This document shows positions 1-64,000 of a stretch of 64,000 nt of DNA, in pieces. The notes below the pieces were generated by a model. That model saw only the letters and a list, made by a program, of their open reading frames with translations, was not told the DNA's origin and made no database searches. Made by a program: the position numbers and the translations under genes. Positions within the stretch are counted from its first letter, which is position 1. Every line of letters begins with the position of its first letter. The DNA comes from an uncultured delta proteobacterium. Lineage in GTDB: Bacteria > Desulfobacterota > Desulfobacteria > Desulfobacterales > B30-G6. The stretch is from the NCBI GenBank assembly GCA_963842925.1, contig CAWJIL010000009.1:6244-70243 (forward strand), read 5' to 3'.

Positions 1-68
1 CTTCCAAGCATATCTTCTTTCCTTCTATCGTTATTCATATTGCCTGATATCTGTCTTTATGTTATAAA

Positions 69-344
69 TTGAAGAACTTCGCATGCATACAAAGCACTGC
101 TGCACGGCAGAACCCACTTAGGATGGCGAAAGGCGTGATGAAATCATTCACAATGATGCGCAGGGGGCGAATCCAGGACCTTGATCGGTCCTTTGATTTG
201 CAATTCTGGCAGAAACAGGATTCCAAAGCTCGATTTACTGCCGCTTGGGAATTGATCGTTCATGCCTGGCGAGCGAAAGGCCGTGATGTTTGTCAACTCC
301 GACTTCAGCGATCTGTTGAGACTTTTCAACGCCAACAGCGTTGA
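69..344 (+). CDS. small hypothetical ORF (91 aa), possibly a decayed accessory-gene relic
   Basis: ORF track only; no catalytic motif recognised. Its 5' part carries a hairpin motif (gcactgcNgNacggcagaaccc) that recurs at 31669-31696. Confidence 0.25.
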   Translation: MKNFACIQSTAARQNPLRMAKGVMKSFTMMRRGRIQDLDRSFDLQFWQKQDSKARFTAAWELIVHAWRAKGRDVCQLRLQRSVETFQRQQR

Positions 345-351
345 ATTCTAA

Positions 352-573
352 TCAGTGCTTTTTATCTTTATTTGTGTGGTCAGATGTAATTCTTTTCAGC
401 CTATAGACAATTCCCAGACAGACAAAAAAAAGTGCGATTACCCCGACTAAAATGGTAGTCTTTATTCCCAAAATAGGTGACAGGATAAATATCACGAAGA
501 TCAGTAGTACAGCAATCTTGATGTACTCATTTTTCGAGCCCATATTAGCAAATAATTTCTTATACTCATCCAT
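352..573 (-). CDS. small membrane protein (73 aa)
   Basis: Two long hydrophobic segments (IAVLLIFVIFILSPILGI; ILVGVIALFFVCLGIVY). No family recognised. Confidence 0.4.
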   Translation of the reverse strand: MDEYKKLFANMGSKNEYIKIAVLLIFVIFILSPILGIKTTILVGVIALFFVCLGIVYRLKRITSDHTNKDKKH

Positions 574-720
574 ATCAAAATTCCCTACACGCTTTGCACA
601 TCATTTAAATCCCAAATAACAAAATCCAAACTTATTTCAATCACTGGAAATTCGAATTTTTAAATTATTTGAACTTTGTTTTTTGATGCTTGTAAATTTT
701 TCGATCATGGACACAACAAT

Positions 721-864
721 AGAAGCTATCTCAAAAATAGGATTTTGGTTCAAAGTCAAGGCAGAATCAAGTTTTAATCCGCAGGAATACTGAAGTATTT
801 TGAGGAGTTGAAACGAGATTCCAACACAGAAATTGGGCCATAAAATTTTTTTGAGATAGCTTCT
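721..864 (+). repeat. RepD long imperfect hairpin, copy 1
   Basis: Perfect 17-bp outer stem agaagctatctcaaaaa / tttttgagatagcttct. The core closely matches 30181-30275. Confidence 0.8.
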
Positions 865-866
865 AC

Positions 867-1868
867 TCAGGTGAACAGGGTATCCCTGGTCTCCTTGGGG
901 GACCTCCCTGTCCAGCGTTTGAAAGCCCTGGAAAAGGCACTGTGTTCGGAAAAACCAAGCATAAAGGCGATTTCGGTTAAATCGGTTTCCATGTCGCGTA
1001 TATAATTTTGAGCCAGTTCGCTGCGTGTCAGATCCAGGAGTTTTTGAAAGGAAGTGCCAAGGGTCTTCAGTCTTCGTTGAAGACTTCTGACGCTCATGTT
1101 TACCAAGGGGGCAACGTCCTGCTGCGCAACTTCTCCGGATGGAAGACGGTCAATGATGGCGGCCTTCACCTGGTTGACGGTATCACTATTTTCCAGTTTG
1201 GCAAGATAATCGATCATGATTTTATCATGGAGCAGGGCCATCTGGGGGTTATCACTGACCAGACGCTGGTCAACCGCATCAGACGGCAGGGTCAGGCTGT
1301 CCTGTCCTGCGTCAAACACAACCGGGGCTTTGAATACTTCCTGATAAGCCTGAAAGCAGGGCGGTTTCTTGCGGCTGAGGGAAATACTTACCGGGAATAA
1401 GTTGTCCCCGTAATTCATGCGACACATTTTCAAGATGCAGGCAAAAAGGGCATCGATCCGATTGGGTCGCGGTGCAACGTGAGAGGTCGGTTTTACAGCC
1501 AGGGCGAGCCCCTGATCATTATCCAGGAGGGTAATATCTGCAATCGGGCTTAATATCCGGTTATACCGTTTGTAGCGATTCAGGGCTTCTCGCAGCGTGT
1601 GGCTGGACAGCCAGGCATACCCAAGGGCGTGCATGTGTGCGGGATGCCATAGTTCACCTGCCCGCAAGCCAAAGCACGGGTCCGCAATAATCCTGGAAGC
1701 TTCCCGCCACAGTTCGTCTACGATCTTGAAAGGTACGCGCAGCCCCGCTGTTTTGATGGAGTCTCTTGAAATACCCGCCTTCGCAAAAAGCGGTGCAGGA
1801 TCGTGATGGTTGGATTCCAAAAGTTGCCACAGGATATCTGTGACTGCTAACAAGCTGCATGAGTTCAT
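867..1868 (-). CDS. AraC/XylS-family transcriptional regulator
   Basis: C-terminal AraC HTH signature (IAFMLGFSEHSAFSRAFKRWTGRSPKETR) after a ~230-aa N-terminal ligand-type domain. Confidence 0.85.
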   Translation of the reverse strand: MNSCSLLAVTDILWQLLESNHHDPAPLFAKAGISRDSIKTAGLRVPFKIVDELWREASRIIADPCFGLRAGELWHPAHMHALGYAWLSSHTLREALNRYKRYNRILSPIADITLLDNDQGLALAVKPTSHVAPRPNRIDALFACILKMCRMNYGDNLFPVSISLSRKKPPCFQAYQEVFKAPVVFDAGQDSLTLPSDAVDQRLVSDNPQMALLHDKIMIDYLAKLENSDTVNQVKAAIIDRLPSGEVAQQDVAPLVNMSVRSLQRRLKTLGTSFQKLLDLTRSELAQNYIRDMETDLTEIAFMLGFSEHSAFSRAFKRWTGRSPKETRDTLFT

Positions 1869-1970
1869 TAAAACCCTCCAAAGATAAAAATTCTACCGAG
1901 AACGGCGCTAAAAGTCAATAAACTGGCAGGAAAGGTCAAGCATTGATGGTCTGTATGTCTTATTGTTTTT

Positions 1971-2038
1971 TTGGATCATCTCAAAAAAGTTGATCCAAAT
2001 TAGGGTTCAAGGATTCCAGGGGTCCAGGATTCGAGTGA
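1971..2038 (+). repeat. RepE small hairpin module
   Basis: ggatcatctcaaaaaagttgatcc hairpin followed by ggttcaaggattccagg words. Related copies at 3639-3685 and, inverted, at 29017-29075. Confidence 0.7.
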
Positions 2039-2071
2039 GATGAAGTGGGTCACCAGCCCCCGGCAATTGGA

Positions 2072-2217
2072 TAGTGTCCGTCCAGAAATGATCTTTTCAC
2101 GCCCTGCCGGTGTTGGGCGCCATGATTTAACGCCTCAAAATAGCTCGCTATTCCTCCGGGTTAAATCTGACGCCCGCCTTGTCAGAACGCGAAAATCCCT
2201 ATTTCTGGAAGGACACT
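2072..2217. repeat. long imperfect hairpin forming the left boundary of an IR-bounded segment
   Basis: Arms tagtgtccgtccagaaat (2072-2089) and atttctggaaggacacta (2199-2216). 2072-2089 is a perfect 18-nt inverted repeat of 3322-3339. Confidence 0.7.
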
Positions 2218-2350
2218 AGTTAGCCGGGGCATATAGTGTCTTTCTGGATGCCGGATCGCGTCCGGCATGACAATAGATACCCTGTCGCTTGCTGCGGAGT
2301 AGTTCATTCACATCAAAAAAAAATTAAACCAGGAACCACCGGAGATCAGT

Positions 2351-2629
2351 ATGACAAATTACGCGTTAATATTGGGATGTATTTTAATCTTGGCTTTATT
2401 GACCCCAACCATGGCAAAGGCTGTTTCGCACGCCATGAACAAAAGACTGGCCAGAAAGCTGGCAAAAGGCCCTGTAGGCCTAATGCTGAAACATGATTTC
2501 AATTACGCCATGGAACTTTCCAAAATGGTCTCCGAAGGAGATCTCAGTCTCGCAGAAGTAACAAAGATTGCCGAGCATTGCCTGTGGAAAGCGGGGAAAT
2601 GGGATAAGAACCCCAATGTAAATCAATAG
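2351..2629 (+). CDS. small secreted hypothetical protein (92 aa)
   Basis: N-terminal signal-peptide-like segment (ALILGCILILALLTPTMAKA). Sits in an A+T-richer stretch. Confidence 0.45.
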   Translation: MTNYALILGCILILALLTPTMAKAVSHAMNKRLARKLAKGPVGLMLKHDFNYAMELSKMVSEGDLSLAEVTKIAEHCLWKAGKWDKNPNVNQ

Positions 2630-2639
2630 GAAAAATAAA

Positions 2640-3017
2640 ATGGTTAACAATATAAAACTCAAAAAGCTTACAAAAGCTCTGGCGGCACAAGAAACCGTGG
2701 ACAATACCCGTGATATCCTGATGGATTTTAATGTCCATATCATCGGGAAAATTGCCAAACACAAGGTTGATGAGATGAACGACAAAGCGTTCAGAAAATT
2801 TCTCAACACCTTGATACTTAGTCAGGATTCTATTGTTGCAGCCTGGCTTTTGGAACTCATTGCGAAAACCAATGAACCCATCGGATGCAAATACGATCCA
2901 GAGGACATTGAAAAATGGGTCAACGATCATACCAGGCACATCATGGCCGCCTGTGAAGAATTTGTTTTTAACATTGTCCAGGATAAAAGAAACAATGAAA
3001 AATATCCACAACATTGA
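2640..3017 (+). CDS. hypothetical protein (125 aa)
   Basis: ORF lies 10 nt after the previous stop on the same strand. No family recognised. Confidence 0.45.
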   Translation: MVNNIKLKKLTKALAAQETVDNTRDILMDFNVHIIGKIAKHKVDEMNDKAFRKFLNTLILSQDSIVAAWLLELIAKTNEPIGCKYDPEDIEKWVNDHTRHIMAACEEFVFNIVQDKRNNEKYPQH

Positions 3018-3223
3018 AACGCTGAAAACTGTGTTTTCACCCGCCGCCTGAAAGATATGGAATGTGAAACAAATTTCTCATCCCTGATAAAAATGCCGGT
3101 TTTATAGGCATTTATTTTCCCACCTTCCACACCTACGATACTGCGCATATATTTTTAACTTACTGTTATTATTTATCTTGTTATGACATGCAAGATATTG
3201 CATGATTCTTGCATTTTATTTTT

Positions 3224-3339
3224 AAATGAACTACCCCGCAGCAAGCTACGGGGTATCTATTGTCATGCCGGACGCGATAAGCCTGCCCCGGTAAGTAGTT
3301 GGCCGGGGGCATCCAGTTTATATTTCTGGACGGACACTA
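3224..3339. repeat. right-hand inverted repeat of the 2072-3339 segment
   Basis: 3224-3278 is the reverse complement of 2255-2310 with a few mismatches. 3322-3339 is a perfect reverse complement of 2072-2089. Confidence 0.75.
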
Positions 3340-3376
3340 AATAAAATCCTGTTAAAAAAATCGCACCACAATACAG

Positions 3377-3526
3377 ACGATTTCGCAAAAAATCAGAATT
3401 AGACGGTTTCGTAAAAAGTTCAAATTCAAGGCGTGCAAGTTTTGTAATCATGAGGCGTACTTATCGTACGTTGAATGACTACGAAATGCAGCACAACACA
3501 GAAGTTGGAATTTTTACGGGACCGTC
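3377..3526 (+). repeat. RepC long imperfect hairpin, copy 1
   Basis: gacggtttcgtaaaaag...tttttacgggaccgtc. Near-identical copies at 34003-34150 (+) and 41719-41868 (-). Confidence 0.85.
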
Positions 3527-3595
3527 AATACTGAGAACAAAAAAAAATCACTGCCATGCCGGGTGATAATTTTTAAAAATTCTATATGTCAGCTA

Positions 3596-3624
3596 CTTGA
3601 CAGAGAAGGCATTTTTAGGTAATA
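3596..3624 (+). promoter_or_regulatory. sigma70-like promoter candidate
   Basis: TTGACA (3596-3601), 17-nt spacer, TAATAT (3619-3624), about 80 nt upstream of the PilZ ORF. Confidence 0.45.
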
Positions 3625-3703
3625 TTTGTCATTAACAAATTGGATCATCTCCAAAACGTTGATCCAATTTAAGGATTCAAGAAATAAACTCCAAAACACT
3701 TGA

Positions 3704-4108
3704 TTGCTATCCGGTCATATTATGGTTCTACGCTTTTTAAAAAGACTGTTTACATTTAGATTTCGCAAGCGGCGACGCTTCAACGCACACGATGGCGTTT
3801 ACGTCATCATGGAAAACTCGATCAAAATGAACCAGGTCCAAAATATCAGTATGGGAGGGCTGGCTTTCGACTATGAAGACAACGGATATCTCGTCGGAAA
3901 AGGATCTCATCAGCTAAAAGTTTTGAAAGATAAGAAAATAAAACTTGATCGCATACCCTTTAGGACGGTTTCTGATTTTCCTGTGGGCGAAGTCCTTTAT
4001 CCCTATCGAAAAATAAAGCGACAAACCATACAGTTTGCAGGCTTGAACAGTTCCCAGAAAGCGCAACTCAAATATTTTATCAAAAATAATACTATTGGCA
4101 GGGCTTGA
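3704..4108 (+). CDS. PilZ-domain protein
   Basis: RxxxR-like (RKRRRF) and N-x-S-x-x-G (NISMGG) c-di-GMP-binding motifs. The start could instead be the Met at 3722. Confidence 0.6.
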   Translation: MLSGHIMVLRFLKRLFTFRFRKRRRFNAHDGVYVIMENSIKMNQVQNISMGGLAFDYEDNGYLVGKGSHQLKVLKDKKIKLDRIPFRTVSDFPVGEVLYPYRKIKRQTIQFAGLNSSQKAQLKYFIKNNTIGRA

Positions 4109-4146
4109 ACATCTTACTGATGCCTTGAGCTATCCGTCTTAACAAG

Positions 4147-4171
4147 CAGAGCTGTTCGCTCTGTTTTTTTT
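4147..4171 (+). terminator. weak intrinsic terminator
   Basis: cagagc-tgttc-gctctg stem-loop followed by T8. Confidence 0.45.
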
Positions 4172-4192
4172 ATTACCTTCTCATGGTTCTGC

Positions 4193-4393
4193 ATGGAAAA
4201 TATTGTCCAAATTCTCAAACTCATTCCCATTCTGATCGCTGCCATTCTGCTTGGCAACTGGTTTCTGTCTGAACTCAAACGTGCCAATGCAACTGGCAAA
4301 CCCTGGTATACGGCCTATCTTTCCCCACCAGGCCTGCTCATAATGCTGGCCATTCTTGTAATCCCCGTCGTGCTATGGTTGCTGTCACATTGA
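4193..4393 (+). CDS. small membrane protein (66 aa)
   Basis: Two hydrophobic helices. Overlaps the start of the helicase ORF by 19 nt. Confidence 0.35.
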   Translation: MENIVQILKLIPILIAAILLGNWFLSELKRANATGKPWYTAYLSPPGLLIMLAILVIPVVLWLLSH

Positions 4394-5748
4394 AGATCGA
4401 GCTATCCAAAGACCTGAAGCTTTCCGATATCCCCGAACCCATCAAAGCTGAACTCATCCGCAAACTGACCATACCCAACCCCAAATATCTTGAAAACGCC
4501 AGAATGGGTAGATGGAACAGAAACGTTCCCAAAGTGCTTCGCTTTTTCCACCGCTACAAAGAGACCTTATGGATTCCCCGGGGATACCTCCGGCAGCTAA
4601 TCATCCTGTGCCGGCATCACCAGATTCCATACCAGATGGAAGATCACAGACGAAAACTGCCATCAGCAAATTTTTCTTTCCAGGGTGAATTGAAATCCTT
4701 TCAGACAAAGGCCGTCGATAAAATGCTGTCCCGGGACTTCGGGACCCTGAATTCACCCACCGGCAGCGGCAAGACCGTCATGGGTCTCTTTATGATCGCT
4801 CAGAGGCAGCAGCCAGCCCTGGTGGTCGTTCACACAAAAGACCTGGCCTATCAGTGGATTGAACAGATTATGCATTTTTTAGGAATTCCCGAATCACAAA
4901 TTGGATTGATTGGATCCGGAAAGAAAAAGATTGGGGATGCCATTACCGTTGCACTTGTCCAATCGCTTTATCGTTGTGCAGATGTTGTATCAAAGAGGAT
5001 AGGGCACATCATCGTTGATGAGTGTCATCGGACGCCTAGCCGCACCTTCACGGACGCTGTTACCGAATTTGACGCCATATTTATGCTCGGTCTGTCGGCC
5101 ACCCCATTTCGCAGGGATAATCTTTCAAATTTGATATTCTGGCACCTGGGTGATGTGCACCATTCAGTGGATAAATCTCAGCTGATCGAGGAAGGGCACA
5201 TTCTCGAGGCTGAAATCATCGTTCGTGAAACCGAGTTTGAAGCCTACCATGACCCTGTGAACAGTTACAGCAAGATGCTACTGGAATTGACCATGAATGA
5301 CGATCGTAACCATCTCATCGCATCGGATGTGGTCAAAGAAATTCAAAGGGGTGAAGGCATCTGTCTGGTTCTTTCCGACAGAAAGAGGCATTGTGAGACA
5401 CTGCTGTCACTCCTGCGCTACAAACATCACGTGGATGCGGATCTTTTGACCGGTGATTTGTCCAACGAACAACGGCAAAACGTTCTCCGTCGTGTCAAAG
5501 CCGGCGCCGTCCCGGTCGTCATTGCCACCGGTCAGTTGGTGGGAGAAGGGTTTGACTGCCCCAACCTGACAAGCCTGTTTCTGGCAACACCCATCCGTTT
5601 CAGTGGAAGGGTTCTCCAATATCTTGGGAGGGTCCTCAGACCCGCAGAAGATAAAAACAGCGCCAGGGTCTACGACTATGTGGACGTCAAAGTCGGTGTG
5701 CTAAAGTCTGCCGCTAAACATCGGCAACAGGTGTATACAAATAAGTAA
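4375..5748 (+). CDS. superfamily-2 DEAD/DEAH-box helicase (Rad25/type III Res-like)
   Basis: Walker A SPTGSGKT, motif II DECH, motif III SATP, and a C-terminal helicase domain (ATGQLVGEGFD). Confidence 0.85.
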   Translation: MVAVTLKIELSKDLKLSDIPEPIKAELIRKLTIPNPKYLENARMGRWNRNVPKVLRFFHRYKETLWIPRGYLRQLIILCRHHQIPYQMEDHRRKLPSANFSFQGELKSFQTKAVDKMLSRDFGTLNSPTGSGKTVMGLFMIAQRQQPALVVVHTKDLAYQWIEQIMHFLGIPESQIGLIGSGKKKIGDAITVALVQSLYRCADVVSKRIGHIIVDECHRTPSRTFTDAVTEFDAIFMLGLSATPFRRDNLSNLIFWHLGDVHHSVDKSQLIEEGHILEAEIIVRETEFEAYHDPVNSYSKMLLELTMNDDRNHLIASDVVKEIQRGEGICLVLSDRKRHCETLLSLLRYKHHVDADLLTGDLSNEQRQNVLRRVKAGAVPVVIATGQLVGEGFDCPNLTSLFLATPIRFSGRVLQYLGRVLRPAEDKNSARVYDYVDVKVGVLKSAAKHRQQVYTNK

Positions 5749-5978
5749 GGGTTCGAGGGTGGCTGACGGCTATCAGCGGATAGCAGCATCACAGCATACA
5801 AAGGGTTCAAGGGTCCGAGGGTGATACAAGGGTTCGAGGGTGGCTGACAGCTATGAGCAGATAGCAGCATCATAGCTTCCCAGCATACATTCAAGGGTCC
5901 GAGGGTGATACAAGGGTTCGAGGGTGGCTGACGGCTATGAGCAGATAGCAGCATCCTAGCCTCCCAGCACACAAAGGC
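5748..5978. repeat. tandem array, about 2.8 copies of an ~82-nt unit
   Basis: Units start at about 5748, 5829 and 5913 (aagggttcgagggtggctgacRgctatSagcRgatagcagcatc...). The array fills the whole convergent gap. Confidence 0.9.
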
Positions 5979-6890
5979 TTAGTCCAATCGGACTATTCCT
6001 TCCGCTTTTGCAGCTGAAATCGCATCCCTAAACTCAGTCCTGGAAATGCTTCTTTGAAGCGCTTTGATACCCGTGACATCGCCACAGGGTCGGTATTGAG
6101 ACATGAGGTTGACATAGGTGTTGGTGGATATTTCCCGGGAGATAAACCGCATGATTTCGCGTGTATCTGCCTTTCCTTCGGGCAGCACCAGATGGCGTAT
6201 TAACAGGCCCCTCTGGGCGACACCCCTTCGATCGAAAACCAGGCCCCCCACCTGGCGGTGCATTTCTTGTATGGCTTTTCTGGCAACTTCCGGATAATCC
6301 GGCGCCTGGCAAGTTAATTCAGCGATATCCGAATCCCAGAATTTGAAATCCGGCATATAGATATCAACGACACCGTCCAAGAGCTTCAATGTTTCAACCC
6401 GGTCATAGCCCCCTGAATTGTAAACCAGTGGTATGCTCAGCCCCTGTGCACATGCCATTTCCACAGCAGACAATAGCATGGGCACGACATGAGAGGGTGT
6501 CACGAAATTGATATTGTGGCAGCCTTCATTTTGCAGTGAGAGCATCATGGATGCCAGTTGCGTGTCGCTGACTTCTTGGCCAACACCCTGGTGGCTGATA
6601 TCATCGTTTTGACAGAAGGTGCACAACAGGCTGCAGTGGGTAAAGAAGATGGTACCCGAACCGTGCATCCCGACCAGGGGTGCTTCTTCCCCAAAATGAG
6701 GGTTAAAACTGGAAACCCACGCTTTTTCGTTTGTTTTGCAGATACCTGTTTGCCGGTGATCTGTCCGGTCGATATTGCACCGGCGGGGGCACATACTGCA
6801 GGCGTGCAATCGGCGGGAAGCTTCTTTTTTACGCTGTCTGAGCAAGCCCGAGCGATTGCTTTTCATATAGGCAGGTTTAAAATCAGTCAC
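5979..6890 (-). CDS. radical SAM protein, PflX-like (activase homologue)
   Basis: CxxxCxxC motif (HCSLLCTFCQN). Size and layout are typical of the COG1313 PflX family. Confidence 0.8.
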   Translation of the reverse strand: MTDFKPAYMKSNRSGLLRQRKKEASRRLHACSMCPRRCNIDRTDHRQTGICKTNEKAWVSSFNPHFGEEAPLVGMHGSGTIFFTHCSLLCTFCQNDDISHQGVGQEVSDTQLASMMLSLQNEGCHNINFVTPSHVVPMLLSAVEMACAQGLSIPLVYNSGGYDRVETLKLLDGVVDIYMPDFKFWDSDIAELTCQAPDYPEVARKAIQEMHRQVGGLVFDRRGVAQRGLLIRHLVLPEGKADTREIMRFISREISTNTYVNLMSQYRPCGDVTGIKALQRSISRTEFRDAISAAKAEGIVRLD

Positions 6891-6924
6891 GAATATACCT
6901 TTGCGATTACCCTTTACGAACCGA

Positions 6925-7025
6925 TTGGTTTATTTCGTATTTCGATATTAGGATTTAGAATTTATCACACGCTGAATGTGTATAATATTAATCCCTTATA
7001 GGGTTATATCATTTGGACCAGGGTA
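6925..7025 (-). repeat. RepA partial copy (left half)
   Basis: The reverse complement matches 32377-32480 (cctataagggattaatattata...gtgtgataaattctaaatcc.aatatcgaaatacgaaa). Confidence 0.8.
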
Positions 7026-7026
7026 T

Positions 7027-7311
7027 TTACTCTTTTAGAAGCGCAAGGGCTTTCCGAGCCACACGATCATCCAGCAGGCTGGCCATGGCGGTAATGAGCG
7101 CATCCGGTGCGCCCTTGTAGTGCATTTCTTCCATGAGGGTGTTGATCATGGAAGAACGGTGAAATGCATCTTTCTCCAAGATCGACAACAAGGTGTTTCG
7201 TATGTCCGGTGTTTCTTTGGCCACCTGTATCAGGGTGATGAAAGGTTCTTCGATGGGCGTCTGTTCAGAGCGTTTTTTTACGCGTGATATGAGTTTTTTC
7301 AAATATTTCAT
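7027..7311 (-). CDS. hypothetical protein (94 aa)
   Basis: ORF only. Co-directional with the two lipoprotein genes upstream. Confidence 0.4.
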   Translation of the reverse strand: MKYLKKLISRVKKRSEQTPIEEPFITLIQVAKETPDIRNTLLSILEKDAFHRSSMINTLMEEMHYKGAPDALITAMASLLDDRVARKALALLKE

Positions 7312-7343
7312 AATTTGCCATGTTGTTTATGCAGCGATAGGGC

Positions 7344-7802
7344 TTACTCGGAGAATAGTGTCCTTAAATAAGACCGGTCAGATGCTTTTTCAAAAATAAC
7401 ATCCTGCAAGGTGCCCTGAGAATTGAACCAAAAAGTCAGGGTATCGTAACGTGTCAACCCGCCCCTTGCCGAGATTTCAGCAGATCCGCCTATGGCGACT
7501 TCAAACACCGGAATCCCTATAGAAAGGCCGCTCTCCTGATACAGGGAGCGCCGGTAAATGAGCAAATCTGTGTTGTCGAGAGAATGAATCCCATCCGGTG
7601 CGCCCAAACTGGACAAGACATCGCCGATGGTTGTCTGACCTGCCAGGAAAGCATCACCCGGCTCTTTAATCTCAAGTCCTTCAACCCGGCGTTCATACTG
7701 ATAGGAGATACATCCCGAGAAACTCAACAGGATGCCGGCCACCAGGGCAAGCGCTGCAAAATAACGATTAAAACGGCAAGCCATATTCAGCCTTGTCTGC
7801 AT
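7344..7802 (-). CDS. lipoprotein, paralogue A
   Basis: Lipobox LLSFSGC. Shares the G-x-T..D...LGAP...IYRRS pattern with the adjacent ORF. Confidence 0.6.
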   Translation of the reverse strand: MQTRLNMACRFNRYFAALALVAGILLSFSGCISYQYERRVEGLEIKEPGDAFLAGQTTIGDVLSSLGAPDGIHSLDNTDLLIYRRSLYQESGLSIGIPVFEVAIGGSAEISARGGLTRYDTLTFWFNSQGTLQDVIFEKASDRSYLRTLFSE

Positions 7803-8148
7803 TTAAATTCGCACCATAGTGCGTCAAGAAATCATTCTTATCAAAGAAAAAGGCAACCTGGTCGACCTGGGTGTCATAGTTTGTAAAGCTGAGAAAAATC
7901 AGCCAGATCAAGGTGGCCTTGGCGACAGAACGTCGGTAAATATATGCATCCCCATTGGACAACTTAACCGTACTCGTGGGGGCGCCGAACAGTGCCGTGA
8001 TATCTGTCGCTGTTGTTATACCCGGTTGAATAGACTCAAGAACCGCGGGGTCGAAGGGGTGATATTCCTTATTGGTGCCAAATACAAAACAACCCGTACA
8101 AAGAAGCAGGAAGGTTAATGTCGGTAATATAAAATATCTGTGGGGCAC
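7768..8148 (-). CDS. lipoprotein, paralogue B
   Basis: Lipobox LLLCTGC. Its 3' end overlaps the next ORF. Confidence 0.6.
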   Translation of the reverse strand: MPHRYFILPTLTFLLLCTGCFVFGTNKEYHPFDPAVLESIQPGITTATDITALFGAPTSTVKLSNGDAYIYRRSVAKATLIWLIFLSFTNYDTQVDQVAFFFDKNDFLTHYGANLNADKAEYGLPF

Positions 8149-8184
8149 GATTGTTTCTCCTGTTTATTCTCCCAATTTACTTGG

Positions 8185-8422
8185 GAGAAAGGGTTCTAGG
8201 GGTCCAGGATTCGAGGATTCAAGTGTTTGTTTTCCGGGAAATTGCTCATCGCTTTCAGGATTCCCACAACATCCCCGAACTCCTCTCTTAATTCCTGAAG
8301 CCTCTCTTTTCCAATATAGCCCAAGTCACCGGATATCATTTTTCGGGATTCAGTAAACGCGAAAGTTGAATTATTAGGTCTGGCACGCGAAGCCTGGACC
8401 CCTGGAATCCTGGAACCCTTAT
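8185..8422. repeat. hairpin repeat whose loop carries a gene relic
   Basis: Arms agggttctaggggtccaggattcgagg (left) and cctggacccctggaatcctggaaccct (right). Confidence 0.7.
8196..8339 (-). pseudogene. C-terminal relic of a four-helix-bundle (23S rRNA IVS / Avd-like) protein gene
   Basis: The 47-aa peptide MISGDLGYIGKERLQELREEFGDVVGILKAMSNF... matches the typical last helix (DLGYI..E....L....E.....L) of that family. Confidence 0.45.
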
Positions 8423-8664
8423 TTATGTATACCGTCGTTGTTGCAGTTCAAGTCAATAAGGTAGCAGCCTCATTGATAAATGCAACTGTATTTTGTTCAA
8501 GATAGGGTACAATATATGGCAAAGTTGCCAAATCTGTGCTAATGCAAGATAACAATATCTGGGTAGAATCGTTACACGATTTTATCAAACACGACATTGT
8601 CGCTCCGGTGACAAAAAGTTTTTGATCTTTTTAAAACAAATAAAAATGATTCAAGGAGAAAAAA

Positions 8665-9057
8665 ATGAAAATTATGGTTTGCTTTGATGGTTCCAAATCA
8701 TCCAAAGAGGCAGTTCGTCTGGCCACCGAGCATGCGCAGGCTTTTGGCGGATCAATCGCCATTGTCACATCCATGGTAAAGGGGACCGAGTCCCAGAGAG
8801 GGGATATCGAAAAGGCGGAGCTCGACCTTGAATACGAAAAAAATATCGTAGTCAATGAAGGTGTCGCTTGTGAATACCACCTGCTTATCCGGGGTCTTTC
8901 CGCAGGAGAAGATCTTCTTCACTTTGCTGAAGAACAGAAAATTGATGAAATCATTATCGGCATCAAACGTCGCTCCAAGGTAGAAAAACTTGTATTTGGT
9001 TCGACGGCTCAGTATGTGATTTTGAAGGCGCTTTGTCCGGTCGTCACAGTTAAGTAG
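8665..9057 (+). CDS. universal stress protein (UspA family)
   Basis: KIMVCFDGSKSS N-terminus and GSTAQYVILKALCPVVTVK C-terminus are typical of Usp. Confidence 0.85.
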   Translation: MKIMVCFDGSKSSKEAVRLATEHAQAFGGSIAIVTSMVKGTESQRGDIEKAELDLEYEKNIVVNEGVACEYHLLIRGLSAGEDLLHFAEEQKIDEIIIGIKRRSKVEKLVFGSTAQYVILKALCPVVTVK

Positions 9058-9060
9058 GTA

Positions 9061-9352
9061 CCCGGGTCCAAAGGACCCGGCACTGATTCAACCCTATAAG
9101 GGTTAAAGTTAACCACATTCATCGTGTGATAAAATCTAAATCCGAATATCGAAATACGAAACAAATCCAAATATCAAATGTTCAAATGTTTCAAACAGAA
9201 TGCTTAAATTGGTATCGCCAAGGTCTTGTTTTGATCATTCGAATTTGGATCATTCGGTATTGTTTAGGATTTCGAATTTCGTGCTTCGGATTTAAGTAAA
9301 AAGCACCATCTGTATAGTCAAATTTCTCTGACCTGGCCCAAAGGACCCGGTT
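9061..9352 (+). repeat. RepA composite element, full-length reference copy
   Basis: Left end cccgggtccaaaggacccggcactgattcaaccctataaggg. Two related inverted arms rich in cgaaatN words. Right end ctctgacctggcccaaaggacccggtt. Confidence 0.85.
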
Positions 9353-9400
9353 ATAAATGACCTAAGAAAATTGCCACACGATCATATCAGGAGATCATAA

Positions 9401-10282
9401 ATGAAGGGAAATTTATTTCTGAATCTGGTGAACGACAGAATCGTTTTTTTTGACGGTGCCATGGGTACCATGTTGCTGGCGGCCGGTCTTCCAAGCGGTG
9501 GCGTCCCGGAAATATGGAATCTCGAGAAACCCGATGTTGTCATGGAGGTCTACCAGCAGTATTTCAATGCCGGTGCCGACGTGGTTCACACCAACACATT
9601 TGGCGCATCAACACTCAAACTTGGCGTCAAGGGACATGCCGAGCAAATGGAAGCCATCAACATGGCAGCGGTCCAGCTTGCCAGACGTGTTTGCCCGGAG
9701 AATGCATTTGTGGCAGGAGACCTGGGACCTAGCGGAGAGATGCTCCAACCCATGGGAAAGGCTACATTTGAAATTTTCGAAGAAGCTTTCTTTCTCCAGG
9801 CTGCGGCACTTATCAAGGGTGGTGCAGACATCATCAGTATCGAAACCATGTTTTCCCTTGATGAGGCCACCGCTGCACTCAAAGGCGCTAAACGCGCTGG
9901 AAATATCCCGGTCGTTGCCGGTATTACATACAACAAGACCCCCAATGGGTTTTATACCATGATGGGTGAGACCATTGAGCAATGTGCCAACACCTTGGTA
10001 GAAAATGGTGCAGATGCCGTGGCTTGTAATTGTACACTCGGCAGCAGCGACTTCATCGAACTCGTAAGGGAGCTGCGCAAAGCCACCACCAAACCCATTT
10101 TGATTCAACCCAACGCCGGAAAACCGATTCCAAAAGACAACATCACCCTATACGAGCAGACACCATCGGAGTTTGCCGCTGATATCAAACGGATCATCGA
10201 TGAAGGCGCCGACATGGTGGGAGGCTGCTGTGGTACCAATGCTGCATTTATCGAAGAAATGGTGAGAACTGTCGGCAAATAA
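9401..10282 (+). CDS. homocysteine S-methyltransferase-domain protein
   Basis: Zn-ligand motifs ACNC and GGCCGT. Stand-alone domain like the MetH N-terminus. Confidence 0.8.
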   Translation: MKGNLFLNLVNDRIVFFDGAMGTMLLAAGLPSGGVPEIWNLEKPDVVMEVYQQYFNAGADVVHTNTFGASTLKLGVKGHAEQMEAINMAAVQLARRVCPENAFVAGDLGPSGEMLQPMGKATFEIFEEAFFLQAAALIKGGADIISIETMFSLDEATAALKGAKRAGNIPVVAGITYNKTPNGFYTMMGETIEQCANTLVENGADAVACNCTLGSSDFIELVRELRKATTKPILIQPNAGKPIPKDNITLYEQTPSEFAADIKRIIDEGADMVGGCCGTNAAFIEEMVRTVGK

Positions 10283-10319
10283 ATTCGCTTCGCGAATTTA
10301 TGAAACGCGGCGCTGCCGC
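10278..10319 (+). repeat. twin-hairpin 3' motif (TH) copy
   Basis: aaataaattcgc-ttcg-cgaattt followed by gcggc-gct-gccgc. The upstream stop codon TAA lies inside the first stem. Confidence 0.75.
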
Positions 10320-10575
10320 TTAAAAACATGCAGTTATCTTTTAGTTGCGGTTATAGTGATTCTCATAATTACGTACTGGTTGATTTGAAGAGACTATCAT
10401 TTTTGGCTCTTCTCCAATTTAGTTGGAGAAGAAGGGTCCCAGGACCCTATGTGATCAATCGTACTCCAGACAAAGGTCACTCCTAATTGACATTATGGCA
10501 CCAACTAATCGGAAGATGATCCATTTATTACAACCAGCTTTTAATCATGAACCCAGAAAAGAGGGAGGTAGATGA

Positions 10576-11568
10576 ATGAAAAGAATAGCATGTTTATGGG
10601 GCGTTCTCGTAATTATCAGTCTGGTATTGCCACTGGCCGCTTCGGCAGAGATGCTTCGCATCGGGGAAGCACAGATTGTTTCCCATCCGGCCCTGGACAA
10701 CGATTCCAAAGGCTTTAAGGCCGCCCTTGAAGAGGAAGGATTCATCGAGGGAGAGAACATCATCATCGATCGTCAAAACGCCCAGGGCGAACAACCGAAC
10801 TGTGCCATCATTGCAAGAAAATTCGAAGATGACAGGGTCCATCTAATTCATGCCATCAGCACACCCAATGCCCAGGCTTCGGTGAAAGTATCAAAAACCA
10901 TTCCCATCGTCTTTTCATCGGTGACGGATCCTGTGGCCACCGGCATCGTGCCAAAACTCGGTCCCACAGGAACCCATGTTACAGGCGTCAGTGACCGATG
11001 GCCCATCGAGCTGCAGTGTAAAATGTACCAGGATCTGGTCCCTTATGCTAAACGGTGGGGAACCATATACAACCCCGGTGACGTCAACGTGACCTTTCAT
11101 ATCCAGGAAATGAAATCCGCCATCGAAAAATTAGGGGGCAAGCTGGTTGAAGCCCATATATCCAGCAGCTCAGAGGTGTTGCAGGCTGCGCAAAGTCTGG
11201 TGGGACGCGTGGATGCCATCCATATAACCTCGGACAACACAGCGGTTTCCGCCTTCGAATCCATTACCAAGGTTTGCAATGACAACAATATTCCTCTCTT
11301 TGCCGGTGACCGTGACAGCACCGCCAGGGGGGCCGTGGCCGCCTACGGGCTCGACTATTTCAAGATCGGATATACGGCGGGAAAAAAGGCAGCCCTAATA
11401 CTCAAAGGAAAAGATGCCGGTGAGGTACCTGCAGGTCTGGCTTCGGGTTATAGTTTGTGGGTCAGCCTGAAACATGCCCGTGAACAAGGCCTGAAACTTC
11501 CCCGGACCTTGATCGAAAAAGCGTCCGACAAACTTTGGGACGAGCAAGGGCAGGTGATAAAACCCTAG
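10576..11568 (+). CDS. ABC transporter substrate-binding protein (COG2984 type)
   Basis: Signal peptide. Followed by a cognate permease and ATPase. Confidence 0.75.
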   Translation: MKRIACLWGVLVIISLVLPLAASAEMLRIGEAQIVSHPALDNDSKGFKAALEEEGFIEGENIIIDRQNAQGEQPNCAIIARKFEDDRVHLIHAISTPNAQASVKVSKTIPIVFSSVTDPVATGIVPKLGPTGTHVTGVSDRWPIELQCKMYQDLVPYAKRWGTIYNPGDVNVTFHIQEMKSAIEKLGGKLVEAHISSSSEVLQAAQSLVGRVDAIHITSDNTAVSAFESITKVCNDNNIPLFAGDRDSTARGAVAAYGLDYFKIGYTAGKKAALILKGKDAGEVPAGLASGYSLWVSLKHAREQGLKLPRTLIEKASDKLWDEQGQVIKP

Positions 11569-11585
11569 GATAAGTGTTTCAACAC

Positions 11586-11784
11586 TTAAATCCGAAGCAC
11601 GAAATTCGAAATTCTAAACAATACCGAATGATCAAAACGAGACCTCGGAGATACAAGGTAGATTCTGCCGTACGGCAGGACGTTCTTTGTAGCTTGCTGC
11701 ACAGGCTTTTCAAGTTTTTGAACATTTGATATTTGAATTTGTTTCGTATTTCGATATTCGATATTCGAATTTATCACATTGGTG
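11586..11784 (-). repeat. RepA copy with a variant centre
   Basis: aaatccgaagcacgaaattcgaaattctaaacaataccgaatgatc ... tttgaacatttgatatttgaatttgtttcgtatttcgatattcg. Confidence 0.85.
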
Positions 11785-11789
11785 ACAAA

Positions 11790-12692
11790 ATGTTCTTCGA
11801 GGGTATCCTTAGAGTTGTGCCGGTTTCTCTTGAGCTGGGTCTGGCCTATGCACTTGTTGCACTGGGCATTGTTATCAGCTTTCGAATTCTTGCGTTTCCG
11901 GACCTGACAGTGGACGGTAGTTTTGCACTGGGGGGAGCCGTTGCCGCCCGTCTGATCGTAGAGGGCGTCTCCCCCCTTGTCAGCATTCTCATTTCCGTTG
12001 TCTGTGGATTCGCTGCCGGCTGCTGTACAGGCTTTCTCAATACCCGATTAAAAATTAACAGTCTTTTGGCCGGCATTTTAATGATGACCATGCTGTATTC
12101 CATCAATCTGCGCATCATGGGCCGGTCGAACATTCAATTGTTGACCGTCGATACCATCCTGACACCCCTGGAAAACCTGGATATCAATCGCTTTATCCCC
12201 ATTATTCTTTTCTTTCTGGTGGTATGCATTGTCATGAAAATACTCCTGGACCTTTTTCTGCACACCCAGATCGGCTTTGCCATGCGGGCCACCGGTGACA
12301 ATGAACAGATGATTCGCACGCTTGGGGTGAACACGGATAATATGACCATTCTTGGATTGGGTATTTCCAACGCTTTTGTGGCATTGTCCGGTGCCTTGGT
12401 AGCACAAGATCAAGGGTTTGCAGACATCGGCATGGGGATCGGTATGATCGTATCCGTACTGGCTGCCATCATTATCGGGGAAACCCTCATTAAGGCGAAG
12501 TCCGTGCAACGCATGACACTGGCAGCGGTTATCGGATCGATTGTTTACAAGCTGATTATCTCCATCGGCCTGCGACTGGGTCTGGCGCCCACCGATTTGA
12601 AAATGGCCACTGGAATTATGGTCATTTTAGCCCTCGGTATTCCTGCCCTGAAAAAAGGGAAGGAGAGCAAGATGCGCCTGAGAGGTATATGA
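11790..12692 (+). CDS. ABC transporter permease (COG4120 type)
   Basis: Multi-pass hydrophobic protein. The track ORF starts at 11733, but its first 19 codons lie in RepA, so the Met at 11790 is preferred. Confidence 0.75.
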   Translation: MFFEGILRVVPVSLELGLAYALVALGIVISFRILAFPDLTVDGSFALGGAVAARLIVEGVSPLVSILISVVCGFAAGCCTGFLNTRLKINSLLAGILMMTMLYSINLRIMGRSNIQLLTVDTILTPLENLDINRFIPIILFFLVVCIVMKILLDLFLHTQIGFAMRATGDNEQMIRTLGVNTDNMTILGLGISNAFVALSGALVAQDQGFADIGMGIGMIVSVLAAIIIGETLIKAKSVQRMTLAAVIGSIVYKLIISIGLRLGLAPTDLKMATGIMVILALGIPALKKGKESKMRLRGI

Positions 12693-13474
12693 TGCTTGAA
12701 TTGAAAGCTGTCAGGAAAGTATTCAATACGGGTACGCCGGATGAAAAAGTTGCCATTGACGATATCGATATCGTGCTTGGCAAAGGTGAGTTCCTCACCA
12801 TTATCGGTAGTAATGGGGCTGGGAAAACCACGCTTTTGAATCTGATCACCGGGACCTGCGAAGCAGACAAAGGCGACATCTTCATCGATGGATTAAATGT
12901 CACCCATCTCCCGGAACACAAACGGGCCGTATATATGGGCCGCATTTTTCAGAACCCGCTCATGGGAACGGCCGCTTCCATGACCATCGAAGAAAACCTC
13001 GGCATGGCTGATCTGCGTGGTAAAACCCGGACCCTGCGATGGGGGGTTTCCCGCAAAAGACGCACGCATTACATCCAATTATTGAAAAAAATGAAGTTAG
13101 GGCTGGAAGATCGCTTGAAACAATCGGTGAACCTCCTTTCCGGTGGTCAACGCCAATCTTTGACGCTCCTGATGGCAACCCTGTCACTCCCCAAACTACT
13201 GCTCATGGATGAACACACCGCTGCGCTGGACCCCAAAACCGCCATGCGGGTGATGAAACTGACGGCAGAGATTATTCATCAGCATCAACTCACCGCCATC
13301 ATGGTGACGCATAACATGGAGCAGGCCATCAAATACGGAAACCGCCTGATCATGCTGCATGAAGGCAGGGTGCAGCTCGACATCCGTGGCAGTGAAAAGG
13401 AATGCTTTACTGTGGAAGAAGCGGTCAAGCGGTTTGGTTCAAAGCTTAAAGACGAGACATTGTTGTCATGCTAA
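12689..13474 (+). CDS. ABC transporter ATP-binding protein
   Basis: Walker A GSNGAGKTT, signature LSGGQRQ, Walker B LLLMDE. ATGA overlap with the permease gene. Confidence 0.9.
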   Translation: MMLELKAVRKVFNTGTPDEKVAIDDIDIVLGKGEFLTIIGSNGAGKTTLLNLITGTCEADKGDIFIDGLNVTHLPEHKRAVYMGRIFQNPLMGTAASMTIEENLGMADLRGKTRTLRWGVSRKRRTHYIQLLKKMKLGLEDRLKQSVNLLSGGQRQSLTLLMATLSLPKLLLMDEHTAALDPKTAMRVMKLTAEIIHQHQLTAIMVTHNMEQAIKYGNRLIMLHEGRVQLDIRGSEKECFTVEEAVKRFGSKLKDETLLSC

Positions 13475-13485
13475 AAACATATGAG

Positions 13486-13780
13486 CAGAGAATACAGAAG
13501 TCAGAAGCCAGGAGACAGAAGTCAGGAGACAGAAGAATTTGGATGTCGCTTCGCTCCTACAATTTTATCCGCCTTCGCAGAATACCACGGCATGCCCGTG
13601 GATGAATGCTAAAAATTAAGTTCATTGCTAGGGCGCGATGTCACCCCATGGAAAAGGCGAAGACAGGTATTTTAATCGCCCTTCTTTTTGACTGAGCCGA
13701 AGGCGAATCCATTATTCTGAATTCTGAATTCTGTCTCCTGTCTTCTGTATTCCCTTTCGAACTGTTTCAGGCAGAGCCAA
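13486..13780 (+). repeat. RepB element, long form with a nested insert
   Basis: cagaagN heptamer arm, ggatgtcgcttcgctcc, ~110-nt insert, gactgagccgaaggcgaatcc, then a ttctgaa heptamer arm. Confidence 0.85.
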
Positions 13781-13819
13781 TCGTCTCTGACCTGGCCCAA
13801 AGGACTAGGTTTTTACTAT

Positions 13820-15118
13820 ATGAAAATCATCGCCACCCATCGAAATGCGGATTTTGACGCACTGGCATCTGTCATGGCAGTTAGAATACTTTTTCCAGAT
13901 GCAATTCCTGTTCTTCCCAAACAGGTCAACCCCAATGTCAAAGCATTTTTATCCATCCACAAGGATGTTTTTAACTTCTATACTTTCAAGGATGTCGATC
14001 TGACCCAGGTGGAGCAATTGAAGGTGGTGGACACCAACAAATGGGAACGTCTGGAAGGATTGGCGGATCTCAAGACAAGAAGCGATCTTGATATTCAGCT
14101 CTGGGATCACCACCCCATACGTGGCAACATCACCACCCCCAGGAAGAACTGTGAAATCATCGGGGCCACCATCACCTTGTTGATACGCAGGATAAAACAA
14201 GAACGAAAAATGCTAAGCCCCATTCAGGCAACCCTTTTTCTTCTGGGGATCTACGAAGACACGGGCAACCTGACCTTTCCATCCACAACAGCGGAAGATG
14301 CCTTTGCTGTGGCCTATTTACTTGAGCGAAAAGCCGACCTGACGGTTGCTACATCTTTTTTAAGACCGGCTTATGGTGAAAAACAAAAAGAGATCCTTTT
14401 CAGCATGCTCCAGGATGCCGAACGTCTTCGGATAAAGGGGCTCACCATCAGCATCAGCCACATCGAGGTAGGTGGTCATGTAGACAGTCTGGCTGTGGTC
14501 ATGCGCATGTATCGTGAGATATTGAACGTCGATGCTGCGGTGGGAATTTTCTCCAACCAACAGAAAAATACCTGTATGGTGATCGGGCGGAGTCATGCCG
14601 ATGAAATCGACATTGGTTTGATCATGCGGGGTCTTGGCGGTGGTGGCCATCCAGGGGCCGGCTCTGCCATGGTAAAAAACAGTCATCCAAAGGATGTCCA
14701 TGATAACATTCTGACCCTGTTCCAGGGACACCAGCCGGCATCGGTTCAAATCAGCGACATCATGTCTTTTCCCGTGGTAAGCGCACAATCCACCGACACC
14801 ATGGAAGCGGTGGCTCTTCTGCTGCGGGAGAAAGGATGCACAGGTGTACCTGTGCTGGAAAACAATGCGCTTGTGGGAATTATTTCCAGGCGGGATTTTC
14901 AAAAAATTAAAAAAACATCCCAGATGAAATCACCGGTAAAAGCATATATGAGCAGAAAGATCATCACCATCGCACCGGGCAAGAGCCCAACCAAGGCAGC
15001 TCAGCAGATGGTGAAATACGATGTGGGTCGACTTCCGGTGGTGGAAAAGGGCAGGGTTATCGGCATCGTAACCCGGTCTGATACGATGTTGTACTTCTAT
15101 GATCAATTGCCGGATTAG
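13820..15118 (+). CDS. DHH/DHHA1 phosphoesterase fused to a CBS pair
   Basis: DHH (LWDHH) and GGGGH motifs, with two C-terminal CBS modules. Confidence 0.8.
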   Translation: MKIIATHRNADFDALASVMAVRILFPDAIPVLPKQVNPNVKAFLSIHKDVFNFYTFKDVDLTQVEQLKVVDTNKWERLEGLADLKTRSDLDIQLWDHHPIRGNITTPRKNCEIIGATITLLIRRIKQERKMLSPIQATLFLLGIYEDTGNLTFPSTTAEDAFAVAYLLERKADLTVATSFLRPAYGEKQKEILFSMLQDAERLRIKGLTISISHIEVGGHVDSLAVVMRMYREILNVDAAVGIFSNQQKNTCMVIGRSHADEIDIGLIMRGLGGGGHPGAGSAMVKNSHPKDVHDNILTLFQGHQPASVQISDIMSFPVVSAQSTDTMEAVALLLREKGCTGVPVLENNALVGIISRRDFQKIKKTSQMKSPVKAYMSRKIITIAPGKSPTKAAQQMVKYDVGRLPVVEKGRVIGIVTRSDTMLYFYDQLPD

Positions 15119-15121
15119 AAG

Positions 15122-15199
15122 AGGTTTTTAGACTGTTAGGCTATTAGGCTGTTAGACTGTTAGCGGCTAATATCTAATAGTCTAACAGCCTAAAAACCT
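15122..15199. repeat. word hairpin (ttag / ctaa words)
   Basis: aggtttttagactgttaggctattagg ... cctaatag..cagcctaaaaacct. Related to 19957-20065. Confidence 0.75.
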
Positions 15200-15211
15200 A
15201 AAAAGTTCCCT

Positions 15212-15724
15212 TCAAGATCTGGTCTCATATTGTTGAACGATGTTCTGAATTCTTTCTTCAACAAAGGCAATGAGTTCTTTGGTGGTTTCTGTGGAGATGG
15301 TCTCGACACCCTGGGCCAGGCTTTCCACTTTTTCTTCTTCGATTCCGGTGATCTTGTTGATCAGAAATGCATCAACTTCACCGTCATCCATGCATTTTCC
15401 ACAGGCCCCCACGGCACCGACAAAGGTGTCCCCCACAAAAACGGGCACCACAATTTTGACGATGCCGGCATCGCATTCCTCCACAACCGCCTGTCCGCTG
15501 TTACGGGCCATGACAGCCAGGTTCATGTGAGCCACCGCACAAATAAAGCTTTGCCCTTTATCGGTGGCTTTGATCTCGGGACATATCTTGTTCACCCATG
15601 CTTTATAGGGTGTAATCCGGATGCCGTCGGTGTTGAAGACATTGGTATCCAAGCCATATCGTTTGTGGATCTCTTTTTCCAGGTTCATCCATTCTTCCAC
15701 CGACAAAAGGTCTGTCAATTTCAT
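15212..15724 (-). CDS. stand-alone PocR ligand-binding domain protein
   Basis: PocR-type core (FICAVAHMNLAVMARNSGQAVVEECDAGIVKIVVPVFVGDTFVGAVGACG). The Met at 15724 gives an ATGA overlap with the oleD stop; the track start is 15736. Confidence 0.7.
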   Translation of the reverse strand: MKLTDLLSVEEWMNLEKEIHKRYGLDTNVFNTDGIRITPYKAWVNKICPEIKATDKGQSFICAVAHMNLAVMARNSGQAVVEECDAGIVKIVVPVFVGDTFVGAVGACGKCMDDGEVDAFLINKITGIEEEKVESLAQGVETISTETTKELIAFVEERIQNIVQQYETRS

Positions 15725-16749
15725 TTTTCCATCCATTCCTTTAGTTGCTTCAATCCCTCTGTTTGCGACACCTCCGGCACGTAGCCCAGATCCCTTTTTG
15801 CAGCGCTGATATCAAACCAGTGACTCTTGGATAGCTCGTTGGCCAGAAAACGGGTCATTCTGGGTTCAGATCTAATTCCCAGGCTTTTATAAACACTTTC
15901 CAAAACCCAGCCAATGGCATACGCAAGACCTTTGGGAATAGATTTTTTTACCGGTGGCTGACCAGCGGCAGCTAAGAGATGGTTCACCATGTCCCACAGA
16001 TAAACAGGCTCTCCCTGGCTGATAAAGTAGATACGGCCTGAAAGTTGTTGGTTTGCCATCAGTTTTTGGGCTGCCAGGACATGGGCCTGGGCCGCGTTGT
16101 CGATATAGGTTGTGTCGATGCGGTTTTTACCGTCACCCACCCGTCTGAGGGTCTTGGCCTGTTTGACAATCCTTGGCACAAAATGGGTGTCCCCCGGTCC
16201 CCATATCAAGTGGGGCCGCAGTATGATTGCCTGGACCACACCCTCCTGGCATGCCTGGAGCACAAGCCGCTCAGCCTGGGCCTTGGTTTCCTGGTAGGCG
16301 GTCTGATATCCATCGGGGTAGGGGACCGACTCATCCACACCCATCACATCGGCTTCCCCATCATAAACCACACTGGGAGAACTGGTGTAGATCAAATAGG
16401 CAATCCCTTGCTGTTTGCAGGCTTGGATAATGTTGCGGGTACCAACGACATTGGTCTCATGGAAGCCTTGATGGGCTCCCCACATGCCGCCGGTTTTAGC
16501 CGCCACATGAAACACAAGATCCCGATGCTCACACGCTTTTTCCACGGCAGCCGGATCACTGATATCCCCCTGAAGCTGTTCTACACCCAGGGCATCCAGT
16601 GCTGCATACTGTTTCCGACTCAAGGATCTGATGTTCGGCGTGTGCTTCAAGAGGCGCTTGATAAGCGCTTTGCCAAGAAATCCACCGCCACCTGTCACGA
16701 GAACGCGGGAATCTTTCAAGATGAGGTTGTCGGTTAGCTTTGTTGACAT
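15721..16749 (-). CDS. oleD: OleD, NAD(P)H-dependent 3-beta-HSD/SDR-family reductase
   Basis: Rossmann motif VTGGGGFLG. Position in the oleABCD order. The first 10 codons of the track ORF (to 16779) lie in a RepA end-module, so the Met at 16749 is preferred. Confidence 0.8.
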   Translation of the reverse strand: MSTKLTDNLILKDSRVLVTGGGGFLGKALIKRLLKHTPNIRSLSRKQYAALDALGVEQLQGDISDPAAVEKACEHRDLVFHVAAKTGGMWGAHQGFHETNVVGTRNIIQACKQQGIAYLIYTSSPSVVYDGEADVMGVDESVPYPDGYQTAYQETKAQAERLVLQACQEGVVQAIILRPHLIWGPGDTHFVPRIVKQAKTLRRVGDGKNRIDTTYIDNAAQAHVLAAQKLMANQQLSGRIYFISQGEPVYLWDMVNHLLAAAGQPPVKKSIPKGLAYAIGWVLESVYKSLGIRSEPRMTRFLANELSKSHWFDISAAKRDLGYVPEVSQTEGLKQLKEWMEK

Positions 16750-17003
16750 AATTATTCCGTCAGTTAAAACTTGGTCCATTAGGCCAGTTCAGAGATATTT
16801 GGCCATTCCGATGGTGGTCGGTACTTAATTAAATCCGAAGCACGAAATTCGAAATCCTAAACAATACCGAATGATCAAAATAACGAATGATCAAAACAAA
16901 ACCTAAGCAATACAAGTTTAAGCATTCTGCTTAAAACATTTGAGCATTTGATATTTGGATTTGTTTCGTATTTCGATATTCGGATTTAGAATTTACACAC
17001 GGT
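16750..17003 (-). repeat. RepA copy
   Basis: Contains the end module, both cgaaat-word arms and a centre like that of the 9061 copy. Confidence 0.85.
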
Positions 17004-17007
17004 GCCT

Positions 17008-18675
17008 TCACCGTACCCTGGCCTGCGCCCAAATCTTAAGTTTCTCACGGAATATCTTTGAATTGTGCCGAATATCCACCGGAAATGCTTTGTGATACAA
17101 GATGGTGTCAATTTCCTGGGTGAGGACAGACTCTTTGGCGAGTTCCAACAATTCTTCGGTAATCTTCTTTTTATTTTTCTTCTTGGGGGTCTTTTCCAGT
17201 TCAATGCAAATAACCGGTTTTTGTTTTGGGCGTGGCCGGATACCCACCAGGGCGCTTCTGAAAACCAGTGGATGGCGATTGAAGATGGCCTCGCAGGGAA
17301 TGGTAAACAGGGTCTGGGTCTCTGTTATGACGCGGTGACTTTTCCTTCCGCAAAACCAGAGTCGTTGTTCCGTGTCCATCCATCCAAGATCTCCCATACG
17401 ATGCCACAGACTGGTACTCTCTTCAATCTTGGAAAACAAGTCTTCTCTTTTTCTTTCGAAATATTGATGCGTTACCAGGTCACCCCTGACCGTGATCTCA
17501 CCAATTTCACCGTCCGGAACAATCAGATCCTCAGACCACTGGGAGATAGGCTCATCACTAATCTGGATGATACGTACCTTCAGGTCGGGCAAGACCCGAC
17601 CGACACATATGCCATATCCCTGTTCACTCAACTGACGTGTTTTGCCCAAGATCTCATGACTCCCCATGACCGAAACCGGCATGGCTTCGGTGGCACCGTA
17701 CCCGGGGAATATTTCGGTTTCAGGTTCCAGCATCTCACTGAAACGCTCCAGGTTGTCGGGCAATGCCGGCGCACCGGCCGAAATGACGCGCTTTAGTGTG
17801 GGAAGTTTGATATGTCGCGCCTGACCGTATCGTCCCACACGATCAAGAAGTGCCGGTGAGGCAAACATATTGCCTACACCATGATTCAAAATCAACTCGA
17901 TGATGCGTTCAGGATTCACCTGGGCCGGCTTGGTGGGGTCCATGTCCGGTATCACGGCTGTCATGCCAAGAGCGGGATCAAATAGCGCAAATAACGGAAA
18001 GGTCGGCAAATCGATTTCACCCGGCGTAATGTCGAATCTGTTTTTGATTTGCCGCACCTGGGCATCGAAGATGCCGTGGGTATAGACCACACCCTTTGCC
18101 GGACCTGTACTGCCGGTTGTAAAAAGAATCGCTGCTGTTTCGTCCTTCTGGGTTTTTGCAATGGGAAACGGTTTCCAGGGTGTATGACGAACATCTTCGA
18201 GTCTGGGACCTCTCCAAAACCATCGCTTTCCGATGGTTATGGCTGTGCTCAATGATTTAAAATAGCTGGGCGCACATATGCGCAGGGCATGCGCCAGGGG
18301 TAAGCCGATAAAAGCGGTCGCTTTGCTCTCTGAAAGACAGTTGAGCATCCGCTTTATCCCCATTCCCGGATCCACCATCACGGGTATTGCACCGGTTTTA
18401 AAAAGGGCAAAGGTCAGAACAAAGAATTCAAGACTTGGCTTTACCATCAATATGGTCCGGGTACCCCGTTTGATACCATGGCGAATAAGACCATGAGCCA
18501 AACAATCAGATTCCCTCTCCAGCTGTCTGAAGGTGAGGTGCGTGTAGGCAAGTCCCTTGTACCGGTTCTGCCGTAAGGGACAAATCACAGCCCTGGTGTA
18601 GGGCTGTTTACCTGCCATTTTACGAAGCAGGGATGCCACGTTCACTATTTTTTCTTCGGCGTATTCATCGGGCAT
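17008..18675 (-). CDS. oleC: OleC, AMP-dependent synthetase (beta-lactone synthetase family)
   Basis: AMP-binding motif TTGSTGPAKGV. Position between oleB and oleD. Confidence 0.8.
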   Translation of the reverse strand: MPDEYAEEKIVNVASLLRKMAGKQPYTRAVICPLRQNRYKGLAYTHLTFRQLERESDCLAHGLIRHGIKRGTRTILMVKPSLEFFVLTFALFKTGAIPVMVDPGMGIKRMLNCLSESKATAFIGLPLAHALRICAPSYFKSLSTAITIGKRWFWRGPRLEDVRHTPWKPFPIAKTQKDETAAILFTTGSTGPAKGVVYTHGIFDAQVRQIKNRFDITPGEIDLPTFPLFALFDPALGMTAVIPDMDPTKPAQVNPERIIELILNHGVGNMFASPALLDRVGRYGQARHIKLPTLKRVISAGAPALPDNLERFSEMLEPETEIFPGYGATEAMPVSVMGSHEILGKTRQLSEQGYGICVGRVLPDLKVRIIQISDEPISQWSEDLIVPDGEIGEITVRGDLVTHQYFERKREDLFSKIEESTSLWHRMGDLGWMDTEQRLWFCGRKSHRVITETQTLFTIPCEAIFNRHPLVFRSALVGIRPRPKQKPVICIELEKTPKKKNKKKITEELLELAKESVLTQEIDTILYHKAFPVDIRHNSKIFREKLKIWAQARVR

Positions 18676-18676
18676 G

Positions 18677-18711
18677 GGTAAAAAATAGGTTTTAAGTTTT
18701 AGGTTTTAGGT
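18677..18711. repeat. heptamer array (aggtttt)x5
   Basis: Lies directly upstream of the oleC start. On the coding strand it reads aaaaccta repeats. Confidence 0.9.
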
Positions 18712-18738
18712 TTTAGGTTTCAGACAGCAATCGTAGAT

Positions 18739-18920
18739 ACCCGGTTCCAAATGATCCAGCACTGATTCAACTCTCTCATGTTTTGATCATTCGAATTTGG
18801 ATCATTAGGTATTGTTTAGGATTTCGAATTTCGTGCTTCGGATTTGAGTAACCACCGCCATCGGCATAGCTAAATATCTCTAACCTGGCCCAAAGGACCC
18901 GGTTTTAAATGACGGAATAA
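18739..18920 (+). repeat. RepA partial copy (lacks the first arm)
   Basis: gatcattcgaatttggatcattaggtattgtttaggatttcgaatttcgtgcttcggattt ... ctctaacctggcccaaaggacccggtt. Confidence 0.85.
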
Positions 18921-18996
18921 ACAAAGCGCTTTCAACAGCTTATGGCTTATGGCTTACAGCTCAATGTTTTTATATTTAATTTCTGTAAGTTACCCC

Positions 18997-19914
18997 TCAA
19001 TCGCTCAATCTGTCTTCTAACATGAATTTACGGATATGGTCAATAACCGTTTCTGCTGCATCCTCCAGGACATAATGGCCGGCATCCTCAAAGGTGTGCA
19101 CCCGGGCGTCTGGAAATCGATGACGCCATTCATCGAGATAGGCCCTGGTAAAGACAAAATCTTTCATGCCCCAACAGATAAGCATGGGCAGGTCTCGCAG
19201 ACGATGTAAATCGTTCTGGACCGTTTTCACGGTCTCAAAACTCGGATCGCCTGGTTTGAGGGGGATGTCTTCTACAAATTTGAGGGTGGCAATGCGATTC
19301 TGCCAACTATTGTAAGGCGCCAATAGCCCTGATTTCACATCGTCAGGCATGCCTTTGGCCGTTGCCATGAAAAGAGCGCTGCGTGCAAAAGCGTTGAATC
19401 CCAGAACCGCCACCTTGGCAAAGGGCTTGACATGTCGGATCAATTTCAGTCTGAGGGGCAGGCTACGGTTTTGGGGAGGAAAAAACGCCGCCGTATTGAG
19501 CAGGACAATTTTATCTATGCGAGCCAAATGCCGGAGTGCATATGCAATTCCAATCATGCCGCCCCAATCGTGGAGTACAAGTGTTATTTTCTCCTTTAAT
19601 TCCAAACGGCTGATAAAACGCTCCAAATCCTTGATCCGGCGATCAAGGGTATAGTCATATTGTTCCACAGCTGGTTTGTCTGATAAGCCACAGCCTATAT
19701 GGTCCACCGCGATGGCCTGAAAGTCTGGAGAAAGCGCTTGGATAAGTCTCCGGTAGTAAAACGACCAGGTGGGATTGCCATGCACCATGATGACAGGCGA
19801 ACCCGCCCCTTCATCCACATAGTGATATTTGAAGCCATTCACATCCAGAAAATGAGATTCAAATGGGTACAGGTGCCGGAATGGAGTAAGATCGATGGAT
19901 TTGTTTTTTACCAT
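18997..19914 (-). CDS. oleB: OleB, alpha/beta-hydrolase (haloalkane-dehalogenase-like, beta-lactone decarboxylase family)
   Basis: Nucleophile motif LVLHDWGG and C-terminal His (AGHYVLED). Position between oleA and oleC. Confidence 0.8.
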   Translation of the reverse strand: MVKNKSIDLTPFRHLYPFESHFLDVNGFKYHYVDEGAGSPVIMVHGNPTWSFYYRRLIQALSPDFQAIAVDHIGCGLSDKPAVEQYDYTLDRRIKDLERFISRLELKEKITLVLHDWGGMIGIAYALRHLARIDKIVLLNTAAFFPPQNRSLPLRLKLIRHVKPFAKVAVLGFNAFARSALFMATAKGMPDDVKSGLLAPYNSWQNRIATLKFVEDIPLKPGDPSFETVKTVQNDLHRLRDLPMLICWGMKDFVFTRAYLDEWRHRFPDARVHTFEDAGHYVLEDAAETVIDHIRKFMLEDRLSD

Positions 19915-19956
19915 GATGGCTTTCTAATTCATTCTTGCATGGATGTTAACACAAGA

Positions 19957-20065
19957 GGCTATTAGGCTGTTAGACTGTTAGGCGGCTAATAGTCTAATAG
20001 TCTAATAGCCTAAAAGCCTTCTGTATACTGTTAGGCGCCTAATAGTCTAATAGCCTAAATGCCTT
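19957..20065. repeat. word hairpin (ttag / ctaa words)
   Basis: aggctattaggctgttagactgttaggcggctaatagtctaatagtctaatagcct... Confidence 0.75.
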
Positions 20066-20072
20066 CAGTTTT

Positions 20073-21113
20073 CTACCACTCAATCCCCAGCATCAAACAA
20101 TTCAATCCGCTACCAATACCCAGCATTCCCACCAGGTCATCTGTTTTGAAAAAATCACGCTCCACAGCGATGGCGGCGGTAATGGGCAGGGATACGGTGC
20201 CAATATTGCCCAGGTATTGAAAGGTGGTAAAATCACGCTGTCTGGGAATGCCGATGGACTTCAGGATCGTGTCCTGGTGGGTTGAGCCCACCTGGTGGCA
20301 GACCGTCTTGTCAGGCTGGTCTGCGGTAAGTGAAAGGGTTTTGCGAAATTCCCGGTAGGTCTCTATCCCCAGTGCAACGCCATGTTTCAAGACCCCCACA
20401 GAATCCGTGTTCATGACCTGTTTTCCCACGCTGGATACGCCACTGTCAGGTCCCCAGGTGCAAAGCTTATGATGTTCGGTGGCACATTGATACGCCCCCC
20501 CCAGGAGGCGGTGATTTTGATCAGACAGGGTCGCATCCGTCAGGAGTACGGCCACAGCTCCCGACCCCCCCGTCAGGGTAGCAACTGTCTGCTTGAATAC
20601 GTCCATGCTGCCGGCCGTCAGCATTCTTTGGATGGTACTGTCGACGATCTCACGTGCGGATTCACAGGACACCACAAGCCCGGCTGATATCTGCCCGAGT
20701 TCGATGGCATTCGCCACCTGAACCAGGCCATTCAGAATTCCAAGACAGGCATTGGAAACATCGTAAACCAGCGTGTCTGGCCCGAGACCCAGTCCATTGG
20801 ATACGGCACAGGCTGTGGCCGGTTCCAGGTTGTCGCGGCACACACCGCCGTACACCAGCATCTGGATTTTCTGAGGATCGATGCCTGCACCTGCAATGGA
20901 TTTTTCCCCCGCAAGAATCGCACCCTCTGCCATCTGGAATCCGGGATCCCAGAATCTTCTTTCACGAATCCCCGTGAGAGATTCCAGCTGCCCCTTTTGA
21001 AAATGAAGCGCATCGTACAACGGCGCCAGGCGTTTTTCCAGATCATCCGAACTCACCACATTGGGGGGTAGTTCGTATCCAAAGGAAGCGATGTTGACTT
21101 TTGAGTATTTCAT
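20073..21113 (-). CDS. oleA: OleA, FabH-like thiolase (head-to-head Claisen condensing enzyme)
   Basis: Active-site Cys context DVSNACLG. N-terminus LPPNVVSSDDLEKRLAPLYDAL...LESLTGIRERRFW is typical of OleA rather than FabH. Confidence 0.8.
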   Translation of the reverse strand: MKYSKVNIASFGYELPPNVVSSDDLEKRLAPLYDALHFQKGQLESLTGIRERRFWDPGFQMAEGAILAGEKSIAGAGIDPQKIQMLVYGGVCRDNLEPATACAVSNGLGLGPDTLVYDVSNACLGILNGLVQVANAIELGQISAGLVVSCESAREIVDSTIQRMLTAGSMDVFKQTVATLTGGSGAVAVLLTDATLSDQNHRLLGGAYQCATEHHKLCTWGPDSGVSSVGKQVMNTDSVGVLKHGVALGIETYREFRKTLSLTADQPDKTVCHQVGSTHQDTILKSIGIPRQRDFTTFQYLGNIGTVSLPITAAIAVERDFFKTDDLVGMLGIGSGLNCLMLGIEW

Positions 21114-21481
21114 TTTTTTTGGTGTTTGGTGTTTTGTGTTTGGTAGCTACCAGCAGCCTGCCAGTAGCTAATGGCTGTTTTCCTCTTCCCCTTTTATCTT
21201 CTTTCCTTCATTCCTTCTGTCTTTCTGTTCGTTGAGAACGTTAGGATCGTTGAGATCGTTAAGAACGTTTTTTGTTCAATCCGTCATCCCGGCCAAGTTC
21301 CACGAAGTGGAAGGCGAGCCGGGATCCAGTCTCAGCAAATAGCAAAGGGCAGCATCCTAGCTTTACTGTTGTTAAGTGTTAGGTTTTAGGTGTTAAGTAG
21401 GCCTTGAGCTGATTGCTAATAGCAGCATCCCAGCCTCCCAGCATCCTAGCTTCCTAGCATTTTCAATCTCTTCCATCGGTA
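21114..21481. repeat. 368-nt low-complexity/hairpin spacer between the megasynthase and oleA
   Basis: ggtgttt words, cgttgaga/cgttaaga words, hairpin atcccggc..gccgggat, gttagg words, agcatcc/agcctcc words. Confidence 0.7.
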
Positions 21482-24400
21482 TCACCGCTTGGTTACCGGG
21501 ATTAACCCGATGGAAAATTGTTCCATATGATAAATGGGCAGACCGTCTACTGTCAACAGGCTATCAGCGGTGAGCATGGGAAAGGGCTTTTCCTCCACGC
21601 TTGTCACCACAGCGACAAGCTCGATGCGTCTGTTTTCAGGGGTGATTTGTCCGCGATAGGTCCATTGATGATGGATATCCGATTTCAGGGTAAAACAGTG
21701 ATCATCCGCCAGATGCGGCCATCGATCCAGGGCTATGAACTTGAGCGCTTGTATCAGGGACTCCAGACCTAGTGAACCGGGACAGACCGGATCATTCAGA
21801 AAATGGGCTTTAAAAAACCATTCCTCCGGCTGAACGTCTTTTGAGGCCTTGATGAATCCGTGCCCATGGGGTCCTCCTTGCGGGAGATAGGCATCCATGT
21901 GATCGATCATGCGTATGGCCCGTCCCGGCATTACCGCATGTTCATGAACATGACCGGATAAATCGTCCGGTGCCGTTGGGGCATGATCCGGCATTGCCAT
22001 GCTTTTGCAGCCTGTCAAGTCCTCAGGCAGGGTATAGCGAGACATATGGATCTGCTGCAATCCCACCTGCTCGGCCAGCGCTTTGCGGGTAAAAAATCCA
22101 AAATGCGTCTGTCCCTGATAGACCATCTGCTGGGAAAGCAGGATCTGGAACGCATAGTGCTCGATGATCATGTCACCCGCCTCAGACACCTGCGTCAGGC
22201 GTGCACGCGTGGTCAGTGACGATCTTTTTGCAGGCACATCCCTGCTGAGTTGAGCCCTACCACCCAGATTTCTGAACCTGAGATCTTTTTCACTCCGCAG
22301 GGCCGAACCCATGTATGCCGCCAGCCAGCCACACGGCTGGAGTGCGATTTCATTTAAAACACAAAAGGGCATATTCGGCGTACGGTTGGCACGGAAATAC
22401 CAGTCATCCGGATCAATATCCATCTCGGCCTGGATCCAGCCACCGGGTTTCAATACCCAGGGTTCCGGTGCAGCTTCAACCACCCGGTCCATGAACAGAT
22501 AGGGCGGTTTTGGCAACCTGGCAATGAACCGGCGGCTATCAAATTCCCGGTAGGGTTCTCCAAAGGCTATCGAGGGCCTGCCATAGGCAAATTCTTCCAG
22601 CATTTTCCGGTTGAAAATTACGGTATCATTTCCTTTGGGTGCTGGCGGTGCTTTTTTTACAGCAGGAAAGGGCTCTTCTAGGGTGGCTGTTTCTGGAGGG
22701 ATTTTCCAAATATTTTCGATCTCTTCACGTGAGCCCCGGGTCAATTTTATGGAAATACTGTCAAAATAAACAATGTACGCACCATCGGCGGTCATGCGGG
22801 CATCGGCAAGGGCGTATGGCTCCGGGCCATATCCCATTTCCTTGATGTCGATTTCATATACCACGTGCCGGGTCTTGGGTGTTACCGGTCCACGACACTT
22901 CAACACACTTTCAACCCCCACAAGCGGTTCATAGCAGGCGTCTTCTTTGTCACTGATCCATCCGATACGCTGCAGAAATACCCGCAATGTGTGTGCACAG
23001 CATTCGTACATGAGGGTACCCGGCATGACCATGTCATCAACAAAATGACAGGTCAGGTACCAATCGTCCGGGTGAACATCTGCTTCAGCACGTATCAACC
23101 CCTTACCAAAGGTGCCCCCATAGGGATCGAATGTGAGAACACGATCGATGAGGTGCATGCGCCCGTCCGGCAGCCACAGGGAAGAAGATAGGGTTTTGCC
23201 TTGAAACGCAGCACCAAATGCCTCCTCCAGACGCCCGGATCGCAAGGCATCCAGGTCCGTCTCGGAAAACGATTCAGCGGTCACCGGGGCGGGATGCCGC
23301 CAATCAGTACCGGACGCTACTTCCTTAGGCGTGTCATCATGCCCTTCTGAAACAATACCCCCGGAGTTTCGCACCTCCTCTTCGGTAAAGAAACCCGCAC
23401 AGCCATCTTTCATTTGAATGAGCAGGTTATCATCGATAAACCCTTTGAATTTAAAAAAGAAAAGATGGGTATCCCCCTGACGGATAAACTTTTCGATCTC
23501 GATATCATATCGAATGGTCTCGCCTGGCCGTGGCAAGCCCCTGAAGAAGGTCACACAGGCATCCAGGAGACGATAAGTTCTGCGACCCTTGACCTCATGA
23601 TCGATCCCCAGGTAGGAACTGAGAAACAGATCCGCCTGACCAGCCTCCACCGATATGCAGGCCGGCGCACGGTTACCGTCCAGATACCAGGCCCCTGGAA
23701 GCACGTCGTGTTCGGTAACGATCCGGCCACTGCCCAGGGAACATTTTTCACCCACGAGGGAAACAACCCGATCCACCAGCATGAGGGGTTCGTCCGGCAG
23801 TCTCACCCGGGCATTATAGGTATCAACCACCTGGAATTCAGGACCGAATACCTCGGCAACGCAGCCCGTGGCAAAGGTAAGACAGTCTTTTCTGGAATAA
23901 AGCGGGGCAGGCTCTGTTGAAGCGGGGTGTGTACCAGGTCCTGTTGCAACCGTTCCTGTCTCATGGGCTTGCTGCATTTGTGCGCTCAGGAGTTGGGCCT
24001 GCAGTGCCATGGCCTCCTGGTAGCCCTTTGTTATCCGGCTGGAAATTTCCAAATATGATTGGTGTGCTTCGGAGCTTGTCCGGGCATTTTCCTGAACAGA
24101 CTGCATGAGCTCCCGTGCTATTTGGTGGGGAAGGCTCTCAGACGGCATCCCTGAAATAGCATCGATCGCCGTCACGGGATCAATGGCTTGTTCGATTTTC
24201 GATTCTTCCTGAAAAGACATGTCCGAATCTGTATTGCCCGGCAGTAAAGGTGGCGATCCGGGTAAGGGGAGACGGCTAGGGATGCGTATGGGAATTTGAT
24301 TCGATTCCTTTTCTTTTGACAAGGCTCGCGATTTATTCAGTGTTTCATCATAGACAGCATTCATTTCAGGTGGGTAGGATATTCTTCCATATAATTTATC

Positions 24401-27400
24401 GAGTTGGACATCGAGCATCTCGGCCCTGAGGGCTCCCAACATCTTCAAGATTGACAGATATTCGTCATCACCGTTTCGACTGACGGCAACGGCCAGATGG
24501 GGACGATCTTCAAGCGTCTGCTGTATCATTCGCGTGCAGGAGGCCCGGGGTCCCATTTCGATAAAAACACGCATACCATCCTCATAGGCCTGTTGAATGG
24601 TGCGGGTAAAATCAAAGCCATGCAGGGCCTGTTCCGTTATGGATGCTGCTGTCTTTTCACTGGTGAGATCATAGGCATGGCCCCATGCACAACTGTAGAA
24701 ACGCATATTCCCGGGTGGGTTGATGGGGTGCAGGTGGAGTTGCCGATAGTCATCCTCCACAGGTCTGACCGCATCGCAGTGGACCGTCACCACCCCGTCC
24801 AGGAAAACAGCGTTACACCCCAGTGTTTTGACAAGCGTTTGTATGGATTCCTTTTCACCGCCTATAACGGATTCCCTGGGCGAATTAATGATCAAAAGAC
24901 GTGTCATGGGGAATTGCTTTAACACCCTCTTGACCTGGTTTGCCGTTCGATCAACCGCCACCACCTGCCATTCAAATTTCTCTTGGGCTTCAATCTTCCA
25001 TGCACGCCTGAGAGAAAGGCACGGTCCGGTCAAGGCTGTCTTGAACAAGGGTGATTCAAGCATCTGTTTCAACAGGTGGTCTTGACCCTTCCAGGCACCC
25101 ATGGCAACCAATCCGGCGGTCTCCCCAAGGCTGTACCCGATGACCGCCTCAGGCGAGGCCACAAACTCCTGCATCAGTCTGGCTGTGACACACCCGTGCA
25201 TGACCTGCCCGAAAATCGCCGACAAGGGGTCGGCATGAATCTGATGCAAGGTCTGTGTTTCCCATTGGTTTTCCCAGGACATTCGATAGGGTATAAATCG
25301 TTCGGGAATCATTTGCTTTTTCAACTGTCGGGTTTCTGCATCCATCTGGCCTAAAATCAGCGGCCATTGGGTTCCCATGCCCCGTCCCATGCCAAGATAG
25401 TGATTTCCCGAACCAGGAAAAACAAAGGCCGTGCCGGCCGATGCCCCCAGGGGTTTGGGTCTGTAAAAAATATTTGCATGTCCCGGGGCGGTGTCCCGGT
25501 TCTCTGACGCGACGAGCTGTTTGGCTTTGCGAATCTCGTTTTTTGCCTGGTGGATATCTTTGATCACCAGACTGAGCGCTCTTTTTTTTCCTGCTTGAGA
25601 TGCTGTTTTTTCGTACCAGACCCGCGCCACCAGTTCCATGGGCCATCCCCTGGAAATCCCTTTTTGGATCTGATCTAAAAGCCTTCCCAGACCTTCTATG
25701 ATCTCCTGATCATGATCACCTTCCACGACAAAAAGACCGCTGCTCTGATATCCCAGGGGACGAAGCCTGTCTGATGCGACCGCCGGGTCTGAGTTTCTCC
25801 CTACTTTTTCGTATTCCTCCAAAAAAACATGGGTACAGTTGCCATCGGATGTCATGCCGCCCACACAAGCCTTGCGTGACGTGGTCTCCCGGTTTCGAAA
25901 CCAGTATTGCGCTTTGATGGGAACGTGAAAACGTTTTGCCCATGCAATTTCCCCAGGCCGTTGATAATCCGGCATGGGCGGTATGAGCTTATGGTAGAGA
26001 CACAGGCTTGTTTTCACGATGGAAGACAGGCCGGATGCGGCGCCCATGTGTCCCACAATTGGTTTGGTGCTGCCCAGGGCACAATGCAGCCCCGTATCAA
26101 TGGAAATGGCATTCAACACCTTGGATTCTGTGGCATCTTCAGTATGAATACCACTTCCGTGCGCCTCAAAAAGGCTGATGTCCGACAAGCCAATGTCAGC
26201 CTCCTGGGTGGCACGCTCTAGGGATACCTGATACGCTTCCTGCGATACACGCCCACTTTCCATTGCCATTCCAGTGGCAGATCCAAATCCCTTGACAATG
26301 GCATAGATACGATCTTTTGCAACCAGGGCATCTTCCAGACGCTTGAGTACCAGGGCTGTACCGCCTTCTCCGGGAAGGGTCCCCCGAGCCGATCTATCAA
26401 AGGGCAGGACAGATGCTGTACTGGAATAAGGCCTGATCTGATGGTGCGTGGCCAGATATCTGAGATCCCCGGTAAAATCCACAGCACCCACAAGCATCGT
26501 GTCGGACGCATTGTCCTGCAAGGCCCTCACGCCTATTTCCAGGGCCTTGATACCGGAAGCTTCTTCACACGAAACAACGAAACTGGGGCCGCCCAACAGA
26601 AATTCCTTGGCGATCCGGCTTGCAATAACACTGGGTAAAGCTCCCAGTGTCCGGTTGGAAGTCAAGGGTCGGCTGACAGATGCTTTTAAAGAGCGAATCC
26701 ATTCGGTGATATGGGGATCCTGAAGATTGAGCCCATATTTTTTTTCCCATCCACGGATGCTTCGATTAACAATCCATCTCAAATGAAAATTGGTGGCTTC
26801 AAAATCAAAATCAGCACCCACCATCACGCCCATCCTCGGGCGTTTTTCCCTGAGGGGCACACCGGCACTGATAAGGGCGCTTCTACAGAGCTTCATCATG
26901 AGGAGGTGCTGGGGTAGAATATCGGGTATTTCATTGGGGGGAATACGAAACAGACCCATATCCAAAGGGATCTCTTCCATGAATGCGCCGTGTTCCGGAA
27001 CCAACTGACTGAAATAACTATCGGCTCCGGTTTGTATGCCCCGAAGATGCGAATGGTGCTCAATGATGGATTGCCCGTTGAAAACAGCCTCCTGAAAAGC
27101 CCTCAGGGTTGACAGCTTCCCCATGGCAGCACTCATGCCGATGATTGCCACCAGCGGTTTTTCCCTTGTGGAAATTCTGGAACAGTCATTTTCATCGCCA
27201 TTCTTCAGGACGGCTTGCGTTTGCAGATTTATAGCACCCTTTTCATGCCCCTTGACTTGGGTCCATTCTTCCACAAGCATGTGGGCATTGATGCCACCGA
27301 ATCCAAATGCGCTCACAGCGGCTCGACGGGGGGTGTCTGCATCCCGCAGGGTCCAGTCGCTCACTTCCGTCTGGACCCTGAAAGGGCTACCGATCAAAGG

Positions 27401-28618
27401 GCTGTTTTCGGTTGGTTCTGTATAGTTGTTTGATGGCGGTATGTTCTTATGCTTTAATGCAAGTAATACTTTAAGTGTTCCGGCTGCCCCGGCACCTGTT
27501 AAAAGATGTCCGATGGTGGATTTGACCGAGCCGATGGGGCAGACGCCGGCATCCATTTTGATGCCCTGCCACAGGGTTGTGAGACTGCTCAGTTCGGTAT
27601 GATCCCCAAGGGGTGTGCCCGCCCCGTGACATTCAATCAGGTCCACCTGATCCGGTGTCCACCCGGTGGTGTCATAGGCCATGCGCATGGCTCTTACCTG
27701 GCCTTCACGCCTGGGTGCCAGGAGGCTGCCTCCCATATCGTTTGCAAGTCCGATGCCTTTGATGACCGCCAGAATATGGTCATGGTCTTTTTCAGCATCT
27801 TCCACACGTTTCAGCACAAACATGCCGACACCTTCCCCCACAACCAGACCGTCCGCACCTTTGTCAAAAGGCGCGCAGCGACCCGATGGCGACAAGGCAC
27901 GCAGCTGTGAAAATCCAACCTGTGTATAGAGGCAGTCAGGCCGTGACACCCCACCCACCAACATGGCATCCGCCCTGTGGTGTGACAAGGCATCACAGGC
28001 AAGCTTGAATGCTACCAACGATGATGCACAGGCTGCATCCAGTGTATAGCTACCGTTTCCAAGACCAAGTCCTTTGGCTAACAGAGCGGCCGGAAAACCG
28101 GTCATTCTGCCGGCCAGACATTGATTCCTGGTCAGGACCGCTCCCATCTCCCCGGTCATGGGGTGGAATAATTGCTTTTCGAGATAGCTCCCCAGGATTT
28201 TCTCCGCGATCAATGAGGACGCGTCCGTTGGGAGGGCAATAGCGGCAAGAATCACACCGGTTCGTTTTTTGTCGATGGATTCATGTCTGGCAGCCAAAAA
28301 TGCTTCTCTGCCAGCGTGCAGCACGATTCGGTGAAGGGGGTCAAGATCCTGAAGCATGTCTTTGTCAAGATCGAGATCATCAAAACAATAGTCCAAATCC
28401 TGGTTCAAGAGACAGGCCACCCTGGATATTGCCTTGTCAGGCTGCAGTCTTTCTGTGGTCATCATCGCCGGGTCCACCCGCCAGCGATCTTTTCCAAGCG
28501 CCTGAAAGGCATCTTTTTTGAGAACCAGATTTTCCCAGAAAGCATCCAGGCTTTTGGCACCCGGCAAGAGTCCGGCCATACTGACAATGGCGATATCGTA
28601 GGGTCTGGGCGTTTGCAT
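21482..28618 (-). CDS. PUFA/polyketide-synthase-like megasynthase, KS-CLF-AT-(FabA-type DH)x2 (PfaB/PfaC-like)
   Basis: KS Cys DAACASS (nt ~28016-28042) with HGAGT and GHLLTGAG. CLF with Cys replaced (FVVSCEEASG, ~26553-26581). AT GYSLGE (~25120-25145). FabA-type motifs CHFVDDMVMPG (~23016-23058) and AHFLNDPVCPG (~21770-21822). No DSL-type carrier motif seen. Confidence 0.85.
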   Translation of the reverse strand: MQTPRPYDIAIVSMAGLLPGAKSLDAFWENLVLKKDAFQALGKDRWRVDPAMMTTERLQPDKAISRVACLLNQDLDYCFDDLDLDKDMLQDLDPLHRIVLHAGREAFLAARHESIDKKRTGVILAAIALPTDASSLIAEKILGSYLEKQLFHPMTGEMGAVLTRNQCLAGRMTGFPAALLAKGLGLGNGSYTLDAACASSLVAFKLACDALSHHRADAMLVGGVSRPDCLYTQVGFSQLRALSPSGRCAPFDKGADGLVVGEGVGMFVLKRVEDAEKDHDHILAVIKGIGLANDMGGSLLAPRREGQVRAMRMAYDTTGWTPDQVDLIECHGAGTPLGDHTELSSLTTLWQGIKMDAGVCPIGSVKSTIGHLLTGAGAAGTLKVLLALKHKNIPPSNNYTEPTENSPLIGSPFRVQTEVSDWTLRDADTPRRAAVSAFGFGGINAHMLVEEWTQVKGHEKGAINLQTQAVLKNGDENDCSRISTREKPLVAIIGMSAAMGKLSTLRAFQEAVFNGQSIIEHHSHLRGIQTGADSYFSQLVPEHGAFMEEIPLDMGLFRIPPNEIPDILPQHLLMMKLCRSALISAGVPLREKRPRMGVMVGADFDFEATNFHLRWIVNRSIRGWEKKYGLNLQDPHITEWIRSLKASVSRPLTSNRTLGALPSVIASRIAKEFLLGGPSFVVSCEEASGIKALEIGVRALQDNASDTMLVGAVDFTGDLRYLATHHQIRPYSSTASVLPFDRSARGTLPGEGGTALVLKRLEDALVAKDRIYAIVKGFGSATGMAMESGRVSQEAYQVSLERATQEADIGLSDISLFEAHGSGIHTEDATESKVLNAISIDTGLHCALGSTKPIVGHMGAASGLSSIVKTSLCLYHKLIPPMPDYQRPGEIAWAKRFHVPIKAQYWFRNRETTSRKACVGGMTSDGNCTHVFLEEYEKVGRNSDPAVASDRLRPLGYQSSGLFVVEGDHDQEIIEGLGRLLDQIQKGISRGWPMELVARVWYEKTASQAGKKRALSLVIKDIHQAKNEIRKAKQLVASENRDTAPGHANIFYRPKPLGASAGTAFVFPGSGNHYLGMGRGMGTQWPLILGQMDAETRQLKKQMIPERFIPYRMSWENQWETQTLHQIHADPLSAIFGQVMHGCVTARLMQEFVASPEAVIGYSLGETAGLVAMGAWKGQDHLLKQMLESPLFKTALTGPCLSLRRAWKIEAQEKFEWQVVAVDRTANQVKRVLKQFPMTRLLIINSPRESVIGGEKESIQTLVKTLGCNAVFLDGVVTVHCDAVRPVEDDYRQLHLHPINPPGNMRFYSCAWGHAYDLTSEKTAASITEQALHGFDFTRTIQQAYEDGMRVFIEMGPRASCTRMIQQTLEDRPHLAVAVSRNGDDEYLSILKMLGALRAEMLDVQLDKLYGRISYPPEMNAVYDETLNKSRALSKEKESNQIPIRIPSRLPLPGSPPLLPGNTDSDMSFQEESKIEQAIDPVTAIDAISGMPSESLPHQIARELMQSVQENARTSSEAHQSYLEISSRITKGYQEAMALQAQLLSAQMQQAHETGTVATGPGTHPASTEPAPLYSRKDCLTFATGCVAEVFGPEFQVVDTYNARVRLPDEPLMLVDRVVSLVGEKCSLGSGRIVTEHDVLPGAWYLDGNRAPACISVEAGQADLFLSSYLGIDHEVKGRRTYRLLDACVTFFRGLPRPGETIRYDIEIEKFIRQGDTHLFFFKFKGFIDDNLLIQMKDGCAGFFTEEEVRNSGGIVSEGHDDTPKEVASGTDWRHPAPVTAESFSETDLDALRSGRLEEAFGAAFQGKTLSSSLWLPDGRMHLIDRVLTFDPYGGTFGKGLIRAEADVHPDDWYLTCHFVDDMVMPGTLMYECCAHTLRVFLQRIGWISDKEDACYEPLVGVESVLKCRGPVTPKTRHVVYEIDIKEMGYGPEPYALADARMTADGAYIVYFDSISIKLTRGSREEIENIWKIPPETATLEEPFPAVKKAPPAPKGNDTVIFNRKMLEEFAYGRPSIAFGEPYREFDSRRFIARLPKPPYLFMDRVVEAAPEPWVLKPGGWIQAEMDIDPDDWYFRANRTPNMPFCVLNEIALQPCGWLAAYMGSALRSEKDLRFRNLGGRAQLSRDVPAKRSSLTTRARLTQVSEAGDMIIEHYAFQILLSQQMVYQGQTHFGFFTRKALAEQVGLQQIHMSRYTLPEDLTGCKSMAMPDHAPTAPDDLSGHVHEHAVMPGRAIRMIDHMDAYLPQGGPHGHGFIKASKDVQPEEWFFKAHFLNDPVCPGSLGLESLIQALKFIALDRWPHLADDHCFTLKSDIHHQWTYRGQITPENRRIELVAVVTSVEEKPFPMLTADSLLTVDGLPIYHMEQFSIGLIPVTKR

Positions 28619-28803
28619 ATAGTTTATATTTTATCCACCAATGCCTCTTGGAACATCTTGAGGCGACAAGGTCGCATTTTAGGTTCTTCTCCCAATTAGT
28701 TGGGAGAAAGGGTTCAACTTTTTTGGAGATGATCCATATTTTATAAAATCGTATCACGATGTTATTGGGCTACATACCTGAGTCATGTTCTTATTTCAAC
28801 TGC

Positions 28804-28846
28804 GAATAAATTCGTTTCACGAATTTATATGACGCGGCTTGGCCGC
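28804..28846 (+). repeat. twin-hairpin (TH) copy followed by a T-run, orphan
   Basis: gaataaattcgt-ttca-cgaattt followed by gcggc-ttg-gccgc and T9. Confidence 0.7.
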
Positions 28847-28865
28847 TTTTTTTTTATTTCTTCAT

Positions 28866-28975
28866 TGAAAAACCGGTCCTTTGAACCAGGTCAGAGATAT
28901 TTGGCTATGCCAATGGCGGTAGTTACTTAAATCCGAAGCACGAAATTCGAAATTCGAAATTCTAAACAATATACG
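28866..28975 (-). repeat. RepA partial copy
   Basis: End module plus aaatccgaagcacgaaattcgaaattcgaaattctaaacaat. Confidence 0.8.
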
Positions 28976-29016
28976 ATTTATTCCAAACGTTTAACTCTAT
29001 GTAATTTTTAAACATT

Positions 29017-29075
29017 TCACTCGAATCCTCGAATCCTTAATTTTGGATCAACTCTTTTGGAGATGATCCAAAATT
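29017..29075 (-). repeat. RepE copy
   Basis: The reverse complement matches 1971-2038. Confidence 0.7.
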
Positions 29076-29269
29076 TTCATCATTCCAAACCTCCATTGCA
29101 GCGTACAATACTGATTTAGCATACGTACTATCTGGGAATTTTTCCAGGATTGCATTTTGCTTTGCTTATGGGAAACTGCCCATACCACGCCTGCCGGCAA
29201 AAAGGGTGGCTCTGACACTGCAATGCCTTGTCAGAAAACACATTCATATTTGAAAAGGAGGAACACACC

Positions 29270-29551
29270 ATGATGAGAACACAGAAATGGATGACGATTT
29301 TTATGCTTATAGCCCTGGTAATGCTTTCGAGCGGGTCTGTCTTCGCCGAGGAGCAGGGAAAAATCAATATCAACACGGCCACGGTCGAAGAACTGGCACA
29401 ACTGGACCGTGTCGGTCCCAGCTATGCAGATAAAATAGTTGCCTTTCGTCAGGAGAACGGTCCTTTTAAAGTGCCTGAGGACATCATGCTGGTAGCCGGT
29501 ATTGGTCAGAAAACCTTTGAAATCAACAAAGACAGGATCGTGGTCAAATAA
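29270..29551 (+). CDS. comEA: ComEA-like helix-hairpin-helix DNA-binding protein
   Basis: Signal/anchor segment followed by ININTATVEELAQLDRVGPSYADKIVAFRQENGPF...GIGQKTFE. RBS aggagg precedes the ATG at 29270. Confidence 0.65.
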   Translation: MMRTQKWMTIFMLIALVMLSSGSVFAEEQGKININTATVEELAQLDRVGPSYADKIVAFRQENGPFKVPEDIMLVAGIGQKTFEINKDRIVVK

Positions 29552-29571
29552 TTACAAAGAATGGTTGAAGT

Positions 29572-29664
29572 GCGACCCCGCGGGTTCCCGCCGTATCATC
29601 TCAAAGGAGTCATTTTACTGAAGGCAATTCTGTTGCCTTTCCCGCTATTCGACCCCGCGGGGTC
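29572..29664. promoter_or_regulatory. pair of GC-rich palindromes flanking a small hairpin
   Basis: acccgcgggt (within 29572-29587) and gaccccgcggggtc (29651-29664). Hairpin aaggcaa-ttctg-ttgcctt at 29621-29639. Confidence 0.4.
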
Positions 29665-29699
29665 AGCTATTCAGATCAGGTAATGAAAAGGAGAGAACC

Positions 29700-30107
29700 A
29701 TGGACTATGCCTACCAACGACTGGACGTCTGGAAAAAGGCGGTCGATCTTTCCATCAAGGTCATTCAATGTATCGCGGAGCTAGCCGATGAGCTTGAAAG
29801 TCAGCGTCTCACAGAAGAAATTGAAATGAGTGCCGTTAATATCGCCACCAATATTGCCAAAGGCAAGGCCTGTTTGTCGGAGGAGGATTTTATTTACTAC
29901 CTGTTTTTATCCAAAAGATCCCTATACGAAACCATGACACTGTTAGAAATTCTCAAAGCGAAGCAACTGATTACAGACGAGTGCTACACAGAAATAGAAA
30001 CAAAAGGTAAGAACATCACGACCATGCTGATCGAATTTATCCGTACGGTCAAAGATACCAACAGCCCCTATCAGGCAGAAAACTATCAGGCGGCTGTTAA
30101 GACTTAA
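29700..30107 (+). CDS. four-helix-bundle protein (23S rRNA IVS / Avd-like family), copy 1
   Basis: N-terminal YQRLDVWKKAVDL motif. Size and helical pattern typical of the family. Confidence 0.75.
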   Translation: MDYAYQRLDVWKKAVDLSIKVIQCIAELADELESQRLTEEIEMSAVNIATNIAKGKACLSEEDFIYYLFLSKRSLYETMTLLEILKAKQLITDECYTEIETKGKNITTMLIEFIRTVKDTNSPYQAENYQAAVKT

Positions 30108-30154
30108 CCAGAAGCCTATTTTGGTTTTAAAGCTAAATTCGAATTGAAGTAAAA

Positions 30155-30305
30155 AGCCAACAAGCCAAAGTAAAAACCAGATTTTGTTCCAAGGTCAAGG
30201 CGGAGTCGAATTTCAATCCGCAGGAATACTATCGTATTTTGAGGAATTGAAATGAGATTCCAACATAGAGATTGGGACAAAAGATATTTTTAATTGGCTT
30301 GTTTA
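30155..30305 (+). repeat. RepD long imperfect hairpin, copy 2
   Basis: Core 30181-30275 matches 745-838. The outer stem differs (agccaacaagcc / ggcttgttt). Confidence 0.8.
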
Positions 30306-30318
30306 AAGGAGGGAAGAG

Positions 30319-30708
30319 ATGACCTACATCTATGAAAAACTCGATGTATGGCAAAAAGCCATGCAATTTGCCGGGGATGTGATTGCATCCATCTCGATGA
30401 TAAGCAGCAAAGACCACCATCAAGAGGTGTTACAGAAAACAGAAGGCAGTGCAGCCGGCATTGCCGGTGCCATTGCCATGGGAAAATCCTACAGTTCAAA
30501 ACACGACTTTGCCAGACATCTGTATCAATCCAGGGGCGCCTTGTATCAAACCATGACCCTCCTGGAACTGTTGAAACGCAAGCGCATAATACCGGAAGAT
30601 ACCTTTGCTGATTTTGACACCAGGGCCAACCAACTGACCGCCATGTTGACCGCCCTGATCAAGTCGATCTACACACCCAAAACAGAAAATGGCAAAAAAG
30701 CATCCTAG
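30319..30708 (+). CDS. four-helix-bundle protein (23S rRNA IVS / Avd-like family), copy 2
   Basis: YEKLDVWQKAMQFAGDV motif. Paralogous to copy 1. Confidence 0.75.
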   Translation: MTYIYEKLDVWQKAMQFAGDVIASISMISSKDHHQEVLQKTEGSAAGIAGAIAMGKSYSSKHDFARHLYQSRGALYQTMTLLELLKRKRIIPEDTFADFDTRANQLTAMLTALIKSIYTPKTENGKKAS

Positions 30709-31351
30709 CCGCCGGGCTCCTATAATCAAGCCGAAGATTCTTGTGGATTACAGGGAAAAGAATTCTGGGCTTCCAAGTCTTCTGGTTGATGCAGGATTTG
30801 ACGTGGTTATAGTCAAACTGCCTTATTGTGACTACATTATTAACCATGGCATATCCATCGAAAGAAAGACCGGCAGGGATTTCGTTGTTTCAATTATAGA
30901 TGGAAGGCTGTTCGAACAAGCCAGGAAGATAAAACAATTCCTCCCTCGCCCCTTGTATCTTGTTGAGGGAAATCCATTGAATTTCAAGATCAATATTTCG
31001 AGGGATGCGGTCCTGGGAGCAGTTGTTTCTCTTCAAGCCATTTGGCAGATACCAATGATTCTTTCGGAAGATGTTGAGCAGTCATGTCACGTCATCAGTA
31101 TGATTTTCCATCAGTCCAGAAAATTACCAACTCTTGTTGAAATGAGACATGGGTATCGCCCAAAAAAATTGAGAAGTAGAAAGTTGCATCTACTTCAAGG
31201 ATTGCCGCAGGTTGGGCCTCAGCTCGCCAAACGATTACTGGATCATTTCAAATCCGTACAAAACGCTTTGAACGCAAGTGAAAAGGATCTGTTAAAGGTC
31301 CATGGGATTGGAAAAAAGAAAGCCATACTGATTAAAAAAGTGTTGACTTGA
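30689..31351 (+). CDS. ERCC4/XPF-type nuclease with a C-terminal (HhH)2 domain
   Basis: VDYRE, CDYII and ISIERKTGRDFVVSIIDGRLFEQ motifs, then LQGLPQVGPQLAKRLL...VHGIGKKKA. 20-nt overlap with the preceding gene. Confidence 0.75.
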   Translation: MAKKHPSRRAPIIKPKILVDYREKNSGLPSLLVDAGFDVVIVKLPYCDYIINHGISIERKTGRDFVVSIIDGRLFEQARKIKQFLPRPLYLVEGNPLNFKINISRDAVLGAVVSLQAIWQIPMILSEDVEQSCHVISMIFHQSRKLPTLVEMRHGYRPKKLRSRKLHLLQGLPQVGPQLAKRLLDHFKSVQNALNASEKDLLKVHGIGKKKAILIKKVLT

Positions 31352-31398
31352 GTCAGTCTGGGTTACCTATATTATAATAGCGACGCAGTCGCGTAGGA

Positions 31399-31435
31399 TA
31401 AAATCGGATAGTTTAACTATCCGATTTTATTTTTG
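31399..31435 (+). terminator. intrinsic terminator / TH-type hairpin
   Basis: aaaatcggatag-ttta-actatccgatttt followed by a T-run. Preceded by the gcgac-gca-gtcgc hairpin. Confidence 0.65.
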
Positions 31436-31745
31436 GATTGACATCCCCCGCAAGATATGTTCATCTTCTGAACGCTTTTTTTTGCATACCAGCAACAAGA
31501 TGGGCCATCCTATCGAGACAATCAAATCAGCAACAGCATACTGGTCACGTTTTCTTCCCGTGTAACCGACCAGGCGGAGCTGTCCCGAATATTTCACGAA
31601 ACTGCAGTAACCGTGGTTCTGACAATTGCACGTCGCCCACAGAGCTAACGAATGACGACTCGCGGCATGCGAAGCACTGCCGAACGGCAGAACCCGCGGG
31701 GAATTAGACCCGAAAGAGATTAAATCACAATATGACTTTATCAAT

Positions 31746-31791
31746 TATAGCGGCGAAGCCGCGTCTCATTAATTCGCGGAGTGAATTAATT
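31746..31791 (-). repeat. twin-hairpin (TH) copy, inverted orientation
   Basis: gcggc-gaa-gccgc followed by aattcgc-ggag-tgaatt. Abuts the next start codon. Confidence 0.55.
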
Positions 31792-32374
31792 GATGGATAA
31801 CCAGGACATCCGAACCCTTAAAATTCTTGAGGAAATCGAGAAAAGTTCCCGCTTGAGTCAGCGCTACCTGGCAGAACATCTCCATATTTCTCTGGGATTG
31901 GTGAACTCTTTTTTTAAACGCTTGGCCAAAAAAGGTTTTTACAGGGTCTGCGCCGCACCCAAGAACCGTATTGACTACCTTCTGACACCCAAGGGTGTTG
32001 TCGAAAAGAACCGACTCACCTATGCGTATATTCAGTTTTCTTTTCAATTTTTTGTTGATGCACGTCATAAAATAAAGCGAACCCTCAAGAAACTGGAAGA
32101 AGATGGCATGCGCGAAATCATTTTCTACGGTACCAGCGACCTGGCAGAAATTACCTATGGGTCACTTAAGGATACACCGTTAAAGTTCCAAGCAATGGTG
32201 GATGATCAACATAAGGGCAAGCTGTTTTTGGGACATACCATTCGATCATTTGATGCACTCAACACCCTATCCTTTGATAAAATTTTGATCACGGCATTTT
32301 CCGCCACGGAAAATCCCGTGGATGTATTGATAAAAAAAAATATTCACAAGAGTAGGATCAGTTTGATTAAATAG
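31790..32374 (+). CDS. winged-helix (MarR-like, EPS-associated type) regulator with a C-terminal Rossmann-like extension
   Basis: wHTH segment LSQRYLAEHLHISLGLVNSFFKRLAKKGF. The track start is TTG; ATG follows at 31793. Confidence 0.6.
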   Translation: MMDNQDIRTLKILEEIEKSSRLSQRYLAEHLHISLGLVNSFFKRLAKKGFYRVCAAPKNRIDYLLTPKGVVEKNRLTYAYIQFSFQFFVDARHKIKRTLKKLEEDGMREIIFYGTSDLAEITYGSLKDTPLKFQAMVDDQHKGKLFLGHTIRSFDALNTLSFDKILITAFSATENPVDVLIKKNIHKSRISLIK

Positions 32375-32376
32375 AT

Positions 32377-32535
32377 ACCCGGGTCCAAAGGGCCAGGCAC
32401 TGATTCAACCCTATAAGGGATTAATATTATAAATATTCAGCGTGTGATAAATTCTAAATCCGAATATCGAAATACGAAACAAACCCAAATATCTCTGACC
32501 TGGCCCAAAGGACCAGGTTTTATATGACGAAATAA
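32377..32535 (+). repeat. RepA partial copy (lacks the second arm)
   Basis: Left end and first arm are fused directly to the end module ctctgacctggcccaaaggaccagg. Confidence 0.85.
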
Positions 32536-32549
32536 AAGATAGAGGGCCT

Positions 32550-33797
32550 ATGAATTCCAATCGACAGAAAATAGATCAGTTGATCCAAAAAGGTGTGAAT
32601 ATTCCCAACCCCGAAAGTGTTGAAATCGGCCAAGAAGTCAAGGTTGAAAACATATCGGATAATGGGGTCATTATCCATTCAGGGTGCCGCTTGTTTGGAA
32701 AATCAACCCTTATCATGGGACAGACACAAATCGGCTATGAATCCCCGGTCACCATCCAGGATTGCCAGGTCGGCCCCCAGGTCGCCCTCAAAGGGGGTTT
32801 TTTCAAAGAATCTGTTTTTCTGGAAAAAGCCAGTGCCGGAAGCGGATCTCATGTCAGGGAAGGGTGTATTTTTGAAGAAGAGGCCAACATTGCCCATACT
32901 GTGGGTCTCAAACAAACCATCCTGTTTCCTTTTGTAACCCTTGGCAGTCTGATCAATTTCTGTGACTGCCTCATGGCGGGGGGAACCAGCAGGAAAGATC
33001 ACAGTGAGGTCGGCAGCGCCTATATCCATTTCAATTTTACCCCCAACCAGGACAAGGCAACAGCCACGCTTCTGGGTGATGTGCCTAAAGGGGTCATGCT
33101 TGATCAATTGCCGATTTTTCTGGGAGGGCAGGGGGGTCTGGTAGGACCCAGTCGTCTGGCCTTCGGGACGGTCATTGTGGCAGGCACCCTGTTTCGAAAA
33201 GATGCGACCAAGCCCGGAAGAATGTGGTTCGAGGGTGCAGGCAAGGGGGGCAATGCCCCTTTTGTTCCCGGACTCTATCGGGGCATCAAACGCATCGCGG
33301 TGAACAACAGCCTCTATATCGGAAACCTCATCGCCCTCCTGCATTGGTATCAACACCTGCGGTCTCTTTTTATTTCAGACAAATTCCCGGAGGTACTCCA
33401 GACAGCCGTCATAGAAAAATTGCAGTTGATCATTCAAGAACGCATGCAGCGATTCAATCAACTGATCGAGAAAATGCCCTTATCCATTCAAAAATATAAG
33501 GATATTTATCACATGGACGCTGATGCAAAAATCATGGTTCAACAAAAAGAACTGCACGAAAAACAAGAGGCTGTCAACAGCTGCCTGCTTTCCATGCAGA
33601 CATACCCGGGAGACACCGCCCTGAGAGATCCATTCTTGAAACAGGCAGCACACGCCTCACAGAACAATGACAAAGAATACATCAAGACCATCCAGACCCT
33701 CGACCCCAAAGCAAAGCAGATGGGAAGCAACTGGCTTCAGGGAATCGTGGACAAAACGCTTGAGGAGGTAATGGCGATTCTGCATAGTTTCCGCTAA
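32550..33797 (+). CDS. left-handed beta-helix (hexapeptide-repeat) protein, GlmU C-terminal-like, with a helical C-terminal domain
   Basis: Repetitive [LIV]-G-x4 pattern across the N-terminal 230 aa. Lies upstream of glmM. Confidence 0.5.
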   Translation: MNSNRQKIDQLIQKGVNIPNPESVEIGQEVKVENISDNGVIIHSGCRLFGKSTLIMGQTQIGYESPVTIQDCQVGPQVALKGGFFKESVFLEKASAGSGSHVREGCIFEEEANIAHTVGLKQTILFPFVTLGSLINFCDCLMAGGTSRKDHSEVGSAYIHFNFTPNQDKATATLLGDVPKGVMLDQLPIFLGGQGGLVGPSRLAFGTVIVAGTLFRKDATKPGRMWFEGAGKGGNAPFVPGLYRGIKRIAVNNSLYIGNLIALLHWYQHLRSLFISDKFPEVLQTAVIEKLQLIIQERMQRFNQLIEKMPLSIQKYKDIYHMDADAKIMVQQKELHEKQEAVNSCLLSMQTYPGDTALRDPFLKQAAHASQNNDKEYIKTIQTLDPKAKQMGSNWLQGIVDKTLEEVMAILHSFR

Positions 33798-33954
33798 AGG
33801 TGCTTGAAAAAGATACGAGACTGGGAAAAAAAGAACGCCCAACATCGAATTTTGAATGGGTTTAAATGAAGAAACAGAAATTAGCTCATAACTGATAGCT
33901 CATAGGACTTGACCAGCTAACAACTACCAACTATCAGCTGATAGTGTGTTTTCA

Positions 33955-33996
33955 TTCGATGTTGGACGTTCGATGTTCGATGTTCGACGTTCATTT
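33955..33996. repeat. heptamer array (ttcgatg)x6
   Basis: ttcgatg ttggacg ttcgatg ttcgatg ttcgacg ttcattt. Confidence 0.9.
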
Positions 33997-34002
33997 TTTG
34001 AT

Positions 34003-34150
34003 GAACTCGTAAAAAGTCAAATTTAGACGGTTTTGTAAAAAGTTCAAATTCAAGGCGTGCAAATTTTGCTATCATGAGGCGTACTTACTGTACGTTGAAT
34101 GATGGCTAAATGCAGCACAACGCCGAAGTTGGGCTTTTTACGAAACCGTC
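34003..34150 (+). repeat. RepC copy 2
   Basis: See 3377-3526. It overlaps the spurious N-terminal extension of the glmM track ORF. Confidence 0.85.
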
Positions 34151-34175
34151 ATCTTTTAATCAGAGGATATTGTTT

Positions 34176-35540
34176 ATGGGTAGATTATTCGGCACAGACG
34201 GTATTCGGGGAAGGGTTAACCAACATCCCATGACCCCGGAAATGGCATTGAGGGCAGGAAAGGCTGCTGCTGTTTTTTTTAAAGGCAATACCGCCCACAA
34301 GCGTCCCAAAATAGTCATTGGAAGAGACACCCGTGTTTCAGGGAGCATGATCGAATCCGCCCTGGTTTCCGGCCTGTGTTCACAGGGGGCGGATGTATAC
34401 CTGACAGGCGTTCTCCCCACACCGGGAGTGGCCTATCTCGCTACCCACCTGGCAGCCGATGCCGGTATTGTGGTATCGGCATCTCACAACCCTTTTTACG
34501 ATAACGGAATCAAATTTTTTAGCGGCCAAGGATTCAAGCTCAGCGATGCCATGGAAAATGACCTGGAACAGTTGATCCTCGATGACCATAAAAAACAGCC
34601 CGCCATTGCAGATAAGGCCGTTGGAAAGGTTTTCCCCGTACCCGATGCCGGCATGATTTACAGGGATTTTCTTTTGAAGGTACTGACCCGGGAGGTCAAG
34701 AGCCGCATAGAAGGTCTGAAAGTTGTTTTGGATTGTTCAAACGGTGCCACCAGCACAATTGCCCCGGATCTCTTTTCCCGTCTAGGCCTGGATGTCATCC
34801 CTTTGTCAGCATCCCCGGACGGAATCAATATCAACCATGCCTGTGGCTCGCAGCACCCTGAAACGCTTGCGCAAAAAGTCCTGGAATCCGGTTCTGACCT
34901 AGGCTTTGCATTCGATGGGGATGGCGATCGACTGATTGCCGTTGATGAAACCGGAAAGATCCTTACGGGTGACCAACTCATCGCTATTTTTGCACGCTTT
35001 TACCATCAGCATGATTTGCTGAAAAATCAGACTGTCGTCACCACGGTGATGAGCAACATGGGGCTCGGCAAAGCATTGTCTGACATGCATGTCACCCACA
35101 TGAAATCGGTTGTGGGTGATCGCTATGTCATGGAGCAGATGCTTACATCCGGTGCAAGTATCGGTGGGGAAGACTCCGGTCATATTATTTTTCTGGATGC
35201 GCATACCACCGGGGACGGCTTACTGGCCGCACTCCAGTTCCTGCGTGTGCTGGCTTCTGAAAAGACAACGGCATCCCATCTCGCTGAAGTAATGTCGGTT
35301 TTTCCCCAGATACTGATGAATGTCACCGTAGATGCCAAGCCGGCCATCAGTGACATTGACGGTTTGTCAGAAGCGATCATAAAAACTGAAAAACAGCTCG
35401 GTGATACCGGCAGGGTGCTCATACGTTATTCAGGTACACAAGCCATGTGCCGTGTCATGGTGGAAGCGGCAACCAAAGCTGAAGCCACCCATTTTTGCAG
35501 ACAATTGGCGGAAATCATCAAGATCCAAATAGGCACATAA
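34176..35540 (+). CDS. glmM: phosphoglucosamine mutase
   Basis: MGRLFGTDGIRG start and active-site SASHNPFYDNGIKFF. The track start at 34110 lies within RepC. Confidence 0.92.
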   Translation: MGRLFGTDGIRGRVNQHPMTPEMALRAGKAAAVFFKGNTAHKRPKIVIGRDTRVSGSMIESALVSGLCSQGADVYLTGVLPTPGVAYLATHLAADAGIVVSASHNPFYDNGIKFFSGQGFKLSDAMENDLEQLILDDHKKQPAIADKAVGKVFPVPDAGMIYRDFLLKVLTREVKSRIEGLKVVLDCSNGATSTIAPDLFSRLGLDVIPLSASPDGININHACGSQHPETLAQKVLESGSDLGFAFDGDGDRLIAVDETGKILTGDQLIAIFARFYHQHDLLKNQTVVTTVMSNMGLGKALSDMHVTHMKSVVGDRYVMEQMLTSGASIGGEDSGHIIFLDAHTTGDGLLAALQFLRVLASEKTTASHLAEVMSVFPQILMNVTVDAKPAISDIDGLSEAIIKTEKQLGDTGRVLIRYSGTQAMCRVMVEAATKAEATHFCRQLAEIIKIQIGT

Positions 35541-35572
35541 AAAACCCTGTGTAAAAATGAACACAGGGTTTT
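35541..35572 (+). terminator. intrinsic terminator
   Basis: aaaaccctgtgt-aaaaatga-acacagggtttt, immediately after the glmM stop. Confidence 0.7.
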
Positions 35573-35602
35573 AATATTAAGGGTCATAAGGGGCTTCATC
35601 AC

Positions 35603-35885
35603 AAAACATATGAGCCAGAGAAGACAGAAGTCAGAATACAGAAGTCAGGAGACAGAAGAACTTGGATGTCGCTTCGCTCCTACAAAATTTTATACCGCTT
35701 GTCATAATAATCTTCTGAAAATAAGATGGCGGTATAAGGGGTTGTAGCAGAAAAACGATCATCAATCGGAACATTTTTCTGACAAACCCTATATCTTCTT
35801 TTTGACTGAGCCGAAGGTGAATCCATTATTCTGAATTCTGAATTCTGAATTCTGACTCCTGGATTCCCTTTAGAACTGTTTCAAA
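35603..35885 (+). repeat. RepB element, long form with a different nested insert
   Basis: Same flanks as 13486-13780 but an unrelated ~110-nt centre. Confidence 0.85.
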
Positions 35886-35899
35886 TCTCAAAGCGCTAT

Positions 35900-36601
35900 T
35901 TATCTGCGGTCGCCTAAAATTCTCAGCAGCATCAAAAACAGATTGATAAAATCAAGATAGAGGGTCAAAGCACCCATAATAGCGCCTTTTCTGACCACGG
36001 CTGCTCCAACATCGGCCGGTTGCGTAAGGGCCATTGTTTTCAGTTTCTGGGTGTCATAAGCCGTCAAGCCTACGAAGACCAATACCCCGACATAGCTTAT
36101 AATCATACTCATGGCGGAACTTTTAACAAAGATGTTCACCACGGAAGCAATTATAATTCCAATGAGCCCCATGGTCATGAAGCCTCCCATGGATGTCAAA
36201 TCCCGTTTAGTGGTCATACCATAAACGCTGAAAGCGGCAAATGTGGCTGCACAAATGAAAAAGGTGGATGTAATTGAAGAAGCCGTATATATAAGGAAAA
36301 TGACGGAAAGGGTGGCACCGTTGAGTGCGGCATACAGGACAAAAAGTGCCGTTGCCGTGGAAGCCTGAATTTTTTGAACCCGGGCACTCAGAAAAAAGAC
36401 AAGTCCCAGTTCACCGATAATGAGGCCATAGAATATGATTCGATTGCCGAATATCACCTGTTGTATGGAAGGTGTGTTGGCTATATAATAGGCCACAAAC
36501 CCGGTCAGGGCAAGCCCTATGGCCATCCAGTTATACACACTTCGAATAAAGGTGTTTACCTGAACCTGGGCCTGGGTTTTTGACAATGCAACTGGCTGCA
36601 T
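35900..36601 (-). CDS. BAX inhibitor-1/YccA-family membrane protein
   Basis: Seven hydrophobic helices. Family-typical N-terminal FIRSVYNWMAIGLALTG and C-terminal LYLDFINLFLMLLRILG. Confidence 0.85.
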   Translation of the reverse strand: MQPVALSKTQAQVQVNTFIRSVYNWMAIGLALTGFVAYYIANTPSIQQVIFGNRIIFYGLIIGELGLVFFLSARVQKIQASTATALFVLYAALNGATLSVIFLIYTASSITSTFFICAATFAAFSVYGMTTKRDLTSMGGFMTMGLIGIIIASVVNIFVKSSAMSMIISYVGVLVFVGLTAYDTQKLKTMALTQPADVGAAVVRKGAIMGALTLYLDFINLFLMLLRILGDRR

Positions 36602-36616
36602 GTTATCCTCCTGTTA

Positions 36617-36651
36617 TTGTGTTTTGTGTTTTGTGTTTTGTGTTTTGTGTG
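36617..36651. repeat. heptamer array (ttgtgtt)x5
   Basis: Lies immediately upstream of the RBS of the BI-1 gene. Reads cacaaaa repeats on the coding strand. Confidence 0.9.
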
Positions 36652-36730
36652 CAATAATATAGCACAGCATTTGTTTATTTCAACCTGAATTGAAGGATTT
36701 TGGCAGTAACTGTATTGGCCCTATACGAAA

Positions 36731-37024
36731 ATGAAACCAGAACAAATATACCACGCCTTAATTGAACTGGCTGATAAATTCAAGATTTCTGTGTCCGAAC
36801 AGAATCTGCAGAAAACAATTGGCAAAGCCAAATCCGGTTTCTGCATCGTGAAAGACCAGAAGCGCTTTATCATTGACAAACACCTGACCCTTCATAAAAA
36901 GATTGATGTTTTAGGGGCCTTTCTCAGTACACAGCCGCATGAGAACATGTACATCATGCCCACGCTGAGGGAAGTGCTGTATAAATATAGGGTTCCAGGG
37001 TCCAAGGGTGATACAAGGGTTTGA
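36731..37024 (+). CDS. hypothetical protein (97 aa)
   Basis: ORF only. The last ~12 codons run into a repeat. Confidence 0.4.
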   Translation: MKPEQIYHALIELADKFKISVSEQNLQKTIGKAKSGFCIVKDQKRFIIDKHLTLHKKIDVLGAFLSTQPHENMYIMPTLREVLYKYRVPGSKGDTRV

Positions 37025-37090
37025 GGGTAGCTGACGGATATGAGCGTGCGGCAGCCTCCAAGCATTCAAAGGCGGGTTCGAGGGTTCCAG
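36989..37090. repeat. single copy related to the 5748-5978 tandem unit
   Basis: gggtccaagggtgatacaagggtttgagggtagctgacggatatgagc... Confidence 0.75.
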
Positions 37091-37184
37091 TTCCTGAAAA
37101 ATAAGCACCTACGTCAAAGTTTACATAATATACCTTATCAGACGTTAACGATATATAAAATAATACGCTGAGACTAAGATAAAA

Positions 37185-38558
37185 ATGCAGCCTGCAAGCA
37201 ACCAAAGACATATTTTAACTGTTTCGGAGCTCACGTCACAGATTAAATCCCAACTGGAGACAAAATTCCCTTTTATCTGGATCACCGGCGAGATATCCAA
37301 TTTTCGCGTCCCCGTGTCAGGCCACTTCTATTTTTCCCTCAAAGATTCCCGGTCTCAGATCAATGCTGTCATGTTTCGTGGACAGAATACGCAATTGAAA
37401 TTTGAACCTGAAGACGGCATGCAGATCAACGGCATTGGACGCATAAGTCTGTATGAACCCAGGGGTACTTACCAGATTATTCTGGAATATATGGAACCCA
37501 GTGGTGTGGGTGCATTGCAGGTAGCCTTTGAGCAGCTTAAACAAAAACTGTCTTCCGAAGGACTATTCAATGATGAACACAAACGACAGATTCCTTTTTT
37601 ACCCCGTAAAGTCTGTGTCATAACATCATTGACCGGCTCCGTCATCCACGACATCATTCGGGTCTTAAACCGCCGTTTTACCAATATCCCCCTGGAAATC
37701 ATACCCGCCAAAGTACAAGGCCGTGATGCGGAACAGGAGCTGATTGCCGCCATCCGACTCCTGAACCAGCGTGGTGACGCCGATGTGGCCATTCTGGCAA
37801 GGGGTGGCGGATCTCTCGAAGATTTGCAGCCCTTTAACACCGAAGGACTTGCCAGAGAGATATTTGCATCCCAAATACCCATCATTTCAGCTGTTGGTCA
37901 TGAAACCGATTATACACTGGCCGATTTTGTTGCTGACCTGCGCGTACCAACACCATCGGCAGCAGCTGAAATTGTCGCTCCAAAGAAAATCGATCTGGAA
38001 CACCAATGTCTGGATTTCCAGAAAAAGCTGGTGATTTCTTTTTCAAACTATCTTCGTTTCCAGAAAACCTATCTTAGAGAATTCTCAAAACGCCTGGTGG
38101 ATCCCCGGAAACGAATCCAGGACTTGCGGCTCCGCACGGACGACTTGAGCAGTCGCTTGATAAGGGCATGTAGACAGGATATTCGACAACGTCGTGAGCG
38201 ACTCCTGTGGCGGCTTGAAAAACTGCAGACATTTTCACCTGCTGCCAGACTGCCCCAGTTTAAATCTAAACATGAACAATTAAATGATAAGCTATTGTCA
38301 TCAATATTAATTTATGTTAAAGACAGGAAGACTAATCTCCGTGAAAATCAAACCAAAATGACAGCTTTAAGCCCCATGGGCATTCTTGAAAGAGGCTACA
38401 GCATTACCCGCTCTCTCCCCGATGCCCAACTGGTCCGGAATGCCGAAAGTGTTGCCATTGGTGACCATTTGCAGATTCTTTTGGGTACCGGCTCTTTGGA
38501 AGCCCGGGTTGTTAAACAGTTGCTTGAAAAAAAACAATCACGAAAACACGAAATTTGA
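37185..38558 (+). CDS. xseA: exodeoxyribonuclease VII large subunit
   Basis: N-terminal OB fold (VSELTSQIKSQLE...WITGEISNF), catalytic core (ARGGGSLEDL) and coiled-coil tail. Followed by xseB. Confidence 0.9.
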   Translation: MQPASNQRHILTVSELTSQIKSQLETKFPFIWITGEISNFRVPVSGHFYFSLKDSRSQINAVMFRGQNTQLKFEPEDGMQINGIGRISLYEPRGTYQIILEYMEPSGVGALQVAFEQLKQKLSSEGLFNDEHKRQIPFLPRKVCVITSLTGSVIHDIIRVLNRRFTNIPLEIIPAKVQGRDAEQELIAAIRLLNQRGDADVAILARGGGSLEDLQPFNTEGLAREIFASQIPIISAVGHETDYTLADFVADLRVPTPSAAAEIVAPKKIDLEHQCLDFQKKLVISFSNYLRFQKTYLREFSKRLVDPRKRIQDLRLRTDDLSSRLIRACRQDIRQRRERLLWRLEKLQTFSPAARLPQFKSKHEQLNDKLLSSILIYVKDRKTNLRENQTKMTALSPMGILERGYSITRSLPDAQLVRNAESVAIGDHLQILLGTGSLEARVVKQLLEKKQSRKHEI

Positions 38559-38615
38559 AAAACACGAAAACCATCATGGTCTTTTTCGTGGTTTCGTACT
38601 TTCGTGATTTCGTGA
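38537..38615. repeat. word hairpin (cacgaaa / tttcgtg words)
   Basis: atcacgaaaacacgaaatttgaaaaacacgaaaacc ... ggtctttttcgtggtttcgtactttcgtgatttcgtgat. Overlaps the xseA stop. Confidence 0.8.
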
Positions 38616-38659
38616 TAATATGTCTTGACCTTTAACAATAAAAAACAGGAATCCACAAT

Positions 38660-38890
38660 ATGCCAAAACAAACATTTGAAAAATCCATTCAGCAATTGGA
38701 AGAGATCGTCCAGGAACTCGAATCAGGTGACCTGCCCCTTGAAAAGGCCATTCATCGCTTTGAAGAAGGCATAACGCTTTCCAAGCGCTGTTCCAAAATG
38801 CTCGACGAAACTGAAAAAAAGATCTCTGTTCTCATTCGGGAAACCGATGACACGCTGTCTGAAAAACCCTTTGACACAGACATCTCCTAA
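38660..38890 (+). CDS. xseB: exodeoxyribonuclease VII small subunit
   Basis: FEKSIQQLEEIVQELESGDLPLEKAI is the canonical XseB motif. Confidence 0.88.
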   Translation: MPKQTFEKSIQQLEEIVQELESGDLPLEKAIHRFEEGITLSKRCSKMLDETEKKISVLIRETDDTLSEKPFDTDIS

Positions 38891-38903
38891 GACATTTGAC
38901 GCA

Positions 38904-39794
38904 ATGATTGATTTAAAACATTATTTGCAAACATATCAAGAGACTATAAACAATAAAATCCTTGCGTTTTTAAATGAGGATGATCATTCAAGCCGTGTTG
39001 TACAGGCCATGCGCTACTCAATATCGGCGGGCGGTAAAAGAATCCGCCCTATTCTGGCTTTAGCCGCAGCCGAAGCCATCCATGCCCCGGTGTTGGATGT
39101 ACTGCCGGCTGCCTGCGCCATTGAAATGATTCACACCTATTCCTTGATTCATGATGATCTGCCTGCCATGGATGACGACGCCCTCCGTCGTGGTAAGCCC
39201 ACTTCGCATATTCAGTATGACGAAGCCACCGCCATTCTGGCCGGCGATGCCCTATTGACACTCGCCTTTGAGATCCTGTCCTCAACAGAGAACCCATCCA
39301 GAGAAAGCCTGTCTCGGCACCTGAAGGTTATCCACGTGTTGGCAGGGGCTGCAGGATATCAGGGTATGATCCAGGGCCAGATGCAGGATATCCGTGCTGA
39401 AGGCAATAAAATAGATTTGCAGGCTCTCATAACAATGCATTCCCTCAAAACCGGTGCCCTCATTGAAAGCGCTGTGGTTGTGGGTGCTTTGTTTGGAAGT
39501 GCCGATCAAAATAAAATGCAAGCCCTGCGTTCCTATGCACGACAAATCGGGCTGGCATTTCAGGTCATCGACGATATATTGAATGTTTCGGGAGACCCTG
39601 CAAAACTCGGAAAAGCCGTTGGAACCGACAAGGATAGAGAGAAAAACACCTTCCCGGCTCTTATGGGCATGGCAGAGGCCAAGACATATGCCGAAAATCT
39701 TGTTCAAGCTGCCTTGAAAGCCTTGGAACTTTTTGATAACAAAGCAGATCCGCTGCGCGGTATTGCCCGGTACATCATTGACCGAAAAAACTAA
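38904..39794 (+). CDS. ispA: (2E,6E)-farnesyl diphosphate synthase (polyprenyl synthetase)
   Basis: FARM LIHDDLPAMDDDALRRG and SARM FQVIDDILN. The Met at 38904 is preferred over the track start at 38847. Confidence 0.85.
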   Translation: MIDLKHYLQTYQETINNKILAFLNEDDHSSRVVQAMRYSISAGGKRIRPILALAAAEAIHAPVLDVLPAACAIEMIHTYSLIHDDLPAMDDDALRRGKPTSHIQYDEATAILAGDALLTLAFEILSSTENPSRESLSRHLKVIHVLAGAAGYQGMIQGQMQDIRAEGNKIDLQALITMHSLKTGALIESAVVVGALFGSADQNKMQALRSYARQIGLAFQVIDDILNVSGDPAKLGKAVGTDKDREKNTFPALMGMAEAKTYAENLVQAALKALELFDNKADPLRGIARYIIDRKN

Positions 39795-39833
39795 TGTTGG
39801 ACGTTCATCTTTTAGAAAGGAAATTCTACTTAA

Positions 39834-41714
39834 TTGAATATACTAGATAATATATCTTCCCCCCATGATTTGAAAAAGCTCTCCCGAAACAGTTTGAAAC
39901 GGTTGTCTGGAGAACTCCGCAAGCGCATCGTTGATGTTGTATCCCAAAAAGGGGGTCACCTCGCCTCCAGTCTGGGGACTGTGGAACTAAGCATTGCCCT
40001 CCATTACGTGTTTGACACACCCGAAGATAAAATTATCTGGGATGTCGGTCACCAGGCATACGCGCATAAAATCATCACCGGGCGAAATGACCGATTCGAA
40101 ACGATTCGGCAGTTTGGCGGTCTTTCGGGGTTTACCCGAAAAAACGAAAGTCCCTACGACACGTTTACAACCGGTCATAGCAGCACCTCCATCTCGGCAG
40201 GTCTCGGGATTGTGACGGCCAAACGTCTCAAAAAAGAAAAATCAAAGGTGATTGCCGTTATTGGTGACGGTTCCATGACCGCTGGTATTGCTTATGAAGC
40301 CCTGAATCAGACAGGCGGTTCACACAAGGACAAGGACCTGATCGTGATCCTGAACGACAACGAGATGTCCATATCCAAGAATGTGGGGGCCCTGTCTTCC
40401 CTTCTCAGTCGGACGTTTTCCCGTAAACGCCTTCAGGACTGGCGTAAAGAATTCGGTGTCTTTTTAAAATCGCTCCCCGGCGTTGGTGATGACATTTATC
40501 AGTTTGCCAAACGCTCAGAGGATTCCTTCAAAACCTTTGTAACCCCCGGCATGCTCTTTGAAGCCTTTAATTTTGAATATTTCGGCCCCATCAACGGCCA
40601 CAACATCGATCATCTCATCGATATTCTGAACAACATCCGATTTCGTGATGAGCCGGTTCTGCTGCATGTGGTGACCACCAAGGGCAAGGGCTACCTGCCG
40701 GCAGAAAAAAATCCAATCTATTTTCATGGATGCAGCAGTTTTGATGTCGACACCGGCACATGCGCGCCATCTGATATCGAAGTCCCCTCTTATACAGATG
40801 TTTTCGGCCAAACACTGCTGGCACTGGCAGAATCCAACGATAAGGTACTGGCTGTCACAGCAGCCATGCCGCAAGGCACCGGTTTAGAGGCTTTTTCAGA
40901 TAAATTTCCGGATCGTTTCTTTGACGTGGGCATTGCTGAGCAGCATGGCGTCACCTTTGCAGCAGGGTTGGCAACCGAAGGTTTCAAACCGGTAGTCGCC
41001 ATCTATTCCACATTTCTGCAGCGGGCATTCGACCAGGTACTACATGATGTCTGTCTGGAGTCCCTTCCCGTGGTATTTGCCATCGACAGAGGAGGTATCG
41101 TGGGAGAGGATGGCCCTACCCACCAGGGCGTTTTTGATTACGCTTATTTACGCTGTCTGCCCAACATGGTTGTCATGGCACCTAAAGACGAGGAGGAGCT
41201 TCGCCATATGCTTAAGACGGCCATATCTCATGACGGCCCCATTGCCTTACGCTATCCCCGTGGAACCGGCGTCGGTGCATCGCTGACCGCGCCCCTTGCC
41301 AACCTTCCCATCGGTAAAGGGGAAGTTCTGAAACAGGGCGATGACCTGCTCATTCTTGCCGTGGGAAGCAGTGTCAACGAATCCCTGTCAGCCCGCAGGC
41401 AACTAAAGACGGAGGGTGTCCATGCAACGGTCGTCAACTGCCGGTTTATCAAACCATTGGACACGGAATTGATAGGGGAACTTTCCAGACGTATCAAGAA
41501 GGTCATCACGGTCGAAGAAAATGTACTTCATGGCGGTTTTGGCAGCGCTGTTCTCGAATGCCTGAACAATCAGGATATCGTCGATGTCCATGTCAAACGC
41601 ATCGGTATCGCAGACCGCTTTGTGGAACATGGTCCCCAAAAGAAATTGCGATCCGTCTATGGCGTGGATGCCACGGCCATTGTCAAGGCTGCAAAAGCGT
41701 TATTGAAGCAATAA
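39834..41714 (+). CDS. dxs: 1-deoxy-D-xylulose-5-phosphate synthase
   Basis: GHLASSLG, GHQAY.HK, the TPP motif GDGSMTAG and the full transketolase-like layout. The track start is a TTG, so the exact start is uncertain. Confidence 0.93.
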   Translation: MNILDNISSPHDLKKLSRNSLKRLSGELRKRIVDVVSQKGGHLASSLGTVELSIALHYVFDTPEDKIIWDVGHQAYAHKIITGRNDRFETIRQFGGLSGFTRKNESPYDTFTTGHSSTSISAGLGIVTAKRLKKEKSKVIAVIGDGSMTAGIAYEALNQTGGSHKDKDLIVILNDNEMSISKNVGALSSLLSRTFSRKRLQDWRKEFGVFLKSLPGVGDDIYQFAKRSEDSFKTFVTPGMLFEAFNFEYFGPINGHNIDHLIDILNNIRFRDEPVLLHVVTTKGKGYLPAEKNPIYFHGCSSFDVDTGTCAPSDIEVPSYTDVFGQTLLALAESNDKVLAVTAAMPQGTGLEAFSDKFPDRFFDVGIAEQHGVTFAAGLATEGFKPVVAIYSTFLQRAFDQVLHDVCLESLPVVFAIDRGGIVGEDGPTHQGVFDYAYLRCLPNMVVMAPKDEEELRHMLKTAISHDGPIALRYPRGTGVGASLTAPLANLPIGKGEVLKQGDDLLILAVGSSVNESLSARRQLKTEGVHATVVNCRFIKPLDTELIGELSRRIKKVITVEENVLHGGFGSAVLECLNNQDIVDVHVKRIGIADRFVEHGPQKKLRSVYGVDATAIVKAAKALLKQ

Positions 41715-41718
41715 GCTT

Positions 41719-41868
41719 GACGGTTTCGTAAAAAGTCCAACTTCGGCGTTGTGCTGCATTTCGCTATCATTCAACGTACAGTAAGTACGCCTCATGATAA
41801 CAAAATTTGCACGCCTTGAATTTGAATTTTTTACAAAACCGTCTAAACTGGACTTTTTACGAGTTCGT
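41719..41868 (-). repeat. RepC copy 3 (inverted)
   Basis: The reverse complement matches 34003-34150 almost base for base. Confidence 0.85.
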
Positions 41869-41892
41869 CAAGCTTTAAGCTGTAAGCTGCAT

Positions 41893-41940
41893 ATCGCTTA
41901 ATGCTTACAGCTTATGGCTTATCGCTTAAAGCTTATGGCT
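41893..41940. repeat. heptamer array (NNNgctt)x7
   Basis: atcgctt aatgctt acagctt atggctt atcgctt aaagctt atggct. The last word supplies the tlyA ATG. Confidence 0.9.
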
Positions 41941-42678
41941 AAAAATAAAAAAAGACTCGACCTCGCCCTTCTCGATAAAAAACTCGCACCCACACGGCAG
42001 CGTGCCCAGGCCTTGATTATGGCAGGCAGGGTGCTCGTCAACCAGAAACCCATGACCAAACCCGGGTCCCGGATTTCCGAGGATGACACGGTGGTCATCA
42101 AGGGGACTGACATGCCCTATGTCAGTCGCGGCGGCATCAAACTGGCCGAGGCGCTAGTCCAATTTAAGATAGATGTTTCCGGTCTGCATTGCATGGATAT
42201 CGGCGCCTCCACCGGCGGTTTTACAGACTGTCTTCTTCAGAACGGTGCAAAACGTGTAATCGCAGTTGATGTGGGTTATGGACAGCTTGCCTGGAAATTA
42301 CGACAGAATCCAAATGTTACGATCCTGGAAAGAACCAATATTCGCTACCTGACGGTTGAAGAACTTCCATTTCCAGTGGATTTGGCGGTTATCGATGTCT
42401 CTTTTATCTCATTAAAAATTGTCGTACCGGCAATTCGAAAATTTCTTAAAAGCGATGCCACCGTGATAGCCCTCATCAAGCCCCAATTTGAGGTCGGCAG
42501 AAATCGCATCGGCAAGGGCGGTGTGGTTAAGAATGCCCTCCTGCATGATGAAGTCACCCTGTCCCTCTCACAATTCTTCGAAACCATTGGTTTCCTGGTC
42601 CACGGCATGGTCCCCTCCCCTATCACCGGACCCAAGGGAAACAAGGAATTTCTTTGTCATATGCAAATAAAATCGTAA
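41935..42678 (+). CDS. tlyA: TlyA-family rRNA 2'-O-ribose methyltransferase
   Basis: S4-like N-terminus (KKRLDLALLDKKLAPTRQRAQALIMAGRV) and FtsJ-type SAM motif DIGASTGGFTD. Confidence 0.82.
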   Translation: MAKNKKRLDLALLDKKLAPTRQRAQALIMAGRVLVNQKPMTKPGSRISEDDTVVIKGTDMPYVSRGGIKLAEALVQFKIDVSGLHCMDIGASTGGFTDCLLQNGAKRVIAVDVGYGQLAWKLRQNPNVTILERTNIRYLTVEELPFPVDLAVIDVSFISLKIVVPAIRKFLKSDATVIALIKPQFEVGRNRIGKGGVVKNALLHDEVTLSLSQFFETIGFLVHGMVPSPITGPKGNKEFLCHMQIKS

Positions 42679-42704
42679 AACGATTTTATTTGCATTATTA
42701 AAAA

Positions 42705-42895
42705 CCTGGTTCTTTGGTCCAGGTCAGAGACGATTGGCCATTGCCTGAAACAGTTGGAAAGGGAATCCAGGCGTCAGAATTCAGAAGTCAGAATAATGGA
42801 TTCGCCTTCGGCTCAGGCAAAAAGAAGATAAAATTGAAGGAGCGAAGCGACATCCCCGTTCTTCTGTCTTCTGAATTCTCTGGCTCATAGGAAAT
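42705..42895 (-). repeat. RepA end module plus RepB short form (inverted)
   Basis: The reverse complement reads ...ggatgtcgcttcgctcc..gagccgaaggcgaatcc..ttctgac words..ctctgacctggaccaaagaaccagg. Confidence 0.8.
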
Positions 42896-43046
42896 ACCTG
42901 AACGGATATTCTGGGGCGTATTTTTTTTGGGTTACGCTTGATTTTTTCAACTATACCATATAATGGTTTTTCTTTTGGATCTTCTCTAAAAAAATGTAAA
43001 ATATGTTTTTTTGACAGAAAAATAACATCTTGACCCATATACTATT

Positions 43047-43092
43047 AAAAGCGACCTGGTCGCATCAAATATAATCGTATAATGATTTTATT
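43047..43092 (-). repeat. twin-hairpin (TH) copy, inverted
   Basis: gcgac-ctg-gtcgc followed by ataatcgtataatgattttat. Confidence 0.6.
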
Positions 43093-43105
43093 GGGAGGAG
43101 CATAG

Positions 43106-45178
43106 ATGAGCGAAGCAATAAACGAACTGAGAAATATCGCCTTTTTGGCTCATGGCGGCGCCGGGAAAACATCTCTGGCAGAGGCTATCCTGTTCAAAGC
43201 CGGTGTCACCAATCGTATAGGCAGGGTTGAAGACGGTACCACCGTCATGGATTTTGAACCTGAAGAGCTCAAGAGGACTACCAGCATCAACAGCGGCTTC
43301 TGCCAATATACCTGGAAAAAACATACTGTCAATCTCATCGACACACCCGGCGACCAGAATTTTTTCAGCGACACCAAACTCTCCATGCAGGCTGCGGATG
43401 CAGGCGTTCTTCTGGTGGATGCCGTCGACGGTGTCAAGGTACAAACCGAGCAGGCATGGGATTTTGCTACCGAACTCAATCTGCCTTGCATTATTTTTAT
43501 CAACAAGCTTGACAGAGAACGGGCTGATTTTTCCCGCACGCTGCAGGATATTTCTGACTGTCTTGACCTGAAGCCGATTACACTTCACCTACCCATTGGA
43601 AAAGAAGAAGATTTCAAGGGTATTGTGGATCTTGTCAGCATGCAGTCCTACATCTATGACGAAGATGGAAAAGTCACCAGGGGTGACATTCCAAGCGATA
43701 TGCAGGACCAGGTGGATTCTGAAAAAGAAAAGCTGATCGAGGATGTTGCCGAGGCGGACGATGAACTCATCGAGCGGTATCTGGAGGGGGAAACACTCAG
43801 CGATGAAGATATTAAAACTGCTTTAAAAAAAGGCGTCATTTCCAGGGAATTTGTGCCGGTTCTGTGCGGGGCTGCCGTTAAAAATATCGGCGTCGATATC
43901 TTCATGGACACCATCAACAGTGTCATGCCTTCTCCAGCCGATAGTAACGCCAGAACAGGCGTTGACCCCAAAGATGACAGCGTCATCGAACGCTCTGTAA
44001 ACCCGGATGAACCCTTTTCAGCAATTGTCGTTAAAACCATCGCCGACCCCTATGCCGGGAGACTGTCTATTTTCAAGGTCATATCAGGTACCTTGGGATC
44101 AGAAGGAAATTTTTATAATTCCAACAAAGAAGTCAAAGAGCGCTACAACCAGTTGCTCACTATTTTCGGTAAAGAGCAGAAACCAGCCACTGGGGCTGTT
44201 CCCGGTTCCATTGTTGCCGTTGCAAAGCTGAAAGAGACCATCACGGGCGACACCTTGTGTGATGAAAGCAACAAAATACGCTATACCTGTGCAGAACCCC
44301 TGCCCACGCTCATTTCTTTTGCGCTCCAACCCAAATCCAAAGGGGATGAAGATAAGATTTTCAGCTCCATTTCCAAGCTGCTTGAAGAAGATCCAGCCCT
44401 GCAACTCGATCGAAATCTGGAAACCCATCAGATTCTTCTGTCAGGCGCCGGTCAGGTTCATATTGAAGCCACCATCGAAAAACTAAAAAGAAAATATAAT
44501 GTGGAAGTAAATTTGAGCACGCCTAAGGTGCCCTATAAAGAGACCATCAAGAAAAAGGTACGGGCACAGGGCAAACACAAAAAACAGTCCGGTGGCCATG
44601 GTCAATATGGCGACTGCTGGATCGATATGGAACCGTTGTCCAGTGGTTCGGGTTTTGAATTCGTGGACGGCGTGGTGGGCGGTGTTATTCCCAGACAGTA
44701 CATTCCGGCCGTAGAAAAAGGGATCATCGAAGCATCAAAAAAAGGCGTCCTGGCCGGTTTCCCCTGCGTTGATTTTAAAGTGACCCTGAATGACGGTTCC
44801 TTTCATGCCGTGGATTCTTCTGAGATGGCGTTTAAAATAGCCGGATCACTGGCCTACAAAAAAGCAGCCGAAAGTGCGAACCCCATCCTGCTGGAACCCA
44901 TTATGAAAGTAACCATCACCACTCCTGACGAGTACATGGGCGATATCATGGGTGATCTGAATGGGCGACGCGGTAGAGTGCTGGGTATGGACAGCGCCGG
45001 TAAAAACCAGGTTATCAACGCTAACGTGCCCATGTCCGAATTTCTCACCTACGCCCCAGACCTCAGATCCATGACCGGTGGCCGCGGCATCTATACCATG
45101 GAGTTTTCACACTACGATGAAGTCCCGGCCCAACTGGTGGATAAGGTTATCGAGACGGTTGCTGCCCAACAAGAATAA
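43106..45178 (+). CDS. elongation factor G paralogue
   Basis: Full EF-G five-domain length. G1 AHGGAGKTS (atypical), DTPG and NKLD. Confidence 0.85.
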   Translation: MSEAINELRNIAFLAHGGAGKTSLAEAILFKAGVTNRIGRVEDGTTVMDFEPEELKRTTSINSGFCQYTWKKHTVNLIDTPGDQNFFSDTKLSMQAADAGVLLVDAVDGVKVQTEQAWDFATELNLPCIIFINKLDRERADFSRTLQDISDCLDLKPITLHLPIGKEEDFKGIVDLVSMQSYIYDEDGKVTRGDIPSDMQDQVDSEKEKLIEDVAEADDELIERYLEGETLSDEDIKTALKKGVISREFVPVLCGAAVKNIGVDIFMDTINSVMPSPADSNARTGVDPKDDSVIERSVNPDEPFSAIVVKTIADPYAGRLSIFKVISGTLGSEGNFYNSNKEVKERYNQLLTIFGKEQKPATGAVPGSIVAVAKLKETITGDTLCDESNKIRYTCAEPLPTLISFALQPKSKGDEDKIFSSISKLLEEDPALQLDRNLETHQILLSGAGQVHIEATIEKLKRKYNVEVNLSTPKVPYKETIKKKVRAQGKHKKQSGGHGQYGDCWIDMEPLSSGSGFEFVDGVVGGVIPRQYIPAVEKGIIEASKKGVLAGFPCVDFKVTLNDGSFHAVDSSEMAFKIAGSLAYKKAAESANPILLEPIMKVTITTPDEYMGDIMGDLNGRRGRVLGMDSAGKNQVINANVPMSEFLTYAPDLRSMTGGRGIYTMEFSHYDEVPAQLVDKVIETVAAQQE

Positions 45179-45215
45179 ATTCACCTTGTGAATTTATTTG
45201 ACGCGACCTTGTCGC
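45173..45215 (+). repeat. twin-hairpin (TH) copy embedding the EF-G stop codon
   Basis: gaataaattcac-cttg-tgaattt followed by gcgac-ctt-gtcgc. Confidence 0.75.
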
Positions 45216-45230
45216 TTCTAAAACAAAAAA

Positions 45231-45269
45231 AAGGTGCCATGGAAGTTATTTCCATGGCGCCTTTTTTTT
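45231..45269. terminator. strong bidirectional intrinsic terminator
   Basis: A8 - aggtgccatggaa-gtta-tttccatggcgcct - T8. Confidence 0.8.
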
Positions 45270-45384
45270 GTGGTGCTTTTCAAAACCACTGCCCACGGGA
45301 AACGCGAAAGTTGAGCTTTAAGCCATAAGCTTTAAGCTTGCTTAGAGCTCACAGCTTATAGCTATTTTCCATGAAAGGAACCCA

Positions 45385-45471
45385 TATGCCAAAACTAACA
45401 TTTGAAAAACCCATTCAGCAATTGGAAGAGATCGTCCAGGAACTCGAATCAGGTGATCTGCCCAATGATTG
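45385..45471 (+). pseudogene. duplicated 5' fragment of xseB (28-codon ORF)
   Basis: 45385-45463 differs from 38660-38738 at 3 of 79 positions (manual alignment), then diverges to a stop. Confidence 0.85.
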
Positions 45472-45589
45472 AAGCACCTCGCATCGACCGTAAGGAATTC
45501 TGCCTAATTTAGATACGCTCGGCTATCCACGCAGCAAGCCATGGGGAATGCACTCGCTGTTGCGGTTCAAAAATAGTGCCTGAACGGGT

Positions 45590-45722
45590 ATCTCCGAGGT
45601 CTTGTTTTGATCATTCGAATTTGGATCATTCAGTATTGTTTAGGATTTCGAATTTCGTGCTTCGGATTTAACTAACTACCGCCATCGACATAGGCAAATC
45701 TCTCTGACCTGGCCCAATAGAA
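45590..45722 (+). repeat. RepA partial copy
   Basis: ctccgaggtcttgttttgatcattcgaatttggatcattcagtattgtttaggatttcgaatttcgtgcttcggattt ... ctctgacctggcccaatag. Confidence 0.85.
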
Positions 45723-45724
45723 TC

Positions 45725-46360
45725 TCAGTCTTCTTTAACGGTAAAAACCCCCTGTGGAAAACACTTTTTACAGGGTGCATAGCCCTCCCAGAAAGCTTCC
45801 CACAGACTGGAAAATAAAATTCTGTTGGACTTTTTCGTTTGTGCCCCAAATGAACATGCCTTTTGATGAAATCGCCTGGAGCGCTTATTGGCGATGAGCT
45901 TCAGCGCCTGTGCATCCCATCCATACCACATACCCTGCTGTCTTTGCATGGCAAGACGCTGTGCTTTTAAGAACACATCCTGAAAACGAAGGTTGGGTGC
46001 TTTGAACAAGCAATACGCCCATCCCTGCTCAAGCATCATTTGATTGATAAAAATATTCTTGTGTGTATAGACATACGCAAGCTCCCTGCCATGGCGGTCT
46101 GTTCTCTCTTGACCATATACCAGGTATATTTCCCGGTTCTTAACAAGACGTGCGTTATAGTTTTTTGCTTCAATGCCGTAGGGCTCTGTGGGCTCATTTC
46201 CATGTTGCATTTCCGGTGCATTGATCCCGATATACCGCACAAACCGCTTGTTATCCAAAAGGATGGTATCCCCGTCCACCACACGCTTCACATGTTGCCT
46301 ATCCATGGCCAGGATGTGCGCCGGAGAAAAAAGAATTATCAAGAAGATCAGATAGGTCAT
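45725..46360 (-). CDS. secreted thermonuclease (SNase-like) fused to an Ada-type Zn-binding motif
   Basis: VVDGDTILL...VRYIGINAPE SNase motifs. C-terminal FHQKACSF...NRILFSS..EAFWEGYAPCKKCFP. Confidence 0.7.
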   Translation of the reverse strand: MTYLIFLIILFSPAHILAMDRQHVKRVVDGDTILLDNKRFVRYIGINAPEMQHGNEPTEPYGIEAKNYNARLVKNREIYLVYGQERTDRHGRELAYVYTHKNIFINQMMLEQGWAYCLFKAPNLRFQDVFLKAQRLAMQRQQGMWYGWDAQALKLIANKRSRRFHQKACSFGAQTKKSNRILFSSLWEAFWEGYAPCKKCFPQGVFTVKED

Positions 46361-46454
46361 GGCGCAAGATAACGATGTTCGATGTTCAAGTTTTTTTCAG
46401 TATTCTCTTCATCGGACGCAACACCCTGATATTCTATTGATTACCTTAAAAACA

Positions 46455-46492
46455 ACGGTGTCGCGTCAAAAATAAAACGTTTCACGATTTTA
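46455..46492 (-). repeat. TH-type hairpin embedding the stop codon of the SPL-like gene
   Basis: The coding strand reads ctaaaatcgTGAaacgttttat....gacgcgac. Confidence 0.55.
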
Positions 46493-47579
46493 GTCCACAG
46501 TGCCTCACCGCACTTTCATCCAGAATGGCGGACAGCCCCCCCCGGTCCGATGGCAGATATCCCATGACCTGTTCCCAGACATCATCGTCTTCCATACAAA
46601 AATAGACCGTCAAATCCGGTGCAAATTTACGAATAGCCGAAACCATGTGTTGATATATTCGGATACGAAGGGGTTTGAAATATCGCATCTTGTTGTCTAG
46701 GCCCGGAATAAACTCTCCGTAAACAATCGATGATTCCGGAAAACGCTGCTCTATGATCGGCTTCAACTGTGGCATGAAACGGAATGTGCCGATACTTATC
46801 CAGACAATATTCTGCGGGGACACATGGGCAAATATCTGTTTGATGACGTCTTCGTAGTCGTCTTCGCACCCATCATAAATGACCACCGGATCGAAATGAA
46901 ACCCCACTGGATAACCCCAGGATTCACATGCCTGGGCAGCCCGGAGTCGCGATTCTATCTTTGCAGTACCCCGTTCCTCTGTTTTTGAAACAACATGCGT
47001 GTTGAGTGACCAGGAAAGAATCGTTTTTCGATGGTGGTCCAGTGATGCAAACGGTGCGATGGAAACGGTTTTGGTCTTCAACTCAAGCACCGATCGCGAT
47101 TGGGATGCAAACCGTTCCACAAGTCGGGTGTTTAAATCAGAGCATTTCCCCCAGATGAGACTGTCGGTAAATTCACCCGTACCGATCCGGGATCCTTCCT
47201 CAAGAGACAAATGACGATCCAGTTCGGCGAACAAATCATCATGATTCACAAAAAACTGGCATATGGGTGGATGAAAATAGCTCTGCAGAATACAGTACGA
47301 ACAATCCATGGTGCAGAAGGAACCGATGTGAAGGATCTTATATCCGCAGCAGGTGTAGGAACGCGTGCCCGGGCATTCTTTGATGAATTTACCCTTGTTA
47401 CGGGTCAGCAAGAGGGCCTCTTTACCGCTTTGAATCGGGTCTTTTGTGCTGGAGACCTGTTCAAACAGTTTTTGGGTTTCCTCCACCACGCTGAAAGGAA
47501 GGTCAAGACGCGATACAATCTGTTTCGTCACCGGGAAATCAACGACATCTTTATGAATCAGGAGCTTTGAAATGCTCAT
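46482..47579 (-). CDS. spore-photoproduct-lyase-like radical SAM DNA repair protein (SplB family)
   Basis: CxxxCxxC motif FCTMDCSYCILQ. The Met at 47579 is preferred; the track start at 47615 is a TTG. Confidence 0.7.
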   Translation of the reverse strand: MSISKLLIHKDVVDFPVTKQIVSRLDLPFSVVEETQKLFEQVSSTKDPIQSGKEALLLTRNKGKFIKECPGTRSYTCCGYKILHIGSFCTMDCSYCILQSYFHPPICQFFVNHDDLFAELDRHLSLEEGSRIGTGEFTDSLIWGKCSDLNTRLVERFASQSRSVLELKTKTVSIAPFASLDHHRKTILSWSLNTHVVSKTEERGTAKIESRLRAAQACESWGYPVGFHFDPVVIYDGCEDDYEDVIKQIFAHVSPQNIVWISIGTFRFMPQLKPIIEQRFPESSIVYGEFIPGLDNKMRYFKPLRIRIYQHMVSAIRKFAPDLTVYFCMEDDDVWEQVMGYLPSDRGGLSAILDESAVRHCGLKS

Positions 47580-47606
47580 TTTGAACACACACTTTCTGGT
47601 TTTTTC

Positions 47607-47870
47607 TTGACACAACTTAGATCAATCTCTTACCATAACAGGGTCATGGCACAGAATAATAATAAAAACAAACAATTGATCAGCCTGTTTTTTCTGGGGC
47701 TTCTCTTGCTGAATTATCCGATACTCTCCCTGTTCAATGTAAAAACGTCCGTCCTGGGAATCCCCCTGCTCTGCCTGTACATTTTTTTGATCTGGTCTGC
47801 CCTGATCCTTCTCATCGGTATCACCACACGTCGACCCAGGGGATCCCTGCAAGAACCAGATAAGAACTGA
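47607..47870 (+). CDS. small two-helix membrane protein
   Basis: Two hydrophobic helices. Lies upstream of the SSS-kinase. The start may be the Met at 47646. Confidence 0.4.
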   Translation: MTQLRSISYHNRVMAQNNNKNKQLISLFFLGLLLLNYPILSLFNVKTSVLGIPLLCLYIFLIWSALILLIGITTRRPRGSLQEPDKN

Positions 47871-47966
47871 GCGCGTTTTGCCTGCAATTGGAAATCATGG
47901 CGTATTGGAGTGCCAAAACATCGCGTACACGCTATTCCATCAGTTTGAGAAATACAACTGTAGAAT

Positions 47967-50678
47967 TTGCAAGACATTATGTTAGCAACAAAAACCATTC
48001 TATTCTTTTCCTTTGCCTATATCGGCCTGCTTTTTGCCATCGCGTATTATGGTGACAAAAGAGCTGACGCCGGTAAAAGCATAATCAGCAACCCCTATAT
48101 CTATGCACTTTCTCTGGCGGTCTACTGCACGGCCTGGACCTTCTACGGCAGCGTTGGCCGCGCTGTGGCTTCCGGGCCTAATTTTCTCACCATTTATCTT
48201 GGACCAACGCTGATGATCGCCTTGAGCTGGTTTATTCTGCGAAAAATAATCCGCATCAGCAAGACCTATCACATCACTTCCATTGCCGACTTTATTGCCT
48301 CCCGATACGGAAAGAGCACGACATTGGGAGGATTGGTCTCAGTGATCGCCGTCATCGGCGTTGTTCCCTATATCTCCATTCAGCTCAAAGCCATATCAAA
48401 AAGTTTTTTGATACTGACCAGCCAACCCACCAGCGTGGCTAAAATACCGGTGTTTACCGATACGGCTTTCTACGTGGCTGTAATCCTGGCCGTGTTTTCA
48501 ATTCTCTTTGGTACACGTCATTTGGACGCCACGGAAAGACATGAGGGGCTGGTGGCAGCCATTGCATTTGAATCCGTCATGAAACTGGCAGCGTTTATTG
48601 CTGTGGGAATTTTTGTTACCTTTGGTATTTTTAACGGTTTTGGCGATCTTTTTCAACAAGCCGCCGCCCTCCCGAACGCGGATAACCTTTTCAGGATAAG
48701 CAAGGAACCCGGTGCTTATGCCAATTGGGGATTCCAGATATTCGTGTCCATGATGGCCATTCTGTTCCTGCCCCGCCAGTTTCAAGTGGCCGTAGTCGAA
48801 AATGTCAACGAAGAACACCTGAACAAGGCCATGTGGCTATTTCCCCTCTATCTGATCGCCATCAATATCTTTGTCCTGCCTGTGGCGGTGGGCGGTCTTA
48901 TCCATTTTCCGGGAAATTTAATCGATCCCGACACCTATGTCCTGTCACTGCCCATGTCTCAGGAAGAACCCGTTTTGACCTTACTGGTGTATCTGGGGGG
49001 TATGTCAGCAGCAACCGGGATGGTCATTGTAGAGACCATCGCCCTGTCGACCATGATCTGCAACGAACTGGTCATGCCGATTCTGCTGCGTTTCCAGCCA
49101 TCGAAGTTGACGGAAAGAAGTGATTTGAGCGGTCTGTTGCTGGGTATTCGCAGGGGCAGTATAACCATGGTACTGCTCCTGGGCTATATTTACGTTCGCC
49201 TGACAGGTGAATTTTATCCTTTGGTTTCCATCGGTCTTTTATCATTTGTTGCCGTGACCCAGTTTGCACCCAGCATACTGGGTGGCATATTCTGGAAAGG
49301 TGCAACCCGTTCGGGTGCCTTGTGGGGCTTGACTGTGGGTTTCGGTATCTGGGTATATACGCTTTTTCTGCCCTACCTGATCCATGGTGGCATGCTGCCG
49401 GAAACCTTCATTACCAGCGGACCTTTTGGTATTGAATGGCTCAGACCCTACCAATTATTTGGTTTGGAGGGGCTCAGCGAAAAATCCCACTCTGTTTTCT
49501 GGAGTATGCTGTTCAATATCGGTCTCTACGTGGGCATCTCTGTCTTAAAACGGCCCACGGCCCTGGAGCACACGCAAGCAGCGCTATTTGTGGACATATT
49601 CAAACACTCCGGTGAAAAAGAGCGCGCCTTCAGATGGCGGGGAAAAGCATCGCTGCCAGGCCTGAAATCCATTCTGAGTCGCTTTCTTGGGGAAGAAAAA
49701 AGCAACAGCGTTTTATCCTCCTACGCCCAGAATAACCGGATCAACTGGGATAAAGACATCATTGAAGATGCCGGTTTGATAGCACATATCGAAAAATTAC
49801 TGGCCGGTGCCATTGGATCAGCATCGGCACGCGTTATCATGGACACCGTCGTCAAGGAGGAGCCGCCCAGCATCGATGAGGTCATGGACATGCTGGATGA
49901 AACCCGTCATGCCATCGCTCACAGCCAAGAGCTGGAAAAAGCCACCACAGAGTTGAAACGGGTCAATGAACGCCTCACCGAGCTGGACAAGCTCAAAGAT
50001 GATTTTATTTCTACGGTCACGCATGAACTCAAAACCCCTCTCACGTCCGTCCGTTCCCTGACAGAAATTCTGCATGACAATCCAGCGCTGAATCTGGATC
50101 AACGCAACAACTTTCTCAGTATTATCGTCAAGGAAACCGAGCGTTTATCCCGTCTTATAAATCAGGTCCTTGATTTCCAAAAAATAGAAGCGGGTATTGC
50201 CAATTATGAATTCACGCACATCGACATCAATACAATTATTTCGGATGCTTTGGCAGCCTCGGACCAATTAATTAAAGACAAGCGTATTCATCTGGCCCAT
50301 GATATTAGGGTTTCCAAGAAAACGATCAGGGGAGATCGGGATCAACTCATGCAGGTCATGATGAACCTCATCTCCAACGCCATCAAATTCTGTGATCAGA
50401 AAAATGGTGAGATCAAAATTAAACTGTCCACAGAAAAAAAATTTTTAAGGGTGGATGTTGCGGATAACGGTATGGGTATCCACAAGAAGGATCAGACGAT
50501 TATTTTTGAAAAATTTCGCCAGGCCAAAACCGCATCTAAAGGCAGGCCTGCCGGAACCGGCCTTGGATTGGCCATCACCAAACAGATCGTCGAACTTCAT
50601 CATGGCCGTATCCGGGTCAAGAGTAAACCCGGAAAAGGCACTGTTTTTTCTTTTACCCTGCCAATATCACAAGATTGA
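47967..50678 (+). CDS. sodium:solute-symporter-domain-fused sensor histidine kinase (CrbS/CbrA-like)
   Basis: ~520-aa multi-pass SSS-like N-terminal domain, then H-box STVTHELKTPLTS, N-box NLISNAIKF, DNGMGI and GTGLGLAI. No receiver domain. Confidence 0.85.
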   Translation: MQDIMLATKTILFFSFAYIGLLFAIAYYGDKRADAGKSIISNPYIYALSLAVYCTAWTFYGSVGRAVASGPNFLTIYLGPTLMIALSWFILRKIIRISKTYHITSIADFIASRYGKSTTLGGLVSVIAVIGVVPYISIQLKAISKSFLILTSQPTSVAKIPVFTDTAFYVAVILAVFSILFGTRHLDATERHEGLVAAIAFESVMKLAAFIAVGIFVTFGIFNGFGDLFQQAAALPNADNLFRISKEPGAYANWGFQIFVSMMAILFLPRQFQVAVVENVNEEHLNKAMWLFPLYLIAINIFVLPVAVGGLIHFPGNLIDPDTYVLSLPMSQEEPVLTLLVYLGGMSAATGMVIVETIALSTMICNELVMPILLRFQPSKLTERSDLSGLLLGIRRGSITMVLLLGYIYVRLTGEFYPLVSIGLLSFVAVTQFAPSILGGIFWKGATRSGALWGLTVGFGIWVYTLFLPYLIHGGMLPETFITSGPFGIEWLRPYQLFGLEGLSEKSHSVFWSMLFNIGLYVGISVLKRPTALEHTQAALFVDIFKHSGEKERAFRWRGKASLPGLKSILSRFLGEEKSNSVLSSYAQNNRINWDKDIIEDAGLIAHIEKLLAGAIGSASARVIMDTVVKEEPPSIDEVMDMLDETRHAIAHSQELEKATTELKRVNERLTELDKLKDDFISTVTHELKTPLTSVRSLTEILHDNPALNLDQRNNFLSIIVKETERLSRLINQVLDFQKIEAGIANYEFTHIDINTIISDALAASDQLIKDKRIHLAHDIRVSKKTIRGDRDQLMQVMMNLISNAIKFCDQKNGEIKIKLSTEKKFLRVDVADNGMGIHKKDQTIIFEKFRQAKTASKGRPAGTGLGLAITKQIVELHHGRIRVKSKPGKGTVFSFTLPISQD

Positions 50679-50699
50679 AAAGAACAGCATTAATATGGG

Positions 50700-50795
50700 C
50701 CAGAGAATTCAGAAGACAGAAGTCAGGAGACAGAAGAACTTGGATGTCGCTTCGCGCCTACAATTTTACCTTCTTTTTGACTGAGCCGAAGGATT
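50700..50795 (+). repeat. RepB short form
   Basis: cagaagN words - ggatgtcgcttcgcgcc - tacaattttaccttctttttgactgagccgaagg. Confidence 0.8.
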
Positions 50796-50796
50796 C

Positions 50797-52995
50797 CTAA
50801 AATTTCAATCGGGCATAATAGGTCTTTTCCGAGGCTTCCCTGGCCTCACCCAATGTCCGAATCCCCATATCCGCTAGCAGCGAGACAAGTTTGAGAAAAA
50901 TTGTAGCCGTCATAAGGGCATCCCCCATGGCGGTATGGCGACCGACCACGTTGACGCCCAATCGGCCGGCAATGGCGGACAAGGCATGCTCATCATGGGC
51001 AGAGTTCGCCACTGCGGATAGCAACAAGGTATCCAAAACAGGTTGGATAAATTTTACACCCGTTCGGCTCTCACACATCTGTAGCATGCGCATATCAAAG
51101 GCTGCATTATGAGCGACCAATATGGTCTCTTCCGAAAATTTAAAAAAATTCGGCAGAACCACATCGATGGTGGGTTGGTTTTTCACCATATCATTGTCGA
51201 TCCCATGAAAATGGGTCGAAGATGCTGGTATACTTCGTTGGGGATTTATCAATTGATCGAATGATTCTTCAGTTAGAATGCGTCCATTAATAATTCGGAA
51301 TGCGCCGATGGAGATTATTTCGTCACCGCTGGAAGGATCCAGACCCGTGGTTTCTGTATCAAAAACAGTATAGGCAAGCTCGTTTAACAAGCGCGAGTCC
51401 AAGTTGGGGCTTTGACCGGGTTGATTGAATAAATCAAAGGCATAGAACTCGGGCCGACTTTCAGGTAGTACCGAGGCACGACGTATGGCTTTCTGTTCTT
51501 GGGGTCTAAATAGGGGTACATGCATGCGCAGGAAAGAACGCTTTTCACCATGATGCTCACGATAGGCCCATATTTCAATCCCATGATGTTCTAGAATTTC
51601 CTTGGGATGCAAGGGCATACGCTCATCTAAAAAAGCAAGCTGCATGTTTTCCCACTGTCGTATTTTCTCAATACTTATGGGTTTACCTGCCCACATAATA
51701 TCCACAAAAGAGAATTCGTTCTCAAGTGAGTATTCACACCGATAGTGGGTAACTTCGGTCTCTTCGCGAATCCGTTGTAGAAAAAACAAAAGGACCATCA
51801 TAATGGCATAGGTATCTACCTTAATCCACGACTCCGCCGAATCAGATTTAAAGCTTAAATCTATACCCAGTTTTGCGGCTGCCCTTTTTTGCAGCGCCAC
51901 CAACAGGTCACTGATGGCGATGGGCATTGTGGGCCAGTGCTTGTGCGGATGTTTGAATGTTTGGTTACCCTCCCGCTGAATTAACTTCTCCAGTGATTGA
52001 GACTCCGTATAAATGATCTCCAGCAACTGTTGCTGTTGTGAACTGCTTACATTGGGGTATTCATGTATTACCTCAATAGCTGATTTGACGCTGGCAACCG
52101 AGTGCCGGACTTTTTGCTGAAAAGATTGCAACAAAAATCCAGATAGCGCTTCACCGCGTAATTCCTGGGTGATTTCATTAAAGATGATAACAAAACCGGT
52201 GAACTCACGTTGGGGGCTCAATATGGGCGATGCCTCCGCTCGCAGCAAGCGATTGGCCAAATCAGTGATTACAAAGTTGGAACTTACACTTTCTTCATTG
52301 TTTTCAAGTCGCTTATGGATTTCCGCCAGGGCATACTGAATTATGTTCTCCTCAACAAAGTCTGAGATGGGCCGACCGATGCCAATGTGACCTTTACCGG
52401 ACTTTGTCGCTTCTACTGAATCCGTTTTACCTGTTGAGGCGGAGGCGCGCCCGATGGTAGCCTTTTCACTGAAAAACCGTTTGGCCTGGGAATTGTAAAG
52501 AATGATTCGACTATCCTTGTTGCAAATCAATACCGCGTCCGGCAGTTCTGCCATGATGGCAGCTAAAATATTCTTTTCCTCCTCCAACTCTGCCTTGGCC
52601 ACCTGGACACGCTTAAAAACGCTCTTCTCAAGGGTTTCATATTTTTCTGCGGCTGAATTAAGCTGTTGAATAAGAGGCCCCATTCCAAAAGCAATGTCCA
52701 TCTGAATACGATGATTTGGATTGGCAGTGTAAATCAGTGCGATTTCTTCCGATACTTTGGATAGCGGGATAACCAGTTTAAAAAATATGTGTGCCAGAAA
52801 AAAACCAAGCAACGCGATTACAGCCAGGCAAAAAACCAAGACCACGGGGAGATATGCCCAAAGACCCTCCTGGTTGGCGAAATTACTTTGATTCGCGGAT
52901 TGATGCCAGAAAAGCATCACCCATGCAAGCCCGAGCAAGGCTGCTACACTGAGGGATATGCACAGGGCCCACCAGATTTTGTTTTTATTTTTCAT
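50797..52995 (-). CDS. membrane-anchored sensor-like protein with a C-terminal DEDDh (DnaQ/epsilon-like) 3'-5' exonuclease domain
   Basis: Two N-terminal TM helices and a long helical/PAS-like middle. ExoI FDTETTGL, ExoII VAHNAAFDMRML, ExoIII HTAMGDAL. Confidence 0.8.
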   Translation of the reverse strand: MKNKNKIWWALCISLSVAALLGLAWVMLFWHQSANQSNFANQEGLWAYLPVVLVFCLAVIALLGFFLAHIFFKLVIPLSKVSEEIALIYTANPNHRIQMDIAFGMGPLIQQLNSAAEKYETLEKSVFKRVQVAKAELEEEKNILAAIMAELPDAVLICNKDSRIILYNSQAKRFFSEKATIGRASASTGKTDSVEATKSGKGHIGIGRPISDFVEENIIQYALAEIHKRLENNEESVSSNFVITDLANRLLRAEASPILSPQREFTGFVIIFNEITQELRGEALSGFLLQSFQQKVRHSVASVKSAIEVIHEYPNVSSSQQQQLLEIIYTESQSLEKLIQREGNQTFKHPHKHWPTMPIAISDLLVALQKRAAAKLGIDLSFKSDSAESWIKVDTYAIMMVLLFFLQRIREETEVTHYRCEYSLENEFSFVDIMWAGKPISIEKIRQWENMQLAFLDERMPLHPKEILEHHGIEIWAYREHHGEKRSFLRMHVPLFRPQEQKAIRRASVLPESRPEFYAFDLFNQPGQSPNLDSRLLNELAYTVFDTETTGLDPSSGDEIISIGAFRIINGRILTEESFDQLINPQRSIPASSTHFHGIDNDMVKNQPTIDVVLPNFFKFSEETILVAHNAAFDMRMLQMCESRTGVKFIQPVLDTLLLSAVANSAHDEHALSAIAGRLGVNVVGRHTAMGDALMTATIFLKLVSLLADMGIRTLGEAREASEKTYYARLKF

Positions 52996-53047
52996 TTTTG
53001 ATTTGCTTCCACTCGGGTTTGAAGACGATGAAAATTTTATAGGCCAT
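52985..53047 (-). pseudogene. internally deleted relic of a CheY-like receiver gene
   Basis: Encodes MAYKIFIV-FKPEWKQIK, compared with MTRKILIV...LKPEWKHIK in the receiver at 55575-55943. The nucleotide match continues upstream. Confidence 0.7.
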
Positions 53048-53088
53048 TATAAAGTCAAACGCCTGCGGCTGCAACCGGAAATTTTTGA

Positions 53089-53113
53089 TTTGCTGTAATT
53101 TGCGGAATGGATG
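53089..53113 (-). promoter_or_regulatory. conserved upstream motif, copy 1
   Basis: tttgctgtaatttgcggaatggatg, compared with tttgctgcaatttgcggaatggatg at 55985-56009. Confidence 0.5.
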
Positions 53114-53260
53114 CAGGCGGTTCAATGTTCATCTTTTCGATTGTCCCATAGCCTCTTGACCACTTGACCCATCTAGTTATATGGTATCGCAAAAAAAGAT
53201 ATCGTATGTATTTCACCATGACCATCGATCAGATGGGGATTCACGTGTAGAGGGAACAGT

Positions 53261-55585
53261 ATGAACGCCGAAGCCTTTGAATACCTTTCCAAGATGCCGC
53301 ATTTCTCTTTTCTCCCGGAGGAGGATATCCGGACAGTTGCTGATAAAGCAACGGTAAAACACCACAGCAAGGGGACTGTTTTTGCCAAACAGGACAAGAG
53401 TGTCGTGGACAGCATTTATGTGGTCACCAACGGTGTTCTCGAACTTTTGGATGAAAAACAGGGCACGCGCATGCATTCCGGTTTGATAGCGGCCGGTGAA
53501 GTGTTCGGCGGTATCAGCATCATGATGAACGGCAGCATTTCCCTACGAACCGTCATCGTCGATGAGGACTGCAGCGGCTATGAGATTCCTGAAGAAACCT
53601 TCCAGGACCTATGCCGTAGGAACAAAGCCTTCTACGAGTATTTTCTTGATAATTTCAGCAGCAATATCATCGACAAATCCATTACCTCACTGATTGAAAC
53701 CGGTCAGTTGAGTATTTTCCTGGCGGGTGTCGATCCATTCTCGTTCCTGCCTGAAGAGGAACTGGTTGAGATCGCGGCCAAGCTTTCTGCTGTTCAATAC
53801 CCGAAGAACACGGTTCTCTTTATCCAGGGAAGGACCCGCATCGGGCATTTATACATTCTCAACAAGGGTTCGGCTGAGCGGTATTACGAGGAAGCCGGCA
53901 AAAAAACCATGTCCTCGGTACTAGGTGAAGGCGACAGTTATGGCGGGATATCGATCCTCTTGAACGACGGTGTTTCGGTACGGACGCTTCAGGTGAAGGA
54001 CACCTCCTATTTCTATCTTCTCCCCAAAGACGTATTTCTGGATATATGTGAGCGGTTTCCGGACTTTTCTGAATTTTATACGGACATTTTCGGCAAGCGT
54101 ATGCTAGAAAAATCATATGCTGCCATCATTGCCAAAACCGCTCAGCCTGGCGAAGAGGGGCTCCAGTTTTTCAACCAGCCCATTTCCAACCTGTATACCA
54201 AAAAGCCCATATTCGGGCATGCTGATCTATCCATCCGTGACGCGGCCAATCTGATGGTGGAATATAAGATCAGTTCCTTGTTCATCAAGGATGACGATGG
54301 CAAGTGCGTGGGCGTACTTACCGAAAAGGATCTGACCCGCAAGGTGATTGTGTTTGACTGGGATGTGGACCGATCGGTGTCCGAAATCATGACATCTCCG
54401 GTGCACACCATTTCGGGCCAGGCATTGATATTCGAAGCCCTGATGGTGATGATGAAGGAGGGGATTCGTCACCTGGCCATCTTGGGCAGTGATGAAAATA
54501 TCGTGGGGATTATCTCCAACCGTGACATTCTGGCAGCACATGGGCAGTCGCCCTTCTTCCTGCTGCGGGAACTGACCAACGCCGACAGCATGAAGGAGAT
54601 CATCGACTGTCACAACAAACTGCCCCAACAGGTCCGGACCCTGATCAACGGCGGTGCCCAGGCCAAAAACCTGACCCGCTTCATCACCACCTTATCAGAC
54701 ACCATCCTGAAGAAATTGATCGAGTTTACGCTCAATGAGTTGGGCCCCCCGCCGGCAAAGTTCGTGTTCATGATTCTGGGAAGTGAGGGTCGCAACGAAC
54801 AGACGCTCAAGACCGATCAGGACAATGCCATTATCTTTGAAGATGTGCCCGAAGGAGAACTGGAAAAGGCCATGGCCTATTTTCTGATTTTTGGCGAAAA
54901 GGTCTGCGGCCTGCTGGATGAAGCCGGGTATGCGTTTTGCACCGGCAATATCATGGCCAAGAATCCCAAGTGGTGTCAGCCCTTATCCCAGTGGAAATCC
55001 TATTTTTCCGGATGGATCCATGCCGCCGGTGCTGATGACCTACTCCAAGCCACCATCTTTTTCGATTTTCGGCCTGGCTACGGAGACACTGGACTGATCA
55101 ACAGTCTCAGAGAATTCCTTTTTGAAACCCTGGATGGCTGGTCCGGGTTTTTTACACCGTTTTCGGAAAATGCCCTGCGCCTCAGGCCGCCCATCGGCTT
55201 CTTCAGGAATTTCTTGGTGGCGACCAAGGGCAAGCACAAGGACACCTTTGATATCAAGAGCGCCATGACCCCCATCGTGGACTTTGCCCGGATCTACGCC
55301 CTGAAAAACCGAATAGCCGAAACCAACACCCTCGAACGTCTGGAACAACTACGCATCAAGCAGGTGTTGAAGCAGCCGCAATATGAAGAACTTGAAAAAG
55401 CCTACAGTTTTCTCCTGCAGATCCGTTTCGTCCGTCAGGTCAAGGCAATGATGGATGAAAAGGGCAAACCGGACAATTACGTCAATCCCAAAAAACTGAC
55501 CCGCATCGAGCAGAAAATGCTCAAGGAGATCTTCACCCGCGTGGAGAAGTTCCAAACCCGACTGGAGGTCGATTTTATCGGCTAA
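53261..55585 (+). CDS. 2x cNMP-binding - CBS pair - DUF294 nucleotidyltransferase - DUF294_C protein
   Basis: Two cyclic-nucleotide-binding-like modules (GEVFGGISIMM; GDSYGGISILL), a CBS pair, the NTase motif LGSEGRNEQTLKTDQDN, and a helical C-terminal domain. Confidence 0.8.
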   Translation: MNAEAFEYLSKMPHFSFLPEEDIRTVADKATVKHHSKGTVFAKQDKSVVDSIYVVTNGVLELLDEKQGTRMHSGLIAAGEVFGGISIMMNGSISLRTVIVDEDCSGYEIPEETFQDLCRRNKAFYEYFLDNFSSNIIDKSITSLIETGQLSIFLAGVDPFSFLPEEELVEIAAKLSAVQYPKNTVLFIQGRTRIGHLYILNKGSAERYYEEAGKKTMSSVLGEGDSYGGISILLNDGVSVRTLQVKDTSYFYLLPKDVFLDICERFPDFSEFYTDIFGKRMLEKSYAAIIAKTAQPGEEGLQFFNQPISNLYTKKPIFGHADLSIRDAANLMVEYKISSLFIKDDDGKCVGVLTEKDLTRKVIVFDWDVDRSVSEIMTSPVHTISGQALIFEALMVMMKEGIRHLAILGSDENIVGIISNRDILAAHGQSPFFLLRELTNADSMKEIIDCHNKLPQQVRTLINGGAQAKNLTRFITTLSDTILKKLIEFTLNELGPPPAKFVFMILGSEGRNEQTLKTDQDNAIIFEDVPEGELEKAMAYFLIFGEKVCGLLDEAGYAFCTGNIMAKNPKWCQPLSQWKSYFSGWIHAAGADDLLQATIFFDFRPGYGDTGLINSLREFLFETLDGWSGFFTPFSENALRLRPPIGFFRNFLVATKGKHKDTFDIKSAMTPIVDFARIYALKNRIAETNTLERLEQLRIKQVLKQPQYEELEKAYSFLLQIRFVRQVKAMMDEKGKPDNYVNPKKLTRIEQKMLKEIFTRVEKFQTRLEVDFIG

Positions 55586-55943
55586 GAAGCCTTTGGACGC
55601 ATTCCACGATCTGTTTGTTTAAAAAGGGTTTGGTGATGTATTCATCCGCCCCCAGAACCATTCCCTTGGCAATATCAACTTCACGCCCTTTGGCGGTCAA
55701 GAAGATTATTTTAATGTGCTTCCACTCGGGTTTGAGTTTGACGATCTCGCAAACCTCAAATCCGTCGATGCCCGGCAGCATGATATCCAGCAAAATTAGA
55801 TCGGGGTTTTCCTTGGATATGGCTTCCAAAGCTTCCTCCCCGCTTTGGGCCACAGCGGTATCATAACCGTTCCTTTCCATCAGGAACTGCAGGGGCACAA
55901 CGATATTGGGTTCGTCATCGACGATGAGAATTTTCCGGGTCAT
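55575..55943 (-). CDS. single-domain response regulator (CheY-like receiver)
   Basis: KILIVDDEP, LILLDIMLPGIDG and FLTAKG motifs. ATG at 55943 is preferred over the GTG at 55961. Confidence 0.85.
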   Translation of the reverse strand: MTRKILIVDDEPNIVVPLQFLMERNGYDTAVAQSGEEALEAISKENPDLILLDIMLPGIDGFEVCEIVKLKPEWKHIKIIFLTAKGREVDIAKGMVLGADEYITKPFLNKQIVECVQRLLSR

Positions 55944-55984
55944 TATGAAGTCAAACACCACCGGCGTCTGCCGAAGAATTTAGG

Positions 55985-56009
55985 TTTGCTGCAATTTGCG
56001 GAATGGATG
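55985..56009 (-). promoter_or_regulatory. conserved upstream motif, copy 2
   Basis: See 53089-53113. Lies 42-67 nt upstream of the receiver ATG. Confidence 0.5.
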
Positions 56010-56020
56010 TGGTTTGCTTG

Positions 56021-56054
56021 TATCCGCCGGCCCGACGAATCAGGCCGGCGGATA
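56021..56054. terminator. GC-rich 12-bp hairpin downstream of the symporter gene
   Basis: tatccgccggcc-cgacgaatca-ggccggcggata. No clear U-tract. Confidence 0.45.
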
Positions 56055-56082
56055 ATGGCTTAGGTGTTAAACGACCCTGTGC

Positions 56083-57837
56083 TTACCCTTTTATAGGCAC
56101 CCGAATCTCTTCCACGAGAGCCTGAATATGCTCGGGTGGTTCTGCGGTACTGCGAGCCACAACCCAGGCCACCGCAAAATTGATCAAAGCACCGATAAAG
56201 CCGAAAGACTGGGGTCCGATACCAAGAAACCAGTGTTCCGCAGTGTCCGGCAGCATGGCTGTCGATTTAATGAAGAACCAGCCCTTAAAGACGAAAATAT
56301 AGACCAGGGTGGTTCCCAGACCGGCCAACATGCCGGCAATGGCGCCCTTGTCATTCATCCTTTTGTTGAAGATACCCATCATAATGGCCGGGAAGATGGA
56401 AGAGGCGGCCAGACCAAAAGCCAGCGCCACCACCTGGGCGGCAAAACCCGGCGGGTTCAAACCAAGATAACCAGCCACGAGAATGGCGCCACCAATAGCG
56501 ATCCGGCTGAAGAGCAGCTCTTTTTTATCATCGATGTCCGGCATCAGCCAGCCTTTGAGCACGTCATGGGAAACAGCCGTGGCAATAGCCAGCAGCAGAC
56601 CGGCTGCCGTGGAAAGCGCCGCGGCAATACCACCGGCAGTTACCAGGGCAATTACCCAGAAAGGCAGATTGGCGATTTCCGGGTTGGCCAAAACCATGAT
56701 GTCCCGGTCAACCTTGGTCATTTCATTGCCTTTCCAGCCGTAGTCTGCGGCATTTTTCAAGCCCTTTTCATCATAGTACTGGATCTTGCCGTCATTGTTC
56801 TTGTCTTCAAACTTCAAAAGGCCGGTTTTTTCCCAGCTCGTAAACCAGTCAGGTACATCGGCGTATGCGATATTGGCCTCGGCACTTCCGACAGCACCAT
56901 GCTGAATGGTCTGCATCAGGTTCATACGTGCCATGGCGCCCACTGCCGGGGCCGTGGTGTAGAGAATGGCGATAAACACCAGTGCCCATCCTGCGGATGA
57001 ACGCGCATCCTTGACTTTGGGTACGGTGAAGAAGCGCATGATAACGTGCGGAAGGCCAGCCGTGCCGATCATCAACGACATGGTTAGACAGAAGATGTTG
57101 ATCGTGGACATCTTCTGGGCCGTGTAGGCTGCAAAGCCTAGCTCCACCAATATCGTATCCAGTTTGTCCAGCAGGTAAACACCGCTGCCGTCTGCCAGCA
57201 TCGCACCTAATCCCAACTGGGGAATGGGAATACCGGTAAGGGTCAGGGAAATGAAGATGGCCGGTACGGTGTATGCAAAAATCAGCACACAGTACTGGGC
57301 GATCTGGGTGTTGGTAATCCCCTTCATACCGCCAAACACCGCATAGATGAAAACAATGACCATGCCAATTCCGATTCCGAGTTCAAAGGAGACACCCAGG
57401 GACCGGGAAAACACGACACCGATGCCTTTCATCTGGCCGATAACGTAGGTTACCGAGGCCACCACCAGGCAAAGCACCGCCACCATCCTGGCCGTGTTGG
57501 AATAAAATCGTTCACCGATAAATTCGGAGACGGTGAATTTTCCGAATTTTCTTAAATAGGGTGCCAGAAGCATGGCCAGCAAACAATAACCGCCGGTCCA
57601 GCCCATGAGGTAGACAGACGCATCATAGCCCAGGAAGGCAATCAGGCCAGCCATGGAAATAAACGATGCAGCCGACATCCAGTCCGCACCAGTGGCCATC
57701 CCGTTGAGCACCGGATGAACGCCCTTGCTGGCAACATAGAAGTCACTGGTGGTTCTGGCCTTCGACCGAATCGCAATATAAATGTACAGGGCAAAGGACG
57801 CCCCTACAACCAACAATGTCCAAGTCTTGAGTCCCAT
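56083..57837 (-). CDS. sodium:solute symporter (subfamily paired with a DUF4212 subunit; probable acetate/monocarboxylate uptake)
   Basis: ~13 hydrophobic helices of SSF type. Immediately downstream of the DUF4212 ORF and acs. Confidence 0.8.
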   Translation of the reverse strand: MGLKTWTLLVVGASFALYIYIAIRSKARTTSDFYVASKGVHPVLNGMATGADWMSAASFISMAGLIAFLGYDASVYLMGWTGGYCLLAMLLAPYLRKFGKFTVSEFIGERFYSNTARMVAVLCLVVASVTYVIGQMKGIGVVFSRSLGVSFELGIGIGMVIVFIYAVFGGMKGITNTQIAQYCVLIFAYTVPAIFISLTLTGIPIPQLGLGAMLADGSGVYLLDKLDTILVELGFAAYTAQKMSTINIFCLTMSLMIGTAGLPHVIMRFFTVPKVKDARSSAGWALVFIAILYTTAPAVGAMARMNLMQTIQHGAVGSAEANIAYADVPDWFTSWEKTGLLKFEDKNNDGKIQYYDEKGLKNAADYGWKGNEMTKVDRDIMVLANPEIANLPFWVIALVTAGGIAAALSTAAGLLLAIATAVSHDVLKGWLMPDIDDKKELLFSRIAIGGAILVAGYLGLNPPGFAAQVVALAFGLAASSIFPAIMMGIFNKRMNDKGAIAGMLAGLGTTLVYIFVFKGWFFIKSTAMLPDTAEHWFLGIGPQSFGFIGALINFAVAWVVARSTAEPPEHIQALVEEIRVPIKG

Positions 57838-57850
57838 AATTTATCTCCTT

Positions 57851-58108
57851 TTATTCTTCTTCGACGCCAAATTCTTTGTCAAGTTTGCCCACCAAGTGTG
57901 CATAAATGAAGATTAATGCCACGAAGATATACATGGACCCTTGTTGTGCGAACCAGAATCCGAGTTTGTATCCACCGATTTTAATAGCATTCAGGGGATG
58001 AACCAGAATGATTCCAAACCCGAAAGAAACCACGAACCAAACGATTAGGCATATGATTACCAGCTTTAAATTCCTCCGCCAGTATTCCGCCCGTGAATTA
58101 TCTGCCAT
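57851..58108 (-). CDS. DUF4212-type small subunit of the solute:sodium symporter
   Basis: 85 aa with two TM helices, starting ...YWRRNLKL. 13-nt gap to the symporter gene. Confidence 0.7.
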   Translation of the reverse strand: MADNSRAEYWRRNLKLVIICLIVWFVVSFGFGIILVHPLNAIKIGGYKLGFWFAQQGSMYIFVALIFIYAHLVGKLDKEFGVEEE

Positions 58109-58237
58109 AGACCTTTCCTCCTTTTCAATGGGTTAATAAATAACGTCCGTTATTAAAAATGGAGCTTGCTTTCTCCAAGTAATGCCTGCATTTTGCACGG
58201 TTATTAGAAAAGATTCAGGGCTTACACGATTACGCAC

Positions 58238-60271
58238 TCATGATTGAACCATTTTCTTGATGGATTCAACGATCTCGGGGTTGGCCAGGGTGCTGACATC
58301 GCCTTCATCAACATTGTTGGAGATGGCTCCCAGAACACGTCGCATAATCTTGCCGGATCGTGTCTTGGGCATGTCGGCAACGATCCAAACCTTTCTCGGC
58401 TTGGCAATCTTGCCGATCTCAGTGCTTATGGCATCTGATATTTTTTGTGCCAGTTCTGGGCTGGCCTCGATACCCGGCTTTAACGCGATATAGAGATCCG
58501 GTTCTTTGCCTTTGATGTCATGATTCACCGGAACAACCGCCGCCTCCGCCACTTCTACCGCCGTCATGGCGGCCGATTCGATTTCCTTGGTGCCCAGTCG
58601 GTGACCGGACACATTGATCACATCGTCGATTCGACCGAGAATACGGAAATAGCCGTCCTCTGACTCAACGGCCGCATCACCCGTGAGGTATGGCCAATCC
58701 TGCCAGCGCTTGCTCTTGGGATCTTTACAGTACCGGGCGTAATAGGTGTCCACAAAGCGGTCGCGATCCCCCCAGATGGTCTGAAAACCACCCGGCCATG
58801 GGTTCTGAATGCAGATATTGCCGGCTTTGCCGGCTCCCTGGGGCAGGGTCTCGCCTTCATCATCCAAGATGATGGGGTGAATACCGGGCATACCGGGTCC
58901 GGCACTGCCTGGCTTCATGGGTGTGATACCGGGCAGCGTACTGCACAGGAATCCGCCGGTCTCGGTCTGCCACCAGGTATCCACGATGATGGCTTCTCCC
59001 TTGCCCACCACTTCGTGATACCATTTCCACACTTCCGGCTCGATGGGCTCACCCACTGTGGTCATGTGTTTGAAGTGGTAGGTGTATTTGGCAGGCTCTT
59101 CCGGTCCTAATTTCCTCAATGCGCGGATGGCTGTTGGTGCGGTGTGAAAAATATTCACATCCAGATCCTGAGCAATTCGCCAGGCCCGACCGGCATCCGG
59201 AAATGTGGGGACACCTTCATACACGACCGTAGAGGCGCAGATGGACAGCGGCCCGTAGACAATGTAGGAATGTCCTGTAATCCAGCCGATATCGGCCATG
59301 CACCAGTAGACATCTTCGGGATGAATATCCTGCACGTATTTACATGTACCGGCAACATAGGCCAGGTAACCGCCTGTACCGTGCTGGCATCCCTTGGGTT
59401 TACCCGTGGTACCACTGGTATACATGAGAAATAGCGGTGCTTCCGCCGGCATGGGAACCGGGTCGACCCTGGCCCCATAAAAGTCTTTTAAAAGATCGTT
59501 TACAAAGAAATCCCGCCCTTCTTTCATGGGTGTCGGAGCGGAGGCTTTGCCTGGATACCGTTGCCAGACCAGGACCTTGTCGACCTTCTGGCCATCTTTC
59601 TCGGCCAGGTCGCAGGCAATATCAGCATTCTGCTTATGATCCAGCAGCGTACCACTTCTGTAATACGCATCGGCGGTAATCAATACCCGGCTGTTCGAGT
59701 CTACGATGCGATCGGCGCAGGCCCGGCCGCTGAACCCGCCAAATACCTGTGAATGGATAACACCCAAACGGGCACAAGCCAGCATGGTGATGGGAAGTTC
59801 TGCCAGCATGGGCATGTGCAATGTAACGCGGTCTCCGGCTTTTAGACCGGCAAAATCTCTTAAAAGGGCTGCAAATTCATTTACCCTGACATAAAGTTCC
59901 TGATAGGTTAGGTGTTCATATTTCTCATCCAGTGGTTCAGGGACAAAGTGTATGGCTGTCTTGTTCTTGTTTTTGGCAAGGTGCCTGTCGACACAATTGT
60001 AACTTGCGTTGATCTTTCCCCCCACAAACCATTTCCAGCATGGTGCATCACTGGTGTCCAGTGTGGTGTCCCAGTATTGATACCAGTCCAGCAGGTCTGC
60101 ATACTCTTTAAAGCAATTCGGAAAATTATCCAGAGAAAAGCGATCATAGACAGCAGGATCGGTCATGTTGGCCTGGGCCACAAATTGATAAGATGGATAA
60201 TAGTAGTCCTCCTCACCCCAGTGAACCGCAATCTGCGCTTCCGATGTTTCAACAACTTCTTTTTCCGCCAT
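58238..60271 (-). CDS. acs: acetyl-CoA synthetase (acetate--CoA ligase, AMP-forming)
   Basis: YTSGTTGKPKG and YLTGD motifs, with C-terminal PKTRSGKIMRR containing the regulatory Lys context. Confidence 0.92.
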   Translation of the reverse strand: MAEKEVVETSEAQIAVHWGEEDYYYPSYQFVAQANMTDPAVYDRFSLDNFPNCFKEYADLLDWYQYWDTTLDTSDAPCWKWFVGGKINASYNCVDRHLAKNKNKTAIHFVPEPLDEKYEHLTYQELYVRVNEFAALLRDFAGLKAGDRVTLHMPMLAELPITMLACARLGVIHSQVFGGFSGRACADRIVDSNSRVLITADAYYRSGTLLDHKQNADIACDLAEKDGQKVDKVLVWQRYPGKASAPTPMKEGRDFFVNDLLKDFYGARVDPVPMPAEAPLFLMYTSGTTGKPKGCQHGTGGYLAYVAGTCKYVQDIHPEDVYWCMADIGWITGHSYIVYGPLSICASTVVYEGVPTFPDAGRAWRIAQDLDVNIFHTAPTAIRALRKLGPEEPAKYTYHFKHMTTVGEPIEPEVWKWYHEVVGKGEAIIVDTWWQTETGGFLCSTLPGITPMKPGSAGPGMPGIHPIILDDEGETLPQGAGKAGNICIQNPWPGGFQTIWGDRDRFVDTYYARYCKDPKSKRWQDWPYLTGDAAVESEDGYFRILGRIDDVINVSGHRLGTKEIESAAMTAVEVAEAAVVPVNHDIKGKEPDLYIALKPGIEASPELAQKISDAISTEIGKIAKPRKVWIVADMPKTRSGKIMRRVLGAISNNVDEGDVSTLANPEIVESIKKMVQS

Positions 60272-60440
60272 TTATAGCCCTCCTTCATTTAAGACCTCGT
60301 AAAAAATTAAACAGTCTTTTTACGGGTGTTTTAGGTTTGAAGTGTTAGGTTTCAGGTCATTAAATATTTCGATACAGCCTTATCATAAAACCTGAGAGCA
60401 ACACTGAAACCAACCAACTTCGATTTTTTATTCGAAATCA

Positions 60441-61124
60441 TCATCCGTGACGCTTCCGTGTTTTGGGTTTTTTTGGGCTTTTACTTTTTATGGGGTGTTT
60501 CTTGATGCCATTGTCAAATATTTCAAAGGCTATCTCAAGCGTTTCCCTGAGATAATCCTTATCTTCGTTGATAATACTTTTGCTTGTTTCCCAAAGAATC
60601 ACACCGGAAAACAGAGCCCAGAAAGTGTCGGCAATGGCCATGGGGTGTTTGTCGATAAAAACACCTTGTTGAACCCCTTCCTGGAACAGTTTGGCCATTT
60701 CTGAAAGCGATCGTTTGGATAGATTTTTTATCTCTGACAGTAACTCAGGCGTCAAATTTTTTAAGGTATCGCTGGATTGCAGATGGAACATATTAATAAG
60801 GATCATGGGGTCGAATTCGTACACGTCAAACATGGCTTCTTTGAGACCCGATATCCGCGATTCAATGTCTGAATGTGCATCACTGTTGAGATGTTCCAGA
60901 CGTATCAGCAAATAGTGCAGGATTCTGAGAGACAGTGATGCATACAATTCGTCTTTGTTCTTGAAATAGAGGTACAGGGTTCCCGGGCTTAACTCTGCCT
61001 CATGGGCGATGTCTTCCATGGTGGCTTTAGTGAAGCCTTTCTCAGAAAATACACGTTTAGCTGCCACGATGATCTGTTGGCGTCTTCGCTCACGTTCTCT
61101 TTCCTTGCGTTCATGTATTCCCAT
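60441..61124 (-). CDS. TetR-family transcriptional regulator
   Basis: HTH segment [29 protein letters not shown]. Confidence 0.85.
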
Positions 61125-61257
61125 ATTTAATGAACCTTATTTATTTCTTAAAAAGTCGTATAATCTTTATATTGTATTTGTCAAGTAAAATATGTTCACT
61201 AATAAAATTGTTCTACGATTTTTTATGGTCTGGCCATATTGCTGGTCTGTGCGAGGA

Positions 61258-61365
61258 GATATATCAGAAGACAGAATACAGAAGACAGTCTGCATAAAAC
61301 TGAATACAAAAGGCGGTAAAACGCATTCTGTATTCAGTATTCTGTCTTCTGTATCCTATCTCTTC
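61258..61365. repeat. RepB-like word hairpin
   Basis: cagaagacagaatacagaagacag ... ctgtattcagtattctgtcttctgtatcc. Confidence 0.75.
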
Positions 61366-61371
61366 AAATGG

Positions 61372-62331
61372 TCAGGGAGATTTGAAAATATTTTTAAGGT
61401 GGGGATTGATGAGGGCTTTGTTAAGAATGTCAATCTGCCCTTTTAATTCAGTCTCGTTCTTAAAAGACATTCGCAGTTTCAGTGACGTCCCCTCGAAATA
61501 CTCAGGAGGAAGGAGGCTGATTTTGCCACCCAGATTAAGCTGCCGCAGGTTACCTTGGAATGATTCTTCAGCACGTGAAAGATTTGGGAAACGCCGCCTA
61601 CGCAATTTCGATCTTACAAGCCTGGTTTTCTGGAGATTGTCCAGGTCCTTGTCATCCAGCACTTCCTGAACACCTTCGGAAAGGAGTATCTCCTGGGTGC
61701 CTTGTTTTTCACGATGGGCGATTTCCTTGAGGTGGGAGCAGATTTCCTTCTGCTTGTTCTGGTTCAACTTCAGTTCCATGAAAATCCGGGCCATTAAAAT
61801 CGCCGCAGACACTTCAAATTGATGGAGTTCGGCAGCCATGTTCAGAGATATTCTGTTCTGGTAAATTCCCGTCTGAATCAGATGGGGGAGTTGAGAAATC
61901 CCCAGGATTTTTTCAATGTGATGGTGGTTTTCGGGCAAGCCAAGGCTTTTGGCTTCTTTGAAAAAACATTGCCGGTCCTCGACATGGGCTTCCAGCAATG
62001 TCAGGGCTCGGGAAATCTCTAGTAGGTCAAGTTTCCTTTGTGAGAGGTTGTCGGCAATAGCGATCCGGATGCATTCGAGGGCTAAACTTTCTTCCGGCAT
62101 CACTCGGGCGGGAATTTGCCTTTGGTTCAGCTGCTGCATGGCGGCAATACGACGAAACCCTGCAACAATCATGTACCGGTGCTGCTTTTTAACAAGAACA
62201 GGCGGGTTGATGAGTCCAACATGCTGTATGGAATCAGCAAGATCTTCCACGGCCTCAGACGTGGTAATTCTGTAGGTGTCGTCTTCCTGGTTAATGACGG
62301 TCAGATCCAGAACCGTCACGCTATAGGACAT
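61372..62331 (-). CDS. ParB/Srx N-terminal-domain protein with an uncharacterised helical C-terminus
   Basis: GLINPPVLV...[12 protein letters not shown] (ParB GxxR box). 11-nt overlap with the purC stop. Confidence 0.7.
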
Positions 62332-63235
62332 CGTCTCTACCCGTTAACTGGGTTAAGGCCTCCTTGTATTTCTGGTAGGTTTTCTGGACAACGGTTTCCG
62401 GAAGTGGGGGCGGAGGCGGCTCTTTGTTCCATTCGATGTCGCTCAGGTAGTCTCTCAGGTATTGTTTATCAAAGCTTTTTTGGGGACCGCCCGGGGCATA
62501 GGTCTCCTTGGGCCAGAATCTGGAGGAATCCGGCGTTAGAACTTCATCGATGAGGATGATTTCATTGTCTATTATTCCAAATTCAAACTTCGTGTCGGCG
62601 ATAATGATACCTTTTTTATCTGAGATTTCAGCACCCTTGTTATAGATTGAAAGACTGAGGCGTTTAACTTCCTCGGCAATTTCTTTTCCAACCATCCGAG
62701 CGGCTTCATCAAAATCGATATTGATGTCATGGAGTCCGATCTCCGCTTTGGTGGATGGTGTAAATATGGGCTCGGGAAGCTTGTCGGATTCCCTGAGTCC
62801 ATCGGCTAGGCCGATACCGCAAACACTGCTGGATTTCTGGTAAGATTTCCAGCCAGACCCGGAAATATAGCCCCTGACAACACATTCAATGGACAGGGGT
62901 TCTGTTTTCCGAACCAGCATGCTCCTGCCCTGTAGTTTTTCAGCATAGGGTCTGCAGACAGCAGGGTATTCAGCGACATTGCTTGAAATAACATGATTGG
63001 GCACCAGGGTCTTCATGGCCTCAAACCAGAACAGGGATATCTGGGTCAAAATAATGCCTTTCCCAGGGACCGGATCGTTCATGATAACATCAAATGCGGA
63101 AATCCTGTCGGTTGCAACCATCAACAAGGCATCGTCCAGATCATAGACATCACGCACCTTACCCCTTTTCAGCAGTTTCAAATCTTTAAAGTCCGTTTCC
63201 AGAACATGTTGACTCATGATCACAATACCTTTCAA
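62321..63235 (-). CDS. purC: phosphoribosylaminoimidazole-succinocarboxamide synthase
   Basis: [16 protein letters not shown] and ADTKFEFG motifs. The start may be the Met at 63214. Confidence 0.9.
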
Positions 63236-63236
63236 T

Positions 63237-63590
63237 CTATTTATTTTTGAATTCTTCGATGAATTTAAGCAGAATCATCTGCTTCTTATCATTGATCTGT
63301 GAAAACCGGATGCCCGCAACATAGATGTCTTTGGTGCTTTCGTTGAGGAAAATGACCTCCCCTTCTATATCGACAAGTTCATCTTCGATACCGATGGTTA
63401 TGGAAATAGACGTTTGGGGGTCAAGGGGTTTGTAGGTCTCGAGCAATATGCCGTCTTCAGACACATTGAGCGTTCTGCCCATGCCCTGATGATATGGCTC
63501 GCCGTCTTCACCCCTACAGACAAAATTCAAAAGATTCGTCGATTCTACCCGTATGTGTCTTCGCTTATCGTTGTCATCCATCCTGTCCAC
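63237..63590 (-). CDS. PilZ-domain protein
   Basis: RRHIRV (RxxxR) and NVSEDG (N-x-S-x-x-G) motifs. Confidence 0.65.
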
Positions 63591-63637
63591 CTGTCCTTGG
63601 GATGATGCCGCCCATACCCGTCAGCCGATGCTGCCTG

Positions 63638-64000
63638 CTAGGTCATCAGCTCTCTCTGCCGATTGTTCAGTACCTTTGTTAAGGAATGCGTGCATGTCGC
63701 GATATTATCAATAAAATTTTTGAACGTGGTTGATATATTGTCGTATTCCTGTTGGAGGATATCCGGGTTCAAGGTCTGAATTTTCAGATCCTTGGAGGCC
63801 AGCACAGAAGCATATTCCGGTTCATGACCCAAATCTAAAAATGGAATATAACCAAAAAAATCATCTCGTTCCAGATGCGCCAAAGGCACAAAACCGTCTT
63901 CTGTTTTCTGAACCAGGGAGGCCTTGCCATGCTGGACGCGGAACAAGCGCTTCTCATCATCACCCTGTTCGACCACTTTCTGTCGATATTTTAGATAATC
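63638..64000 (-). CDS. cyclic-nucleotide-binding-like domain protein (5'-truncated by the window edge)
   Basis: The frame stays open to nt 64000 (upstream codons DYLKYRQK). Contains VEQGDD...LFRV..G and DDFFGYIPFL motifs. Confidence 0.5.
   Translation of the reverse strand, partial: DYLKYRQKVVEQGDDEKRLFRVQHGKASLVQKTEDGFVPLAHLERDDFFGYIPFLDLGHEPEYASVLASKDLKIQTLNPDILQQEYDNISTTFKNFIDNIATCTHSLTKVLNNRQRELMT

Follow-up and report, generated by a model that had tools for sequence, protein, structure and literature searches.

A 64,000-nt stretch of the genome of an uncultured delta proteobacterium (called the window below) contains copies of a long hairpin that fall into two subfamilies, RepC and RepD. 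What are these hairpins: structured RNAs, single-stranded DNA elements, or mobile elements of a more familiar kind? We conclude that they are very probably MITEs with a conserved folded core, which DDE transposases of the IS5 superfamily, encoded at other loci, would mobilize in trans. Together with their relatives in other genomes they form a new MITE superfamily of IS5/ISNCY-type elements, in which the hairpin core is unusually conserved and covarying.

Copies in the window, anatomy and spread

The copies and associated features of the window are as follows (bit scores are from the covariance model described below).

3376-3526, plus strand: RepC copy C1, a full MITE (104 bits), with outer left terminal repeat (3376-3395), inner left repeat copy (3400-3419), conserved core (3426-3508) and right terminal repeat (3509-3526); flanking duplication AATACA (3370-3375) / AATACT (3527-3532)
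34000-34150, plus strand: RepC copy C2 (107 bits), upstream of a glmM-like gene; flanks ATTTTTT (33993-33999) / ATCTTTT (34151-34157), which match at 6 of 7 positions
41719-41869, minus strand: RepC copy C3 (105 bits), in the dxs-tlyA spacer; the 6-bp target site AAGCTT is perfectly duplicated (41713-41718 and 41870-41875)
720-865, plus strand: RepD copy D1 (88 bits), termini TAGAAGCTATCTCAAAAA...TTTTTGAGATAGCTTCTA, flanks TA only
30159-30303, plus strand: RepD copy D2 (92 bits), between two 23S rRNA intervening-sequence protein genes
2072-2218, minus strand: sixth copy, of a GC-richer subfamily (67.7 bits; RNA MFE −81 kcal/mol)
3322-3339, minus strand: extra terminal repeat TAGTGTCCGTCCAGAAAT, which closes a ~1.1-kb cassette (2235-3339) on its right
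33958-33991, 41876-41935, 15122-15203, 19956-20068, 13487-13532 with 13721-13750, 5806-5973 and 21419-21459: tandem-unit arrays

All five RepC and RepD copies listed in the preliminary description are present, with boundaries shifted by 1 to 4 bases; the sixth, at 2072-2218 on the minus strand, had been overlooked and was found with the covariance model. The earlier structural account of the element stands as well; the target-site duplications had been missed. A pattern made of the loop motifs only (TCAAGGC...TTGA...CAACNNNGANNTTGG) matches the window at exactly the five RepC/RepD sites and matches none of 100 shuffles. The six copies lie 1.2-26 kb apart in the 64 kb, single and dispersed, in both orientations. 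D1 directly adjoins the stop codon of a minus-strand gene (867-1868) for an AraC-family regulator. The termini of D2 are altered to AACAAGCC...GGCTTGTT with complementarity kept, and those of the sixth copy (copy 6) read TAGTGTCC(G/T)TCCAGAAAT.

The window contains other repeats as well, and its intergenic regions are unusually rich in them. The cassette at 2235-3339 has long inverted ends (2235-2300 versus 3228-3339), a right terminus equal to the MITE/ISNCY insertion sequence (IS) repeat, and two small open reading frames (ORFs; 2351-2629 and 2640-3017) with no Pfam match; it is not itself a hairpin copy and looks like a related mobile unit, passenger carrying and nonautonomous. A short hairpin at 60290-60326, CCTCGTAAAAAATTAAACAGTCTTTTTACGGG, resembles a RepC terminal-repeat pair without the core, perhaps as a remnant or a footprint. 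Tandem arrays with units of 7-8 nt, arranged as imperfect palindromes (TTCGATG, AAGCTNNN, TAGGCTGT, CAGAAGT, and others), occupy many intergenic regions, and C2 and C3 adjoin such arrays. Other dispersed families, with repeats 40-150 nt long and no relation to RepC/RepD, include 9190-9341, 18742-18893, 45566-45717, and families D4-D6, D13, and D14. The start of an xseB-like gene is found twice, at 38658-38742 and 45384-45468 (94% identity, 6.7 kb apart).

The unit is non-coding and 125-155 bp long, with terminal inverted repeats of ~18-22 bp around a hairpin core of ~85 nt. In a gap-free alignment of 54 RepC copies from many genomes, taken from among the matches listed, the boundaries are sharp: conservation drops from >0.9 to a background of ~0.35 within ~2 nt at both ends. 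RepC units are ordered GAYGRWCTCGTAAAAAGTCC - GATTTA - (TA)GACGGTTTCGTAAAAAGTTC - AAAT - core - ACTTTTTACGAGACCGTC, and their terminal inverted repeats are GAYGRWCTCGTAAAAAGTCC / GGACTTTTTACGAGACCGTC. The RepD terminal inverted repeat is TAGAAGCYATCTCAAAAA plus its complement, and that of the copy-6 subfamily is the 18-nt TAGTGTCCNTCCAGAAAT. The direct repeat that had been noticed upstream of the RepC 5′ arm is real: the left terminal repeat occurs there a second time, outside the first. This outer repeat is usual in RepC, and forms with a single left repeat also exist.

A scan of species-representative genomes with the loop pattern yielded at least 117 stretches. Among the matches listed, four are due to chance and almost all stem from MAGs of Desulfobacterales or "Deltaproteobacteria"; Desulfosediminicola flagellatus, a MAG with the label Pseudobdellovibrionaceae (Bdellovibrionota), and an isolate of Marinilabilia salmonicolor (Bacteroidota) contain clear members too. 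The core pattern matched viral contigs four times, in each case by chance and without support from the covariance model, and a RepC copy had no blastn match in plasmid and phage collections. The family comprises several subfamilies whose stems differ while pairing is maintained, and the inner hairpin is common to subfamilies with different termini. Many copies sit at contig ends, so that these repeats explain contig breaks in the MAGs that carry them.

Target sites and probable partner insertion sequences

Direct repeats that flank RepC vary from copy to copy (e.g., AAGCTT, AACATT, AATAAT, and ACTGTT): of 46 copies, 24 have a perfect 6-mer and 30 a perfect repeat of 6 or 7 bp, and the target consensus is A-A-N-N-(T/A)-T. 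The Pseudobdellovibrionaceae-MAG subfamily and the TAGTGCC/TAGTGTCC subfamilies are arranged as TA-NN-[TAG...CTA]-NN-TA; of 70 short elements found by the copy-6 terminal repeat, 35 have the same NN on both sides and 21 the complete TANNTA hexamer. RepD copies have TA alone on each side, with no longer duplication. Subfamilies with TAG...CTA or TTG...CAA ends use AT-rich, partly palindromic hexamers (TA-NN-TA or AA-NN-TT) as targets, with duplication of 6 bp and occasionally 7.

An empty site is available for C3. Loci L118 and L119, from close relatives (TlyA 92% identity), have the dxs-tlyA spacer without C3 and read GCAATAAGCTCTAAGCC..., where the window reads GCAATAAGCTT[C3]AAGCTTTAAGC...; AAGCTC occupies the position of the window's AAGCTT[C3]AAGCTT. 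The same gene pair is separated by a different short spacer without C3 in L120, and the two genes abut in L121; no covariance-model match was found in the dxs-tlyA loci of L118 to L121. These spacers have repeats of their own: that of L120 holds an array with a different unit, and that of L119 (~905-1185) has a non-MITE insertion of ~250-280 nt in an AAGC-unit array, with a ~24-nt flanking duplication (TGTAAGCTNCTTATCGCTTAATGC). Nested insertions occur elsewhere in the family: in L022, a copy from another subfamily harbors a RepD-type copy in its apical loop. The loop of some RepC copies contains an additional hairpin of 38 nt.

Genomic context shows little preference for particular neighbors. 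Copies are intergenic except for 7 apparent overlaps with called ORFs, which we attribute to ORF over-extension. The 138 neighboring ORFs match 196 Pfam families, the top 25 of which are each found in ≤4 ORFs; among these top 25, none is a transposase, reverse transcriptase, Y1/HUH enzyme, or integrase family. Orientation relative to genes is unbiased (31 antisense-tandem, 22 sense-tandem, 18 convergent, and 12 divergent), a pattern that does not favor a role as RNA in connection with host transcription. Filled sites at orthologous positions have diverged at about the rate of their flanks (95.5% versus 88-92%; 94.8% versus 93-95%; 90% versus 92-95%), so individual insertions seem to be free of host-level constraint. 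Because copies drift like their flanks and their orientation is random, selection seems to act on the propagating source copies and not on each insertion for the sake of the host.

We scanned metagenome contigs with the 18-nt copy-6 terminus. It bounds ~70 short elements, mostly of 144-148 nt and with the hairpin core, as well as elements with other cargos and long elements of 1695 bp (L126) and 1694 bp (L169). The transposases of the latter (464-466 aa) reach 448 and 446 bits with the NCBIfam model NF033593 for the ISNCY family (cutoff, 325) and contain the Pfam domains DUF772 and DDE_Tnp_1. Homologues of this ISNCY transposase are very numerous, mostly on contigs of ~1.7-2 kb; IS copies from longer contigs measure 1702-1704 bp and have the same termini as copy 6 (ISNCY ISs include L242-L251). 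The autonomous counterpart is an ISNCY-family IS of ~1.7 kb with copy-6 termini and a transposase of 453-466 aa, which has ~20-31 nt of end sequence in common with the copy-6-type MITE. Perfect duplications flank L243 (TAATTA) and L244 (TAACTA) and are absent in 2 of 4 independent IS copies (L242 and L245), as well as in L126 and L169. Like copy 6, the ISNCY ISs have identical 18-nt termini, a common end of ~31 nt, and a TA-NN-TA target; unlike the MITEs, they are 1.7 kb long, encode a DUF772 plus DDE_Tnp_1 transposase, and lack the hairpin core, for which the covariance model found no match in any of the IS loci. They would also fit the ISDol1 group of ISNCY, whose members are 1.6-1.9 kb long with 6-7 bp direct repeats in ISfinder. 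ISDol1 was named from Desulfococcus oleovorans. It is a subgroup of ISNCY (PMC8147514).

Two kinds of arrangement accompany these elements. In L246 and L248-L251 (about 556-2500), the 1704-bp ISNCY IS stands head-to-tail with a short element of ~165-235 nt that lacks the core and has related termini; the outermost flanks of the pair carry a matching TAAC...ACTA signature, as if it had been inserted, or could move, as one unit. Short derivatives with the copy-6 terminus also occur: L133 328-375, with a length of 48 nt, is made up of nothing but the two repeats, partial-core forms are 87-98 nt long (e.g., TCAAGGCG joined to CAACGCCGATATCGCGG in L175), and others are found in L157, L194, and L241. 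The derivatives in these five loci are natural deletion mutants for tests of core function.

As for RepD, its terminus lies at the end of IS5-family remnants in viral contigs (L257 and L258), and this terminal repeat is what the remnants (~260-aa type, NF033580) and RepD have in common. An ORF in L257 ends 14 nt from the RepD terminus and matches positions 161-258 of NF033580 IS5-family (88.7 bits) and also DDE_Tnp_1; in L258, the terminus is followed by an ORF start, MDLTNEQWERI, which we take to be typical of the ~260-aa transposase group of the IS5 family. Only remnants with this terminus were found, in the viral contigs, and an intact partner was not seen in any RepD-carrying genome. The terminus on the remnants suggests that an IS5-family transposase of the ~260-aa type would move RepD, whose TA-only flanks presumably fit the 2-4 bp duplications of that IS5 subgroup.

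For RepC, no IS with its termini was present in any fetched locus. In the ≥117 genome loci, searches for a transposase between distant terminal-repeat pairs or for 5′- and 3′-half elements returned only short, truncated, and nested copies; all-against-all clustering of 603 long ORFs from these loci revealed no multicopy transposase. Outside the IS loci, tblastn found no match to the ISNCY transposase, either in the window or in any of the genome loci, and the RepC terminal repeat had one unrelated match in viral contigs. We infer an ISNCY-like partner for RepC from the 2+NN+3 geometry of end and target, the 6-7 bp duplication, and the length and pattern of the terminus; the pattern common to RepC and the ISNCY-linked subfamily is T-A/T-G, then ~9 nt, then an A-run. 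Mobilization in trans by DDE transposases is likewise suggested by common termini, which in the copy-6 subfamily belong to an autonomous ISNCY IS.

Fold and covariation of the core

Each of the five RepC and RepD copies forms one long imperfect hairpin, with a z-score between −6.3 and −10.6 and an RNA MFE of −46 to −63 kcal/mol. Folds of the opposite strand are 9-21 kcal/mol less stable, and the strand gap is 4-8 kcal/mol with DNA folding parameters (three copies tested). A covariance model, R1, built from 45 diverse relatives scores the five window copies at 88-107 bits on the forward strand versus 13-20 bits on the reverse strand. Since the gap persists with DNA parameters, the polarity is real, yet it does not separate RNA from single-stranded DNA. 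RepC copies with perfect and with decayed duplications do not differ in fold stability (−61.2 versus −60.0 kcal/mol; p = 0.23).

We measured covariation in 45 nonredundant copies from other genomes, selected through their loop motifs. In this set, 93% of pair cells are paired, compared with 73% in column shuffles and ≤49% with slid partners; double-change cells number 263 versus 86 in shuffles, and compensatory change affects 19 of 31 pairs. Because these copies had been chosen by loop motifs, we repeated the count on 86 copies from loci fetched by the terminal repeat; these were then detected and aligned with R1, so that the alignment is fitted to the model, and gave 91% paired versus 66% in shuffles and ≤46% with slid partners. 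There were 580 double-change cells versus 183, with double changes in 26 of 31 pairs. The compensatory stem changes that had been reported between the subfamilies (cgtac/gtacg versus aatac/gtatt, and gtgc/gcac versus gaatc/gattc) are present and generalize to both sets.

Conservation is not confined to paired positions. In the 86-copy set, positions that are ≥90% conserved comprise, on the 5′ side, CAAGG and the AG that precedes the apical stem. Those on the 3′ side are ACGC..G and two G in the apical stem. The unpaired motifs kept across subfamilies are CAAGG, AGG/GA, and AACGCNGA (AACGC loop). They form asymmetric loops, with CAAGG opposite AACGCNGA and GCA or GA opposite GA; tandem G-A mismatches can be read from the sequences of one subfamily. 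The common architecture and conserved internal loops noticed at the outset therefore hold and extend to further subfamilies. G-U cells outnumber A-C cells by roughly 8:1 (166:18 in the 45-copy set and 230:32 in the 86-copy set), an excess much of which is due to four positions inherited by all subfamilies. The preliminary description had read polarity from mismatches that are G-T on one strand only; the G-U excess and the far weaker reverse strand argue for folding as a single strand.

As grounds for giving up its own reading, that description had named recent identical duplicates of a MITE with target-site duplications. This largely applies: terminal inverted repeats, target-site duplications, an empty site, and termini in common with DDE-transposase ISs are all found, but the copies are not recent identical duplicates: they fall into several diverged subfamilies in which core pairing is kept. 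Because such diverged subfamilies retain the pairing, the structural signal still wants explanation.

Competing readings and the role of the core

One such explanation treats the elements as ordinary MITEs, whose arms are inverted repeats bound as duplex, or have been rehomogenized by template switching or gene conversion, so that covariation reflects two sites that coevolve. Long stem-loops are classic for MITEs (review, PMC3184786), both arms resemble the same parent-IS end over ~20-31 nt, termini vary between subfamilies in step with the transposases, and inserted copies show no visible constraint. We nevertheless consider this reading improbable. The parent ISs lack the core, which is thus no inherited pair of transposase sites; the asymmetric loops stay noncomplementary in all subfamilies, although homogenization would erase them; and one-sided changes mostly preserve wobble pairing on one strand, as the two G-U:A-C ratios indicate.

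Could the hairpins instead be free-standing genes for structured small RNAs, with their own promoter, a product of ~130-170 nt, and loops that bind a protein or target? Strong covariation with conserved unpaired motifs, the G-U excess, a strand difference of 70-90 bits with the covariance model, and z-scores of −6 to −10 would all be expected of such genes. The inverted termini, target-site duplications, and empty site speak against a stand-alone RNA, as do termini in common with transposase-encoding ISs, random orientation and neighbors, and orthologous copies that drift as fast as their flanks. Scans for sigma-70-like promoters and simple terminators found nothing recurrent within the copies, hence no consistent promoter or terminator. 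The view that no known RNA family is involved agrees with our searches: Rfam at gathering thresholds gave no match in the whole window, and an E-value search (E up to 10) of the RepC copy at 3340-3560 gave a best E of 1.4-5.9, which is chance level. We therefore regard small-RNA genes as very unlikely.

We give hardly any credence to a single-strand DNA transposon or hairpin site (IS200/IS605-PATE, REP/RAYT, or attC), of which a tyrosine enzyme would recognize the folded strand: strand-specific folding with DNA parameters, conserved extrahelical and internal-loop bases, and the tandem G-A mismatches would suit it, but such systems lack target-site duplications and DDE-shared inverted repeats, both of which are present here, no Y1/HUH enzyme or integrase is among the top 25 neighbor Pfam families (138 ORFs), copies are dispersed singly with no cassette arrays, and 125-155 nt is longer than REPs. 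Other candidates failed on specific features. K-turns, hairpin ribozymes, SRP-like RNAs, and bridge RNAs were rejected on sequence grounds since their defining motifs are missing and the matching Rfam models are silent; a CsrA sponge, since GGA motifs are absent in RepC; and integron attC sites, since there are no arrays and the neighbors examined are ordinary genes. The family is thus not a member of Rfam, REP/RAYT, IS200/IS605, or attC groups, whose defining features were tested and failed.

Among known MITEs, the closest in general form are Correia/NEMIS (Neisseria), Nezha (cyanobacteria), and Chunjie (Geobacter), which resemble the present family in size, inverted repeats, intergenic location, high copy number, and empty and filled sites. 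Bacterial MITEs are 100-250 bp and noncoding, with IS-matching inverted repeats, direct repeats, and long stable stem-loops (PMC3184786). Unlike in those three, conservation here extends to the interior and holds for different subfamilies, phyla, and two transposase groups, while the stems change in a compensatory way; duplications of 6 bp arise at AANNTT or TANNTA, compared with 9 bp in Chunjie (PMC3184786). As a precedent for a MITE-like element whose fold covaries, bcr1 of the Bacillus cereus group comes closest; it is a mobile repeat of ~155 bp with 5-bp direct repeats, is reported to be transcribed, and shows compensatory changes that keep the RNA structure (PMC3184786). bcr1 is cruciform-like with two stem-loops and 5-bp repeats, whereas the present elements have one long hairpin, 6-bp duplications, and an identified parent IS family; bcr1 also differs in host phylum and sequence, and is reported as transcribed, while the family described here is known from sequence alone. 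In the literature that we searched, with incomplete coverage, we found no description of this family or of a link between MITEs and ISNCY.

Why, then, would such MITEs keep a folded core? We propose that active source copies depend on folding as a single strand and that the core persists for this reason. We tentatively prefer, with somewhat less than even confidence, a role at the RNA level: when cotranscribed, the compact hairpin would make insertions into intergenic regions and operon spacers tolerable, and it may be processed. A self-contained hairpin would limit harm to neighboring genes, so that insertions persist. A role at the DNA level strikes us as possible though rather unlikely; here a hairpin or cruciform would bring the two termini of the element, which is shorter than the DNA persistence length, together for the transposase, possibly with a host factor on the conserved bulges.

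The core recurs with the termini of two different transposase groups, with its pairs and asymmetric unpaired motifs kept. It is therefore conceivable, if doubtful, that the core is a portable functional single-strand module, of RNA or folded DNA, with protein-binding loops, which is combined with at least two groups of IS5-superfamily termini in at least three phyla and boosts mobilization or survival; it might enhance transposition in cis, offer a site to a host factor, or be processed into a small RNA. If this were true, the core would be a conserved "MITE engine" and not filler between two IS ends.

In annotation, the near-identical hairpins that occur by the hundreds in metagenomes of sulfate reducers and sediments can be labelled as IS5/ISNCY-type MITEs instead of riboswitch-like RNAs. 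Most MITEs conserve their termini only; here a covarying interior is conserved and is common to subfamilies with different transposases. If this conservation of the core reflects function, the family would be a tractable case for learning what, beyond two ends, makes nonautonomous elements succeed.

Follow-up and report, generated by a model that had tools for sequence, protein, structure and literature searches.

Arrays of 7- and 8-nt words in fold-back elements and at start codons in a Desulfobacterales genome

Fold-back elements and direct arrays in the window

The array at positions 13483-13538 of the window, as the whole 64-kb stretch of DNA analysed here is called, forms the left-hand arm of F1 copy 1, a fold-back element on the forward strand. 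This arm comprises about eight words of the form CAG[A/G]A[G/T][A/T/C] and pairs with the other arm of the element (pair I1). Word positions 3 and 5 are invariant, with variation mostly at positions 6 and 7 and less at positions 1, 2, and 4. The arm is followed by core-L (GGATGTCGCTTCGCTCCTACAA, 13541-13562, forward strand), a motif of about 22 nt present in four copies in the window against none expected, which includes GCTTCGC, complementary to the d(GCGAAGC) mini-hairpin motif, and which adjoins other heptamer words in other genomes. The loop holds nested insert A (13563-13680, forward strand), a dispersed module in its own right with 94% identity to positions 1927-2023 of L084 (L-numbers such as L001 and L084 denote related sequences compared with the window), where it lies outside any F1 element. 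Core-R (CTTCTTTTTGACTGAGCCGAAGGCGAATCC) and then the right arm (13681-13755, forward strand) follow, built of ATTCTGA, TGTCTCC, and TGTCTTC words (pairs I1 and I3; families D14 and D19). The arms pair over 42 nt with 81% complementarity at a distance of 172 nt. The outer flank with a CTCTGACCTGGCCCAAAGGACYAGG hairpin module (13756-13812, forward strand; family D6) ends shortly 5′ of the ATG at 13820, and the sites of this module in the window are 9328, 13787, 18880, 32495, and, on the reverse strand, 42705.

Three further F1 copies were found. Copy 2 (35605-35885, forward strand; families D8 and D14, 91-93% identity; pair I2) carries a different nested insert, B, and the orthologous site in L001 has insert B alone in the opposite orientation; inserts A and B are independent modules nested within F1 elements. 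Copy 3 (42745-42885, reverse strand) is a minimal element in reversed orientation, without insert, with RNA fold z-scores of -3.5 and -3.9 for the two strands. Copy 4 (50697-50790, forward strand) has its right half deleted and is complete in L085, a contig of a near-identical strain. A hairpin of F1-type words that consists of arms only lies at 61257-61368 (forward strand; pairs I7, I9, and I11; fold z = -8.3 and -10.0).

The core module occurs singly, as in F3 copies, or as an inverted pair, as in F1, L081, and L087. The core ATGTCGCTTCGCTCC has a period-7 array 5′ of it in 14 of 16 copies, and the words beside it vary by lineage (CAGAAGA, GAACATC, GACGAAT, GAAGATT). Several word families share a single conserved core and form one superfamily. 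Matches to the core 16-mer in viral contigs, 17 in number and serving as a negative control, were rejected as real copies; all are chance matches without period-7 flanks.

The F3 element (33826-33999, forward strand; pair I12) has a CCCAACATCGAATTTTGAA arm, a 112-nt loop, and a (TTCGATG/TTGGACG)x6 arm that contains the previously listed array at 33955-33996; the family was also found in L001, L002, L008, L028, L034, L084, and L086. An F3 remnant at 46373-46395 (forward strand) is a right arm, which is likewise kept in L001 and L002, and the full hairpin stands at the orthologous site in L084. Between xseA and xseB, an octamer hairpin (38537-38616, forward strand; I5; z = -6.5) overlaps the final codons and stop codon of xseA, with CACGAAAA words paired to TTTCGTGN words across a 12-nt loop. 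Another octamer hairpin, of TTAGRCTG/CTAAYAGY words, fills the spacer of convergent genes at 15122-15201 (forward strand; pairs I10 and I13; z = -7.9), and a second locus of its family, with two hairpins, lies at 19956-20064 (forward strand; I14; families D10 and D17; z = -10.7). The F6 element (8160-8420, forward strand; pairs I6, I19, and I21) consists of an outer hairpin TTCTCCCAATTTACTTGGGAGAA, (AGGRTTCN)x4, a 158-nt loop, and a complementary array.

The "RepA" composite element (9125-9371, forward strand; families D1, D4, D5, D11, and D20; pairs I23 and I24) has terminal arms of the form TAAATCCGAA-NNN-CGAAAT-N-CGAAA. Further copies lie at 11586-11778, 16752-16995, 18742-18921, 28927-28978, 32418-32536, and 45566-45722, and a copy in L001 occupies a site where the window has other elements. 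A spacer cluster at 21198-21460, with no strand assigned, combines an 8-mer array (CTTCATTC), a 9-mer array (TCGTTAAGA, 4.6 copies), a 7-mer array (TGTTAGG), and another 8-mer array (CAGCATCC). The CCTGGCCCARAGGACCAGG hairpin, like GGWTCTTCTCCCAATTAGTTGGGAGAA and the core-plus-heptamer ends, is a candidate for the ends of an autonomous partner element.

The earlier note had treated all seven of its listed arrays as hairpins, which does not hold for two of them: those beginning at 18686 and 36612 are direct repeats at start codons and have no complementary arm. Four such arrays occur in the window, all on the reverse strand. The array at 18686-18720, (AAACCTA)x5 in mRNA sense, lies 13 nt 5′ of the start codon of the gene at 17008-18675; that at 36612-36650, (CAAAACA)x5, adjoins on the 5′ side the Shine-Dalgarno sequence and start ATG for the gene at 35900-36601; that at 21118-21144, (CCAAACA)x4, lies 4 nt 5′ of the start codon of the gene at 20073-21113; and a degenerate array of GTTTTAG type (60328-60357) lies about 57 nt 5′ of the start of the gene at 58238-60271. 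Direct arrays lie at distances of 4-19 nt from start codons, and their mRNA-sense sequence is rich in A (44%) and poor in G (13%). An array of the near-palindromic word AAGCTNN/GCTTANN (41870-41944, forward strand), listed previously as 41893-41940, reaches into the ATG (about 41935) of an FtsJ/S4 gene and has orthologous arrays in L001 and L002. Polymerase stalling at a stable hairpin followed by stutter was considered as the origin of the unpartnered arrays and rejected, as their flanks are no more structured than random spacer (P = 0.96).

A register of 7-8 nt in non-coding DNA

The 7-nt phasing proposed for the arrays at 13483-13538, 33955-33996, 36617-36651, and 41893-41940 was recovered, with lag-7 self-identities of 0.69, 0.74, 0.96, and 0.73, as was the 8-nt phase at 15126-15160 and 38585-38615 (lag-8 self-identities of 0.81 and 0.83). 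A heptamer array had also been placed at 18677-18711, and the array itself stands (lag-7 self-identity 0.68 at those positions), with its position displaced by 9 nt from the true (TAGGTTT)x5 array at 18686-18720. In the "RepA arm" at 9144-9178, the proposed period of 7 is weak (lag 7 = 0.54, shuffle P of about 0.04). At other lags the listed arrays have self-identities of about 0.15-0.4, with the exception of 36617-36651, which also matches at lags 5, 9, and 12 (0.70-0.73).

In the window, TRF detects roughly 40 arrays with a period of 7 or 8. Autocorrelation across the window gave a lag-7 z of 11.6 in intergenic DNA, and period 3 only in coding DNA; intergenic lag-7 identity (10.6 kb) was 0.312 compared with 0.263 ± 0.004 in 200 dinucleotide-preserving shuffles, the null used for lag identity. 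Intergenic z-scores were 4.9 at lag 8 and 5.6-5.7 at lags 14 and 21. A strict tandem detector found seven arrays of period 7 and three of period 8 in the window, every one intergenic, none of period 5, 6, or 9-15, and no arrays across periods 6-15 in Markov shuffles. Lag-7 identity is 0.61 within arrays and 0.283 outside; although they cover just 11.3% of intergenic bases, the arrays are the source of most of the lag-7 signal.

Among 80 related dxs loci, there were 50 arrays of period 7, ten of period 8, one of period 9, and none of period 10-11. Of these loci, those of Desulfonema magnum, L028, and L012 have the strongest lag excess. The dxs locus of Desulfosarcina alkanivorans (AP021874) is array-rich, like that of Desulfonema magnum (CP061800), and the lag excess is absent at the dxs loci of Desulfosarcina variabilis (CP159846) and others. 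The register of 7-8 nt is real, confined to non-coding DNA, and recurs with differing words: at least eight unrelated words stand side by side in 64 kb, with unit lengths of 7, 8, and 9 nt mixed.

Chance or assembly artefact as the source of the arrays has next to no probability, and this reading is already refuted by the window and cross-assembly results. The period-7/8 excess over shuffled intergenic DNA is present, at the z-score given above and with empty Markov controls. Independent assemblies, among them the complete genome of Desulfonema magnum, carry the pattern and the same families, and the hairpin between xseA and xseB is kept at the orthologous position in another genome.

An arrangement of a word array on one arm and its imperfect complement on the other was also proposed as general. 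It is seen in five of the seven listed arrays, whose reverse-complement matches score 13-22 where shuffled sequence reaches about 10-12 at most, and not in those at 18686 and 36612. Across 89 sequences, an imperfect complementary arm accompanies 49 of 98 arrays, or about half.

Turnover of the elements and the origin of the arrays

The hairpins had been described as unrelated; they belong instead to a small number of dispersed families, both within the window and in other Desulfobacterales genomes. The families recur at non-orthologous sites in those genomes, across genera, and orthologous spacers in relatives are empty or occupied by a different family. Downstream (3′) of fusA, the site is empty in the window and occupied in L001 and L084. 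In L001, it holds an F6 element that has GGWTCTTCTCCCAATTAGTTGGGAGAA as its terminal inverted repeats and GAATAAAT as its 8-bp target duplication, and in L084, it holds an F1 composite with the 8-bp target duplication AGARTAAA. Such duplications come from these two insertions, both in relatives and none from window copies. The elements resemble MITEs (miniature inverted-repeat transposable elements) in being small, non-coding, and multi-copy, in their terminal inverted repeats, and in having filled and empty orthologous sites. The window and the related loci revealed neither a transposase gene nor an autonomous element with matching ends, and no REP-associated tyrosine transposase (RAYT) gene is present in the window. 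Successive target duplications as the source of the fold-back words were considered and set aside, as they would be direct and the arms are inverted.

The spacer between xseA and xseB carries the CACGAAAA hairpin in the window and in L001, no hairpin in L002, and one of TTAGGCTG type in L003. Identity of the CACGAAAA hairpin between the window and L001 is 97.5%, compared with about 86% for the neighbouring genes, and the only two differences form one compensatory pair (T:A to A:T); this conservation points to selection or recent conversion. The compensatory change is one of the observations in favour of structured elements acting at the RNA level as 3′-end stabilisers, processing sites, terminators, or translational regulators, with pairing under selection. 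The folds are predicted to have high stability (z = -3.5 to -10.7), and many hairpins lie directly 3′ of stop codons or within operons, as at xseA/xseB. Such a role is nevertheless improbable for the elements as a whole: both strands fold nearly equally, copies stand in either orientation relative to genes, and presence, absence, and replacement at orthologous sites speak against a locus-specific function. An RNA-strand signature was sought and rejected, with arm mismatches mostly non-wobble and free of wobble (G:U versus A:C) asymmetry (12 G:T versus 7 A:C) and fold energies without consistent preference for the transcribed strand. Classical intrinsic terminators are separate and lie beside the elements (35541-35575, 45223-45271), and the terminator form, a G+C-rich hairpin with a T run at a gene 3′ end, is missing from the word hairpins. 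The search for tRNA and tmRNA returned none, and Rfam gave no match at gathering score, the sole hit being a chance miRNA match (E = 0.08).

The earlier suggestion of slippage agrees with the dynamics observed. Both copy number and word sequence vary among close relatives, and copy number differs among copies and orthologues: word number varies from one copy to another, arrays in Desulfonema magnum reach lengths of 14-49 copies, and in L001 and L002 the orthologue of the (TGTTTTG)n array at 36612 is both shorter and decayed. Identity is higher at super-periods of 14 and 21 nt than at the 7-nt period. F1 copy 4 differs from its counterpart in L085 by 10 substitutions in 94 nt, compared with about 1.3% in the flanks (about 8-fold, P = 8e-7). 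Between the orthologous loci L081 and L087, the word variant has switched jointly on both arms.

We favour, with a probability of roughly 0.55, the reading that the word arrays are fold-back, MITE-like elements together with start-codon heptamer repeats, both evolving by slippage and conversion without need of a dedicated reader. The first kind would be elements whose inverted arms are tandem degenerate 7-nt, less often 8-nt, words around a loop or conserved core, and the second would be stand-alone direct heptamer repeats adjoining start codons. The fold-back elements are probably moved, now or recently, by a transposase encoded elsewhere in the genome, and the occurrence of copies in either orientation relative to neighbouring genes is DNA-level behaviour in favour of the overall reading. 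The arms, as terminal or sub-terminal inverted repeats, would be complementary for that reason and would stay similar through inter-arm conversion. Arrays may retain an inherited unit length while slipped-strand mispairing and unequal exchange add, remove, and homogenise words, and the 7-nt mode may reflect the same size bias that over-represents heptamers among long simple-sequence repeats in many bacteria. Against this explanation, slippage alone fails to explain the dominance of 7-8 nt with periods 5, 6, and 9-11 absent, and the fixed and variable word positions and cross-genus conservation of arms suggest constraint rather than neutral drift. The negative outcome for a transposase, the limitation of target duplications to two insertions in relatives, and the near-identity of the xseA/xseB hairpin also count against it.

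An alternative is a common reader, a protein that binds one word per 7-8 nt, with arrays kept as multi-site platforms whose words co-evolve with it; candidates include an element-specific transposase or a host binder of single-stranded nucleic acid, for instance ribosomal protein S1 or a cold-shock protein. The invariant and variable word positions, the retention of the period while words around one core change, the arm sequences kept across genera, and the placement and A-rich composition of the direct arrays are in its favour. In Bacillus subtilis, CspB binds heptamer repeats at a density of one molecule every 7 nt, and for TAACTGA repeats the proposed readers are S1, Csp, and Csr proteins (PMC4679880). 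A shared reader is nonetheless rather unlikely, given the many unrelated words and mixed unit lengths, arm mismatches located at variable word positions, and double-stranded fold-back arms ill-suited to single-strand binders. A spacing of 7 bp is also below what typical DNA-binding domains need. The window encodes no candidate protein, and none with tandem nucleic-acid-binding repeats.

A more speculative proposal, for which the odds are low, is that the core of about 22 nt (GGATGTCGCTTCGCTCCTWCAA) marks a superfamily whose flanking 7-nt arrays are actively written or rewritten in each lineage, both arms in concert, by enzymes dedicated to this task, namely a transposase, nuclease, or polymerase that advances in fixed steps of 7 nt. 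A system of this sort might then lie behind the heptamers of cyanobacteria, Beggiatoaceae, and Bacteroidetes, and bacteria of sediments and mats may have exchanged it by horizontal transfer.

Relation to known heptamer repeats and mobile elements

The statement that no described system explains such arrays was too strong, as intergenic heptamer repeats have been published for cyanobacteria, Beggiatoaceae, Bacteroidetes, and Xanthomonas (PMC4692102, PMC4679880), in reports that leave the mechanism unexplained. A general heptamer excess among bacterial simple-sequence repeats, with a polymerase-slippage hypothesis, is described by Rehm et al. 2015 (PMC4692102), where Mrazek et al. 2007 is cited for the excess and Mazel et al. 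1990 for cyanobacterial short tandemly repeated repetitive (STRR) heptanucleotides. The window shares with STRR and Nostoc repeats the tandem 7-nt units, several words per genome, non-coding location, high density, and a link to small hairpin-forming dispersed modules and mini-transposons. Elhai et al. 2008 reportedly found Nostoc small dispersed repeats embedded in tandem heptamers. The differences lie in the hosts, cyanobacteria there and Desulfobacterales here, and in the structure, as many window arrays are the two arms of fold-backs around a conserved core and 8-mers occur too. The words also differ from STRR and TAACTGA: STRR1 CCCCAGT, STRR2 TTGGTCA, and STRR3 CAACAGT are not tandem in the window, where each occurs as 2-5 singletons only, and HIP1 (GCGATCGC) has no occurrences there. 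A cyanobacterial source for the window, which the heptamers might suggest, was rejected on these grounds and on the gene neighbourhood of dxs, which assigns the window to Desulfobacterales.

The TAACTGA repeats of Beggiatoaceae, cyanobacteria, and Bacteroidetes (MacGregor 2015, PMC4679880) are direct intergenic heptamers shortly 5′ of start codons, like the window arrays at 18686, 21118, 36612, and 41892, with other heptamer words mixed in the same spacers and horizontal spread suspected. They have one dominant word, inverted in 1 of 170 sets, compared with many words here and about half in fold-back arrangement, and Deltaproteobacteria are not mentioned in that paper. The GGGAATC repeats of Xanthomonas and GGGGAYT repeats of Nostoc are likewise an intergenic heptamer excess with some inverted repeats, variable in length and sequence among close relatives, for which slippage has been proposed; they are G-rich and are discussed as quadruplex formers (PMC4692102), whereas the window words are mostly A/T- or purine-rich and lie in dispersed element families. 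A literature search on heptamer or tandem repeats in Desulfobacterales or sulfate reducers found nothing relevant.

The fold-back elements also resemble MITEs such as Nezha of Anabaena and Nostoc and Chunjie of Geobacter (PMC3184786), as well as REP, BIME, and REPIN elements (PMC3116915), in being 80-300 nt long, non-coding, and multi-copy, and in their terminal inverted repeats, filled and empty sites, target duplications, intergenic mosaics, and nesting. They differ in that their arms are built of tandem 7-8-nt sub-repeats and in that no cognate insertion sequence or RAYT was identified. The REP/REPIN unit is one short imperfect palindrome of 20-40 nt, with doublets in inverted orientation; the core module here is likewise single or in inverted pairs, but the arms are tandem word arrays, and 8-bp duplications are not expected of RAYT/IS200-type transposition. 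The Foldback (FB) transposons of eukaryotes have long inverted arms of short tandem sub-repeats in variable number around a variable middle; the analogy to these much larger elements is anatomical only and implies no relationship. In Haemophilus influenzae, a 7-nt repeat 5′ of hmw1A and hmw2A can tune expression through its copy number; only one contingency locus and one word are involved there, compared with a genome-wide phenomenon of many words here.

Intergenic heptamer repeats have been known since 1990 as STRR and serve in strain typing. Here, a tenth or more of the spacer DNA consists of such elements, which can provide stop codons (as in xseA), occupy 5′ leaders, break assemblies, and mislead annotation. 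They offer a handle on the bacterial preference for a 7-nt unit and on the role of the repeats in one core flanked by two arrays that keep their period while swapping words jointly between lineages, and in orthologous sites that may be vacant, occupied, or occupied by another family, so that slippage bias, transposase sites, and an RNA-binding register become testable by comparative genomics and simple experiments. The Desulfobacterales window shows the long-known bacterial heptamer-repeat phenomenon, abundant in a further, unrelated lineage that includes the cultivable Desulfonema magnum, and is the counterpart of the STRR, TAACTGA, and Xanthomonas repeats.

Heptamer periodicity in spacers of the window and its relatives

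Read in the phase originally proposed, the seven intergenic arrays singled out by the earlier note consist of 7- or 8-nt words as described, with lag-7 self-identities (the fraction of bases matching the base 7 nt away) of 0.68-0.96 for the 7-nt arrays and lag-8 self-identities of 0.81-0.83 for the 8-nt arrays. The remaining lags gave ~0.15-0.4, except in 36617-36651, which also reached 0.70-0.73 at lags 5, 9, and 12. The (aggtttt) array exists at a shifted position, 18686-18720, and the "RepA arm" words proposed in the earlier note give a weak signal, with P about 0.04 for a lag-7 identity of 0.54. About 50 genes were called crudely, leaving 10.6 kb of spacers with a lag-7 identity of 0.312, compared with 0.263 ± 0.004 in 200 dinucleotide-preserving shuffles (z = 11.6), and with z values of 4.9 at lag 8 and 5.6-5.7 at lags 14 and 21; the enrichment over shuffled spacers on which the earlier note had staked its observation is therefore present. 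Tandem Repeats Finder reported ~40 period-7 or -8 arrays over the window, and a strict array detector found seven of period 7 and three of period 8, every one intergenic, none of period 5, 6, or 9-15, and none of periods 6-15 in Markov-shuffled sequence. Word arrays comprise 11.3% of spacer bases and supply most of the periodic signal, and window coding DNA has period 3 only, in keeping with a periodicity largely confined to repeats. Since a 9-mer array occurs at 21229-21269 and some octamers resemble a heptamer plus one base (CTGTTAGG vs TGTTAGG), the 7-nt register is a mode and not a rule.

The genes of the window are ordinary chromosomal ones, including xseA-xseB-ispA-dxs-tlyA-fusA, an ABC transporter, and a large polyketide/fatty-acid-synthase-like gene, and no transposase genes were found in the 64 kb. 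The dxs protein (39834-41714) is 94%, 89%, and 88% identical to those of three Desulfobacterales metagenome-assembled genomes and ~70% identical to those of Desulfosarcina and Desulfonema. Many of 80 related dxs loci have a lag-7 excess in their spacers, which peaks in Desulfonema magnum, a complete genome (0.379 vs 0.26 baseline), and at two other loci (L028 and L012) and is absent from Desulfosarcina variabilis and several others. Across these loci the strict criteria yielded 50 period-7 arrays, 10 period-8 arrays, one period-9 array, and no array of periods 10-11. The D. magnum locus (L040) carries a fold-back of (AAATTTG)x14 facing (TTTCCAGTCTCAAA)x9.6 at 5739-6133, (AATCACA)x13 at 11942-12032, and (CTTGAAA)x about 49 at 18693-19045; as this species is cultivable, its very long heptamer arrays are suited to experiments. 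An 11-kb sediment metagenome contig covering a priA/upp region (L081) contains 14 heptamer arrays made of about eight different words. An assembly artefact, which the earlier note had considered as a source, is excluded because the pattern recurs in independent assemblies and one hairpin is conserved at an orthologous site. A cyanobacterial origin was also rejected, as HIP1 is absent and STRR words are not tandem in the window.

Dispersed families, a shared core, and unpartnered arrays

The hairpins had been called unrelated, yet repeat searches sort them into a small number of dispersed families: F1, with CAGAAGA-type words (13483, 35605, 42745 on the minus strand, 50697, and 61257); F3, with CATCGAA/TTCGATG (33826-33999 and a remnant at 46373); the octamer families F4 (TTAGRCTG; 15122 and 19956), F5 (CACGAAAA; 38537), and F6 (AGGRTTCN; 8160-8420, plus an outer hairpin on its own at about 28687); and "RepA" composites, with seven copies in the window. 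F3 also occurs in other genomes (L001, L002, L008, L028, L034, L084, and L086), as does F5 (L001, L008, and L012). GGGTTC-type 8-mers related to F6 are found at 2002-2032 and within an 84-nt tandem repeat (5747-5973, 36993).

The flagged array (13483-13538) forms the left arm of an F1 element, which runs from CATATGAGC(C)AGAGAA through (CAG[A/G]A[G/T][A/T/C])n and the left core GGATGTCGCTTCGCTCCTACAA to a loop with or without a nested insert, then through the right core (...GAGCCGAAGGCGAATCC) and complementary words to GGATTCCCTTTCGAACTGTTTCA, often followed by the hairpin CTGACCTGGCCCAAAGGACCAGG. A scan of metagenome contigs matched the 22-nt core in eight contigs, two of which have F1 words; in the others the core is preceded by GACGAAT/GACTAAT, GAAGAAT, or GAAGATT, with complementary arrays on its far side. 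A relaxed search also placed the core 3′ of F3 arrays in L008, L028, L034, and L086. A period-7 array lies on the same side of the core in 14 of 16 copies (lag 7 = 0.5-0.8) and beside none of 17 chance 16-mer matches in viral contigs (lag 7 = 0.10-0.44), so F1, F3, and the other core-bearing elements belong to one superfamily. The core is conserved and the arms retain their period, with words that vary by lineage. This conserved core, whose two arms switch words in concert, is the main new handle on the system.

Other repeats were also observed. A ~150-nt MITE-like element that is not word-built (3376-3527, 34000-34151, and 41716-41868) contains a CGTAAAAAGT motif three times and is bounded by terminal inverted repeats, TTGACGGTTTCGTAAAAAGTCCA...; compared with L001, its copy following the dxs stop codon has inserted into the AAGCT word array. 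Similar motifs lie directly 3′ of dxs in L046, L047, and L049 and are found at 10 of the related loci, Desulfosarcina alkanivorans and a Desulfonema genome among them. A short hairpin module, CTCTGACCTGGCCCAAAGGACCMGGTT, is dispersed on the plus strand (9328, 13787, 18880, and 32495) and minus strand (42705, about 16770, and about 28870), and also in L001, L007, L065, and L084. The 84-nt tandem repeat (2.7 copies; 5747-5973, 36993-37076, and L001 about 7065-7170) is made of AAGGGTTC/GAGGGTG and CAGCATC-type short words, and a single related unit, conserved in L001, lies 3′ of a small ORF (36731-37024). A 90-nt direct repeat (53024-53113 and 55920-56009; 79% identical) flanks a cNMP/CBS/DUF294 nucleotidyltransferase gene (53261-55585), and a 120-nt repeat has copies at 733-852 and 30172-30291. 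A DNA-structure-related gene cluster at 29228-31351 encodes a ComEA-like helix-hairpin-helix (HhH) protein, two "23S rRNA intervening sequence" proteins, and an ERCC4/XPF-type nuclease with HhH domains.

The proposed layout of an array facing its imperfect complement holds for five of the seven listed arrays; the other two (18686 and 36612) have no complementary arm. Together with the unpartnered arrays at 21118 and 60328, these two precede minus-strand genes, at 4-57 nt from the start codon, and read AAACCTA, CAAAACA, and CCAAACA in mRNA sense. The array at 41892 continues into the ATG of a tlyA-like gene. Among 98 arrays in 89 sequences, 49 are partnered at a distance of up to 350 nt, 41 are unpartnered, and eight are inside coding sequence; 10 of the 41 abut a start codon, with an mRNA-sense composition of 44% A and 13% G. 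Unpartnered arrays do not adjoin unusually stable hairpins.

Turnover and array evolution

Five contigs from other genomes (L001, L002, L003, L084, and L085) are each syntenic with parts of the window. The xseA/xseB spacer holds a CACGAAAA hairpin in the window and L001, is empty in L002, and holds a TTAGGCTG-type hairpin in L003; the 50.7-kb spacer is occupied by F1 in the window, by an F3 arm in L001, and by both F3 and F6 hairpins in L002. A site 3′ of the fusA stop codon, empty in the window (CAAGAATAAATTCAC), is filled in L001 by an F6 fold-back that has GGWTCTTCTCCCAATTAGTTGGGAGAA at its boundaries and a duplicated GAATAAAT to either side, and in L084 by an F1 composite with AGARTAAA duplicated, making it one hot spot with two independent 8-bp target duplications. 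Elements are also nested: F1 copies 1 and 2 differ in the ~100-nt insert within their loops, and each insert also occurs alone elsewhere. In the orthologous spacer of L001 (5836-5939), the second insert (~105 nt; 35686-35794) is alone and reversed, possibly through inversion between fold-back arms or independent insertion. Some elements are old, such as the F3 right arm at 46.4 kb, common to four genomes and decaying through deletion in the window.

In the window and L001, xseA takes its last codons and its stop from the left arm of the octamer hairpin (38537-38558); L002 has no hairpin there and a different XseA C-terminus. A truncated duplicate of the xseB 5′ end (45386-45469 vs 38660-38887; 27 codons before a stop; 85 nt at 94% identity) sits in the spacer 3′ of fusA, adjoining an AGCTTTA heptamer array.

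Word counts vary among copies; F1 copies have, for example, two or three CAGAATT words. L001 and L002 have shorter, decayed versions of the orthologous (TGTTTTG)n array. Identity is higher for 14- and 21-nt super-periods than for the 7-nt period (13502-13535 has period 14 at 95%). Compared with the near-identical strain contig L085, the window has ~1.3% substitutions over 5.2 kb, and the 94 nt of an F1 element contain 10 substitutions (Fisher P = 8e-7), besides a 112-nt indel. At a locus orthologous between L081 and L087, both arms have shifted jointly, being GACGAAT/ATTCGTC-rich in L087 and GACTAAT/ATTAGTC- plus ATTATTC-rich in L081. Such variation bears the marks of slipped-strand or unequal exchange and of conversion between inverted arms.

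Constraint, mechanism, and known systems

The xseA/xseB hairpin is 97.5% identical between the window and L001, compared with about 86% for flanking genes, and it differs at just two positions, a compensatory change from T:A to A:T; F1 words contain invariant positions, and F3 arm sequences are conserved across genera. The arrays are thus likely to be under some constraint, which may be pairing, a binding protein, or frequent conversion. A dedicated 7-nt reader, as the invariant F1 positions and cross-genus F3 arms may suggest, is rather improbable, and a function at the RNA level, for which the compensatory change speaks, is less probable still. Predicted folds are strong on both strands (z -3.5 to -10.7), copies occur in both orientations relative to genes, arm mismatches fall chiefly at variable word positions and are mostly non-wobble with no strand asymmetry (12 G:T vs 7 A:C), and classical terminators adjoin the elements, which do not form them; these properties favor elements acting as DNA, with the conserved hairpin, the F1 positions, and the F3 arms on the opposing side.

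A 7-nt reader and an RNA-level function are both compatible with the explanation we prefer, at a probability of roughly 0.55, in which MITE-like fold-back elements with arms of tandem 7-8-nt words, and free-standing heptamer repeats at start codons, would both evolve through slippage and conversion, the 7-nt mode reflecting a general, still unexplained bacterial heptamer bias. The earlier observation thus stands, with its interpretation supported in part.

The earlier note knew of no described system, yet intergenic heptamer repeats have been described in cyanobacteria, Xanthomonas, Beggiatoaceae, and Bacteroidetes (PMC4692102, PMC4679880). These include STRR repeats in Calothrix and Nostoc (Mazel 1990, as cited in PMC4692102), GGGAATC in Xanthomonas and GGGGAYT in Nostoc, some of which are inverted repeats and variable among close relatives (PMC4692102), and TAACTGA in Beggiatoaceae, cyanobacteria, and Bacteroidetes (PMC4679880). 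The position of the unpartnered start-codon arrays matches that of the Beggiatoaceae repeats (PMC4679880). Mrazek et al. 2007 (as cited in PMC4692102) are credited with a general heptamer excess among the long simple-sequence repeats of bacteria and with a polymerase-footprint hypothesis for it. We found no report of such heptamer repeats in Desulfobacterales in the literature, and Deltaproteobacteria are not mentioned by MacGregor 2015 (PMC4679880). The window elements resemble MITEs and REP/BIME mosaics in their dispersal, filled and empty sites, and nesting, and eukaryotic Foldback elements in arm anatomy only. Elhai and colleagues reportedly described in 2008 Nostoc dispersed elements of 21-27 nt that form hairpins and are embedded in tandem heptamers and mini-transposons, and these would be the closest parallel to the core-plus-array anatomy of the window.

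Follow-up and report, generated by a model that had tools for sequence, protein, structure and literature searches.

[quoted passage not shown] The genes are genuinely linked, and their linkage, which extends to the PocR gene, is conserved; this argues for a single functional unit that passes the products of PUFA-synthase-type chemistry to the Ole enzymes for head-to-head condensation. A sequence-only reading had placed the block at exactly these coordinates and on this strand, and the four motifs it quoted (DVSNACLG, HDWGG, TTGSTGPAKG, and TGGGGFLG) are all in the translations; it counted seven ORFs, where we found six and its own list also names six. Pfam and NCBIfam searches agree with its gene identities for all six proteins, and in comparison with four relatives dN/dS lies at 0.05-0.20 across the six, indicating purifying selection on each. 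As that reading had stated, no separate opposite-strand gene interrupts the block; the plus-strand ORFs within it (e.g., 16045-16737 and 17065-17796) lie antisense to coding regions and are most likely spurious. The features are as follows.

15212..15724, minus: stand-alone PocR-domain protein, 170 aa from M5 (PF10114, 60 bits)
15721..16779, minus: OleD-like SDR (2-alkyl-3-oxoalkanoate reductase role), 352 aa; TGGGGFLG Rossmann motif, YQETK
16752..16881, unstranded: repeat element copy 1 (110-130 nt family) in the oleC/oleD spacer; repeat families D4, D8, I2, I3
17008..18675, minus: OleC-like ANL-family enzyme (olefin beta-lactone synthetase role), 555 aa; AMP-binding, TTGSTGPAKG P-loop
18795..18925, unstranded: repeat element copy 2 (same family), inverted, in the oleB/oleC spacer; I1-I3, 82-90% complementary
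18997..19914, minus: OleB-like alpha/beta hydrolase (beta-lactone decarboxylase role), 305 aa; Pfam Abhydrolase_1
20073..21113, minus: OleA, head-to-head Claisen-condensing thiolase, 346 aa; FabH-like ACP_syn_III domains
21482..28618, minus: PfaBC-like megasynthase, 2378 aa, single uninterrupted ORF; KS-CLF-AT-(pseudo-DH/DH)x2
21524..23800, minus: its tandem FabA-type dehydratase/isomerase region, aa 1607-2365; two pseudo-DH + DH pairs
24413..25447, minus: its PfaB-like acyltransferase domain, aa 1058-1402; GYSLG serine motif, PF00698 (49 bits)
25967..27151, minus: its CLF domain, aa 490-884; PF00109, PF02801; 28% identity in the KS/CLF alignment
27233..28597, minus: its KS domain, aa 8-462; PF00109, PF02801, and PF16197
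28619..29269, unstranded: divergent intergenic region between pfaBC (minus) and a small HhH-domain gene (plus)
28849..28971, unstranded: repeat element copy 3 (same family) upstream of pfaBC; families D4, D8, I1
29270-29548, plus: small HhH-domain gene, located by tblastn

The megasynthase, described earlier as PUFA-synthase-like, corresponds to the PfaB/PfaC half of such a synthase (KS-CLF-AT-DH2) and not to the half with ACP, KR, and ER. Domain searches returned a KS, a second KS-like domain (CLF), an AT, and four FabA-like stretches. The KS catalytic residues are intact (Cys197 in DAACASS, His332 in ECHGAGT, and His371 in TIGHLL), and the CLF has Glu in place of the catalytic Cys (SCEEAS); the AT scored 103 bits against TIGR02816 (pfaB_fam), below the curated cutoff of 144. 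The dehydratase region carries two FabA-type active-site motifs (CHFVDDMVMPG and AHFLNDPVCPG), matching PF07977 in four stretches (273 bits) as well as PRK05174 and TIGR01749 (fabA). Since PfaBC is full length with intact active sites and a dN/dS of 0.10-0.20 against four relatives, it is not a relic. Pfam and NCBIfam searches found no ACP, KR, ER, or PPTase domain in the protein, nor was pfaA, pfaD, pfaE, or any ACP, KR, ER, or PPTase gene found in the 64-kb window; in 87 other oleA-centred loci, no PfaA/PfaD similarity and no pfaE was found within about 10 kb of oleA. The block is thus not a self-contained pathway, and the ACP, KR, and ER functions and the PPTase must come from outside the locus. 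An unlinked pfaD-pfaA(-pfaE) unit would be the simplest source, and we assume a complete PUFA synthase in this genome.

The FabH-like protein is OleA, as the earlier reading proposed, and not an ordinary FabH. Its top solved-structure matches were Xanthomonas OleA 3FK5, 3ROW, and 4KTI (E values of 1e-54 to 1e-58), whereas named FabH chains matched far more weakly (4DFE at 3.6e-27, others at 1e-14 or weaker), and it scored 468 bits against PRK09258 (cutoff, 285). The equivalents of Xanthomonas C143, E117, H285, and N315 are Cys123, Glu97, His273, and Asn303, none of which varies across 12 homologues; Glu97 is the OleA-specific Glu. OleB has the HDWGG Asp nucleophile motif and a C-terminal GHY His; its other matches include a haloalkane-dehalogenase-family NCBIfam, and its nearest solved structures are haloalkane dehalogenases. 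OleC exceeds the PRK09274 cutoff (731 bits against 478), but its best specific matches fall below the equivalog cutoffs (NF045786, 624 bits against 900; NF045785, 616 bits against 850), as do those of OleD (NF042422, 400 bits, and NF042423, 386 bits, both against 580), which also matches the Pfam 3Beta_HSD/epimerase SDR family 3Beta_HSD at 191 bits. The claim of a complete oleABCD is borne out by four intact genes under purifying selection, although the scores of OleC and OleD under the NCBI equivalog cutoffs are a point against an olefin product.

Adjacency is conserved in relatives. In a sample of 80 species-level Desulfobacterales genomes, counted over informative loci, PfaBC lies directly upstream of oleA in 55/65 species, making PfaBC-OleA the most conserved pair of the block. 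The whole of PfaBC is present in 35 of the 40 loci with enough upstream sequence; in the other five it is absent (four) or separated from oleA by inserted sequence (L073). Downstream, oleB follows oleA in 28/38 species and a complete oleBCD does so in 17/38; seven of the 38 have oleA-oleB only, in most cases with a gene for a SurA-like PPIase next, and ten have PfaBC-OleA with none of oleBCD nearby, so that these ten may make an end product other than an olefin. The Olavius algarvensis Delta-1 symbiont also carries the five-gene core, set between unrelated flanking genes. Recurrence with different flanks in dozens of species, together with purifying selection on every gene, shows that the arrangement is not due to chance.

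Co-transcription of the block is what we infer from this layout, and no terminator-like sites were found in its spacers. The spacers are, however, long (158-368 nt) and repeat-rich, which counts against a single operon, and a strong sigma-70-like match (11/12) at 21556-21527, just before oleA, suggests that oleA-D may have their own promoter. The promoter of the block presumably lies within 28619..29269: there is no minus-strand gene upstream of pfaBC, and the layout of this region is the same in two related loci (L001 and L002). The frequency of promoter-like matches in this region does not exceed that in shuffled sequence.

The sixth gene, for the Cys-rich PocR protein, is a conserved part of the block. 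Its full ORF spans 15212-15736 (174 aa); public gene calls start at M5 (15724), one of them (P0121, 170 aa) with 100% identity, and from there its ATG (15724-15722) overlaps the oleD TGA (15723-15721) as ATGA. It directly follows oleD in 15/21 species loci, and both reverse look-ups from PocR homologues (2/2) led to a gene directly after oleD within the block. Residues C48, C62, H66, C84, and C108 and an EECD motif are invariant among homologues, dN/dS is 0.08-0.15 against four relatives, and the AF2 model (pLDDT 82) has a GAF/PAS-like fold. The PF10114 sensory domain, shared with Salmonella PocR and Eubacterium limosum MtaR, has simple hydrocarbon derivatives as its predicted ligands (Anantharaman and Aravind 2005, as cited in PMC13602510). 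Those two regulators have an AraC-type HTH at the C terminus, and the family also includes histidine kinases, whereas here the domain stands alone in 170 aa and lacks any output domain of the DNA-binding or kinase type; four Cys and one His are invariant, and the start codon overlaps the stop of oleD, a biosynthetic gene. The earlier suggestion of a ligand sensor belonging to the pathway is upheld as to conserved linkage, but "ligand sensor" is only a domain-family label, and since the protein lacks an output domain its regulatory role is putative.

[quoted passage not shown] 2016), likewise an obligate anaerobe of the former Deltaproteobacteria. Its pfaB and pfaC are fused, with the same KS-CLF-AT-DH2 order (PMC3098273 Table S1), and co-directional oleA, oleB, oleC, and oleD come after the pfa genes, the whole running pfaD-A-B-C-oleA-B-C-D-pfaE in tandem; PUFA-type chains are proposed to enter head-to-head condensation, and C31:9 is made (Yoshida et al. 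2016, PMC4882568; PMC3098273 Table S1). The Geobacter cluster has pfaD (ER) and pfaA (KS-MAT-ACP4-5-KR) immediately upstream and pfaE (PPTase) on the downstream side, whereas the Desulfobacterales block has none of the three in the 21 kb to its left or the 35 kb to its right. A PocR-domain gene follows oleD here; in Geobacter one unassigned gene, which may or may not be related to it, lies between oleD and pfaE. The C31:9 "PUHC" pathway of Shewanella oneidensis and Photobacterium profundum (pfaABCDE and oleABCD) has the same Ole chemistry (OleA, OleD, OleC, OleB), and the two operons are adjacent in P. profundum SS9 (Allemann et al. 2019, PMC6463001). Experiments in Shewanella and E. coli give evidence that 16:4 chains from the Pfa synthase serve OleA as substrate, and enzyme and synthase appear to interact (PMC6463001). 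Those bacteria differ in being facultative aerobes that also make EPA or DHA, with separate PfaB and PfaC, a full five-gene pfa operon, and no reported PocR gene; in most of those lineages pfa or ole operons are reportedly accompanied by pfaT, a gene for a hot-dog thioesterase, and no thioesterase family was found among the annotated ORFs here. The prototype oleABCD of Xanthomonas campestris has the same four-gene order, and its solved OleA structures are the closest by sequence to OleA here and share its catalytic residues; it differs in condensing ordinary FAS II chains with no pfa neighbour and in its accessory genes, which encode PF13784 and PF03692 proteins (PMC7064751) and not PocR. The equivalog cutoffs missed by OleC and OleD are those of the Xanthomonas and Shewanella proteins.

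The missing synthase half admits another source of chains. These genomes might lack PfaA and PfaD altogether, with PfaBC drawing on the housekeeping AcpP and on FabD, FabG, and an enoyl reductase from type II FAS, and OleA condensing unsaturated acyl-ACPs, so that PfaBC-OleA would be a self-standing add-on to FAS II. The lack of any PfaA, PfaD, or PfaE signal in the regions searched and the strength of the PfaBC-OleA pairing fit such a hybrid type I/type II system, as does a bona fide fabD (TIGR00128, 309 bits; cutoff, 261) next after oleA in ten species. This adjacency, however, comes with one shared set of flanking genes and so is probably a single evolutionary event; about 10 kb of flank is uninformative on the rest of a 5-Mb genome; and PfaC-type proteins in the cited literature all accompany a PfaA-type multi-ACP subunit (Hxd3, AK-01, and Geobacter; PMC3098273 Table S1). 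We regard this route as unlikely. Decoupling PfaBC from the Ole enzymes is very unlikely: the latter would use ordinary FAS II chains, as many ole clusters without pfa genes do (e.g., in Xanthomonas and Micrococcus; for gene contexts, PMC7064751), and PfaBC would be a separate secondary-lipid pathway or a relic. The five of 40 species without an intact PfaBC directly upstream of oleA would fit, but in 55/65 the pairing has outlasted changes in both flanks and in the downstream ole genes, PfaBC is intact and constrained, and the pfaC-then-oleA junction recurs in Geobacter, a C31:9 maker (PMC4882568).

The end product might also differ, which we consider quite unlikely. PfaBC and OleA would then yield a polyunsaturated 2-alkyl-3-ketoacid or long-chain ketone, and with OleC and OleD a beta-lactone or other neutral lipid, hydrocarbon being just one of the outcomes, where oleB is kept. 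In E. coli, pfaA-E with OleA as the sole Ole enzyme yielded a 31:8 ketone (PMC6463001), and the species with truncated ole sets and the sub-cutoff scores of OleC and OleD point the same way; yet genomes without local oleBCD may carry these genes elsewhere, and here all four ole genes are intact and constrained and OleB keeps its HDWGG nucleophile motif.

In the polyolefin pathway that we favour, PfaBC would contribute chain extension (KS-CLF), acyl transfer (AT), and dehydration/cis-isomerisation (the two FabA-type DH) to a PUFA-type synthase, and OleA would join two polyunsaturated acyl thioesters, probably still ACP-bound, head-to-head. OleD would reduce the resulting 2-alkyl-3-ketoacid, OleC would close the beta-lactone, and OleB would decarboxylate it to a cis-olefin; the PocR-domain protein, as a dedicated sixth component, would most likely bind a small hydrophobic ligand or metal and tune the pathway. 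The earlier proposal of a dedicated pathway from PUFA-type chains to polyolefin is supported in part, by the conserved linkage and the identity of OleA, but only the PfaBC half is present and linkage of pfa and ole is already published, ole genes having been described as "often linked" to pfa-like clusters; the gene order itself has been reported for Geobacter, where the cluster is not genetically characterised. A route from PUFA-type chains to polyolefin in an anaerobe is therefore plausible and not new; what is new is the layout, in which the PfaBC half alone accompanies the ole genes, PfaBC-OleA is the most conserved pair, and PocR is a conserved sixth member.

A real, conserved and functional gene block occupies 15212-28618 on the minus strand. 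In it, a PUFA-synthase-like megasynthase gene directly precedes oleA, and the clustered, co-directional oleABCD genes are followed by a gene for a PocR-domain protein. The sequence-only reading had placed seven ORFs in this co-directional block; the block is present, and the number of ORFs is six:

21482-28618, minus strand: PfaBC-like megasynthase, 2378 aa (ORF)
20073-21113, minus strand: OleA (FabH-like protein), 346 aa (ORF)
18997-19914, minus strand: OleB (alpha/beta hydrolase), 305 aa (ORF)
17008-18675, minus strand: OleC (AMP-binding enzyme), 555 aa (ORF)
15721-16779, minus strand: OleD (SDR), 352 aa (ORF)
15212-15736, minus strand: PocR-domain protein, 174 aa as an ORF

The four motifs quoted in that reading for the Ole proteins were all recovered in the translations, and its statement that no opposite-strand gene lies between the members held: no independent gene interrupts the six-ORF run, and the plus-strand ORFs listed within the block are antisense to its coding regions. 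On the 5' side of the megasynthase gene, a 651-nt spacer is followed by a divergent small HhH gene (29270-29548), and on the 3' side of the PocR gene lies a convergent DHH-CBS gene, so that the block is bounded on both sides. Two tandem genes of the 23S_rRNA_IVP (four-helix-bundle) family and an ERCC4/HhH nuclease gene (29700-30107, 30319-30708, and 30689-31351) form a trio that is syntenic with the block in the close relatives L001 and L002.

Pfam and NCBIfam scans of the whole megasynthase and of five pieces of it revealed, in order, a ketosynthase (KS) domain with Cys197, His332, and His371; a second KS-like domain in which the catalytic Cys is replaced by Glu, which makes it the chain-length-factor (CLF) type; an acyltransferase (AT) with the GYSLG serine motif; and four FabA-like stretches, arranged as two pairs of a pseudo-dehydratase and a dehydratase (DH), with both FabA-type active-site motifs intact. 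KS, CLF, and tandem FabA-like DH domains, which characterize a PfaC-type module, are thus all present, and the AT scored 103 bits against the PfaB model TIGR02816, below its cutoff of 144. The predicted architecture, KS-CLF-AT-DH2, is the "pfaBC fusion" architecture of Shulse and Allen (PMC3098273). No ACP, KR, ER, or PPTase domain was detected in the protein by the same scans; the megasynthase would therefore be unable alone to make a fatty acyl chain. The AT domain was undetectable in three PfaBC orthologs that retain KS, CLF, and DH (L039 3836-9913, L044 1-5481, and L059 4025-9918), in which the CLF-to-DH distance is about 600 nt, versus about 1900 nt otherwise; some species may thus do without the AT or provide it in trans.

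The FabH-like protein is an OleA. Its closest solved structures in a PDB sequence search were those of Xanthomonas OleA (3FK5, 3ROW, 4KTI, and others; E values of 1e-54 to 1e-58), whereas named FabH chains matched far more weakly (3.6e-27 for 4DFE and no better than 1e-14 for all others, including 1e-07 for Escherichia coli FabH), which rules out an ordinary FabH. Cys123, the OleA-specific Glu97, His273, and Asn303 of the window protein are the counterparts of Xanthomonas C143, E117, H285, and N315 (4KTI numbering, offset of +20) and are invariant across an alignment of twelve OleA homologs, and the PRK09258 model scored 468 bits (cutoff of 285). The grouping with ordinary FabH that the sequence-only reading had named as grounds against its proposed pathway was accordingly not seen. 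OleB resembles the haloalkane dehalogenases among alpha/beta hydrolases, and its motifs LHDWGG and GHY hold the Asp nucleophile and the His, respectively; it matched Abhydrolase_1 (105 bits) and dehalogenase-family models (140 to 158 bits, all below their cutoffs), and its assignment rests on fold, motif, and position, since no OleB-specific model was among the Pfam-A or NCBIfam matches. OleC scored 624 and 616 bits on the olefin beta-lactone synthetase models NF045786 (cutoff of 900) and NF045785 (cutoff of 850) and passed the broader PRK09274 model (731 bits, cutoff of 478), and OleD, with the motifs TGGGGFLG and YxxxK, scored 400 and 386 bits on the 2-alkyl-3-oxoalkanoate reductase models NF042422 and NF042423 (cutoff of 580). 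These Ole-model scores are far above those of any other specific family and below the NCBI equivalog cutoffs; best match, motif, and position, rather than a curated threshold, point to Ole-type enzymes in both cases.

The sixth gene encodes a protein of 170 to 174 aa that is wholly taken up by the PF10114 domain (60 bits, cutoff of 23.9, residues 9 to 169). A public gene call of 170 aa (P0121) is identical to this ORF and starts at Met5, and the corresponding ATG (15724-15722) overlaps the oleD stop codon (15723-15721) as ATGA, an arrangement consistent with translational coupling. PF10114 is shared with the PocR-family transcription regulators and sensor kinases, but the window protein has no fused output domain (AraC HTH, HisKA/HATPase, or MCP), so a regulatory role is not established; the best 120 homologs are likewise all of 133 to 193 aa, with PF10114 as the only domain. 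C48, C62, H66, C84, C108, and an EECDAG motif are invariant in an alignment of 25 homologs (61 to 88% identity). An AlphaFold2 model (pLDDT of 82) has a GAF/PAS-like fold; no solved structure with a sequence match was found in the PDB, and the fold search returned GAF/PAS-like matches too weak (TM of 0.5 or less) for a cofactor to be inferred. As cited in PMC13602510, Anantharaman and Aravind (2005) predicted simple hydrocarbon derivatives as ligands of the PocR domain. The product of the sixth gene could equally be a regulator or an accessory that binds a ligand, a metal, or an Fe-S cluster, and this conserved Cys-rich protein is a previously unnoticed candidate partner of the Ole pathway. 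In several related loci, co-directional Hdr-like genes follow the PocR gene (L045, L046 at 15253-18615, L074, L076, and L092 at 10533-14424), encoding a FAD/NAD oxidoreductase, an FlpD(MvhD)-Fer4 protein, and a Fer4 protein, with a CCG-domain protein in L092, where these genes are followed by the convergent DHH-CBS gene that is also present in the window; this insert is absent from the window's lineage.

A profile of the twelve OleA homologs, run against one-genome-per-species GTDB contigs, gave 419 relatives, and tblastn with the window proteins was used to count synteny in the best 80 of them (68 to 94% OleA identity), nearly all of which are labeled as Desulfobacterales, Thermodesulfobacteriota, or "delta proteobacterium" MAGs. 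Block-carrying sequences include the chromosome CP070652.1 (bin85, locus L069) and contigs of 0.2 to 0.56 Mb (CAWGLD010000004.1, CAVSVL010000011.1, and Ga0675941_000091). MAGs with the labels Desulfatirhabdium butyrativorans and Desulfonema sp. were also among the hits, which makes cultured members of these taxa candidate carriers.

Gene order around oleA in the best 80 of 419 OleA relatives
oleA immediately preceded by the PfaBC dehydratase end (upstream sequence of at least 1 kb): 55/65 informative loci
Whole PfaBC upstream of oleA (at least 7.6 kb upstream): 35/40 informative loci
oleB downstream of oleA: 28/38 informative loci
oleBCD complete downstream of oleA: 17/38 informative loci
PocR directly after oleD: 15/21 loci with room

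The check on adjacency in relatives proposed by the sequence-only reading was therefore positive, with PfaBC directly upstream of oleA in most informative loci, and both reverse lookups from PocR homologs (64 to 66% identity) led to the same block. Close relatives share the flanks as well; the Delta-1 symbiont of Olavius algarvensis carries the five-gene core, without PocR, in an unrelated neighborhood. Pairwise dN/dS values against four relatives were 0.05 to 0.20 for every block gene, PfaBC and PocR included. Together, the synteny counts, the unrelated flanks, and these ratios show that the linkage is selected and not accidental. Its most stable part is the PfaBC-OleA pair.

Variants of the block occur among relatives. 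Seven of 38 informative species have oleA-oleB with neither oleC nor oleD nearby; in most of these, and in two or three shorter loci, a gene for a SurA-like PPIase comes next (L017, L019, L023, L024, L042, L053, and L063; e.g., L017 2238-3224), and with this gene in place of oleC and oleD, the ole genes are split in some lineages. In four species with ole genes, PfaBC is absent from the 10 kb upstream of oleA. In ten species, a bona fide fabD (TIGR00128, 309 bits) directly follows PfaBC-OleA (L018, L028, L030, L036, L038, L052, L057, L058, L060, and L070; e.g., L038 11387-12322), succeeded by dksA, a PHP-domain gene, and rnc, with no oleBCD within 10 kb. The fabD adjacency is either chance synteny of one lineage or a hint of malonyl loading in trans.

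Spacers within the block measure 368, 158, 321, and 228 nt in the window genome, versus as little as 5 nt in relatives, and are filled with 7- to 8-nt tandem repeats and three copies of a 110- to 130-nt element. The short repeats, which resemble the short tandemly repeated heptamers of cyanobacteria, lengthen the ole-block spacers relative to those of relatives and occur in many intergenic spacers across the window (e.g., 13489-13536, 13714-13733, 15128-15163, 18686-18720, 19956-20019, 21118-21144, 21229-21269, 21423-21460, 28929-28968, 33955-33992, 35619-35659, 35828-35866, 36612-36650, 38584-38616, 41892-41944, 50704-50737, 61265-61288, and 61325-61354); some arrays form hairpin arms, and several spacers that lie far apart share the units AGAAGAC and ATTCTGA. 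The longer element (16752-16881, 18795-18925 in inverted orientation, and 28849-28971; 77 to 91% identity) looks MITE- or REP-like, and all three copies lie within spacers of the pfaBC-ole block. Elsewhere, an 84-nt unit is present in 2.7 tandem copies (88% matches) at 5747-5973, between helicase-like and radical-SAM genes.

Co-transcription of the block is plausible. No terminator-like hairpin was found in its spacers, and no RNA family was found in the window with Rfam. A sigma-70-like match (21527-21556, minus strand; TTGACA, 18-nt spacer, TATCAT; 11/12) lies within the 3' end of the pfaBC coding sequence, ahead of the repeat-rich spacer that precedes oleA, and could be an internal promoter for oleABCD-pocR. 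Scanned promoter and terminator counts in the window were no higher than in shuffled sequence and so give no positive evidence for operon boundaries.

The central idea, that chains from a PUFA synthase feed Ole condensation in an anaerobe in which the genes are linked, has already been published. ER, KS-MAT-ACPn-KR, and KS-CLF-AT-DH2 are encoded by consecutive genes in Geobacter spp., Pelobacter propionicus, Desulfococcus oleovorans Hxd3, and Gemmata obscuriglobus (PMC3098273, Table S1), and the Type I cluster of Deltaproteobacteria was proposed as the source of olefin precursors (PMC3098273). The statement of the sequence-only reading that the pfa and ole loci lie apart is true for Shewanella but not in general: the two operons are adjacent in Photobacterium profundum SS9, as noted by Allemann et al. 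2019 (PMC6463001), whose experiments also showed that Pfa-synthase chains are diverted by OleA. In the Geobacter Type I order (Yoshida et al., PMC4882568; PMC3098273, Table S1), as in the window, the pfaBC fusion directly precedes oleA and shares its orientation; in Geobacter bemidjiensis and Geobacter sp. M21, a gene with no assignment separates oleD from pfaE. Geobacter has pfaD and pfaA upstream of pfaBC and pfaE downstream, whereas the window has the divergent HhH gene upstream and the convergent DHH-CBS gene downstream. Our literature searches yielded no publication on this split layout, in which pfaBC is the only pfa gene beside ole, on the wide distribution of such a layout in Desulfobacterales, on PfaBC-OleA as the primary pair, or on a PocR-domain sixth gene with ole genes.

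The search for pfaA, pfaD, and pfaE called for by the sequence-only reading came back empty around the block. No such gene, and none for an ACP, KR, ER, or PPTase, is among the annotated ORFs of the 64-kb window, whose other large ORFs include those for an ABC transporter, the two 23S_rRNA_IVP proteins, the ERCC4 nuclease, phosphoglucomutase, exonuclease VII, polyprenyl synthetase, DXP synthase, EF-G, sensor kinases, and an acetyl-CoA-synthetase-like enzyme. With PfaA and PfaD of a Streptomyces globosus plasmid cluster as tblastn queries, neither the ACP or KR region of PfaA nor any PfaD similarity was found in the window or in 87 oleA-centered loci of related genomes. A PfaD profile, for which further sequences were taken from Persicobacter, Nostoc, and Azospirillum plasmids, gave in the best 120 matches from a set of 5.8 billion proteins only Streptomyces/Kitasatospora, cyanobacterial, Chloroflexota, and Azospirillum-like proteins, with no link to Desulfobacterales assemblies. 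In every locus the run opens with PfaBC, and the long flank ORFs of related loci are not PfaA; they encode SbcC, an M16 peptidase, a type I restriction R subunit, and sensor kinases.

The reading of PfaBC as a decaying relic was rejected: 35 of 40 species (best 80 of 419 OleA relatives) have a full-length gene, and the motifs are intact and dN/dS is 0.10 to 0.20. We consider it reasonably probable that the block serves the synthesis of polyunsaturated long-chain hydrocarbons and draws its carrier and reductase functions from outside the locus. It is unlikely, though worth stating, that PfaBC-OleA is instead a PfaA- and PfaD-independent hybrid type I/type II module with PocR as a nonregulatory Ole partner. 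The hybrid would extend the housekeeping type II fatty acid synthase (AcpP, FabD, and FabG) with PUFA-type elongation and the chemistry of cis double bonds, and the polyunsaturated chains would be condensed directly by OleA; the Cys4-His PocR protein would then be a new "fifth Ole protein," accessory to the pathway and binding a metal, an Fe-S cluster, or a lipid. The layout poses the question, open to testing, of whether the KS-CLF-AT-DH2 half is workable with a carrier and reductase encoded elsewhere or even with those of type II fatty acid synthesis.

Shewanella-type bacteria and Geobacter are known sources of long-chain polyunsaturated hydrocarbons such as C31:9, and Desulfobacterales are dominant sulfate reducers in marine sediments and gutless-worm symbionts. 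The compact pfaBC-oleABCD(-pocR) unit is widespread in uncultured members of this order. Our findings do not overturn current understanding but extend the published idea; the wide distribution of the unit suggests that Desulfobacterales are a large and so far unexplored reservoir of polyolefinic lipids, which are possible sediment biomarkers.
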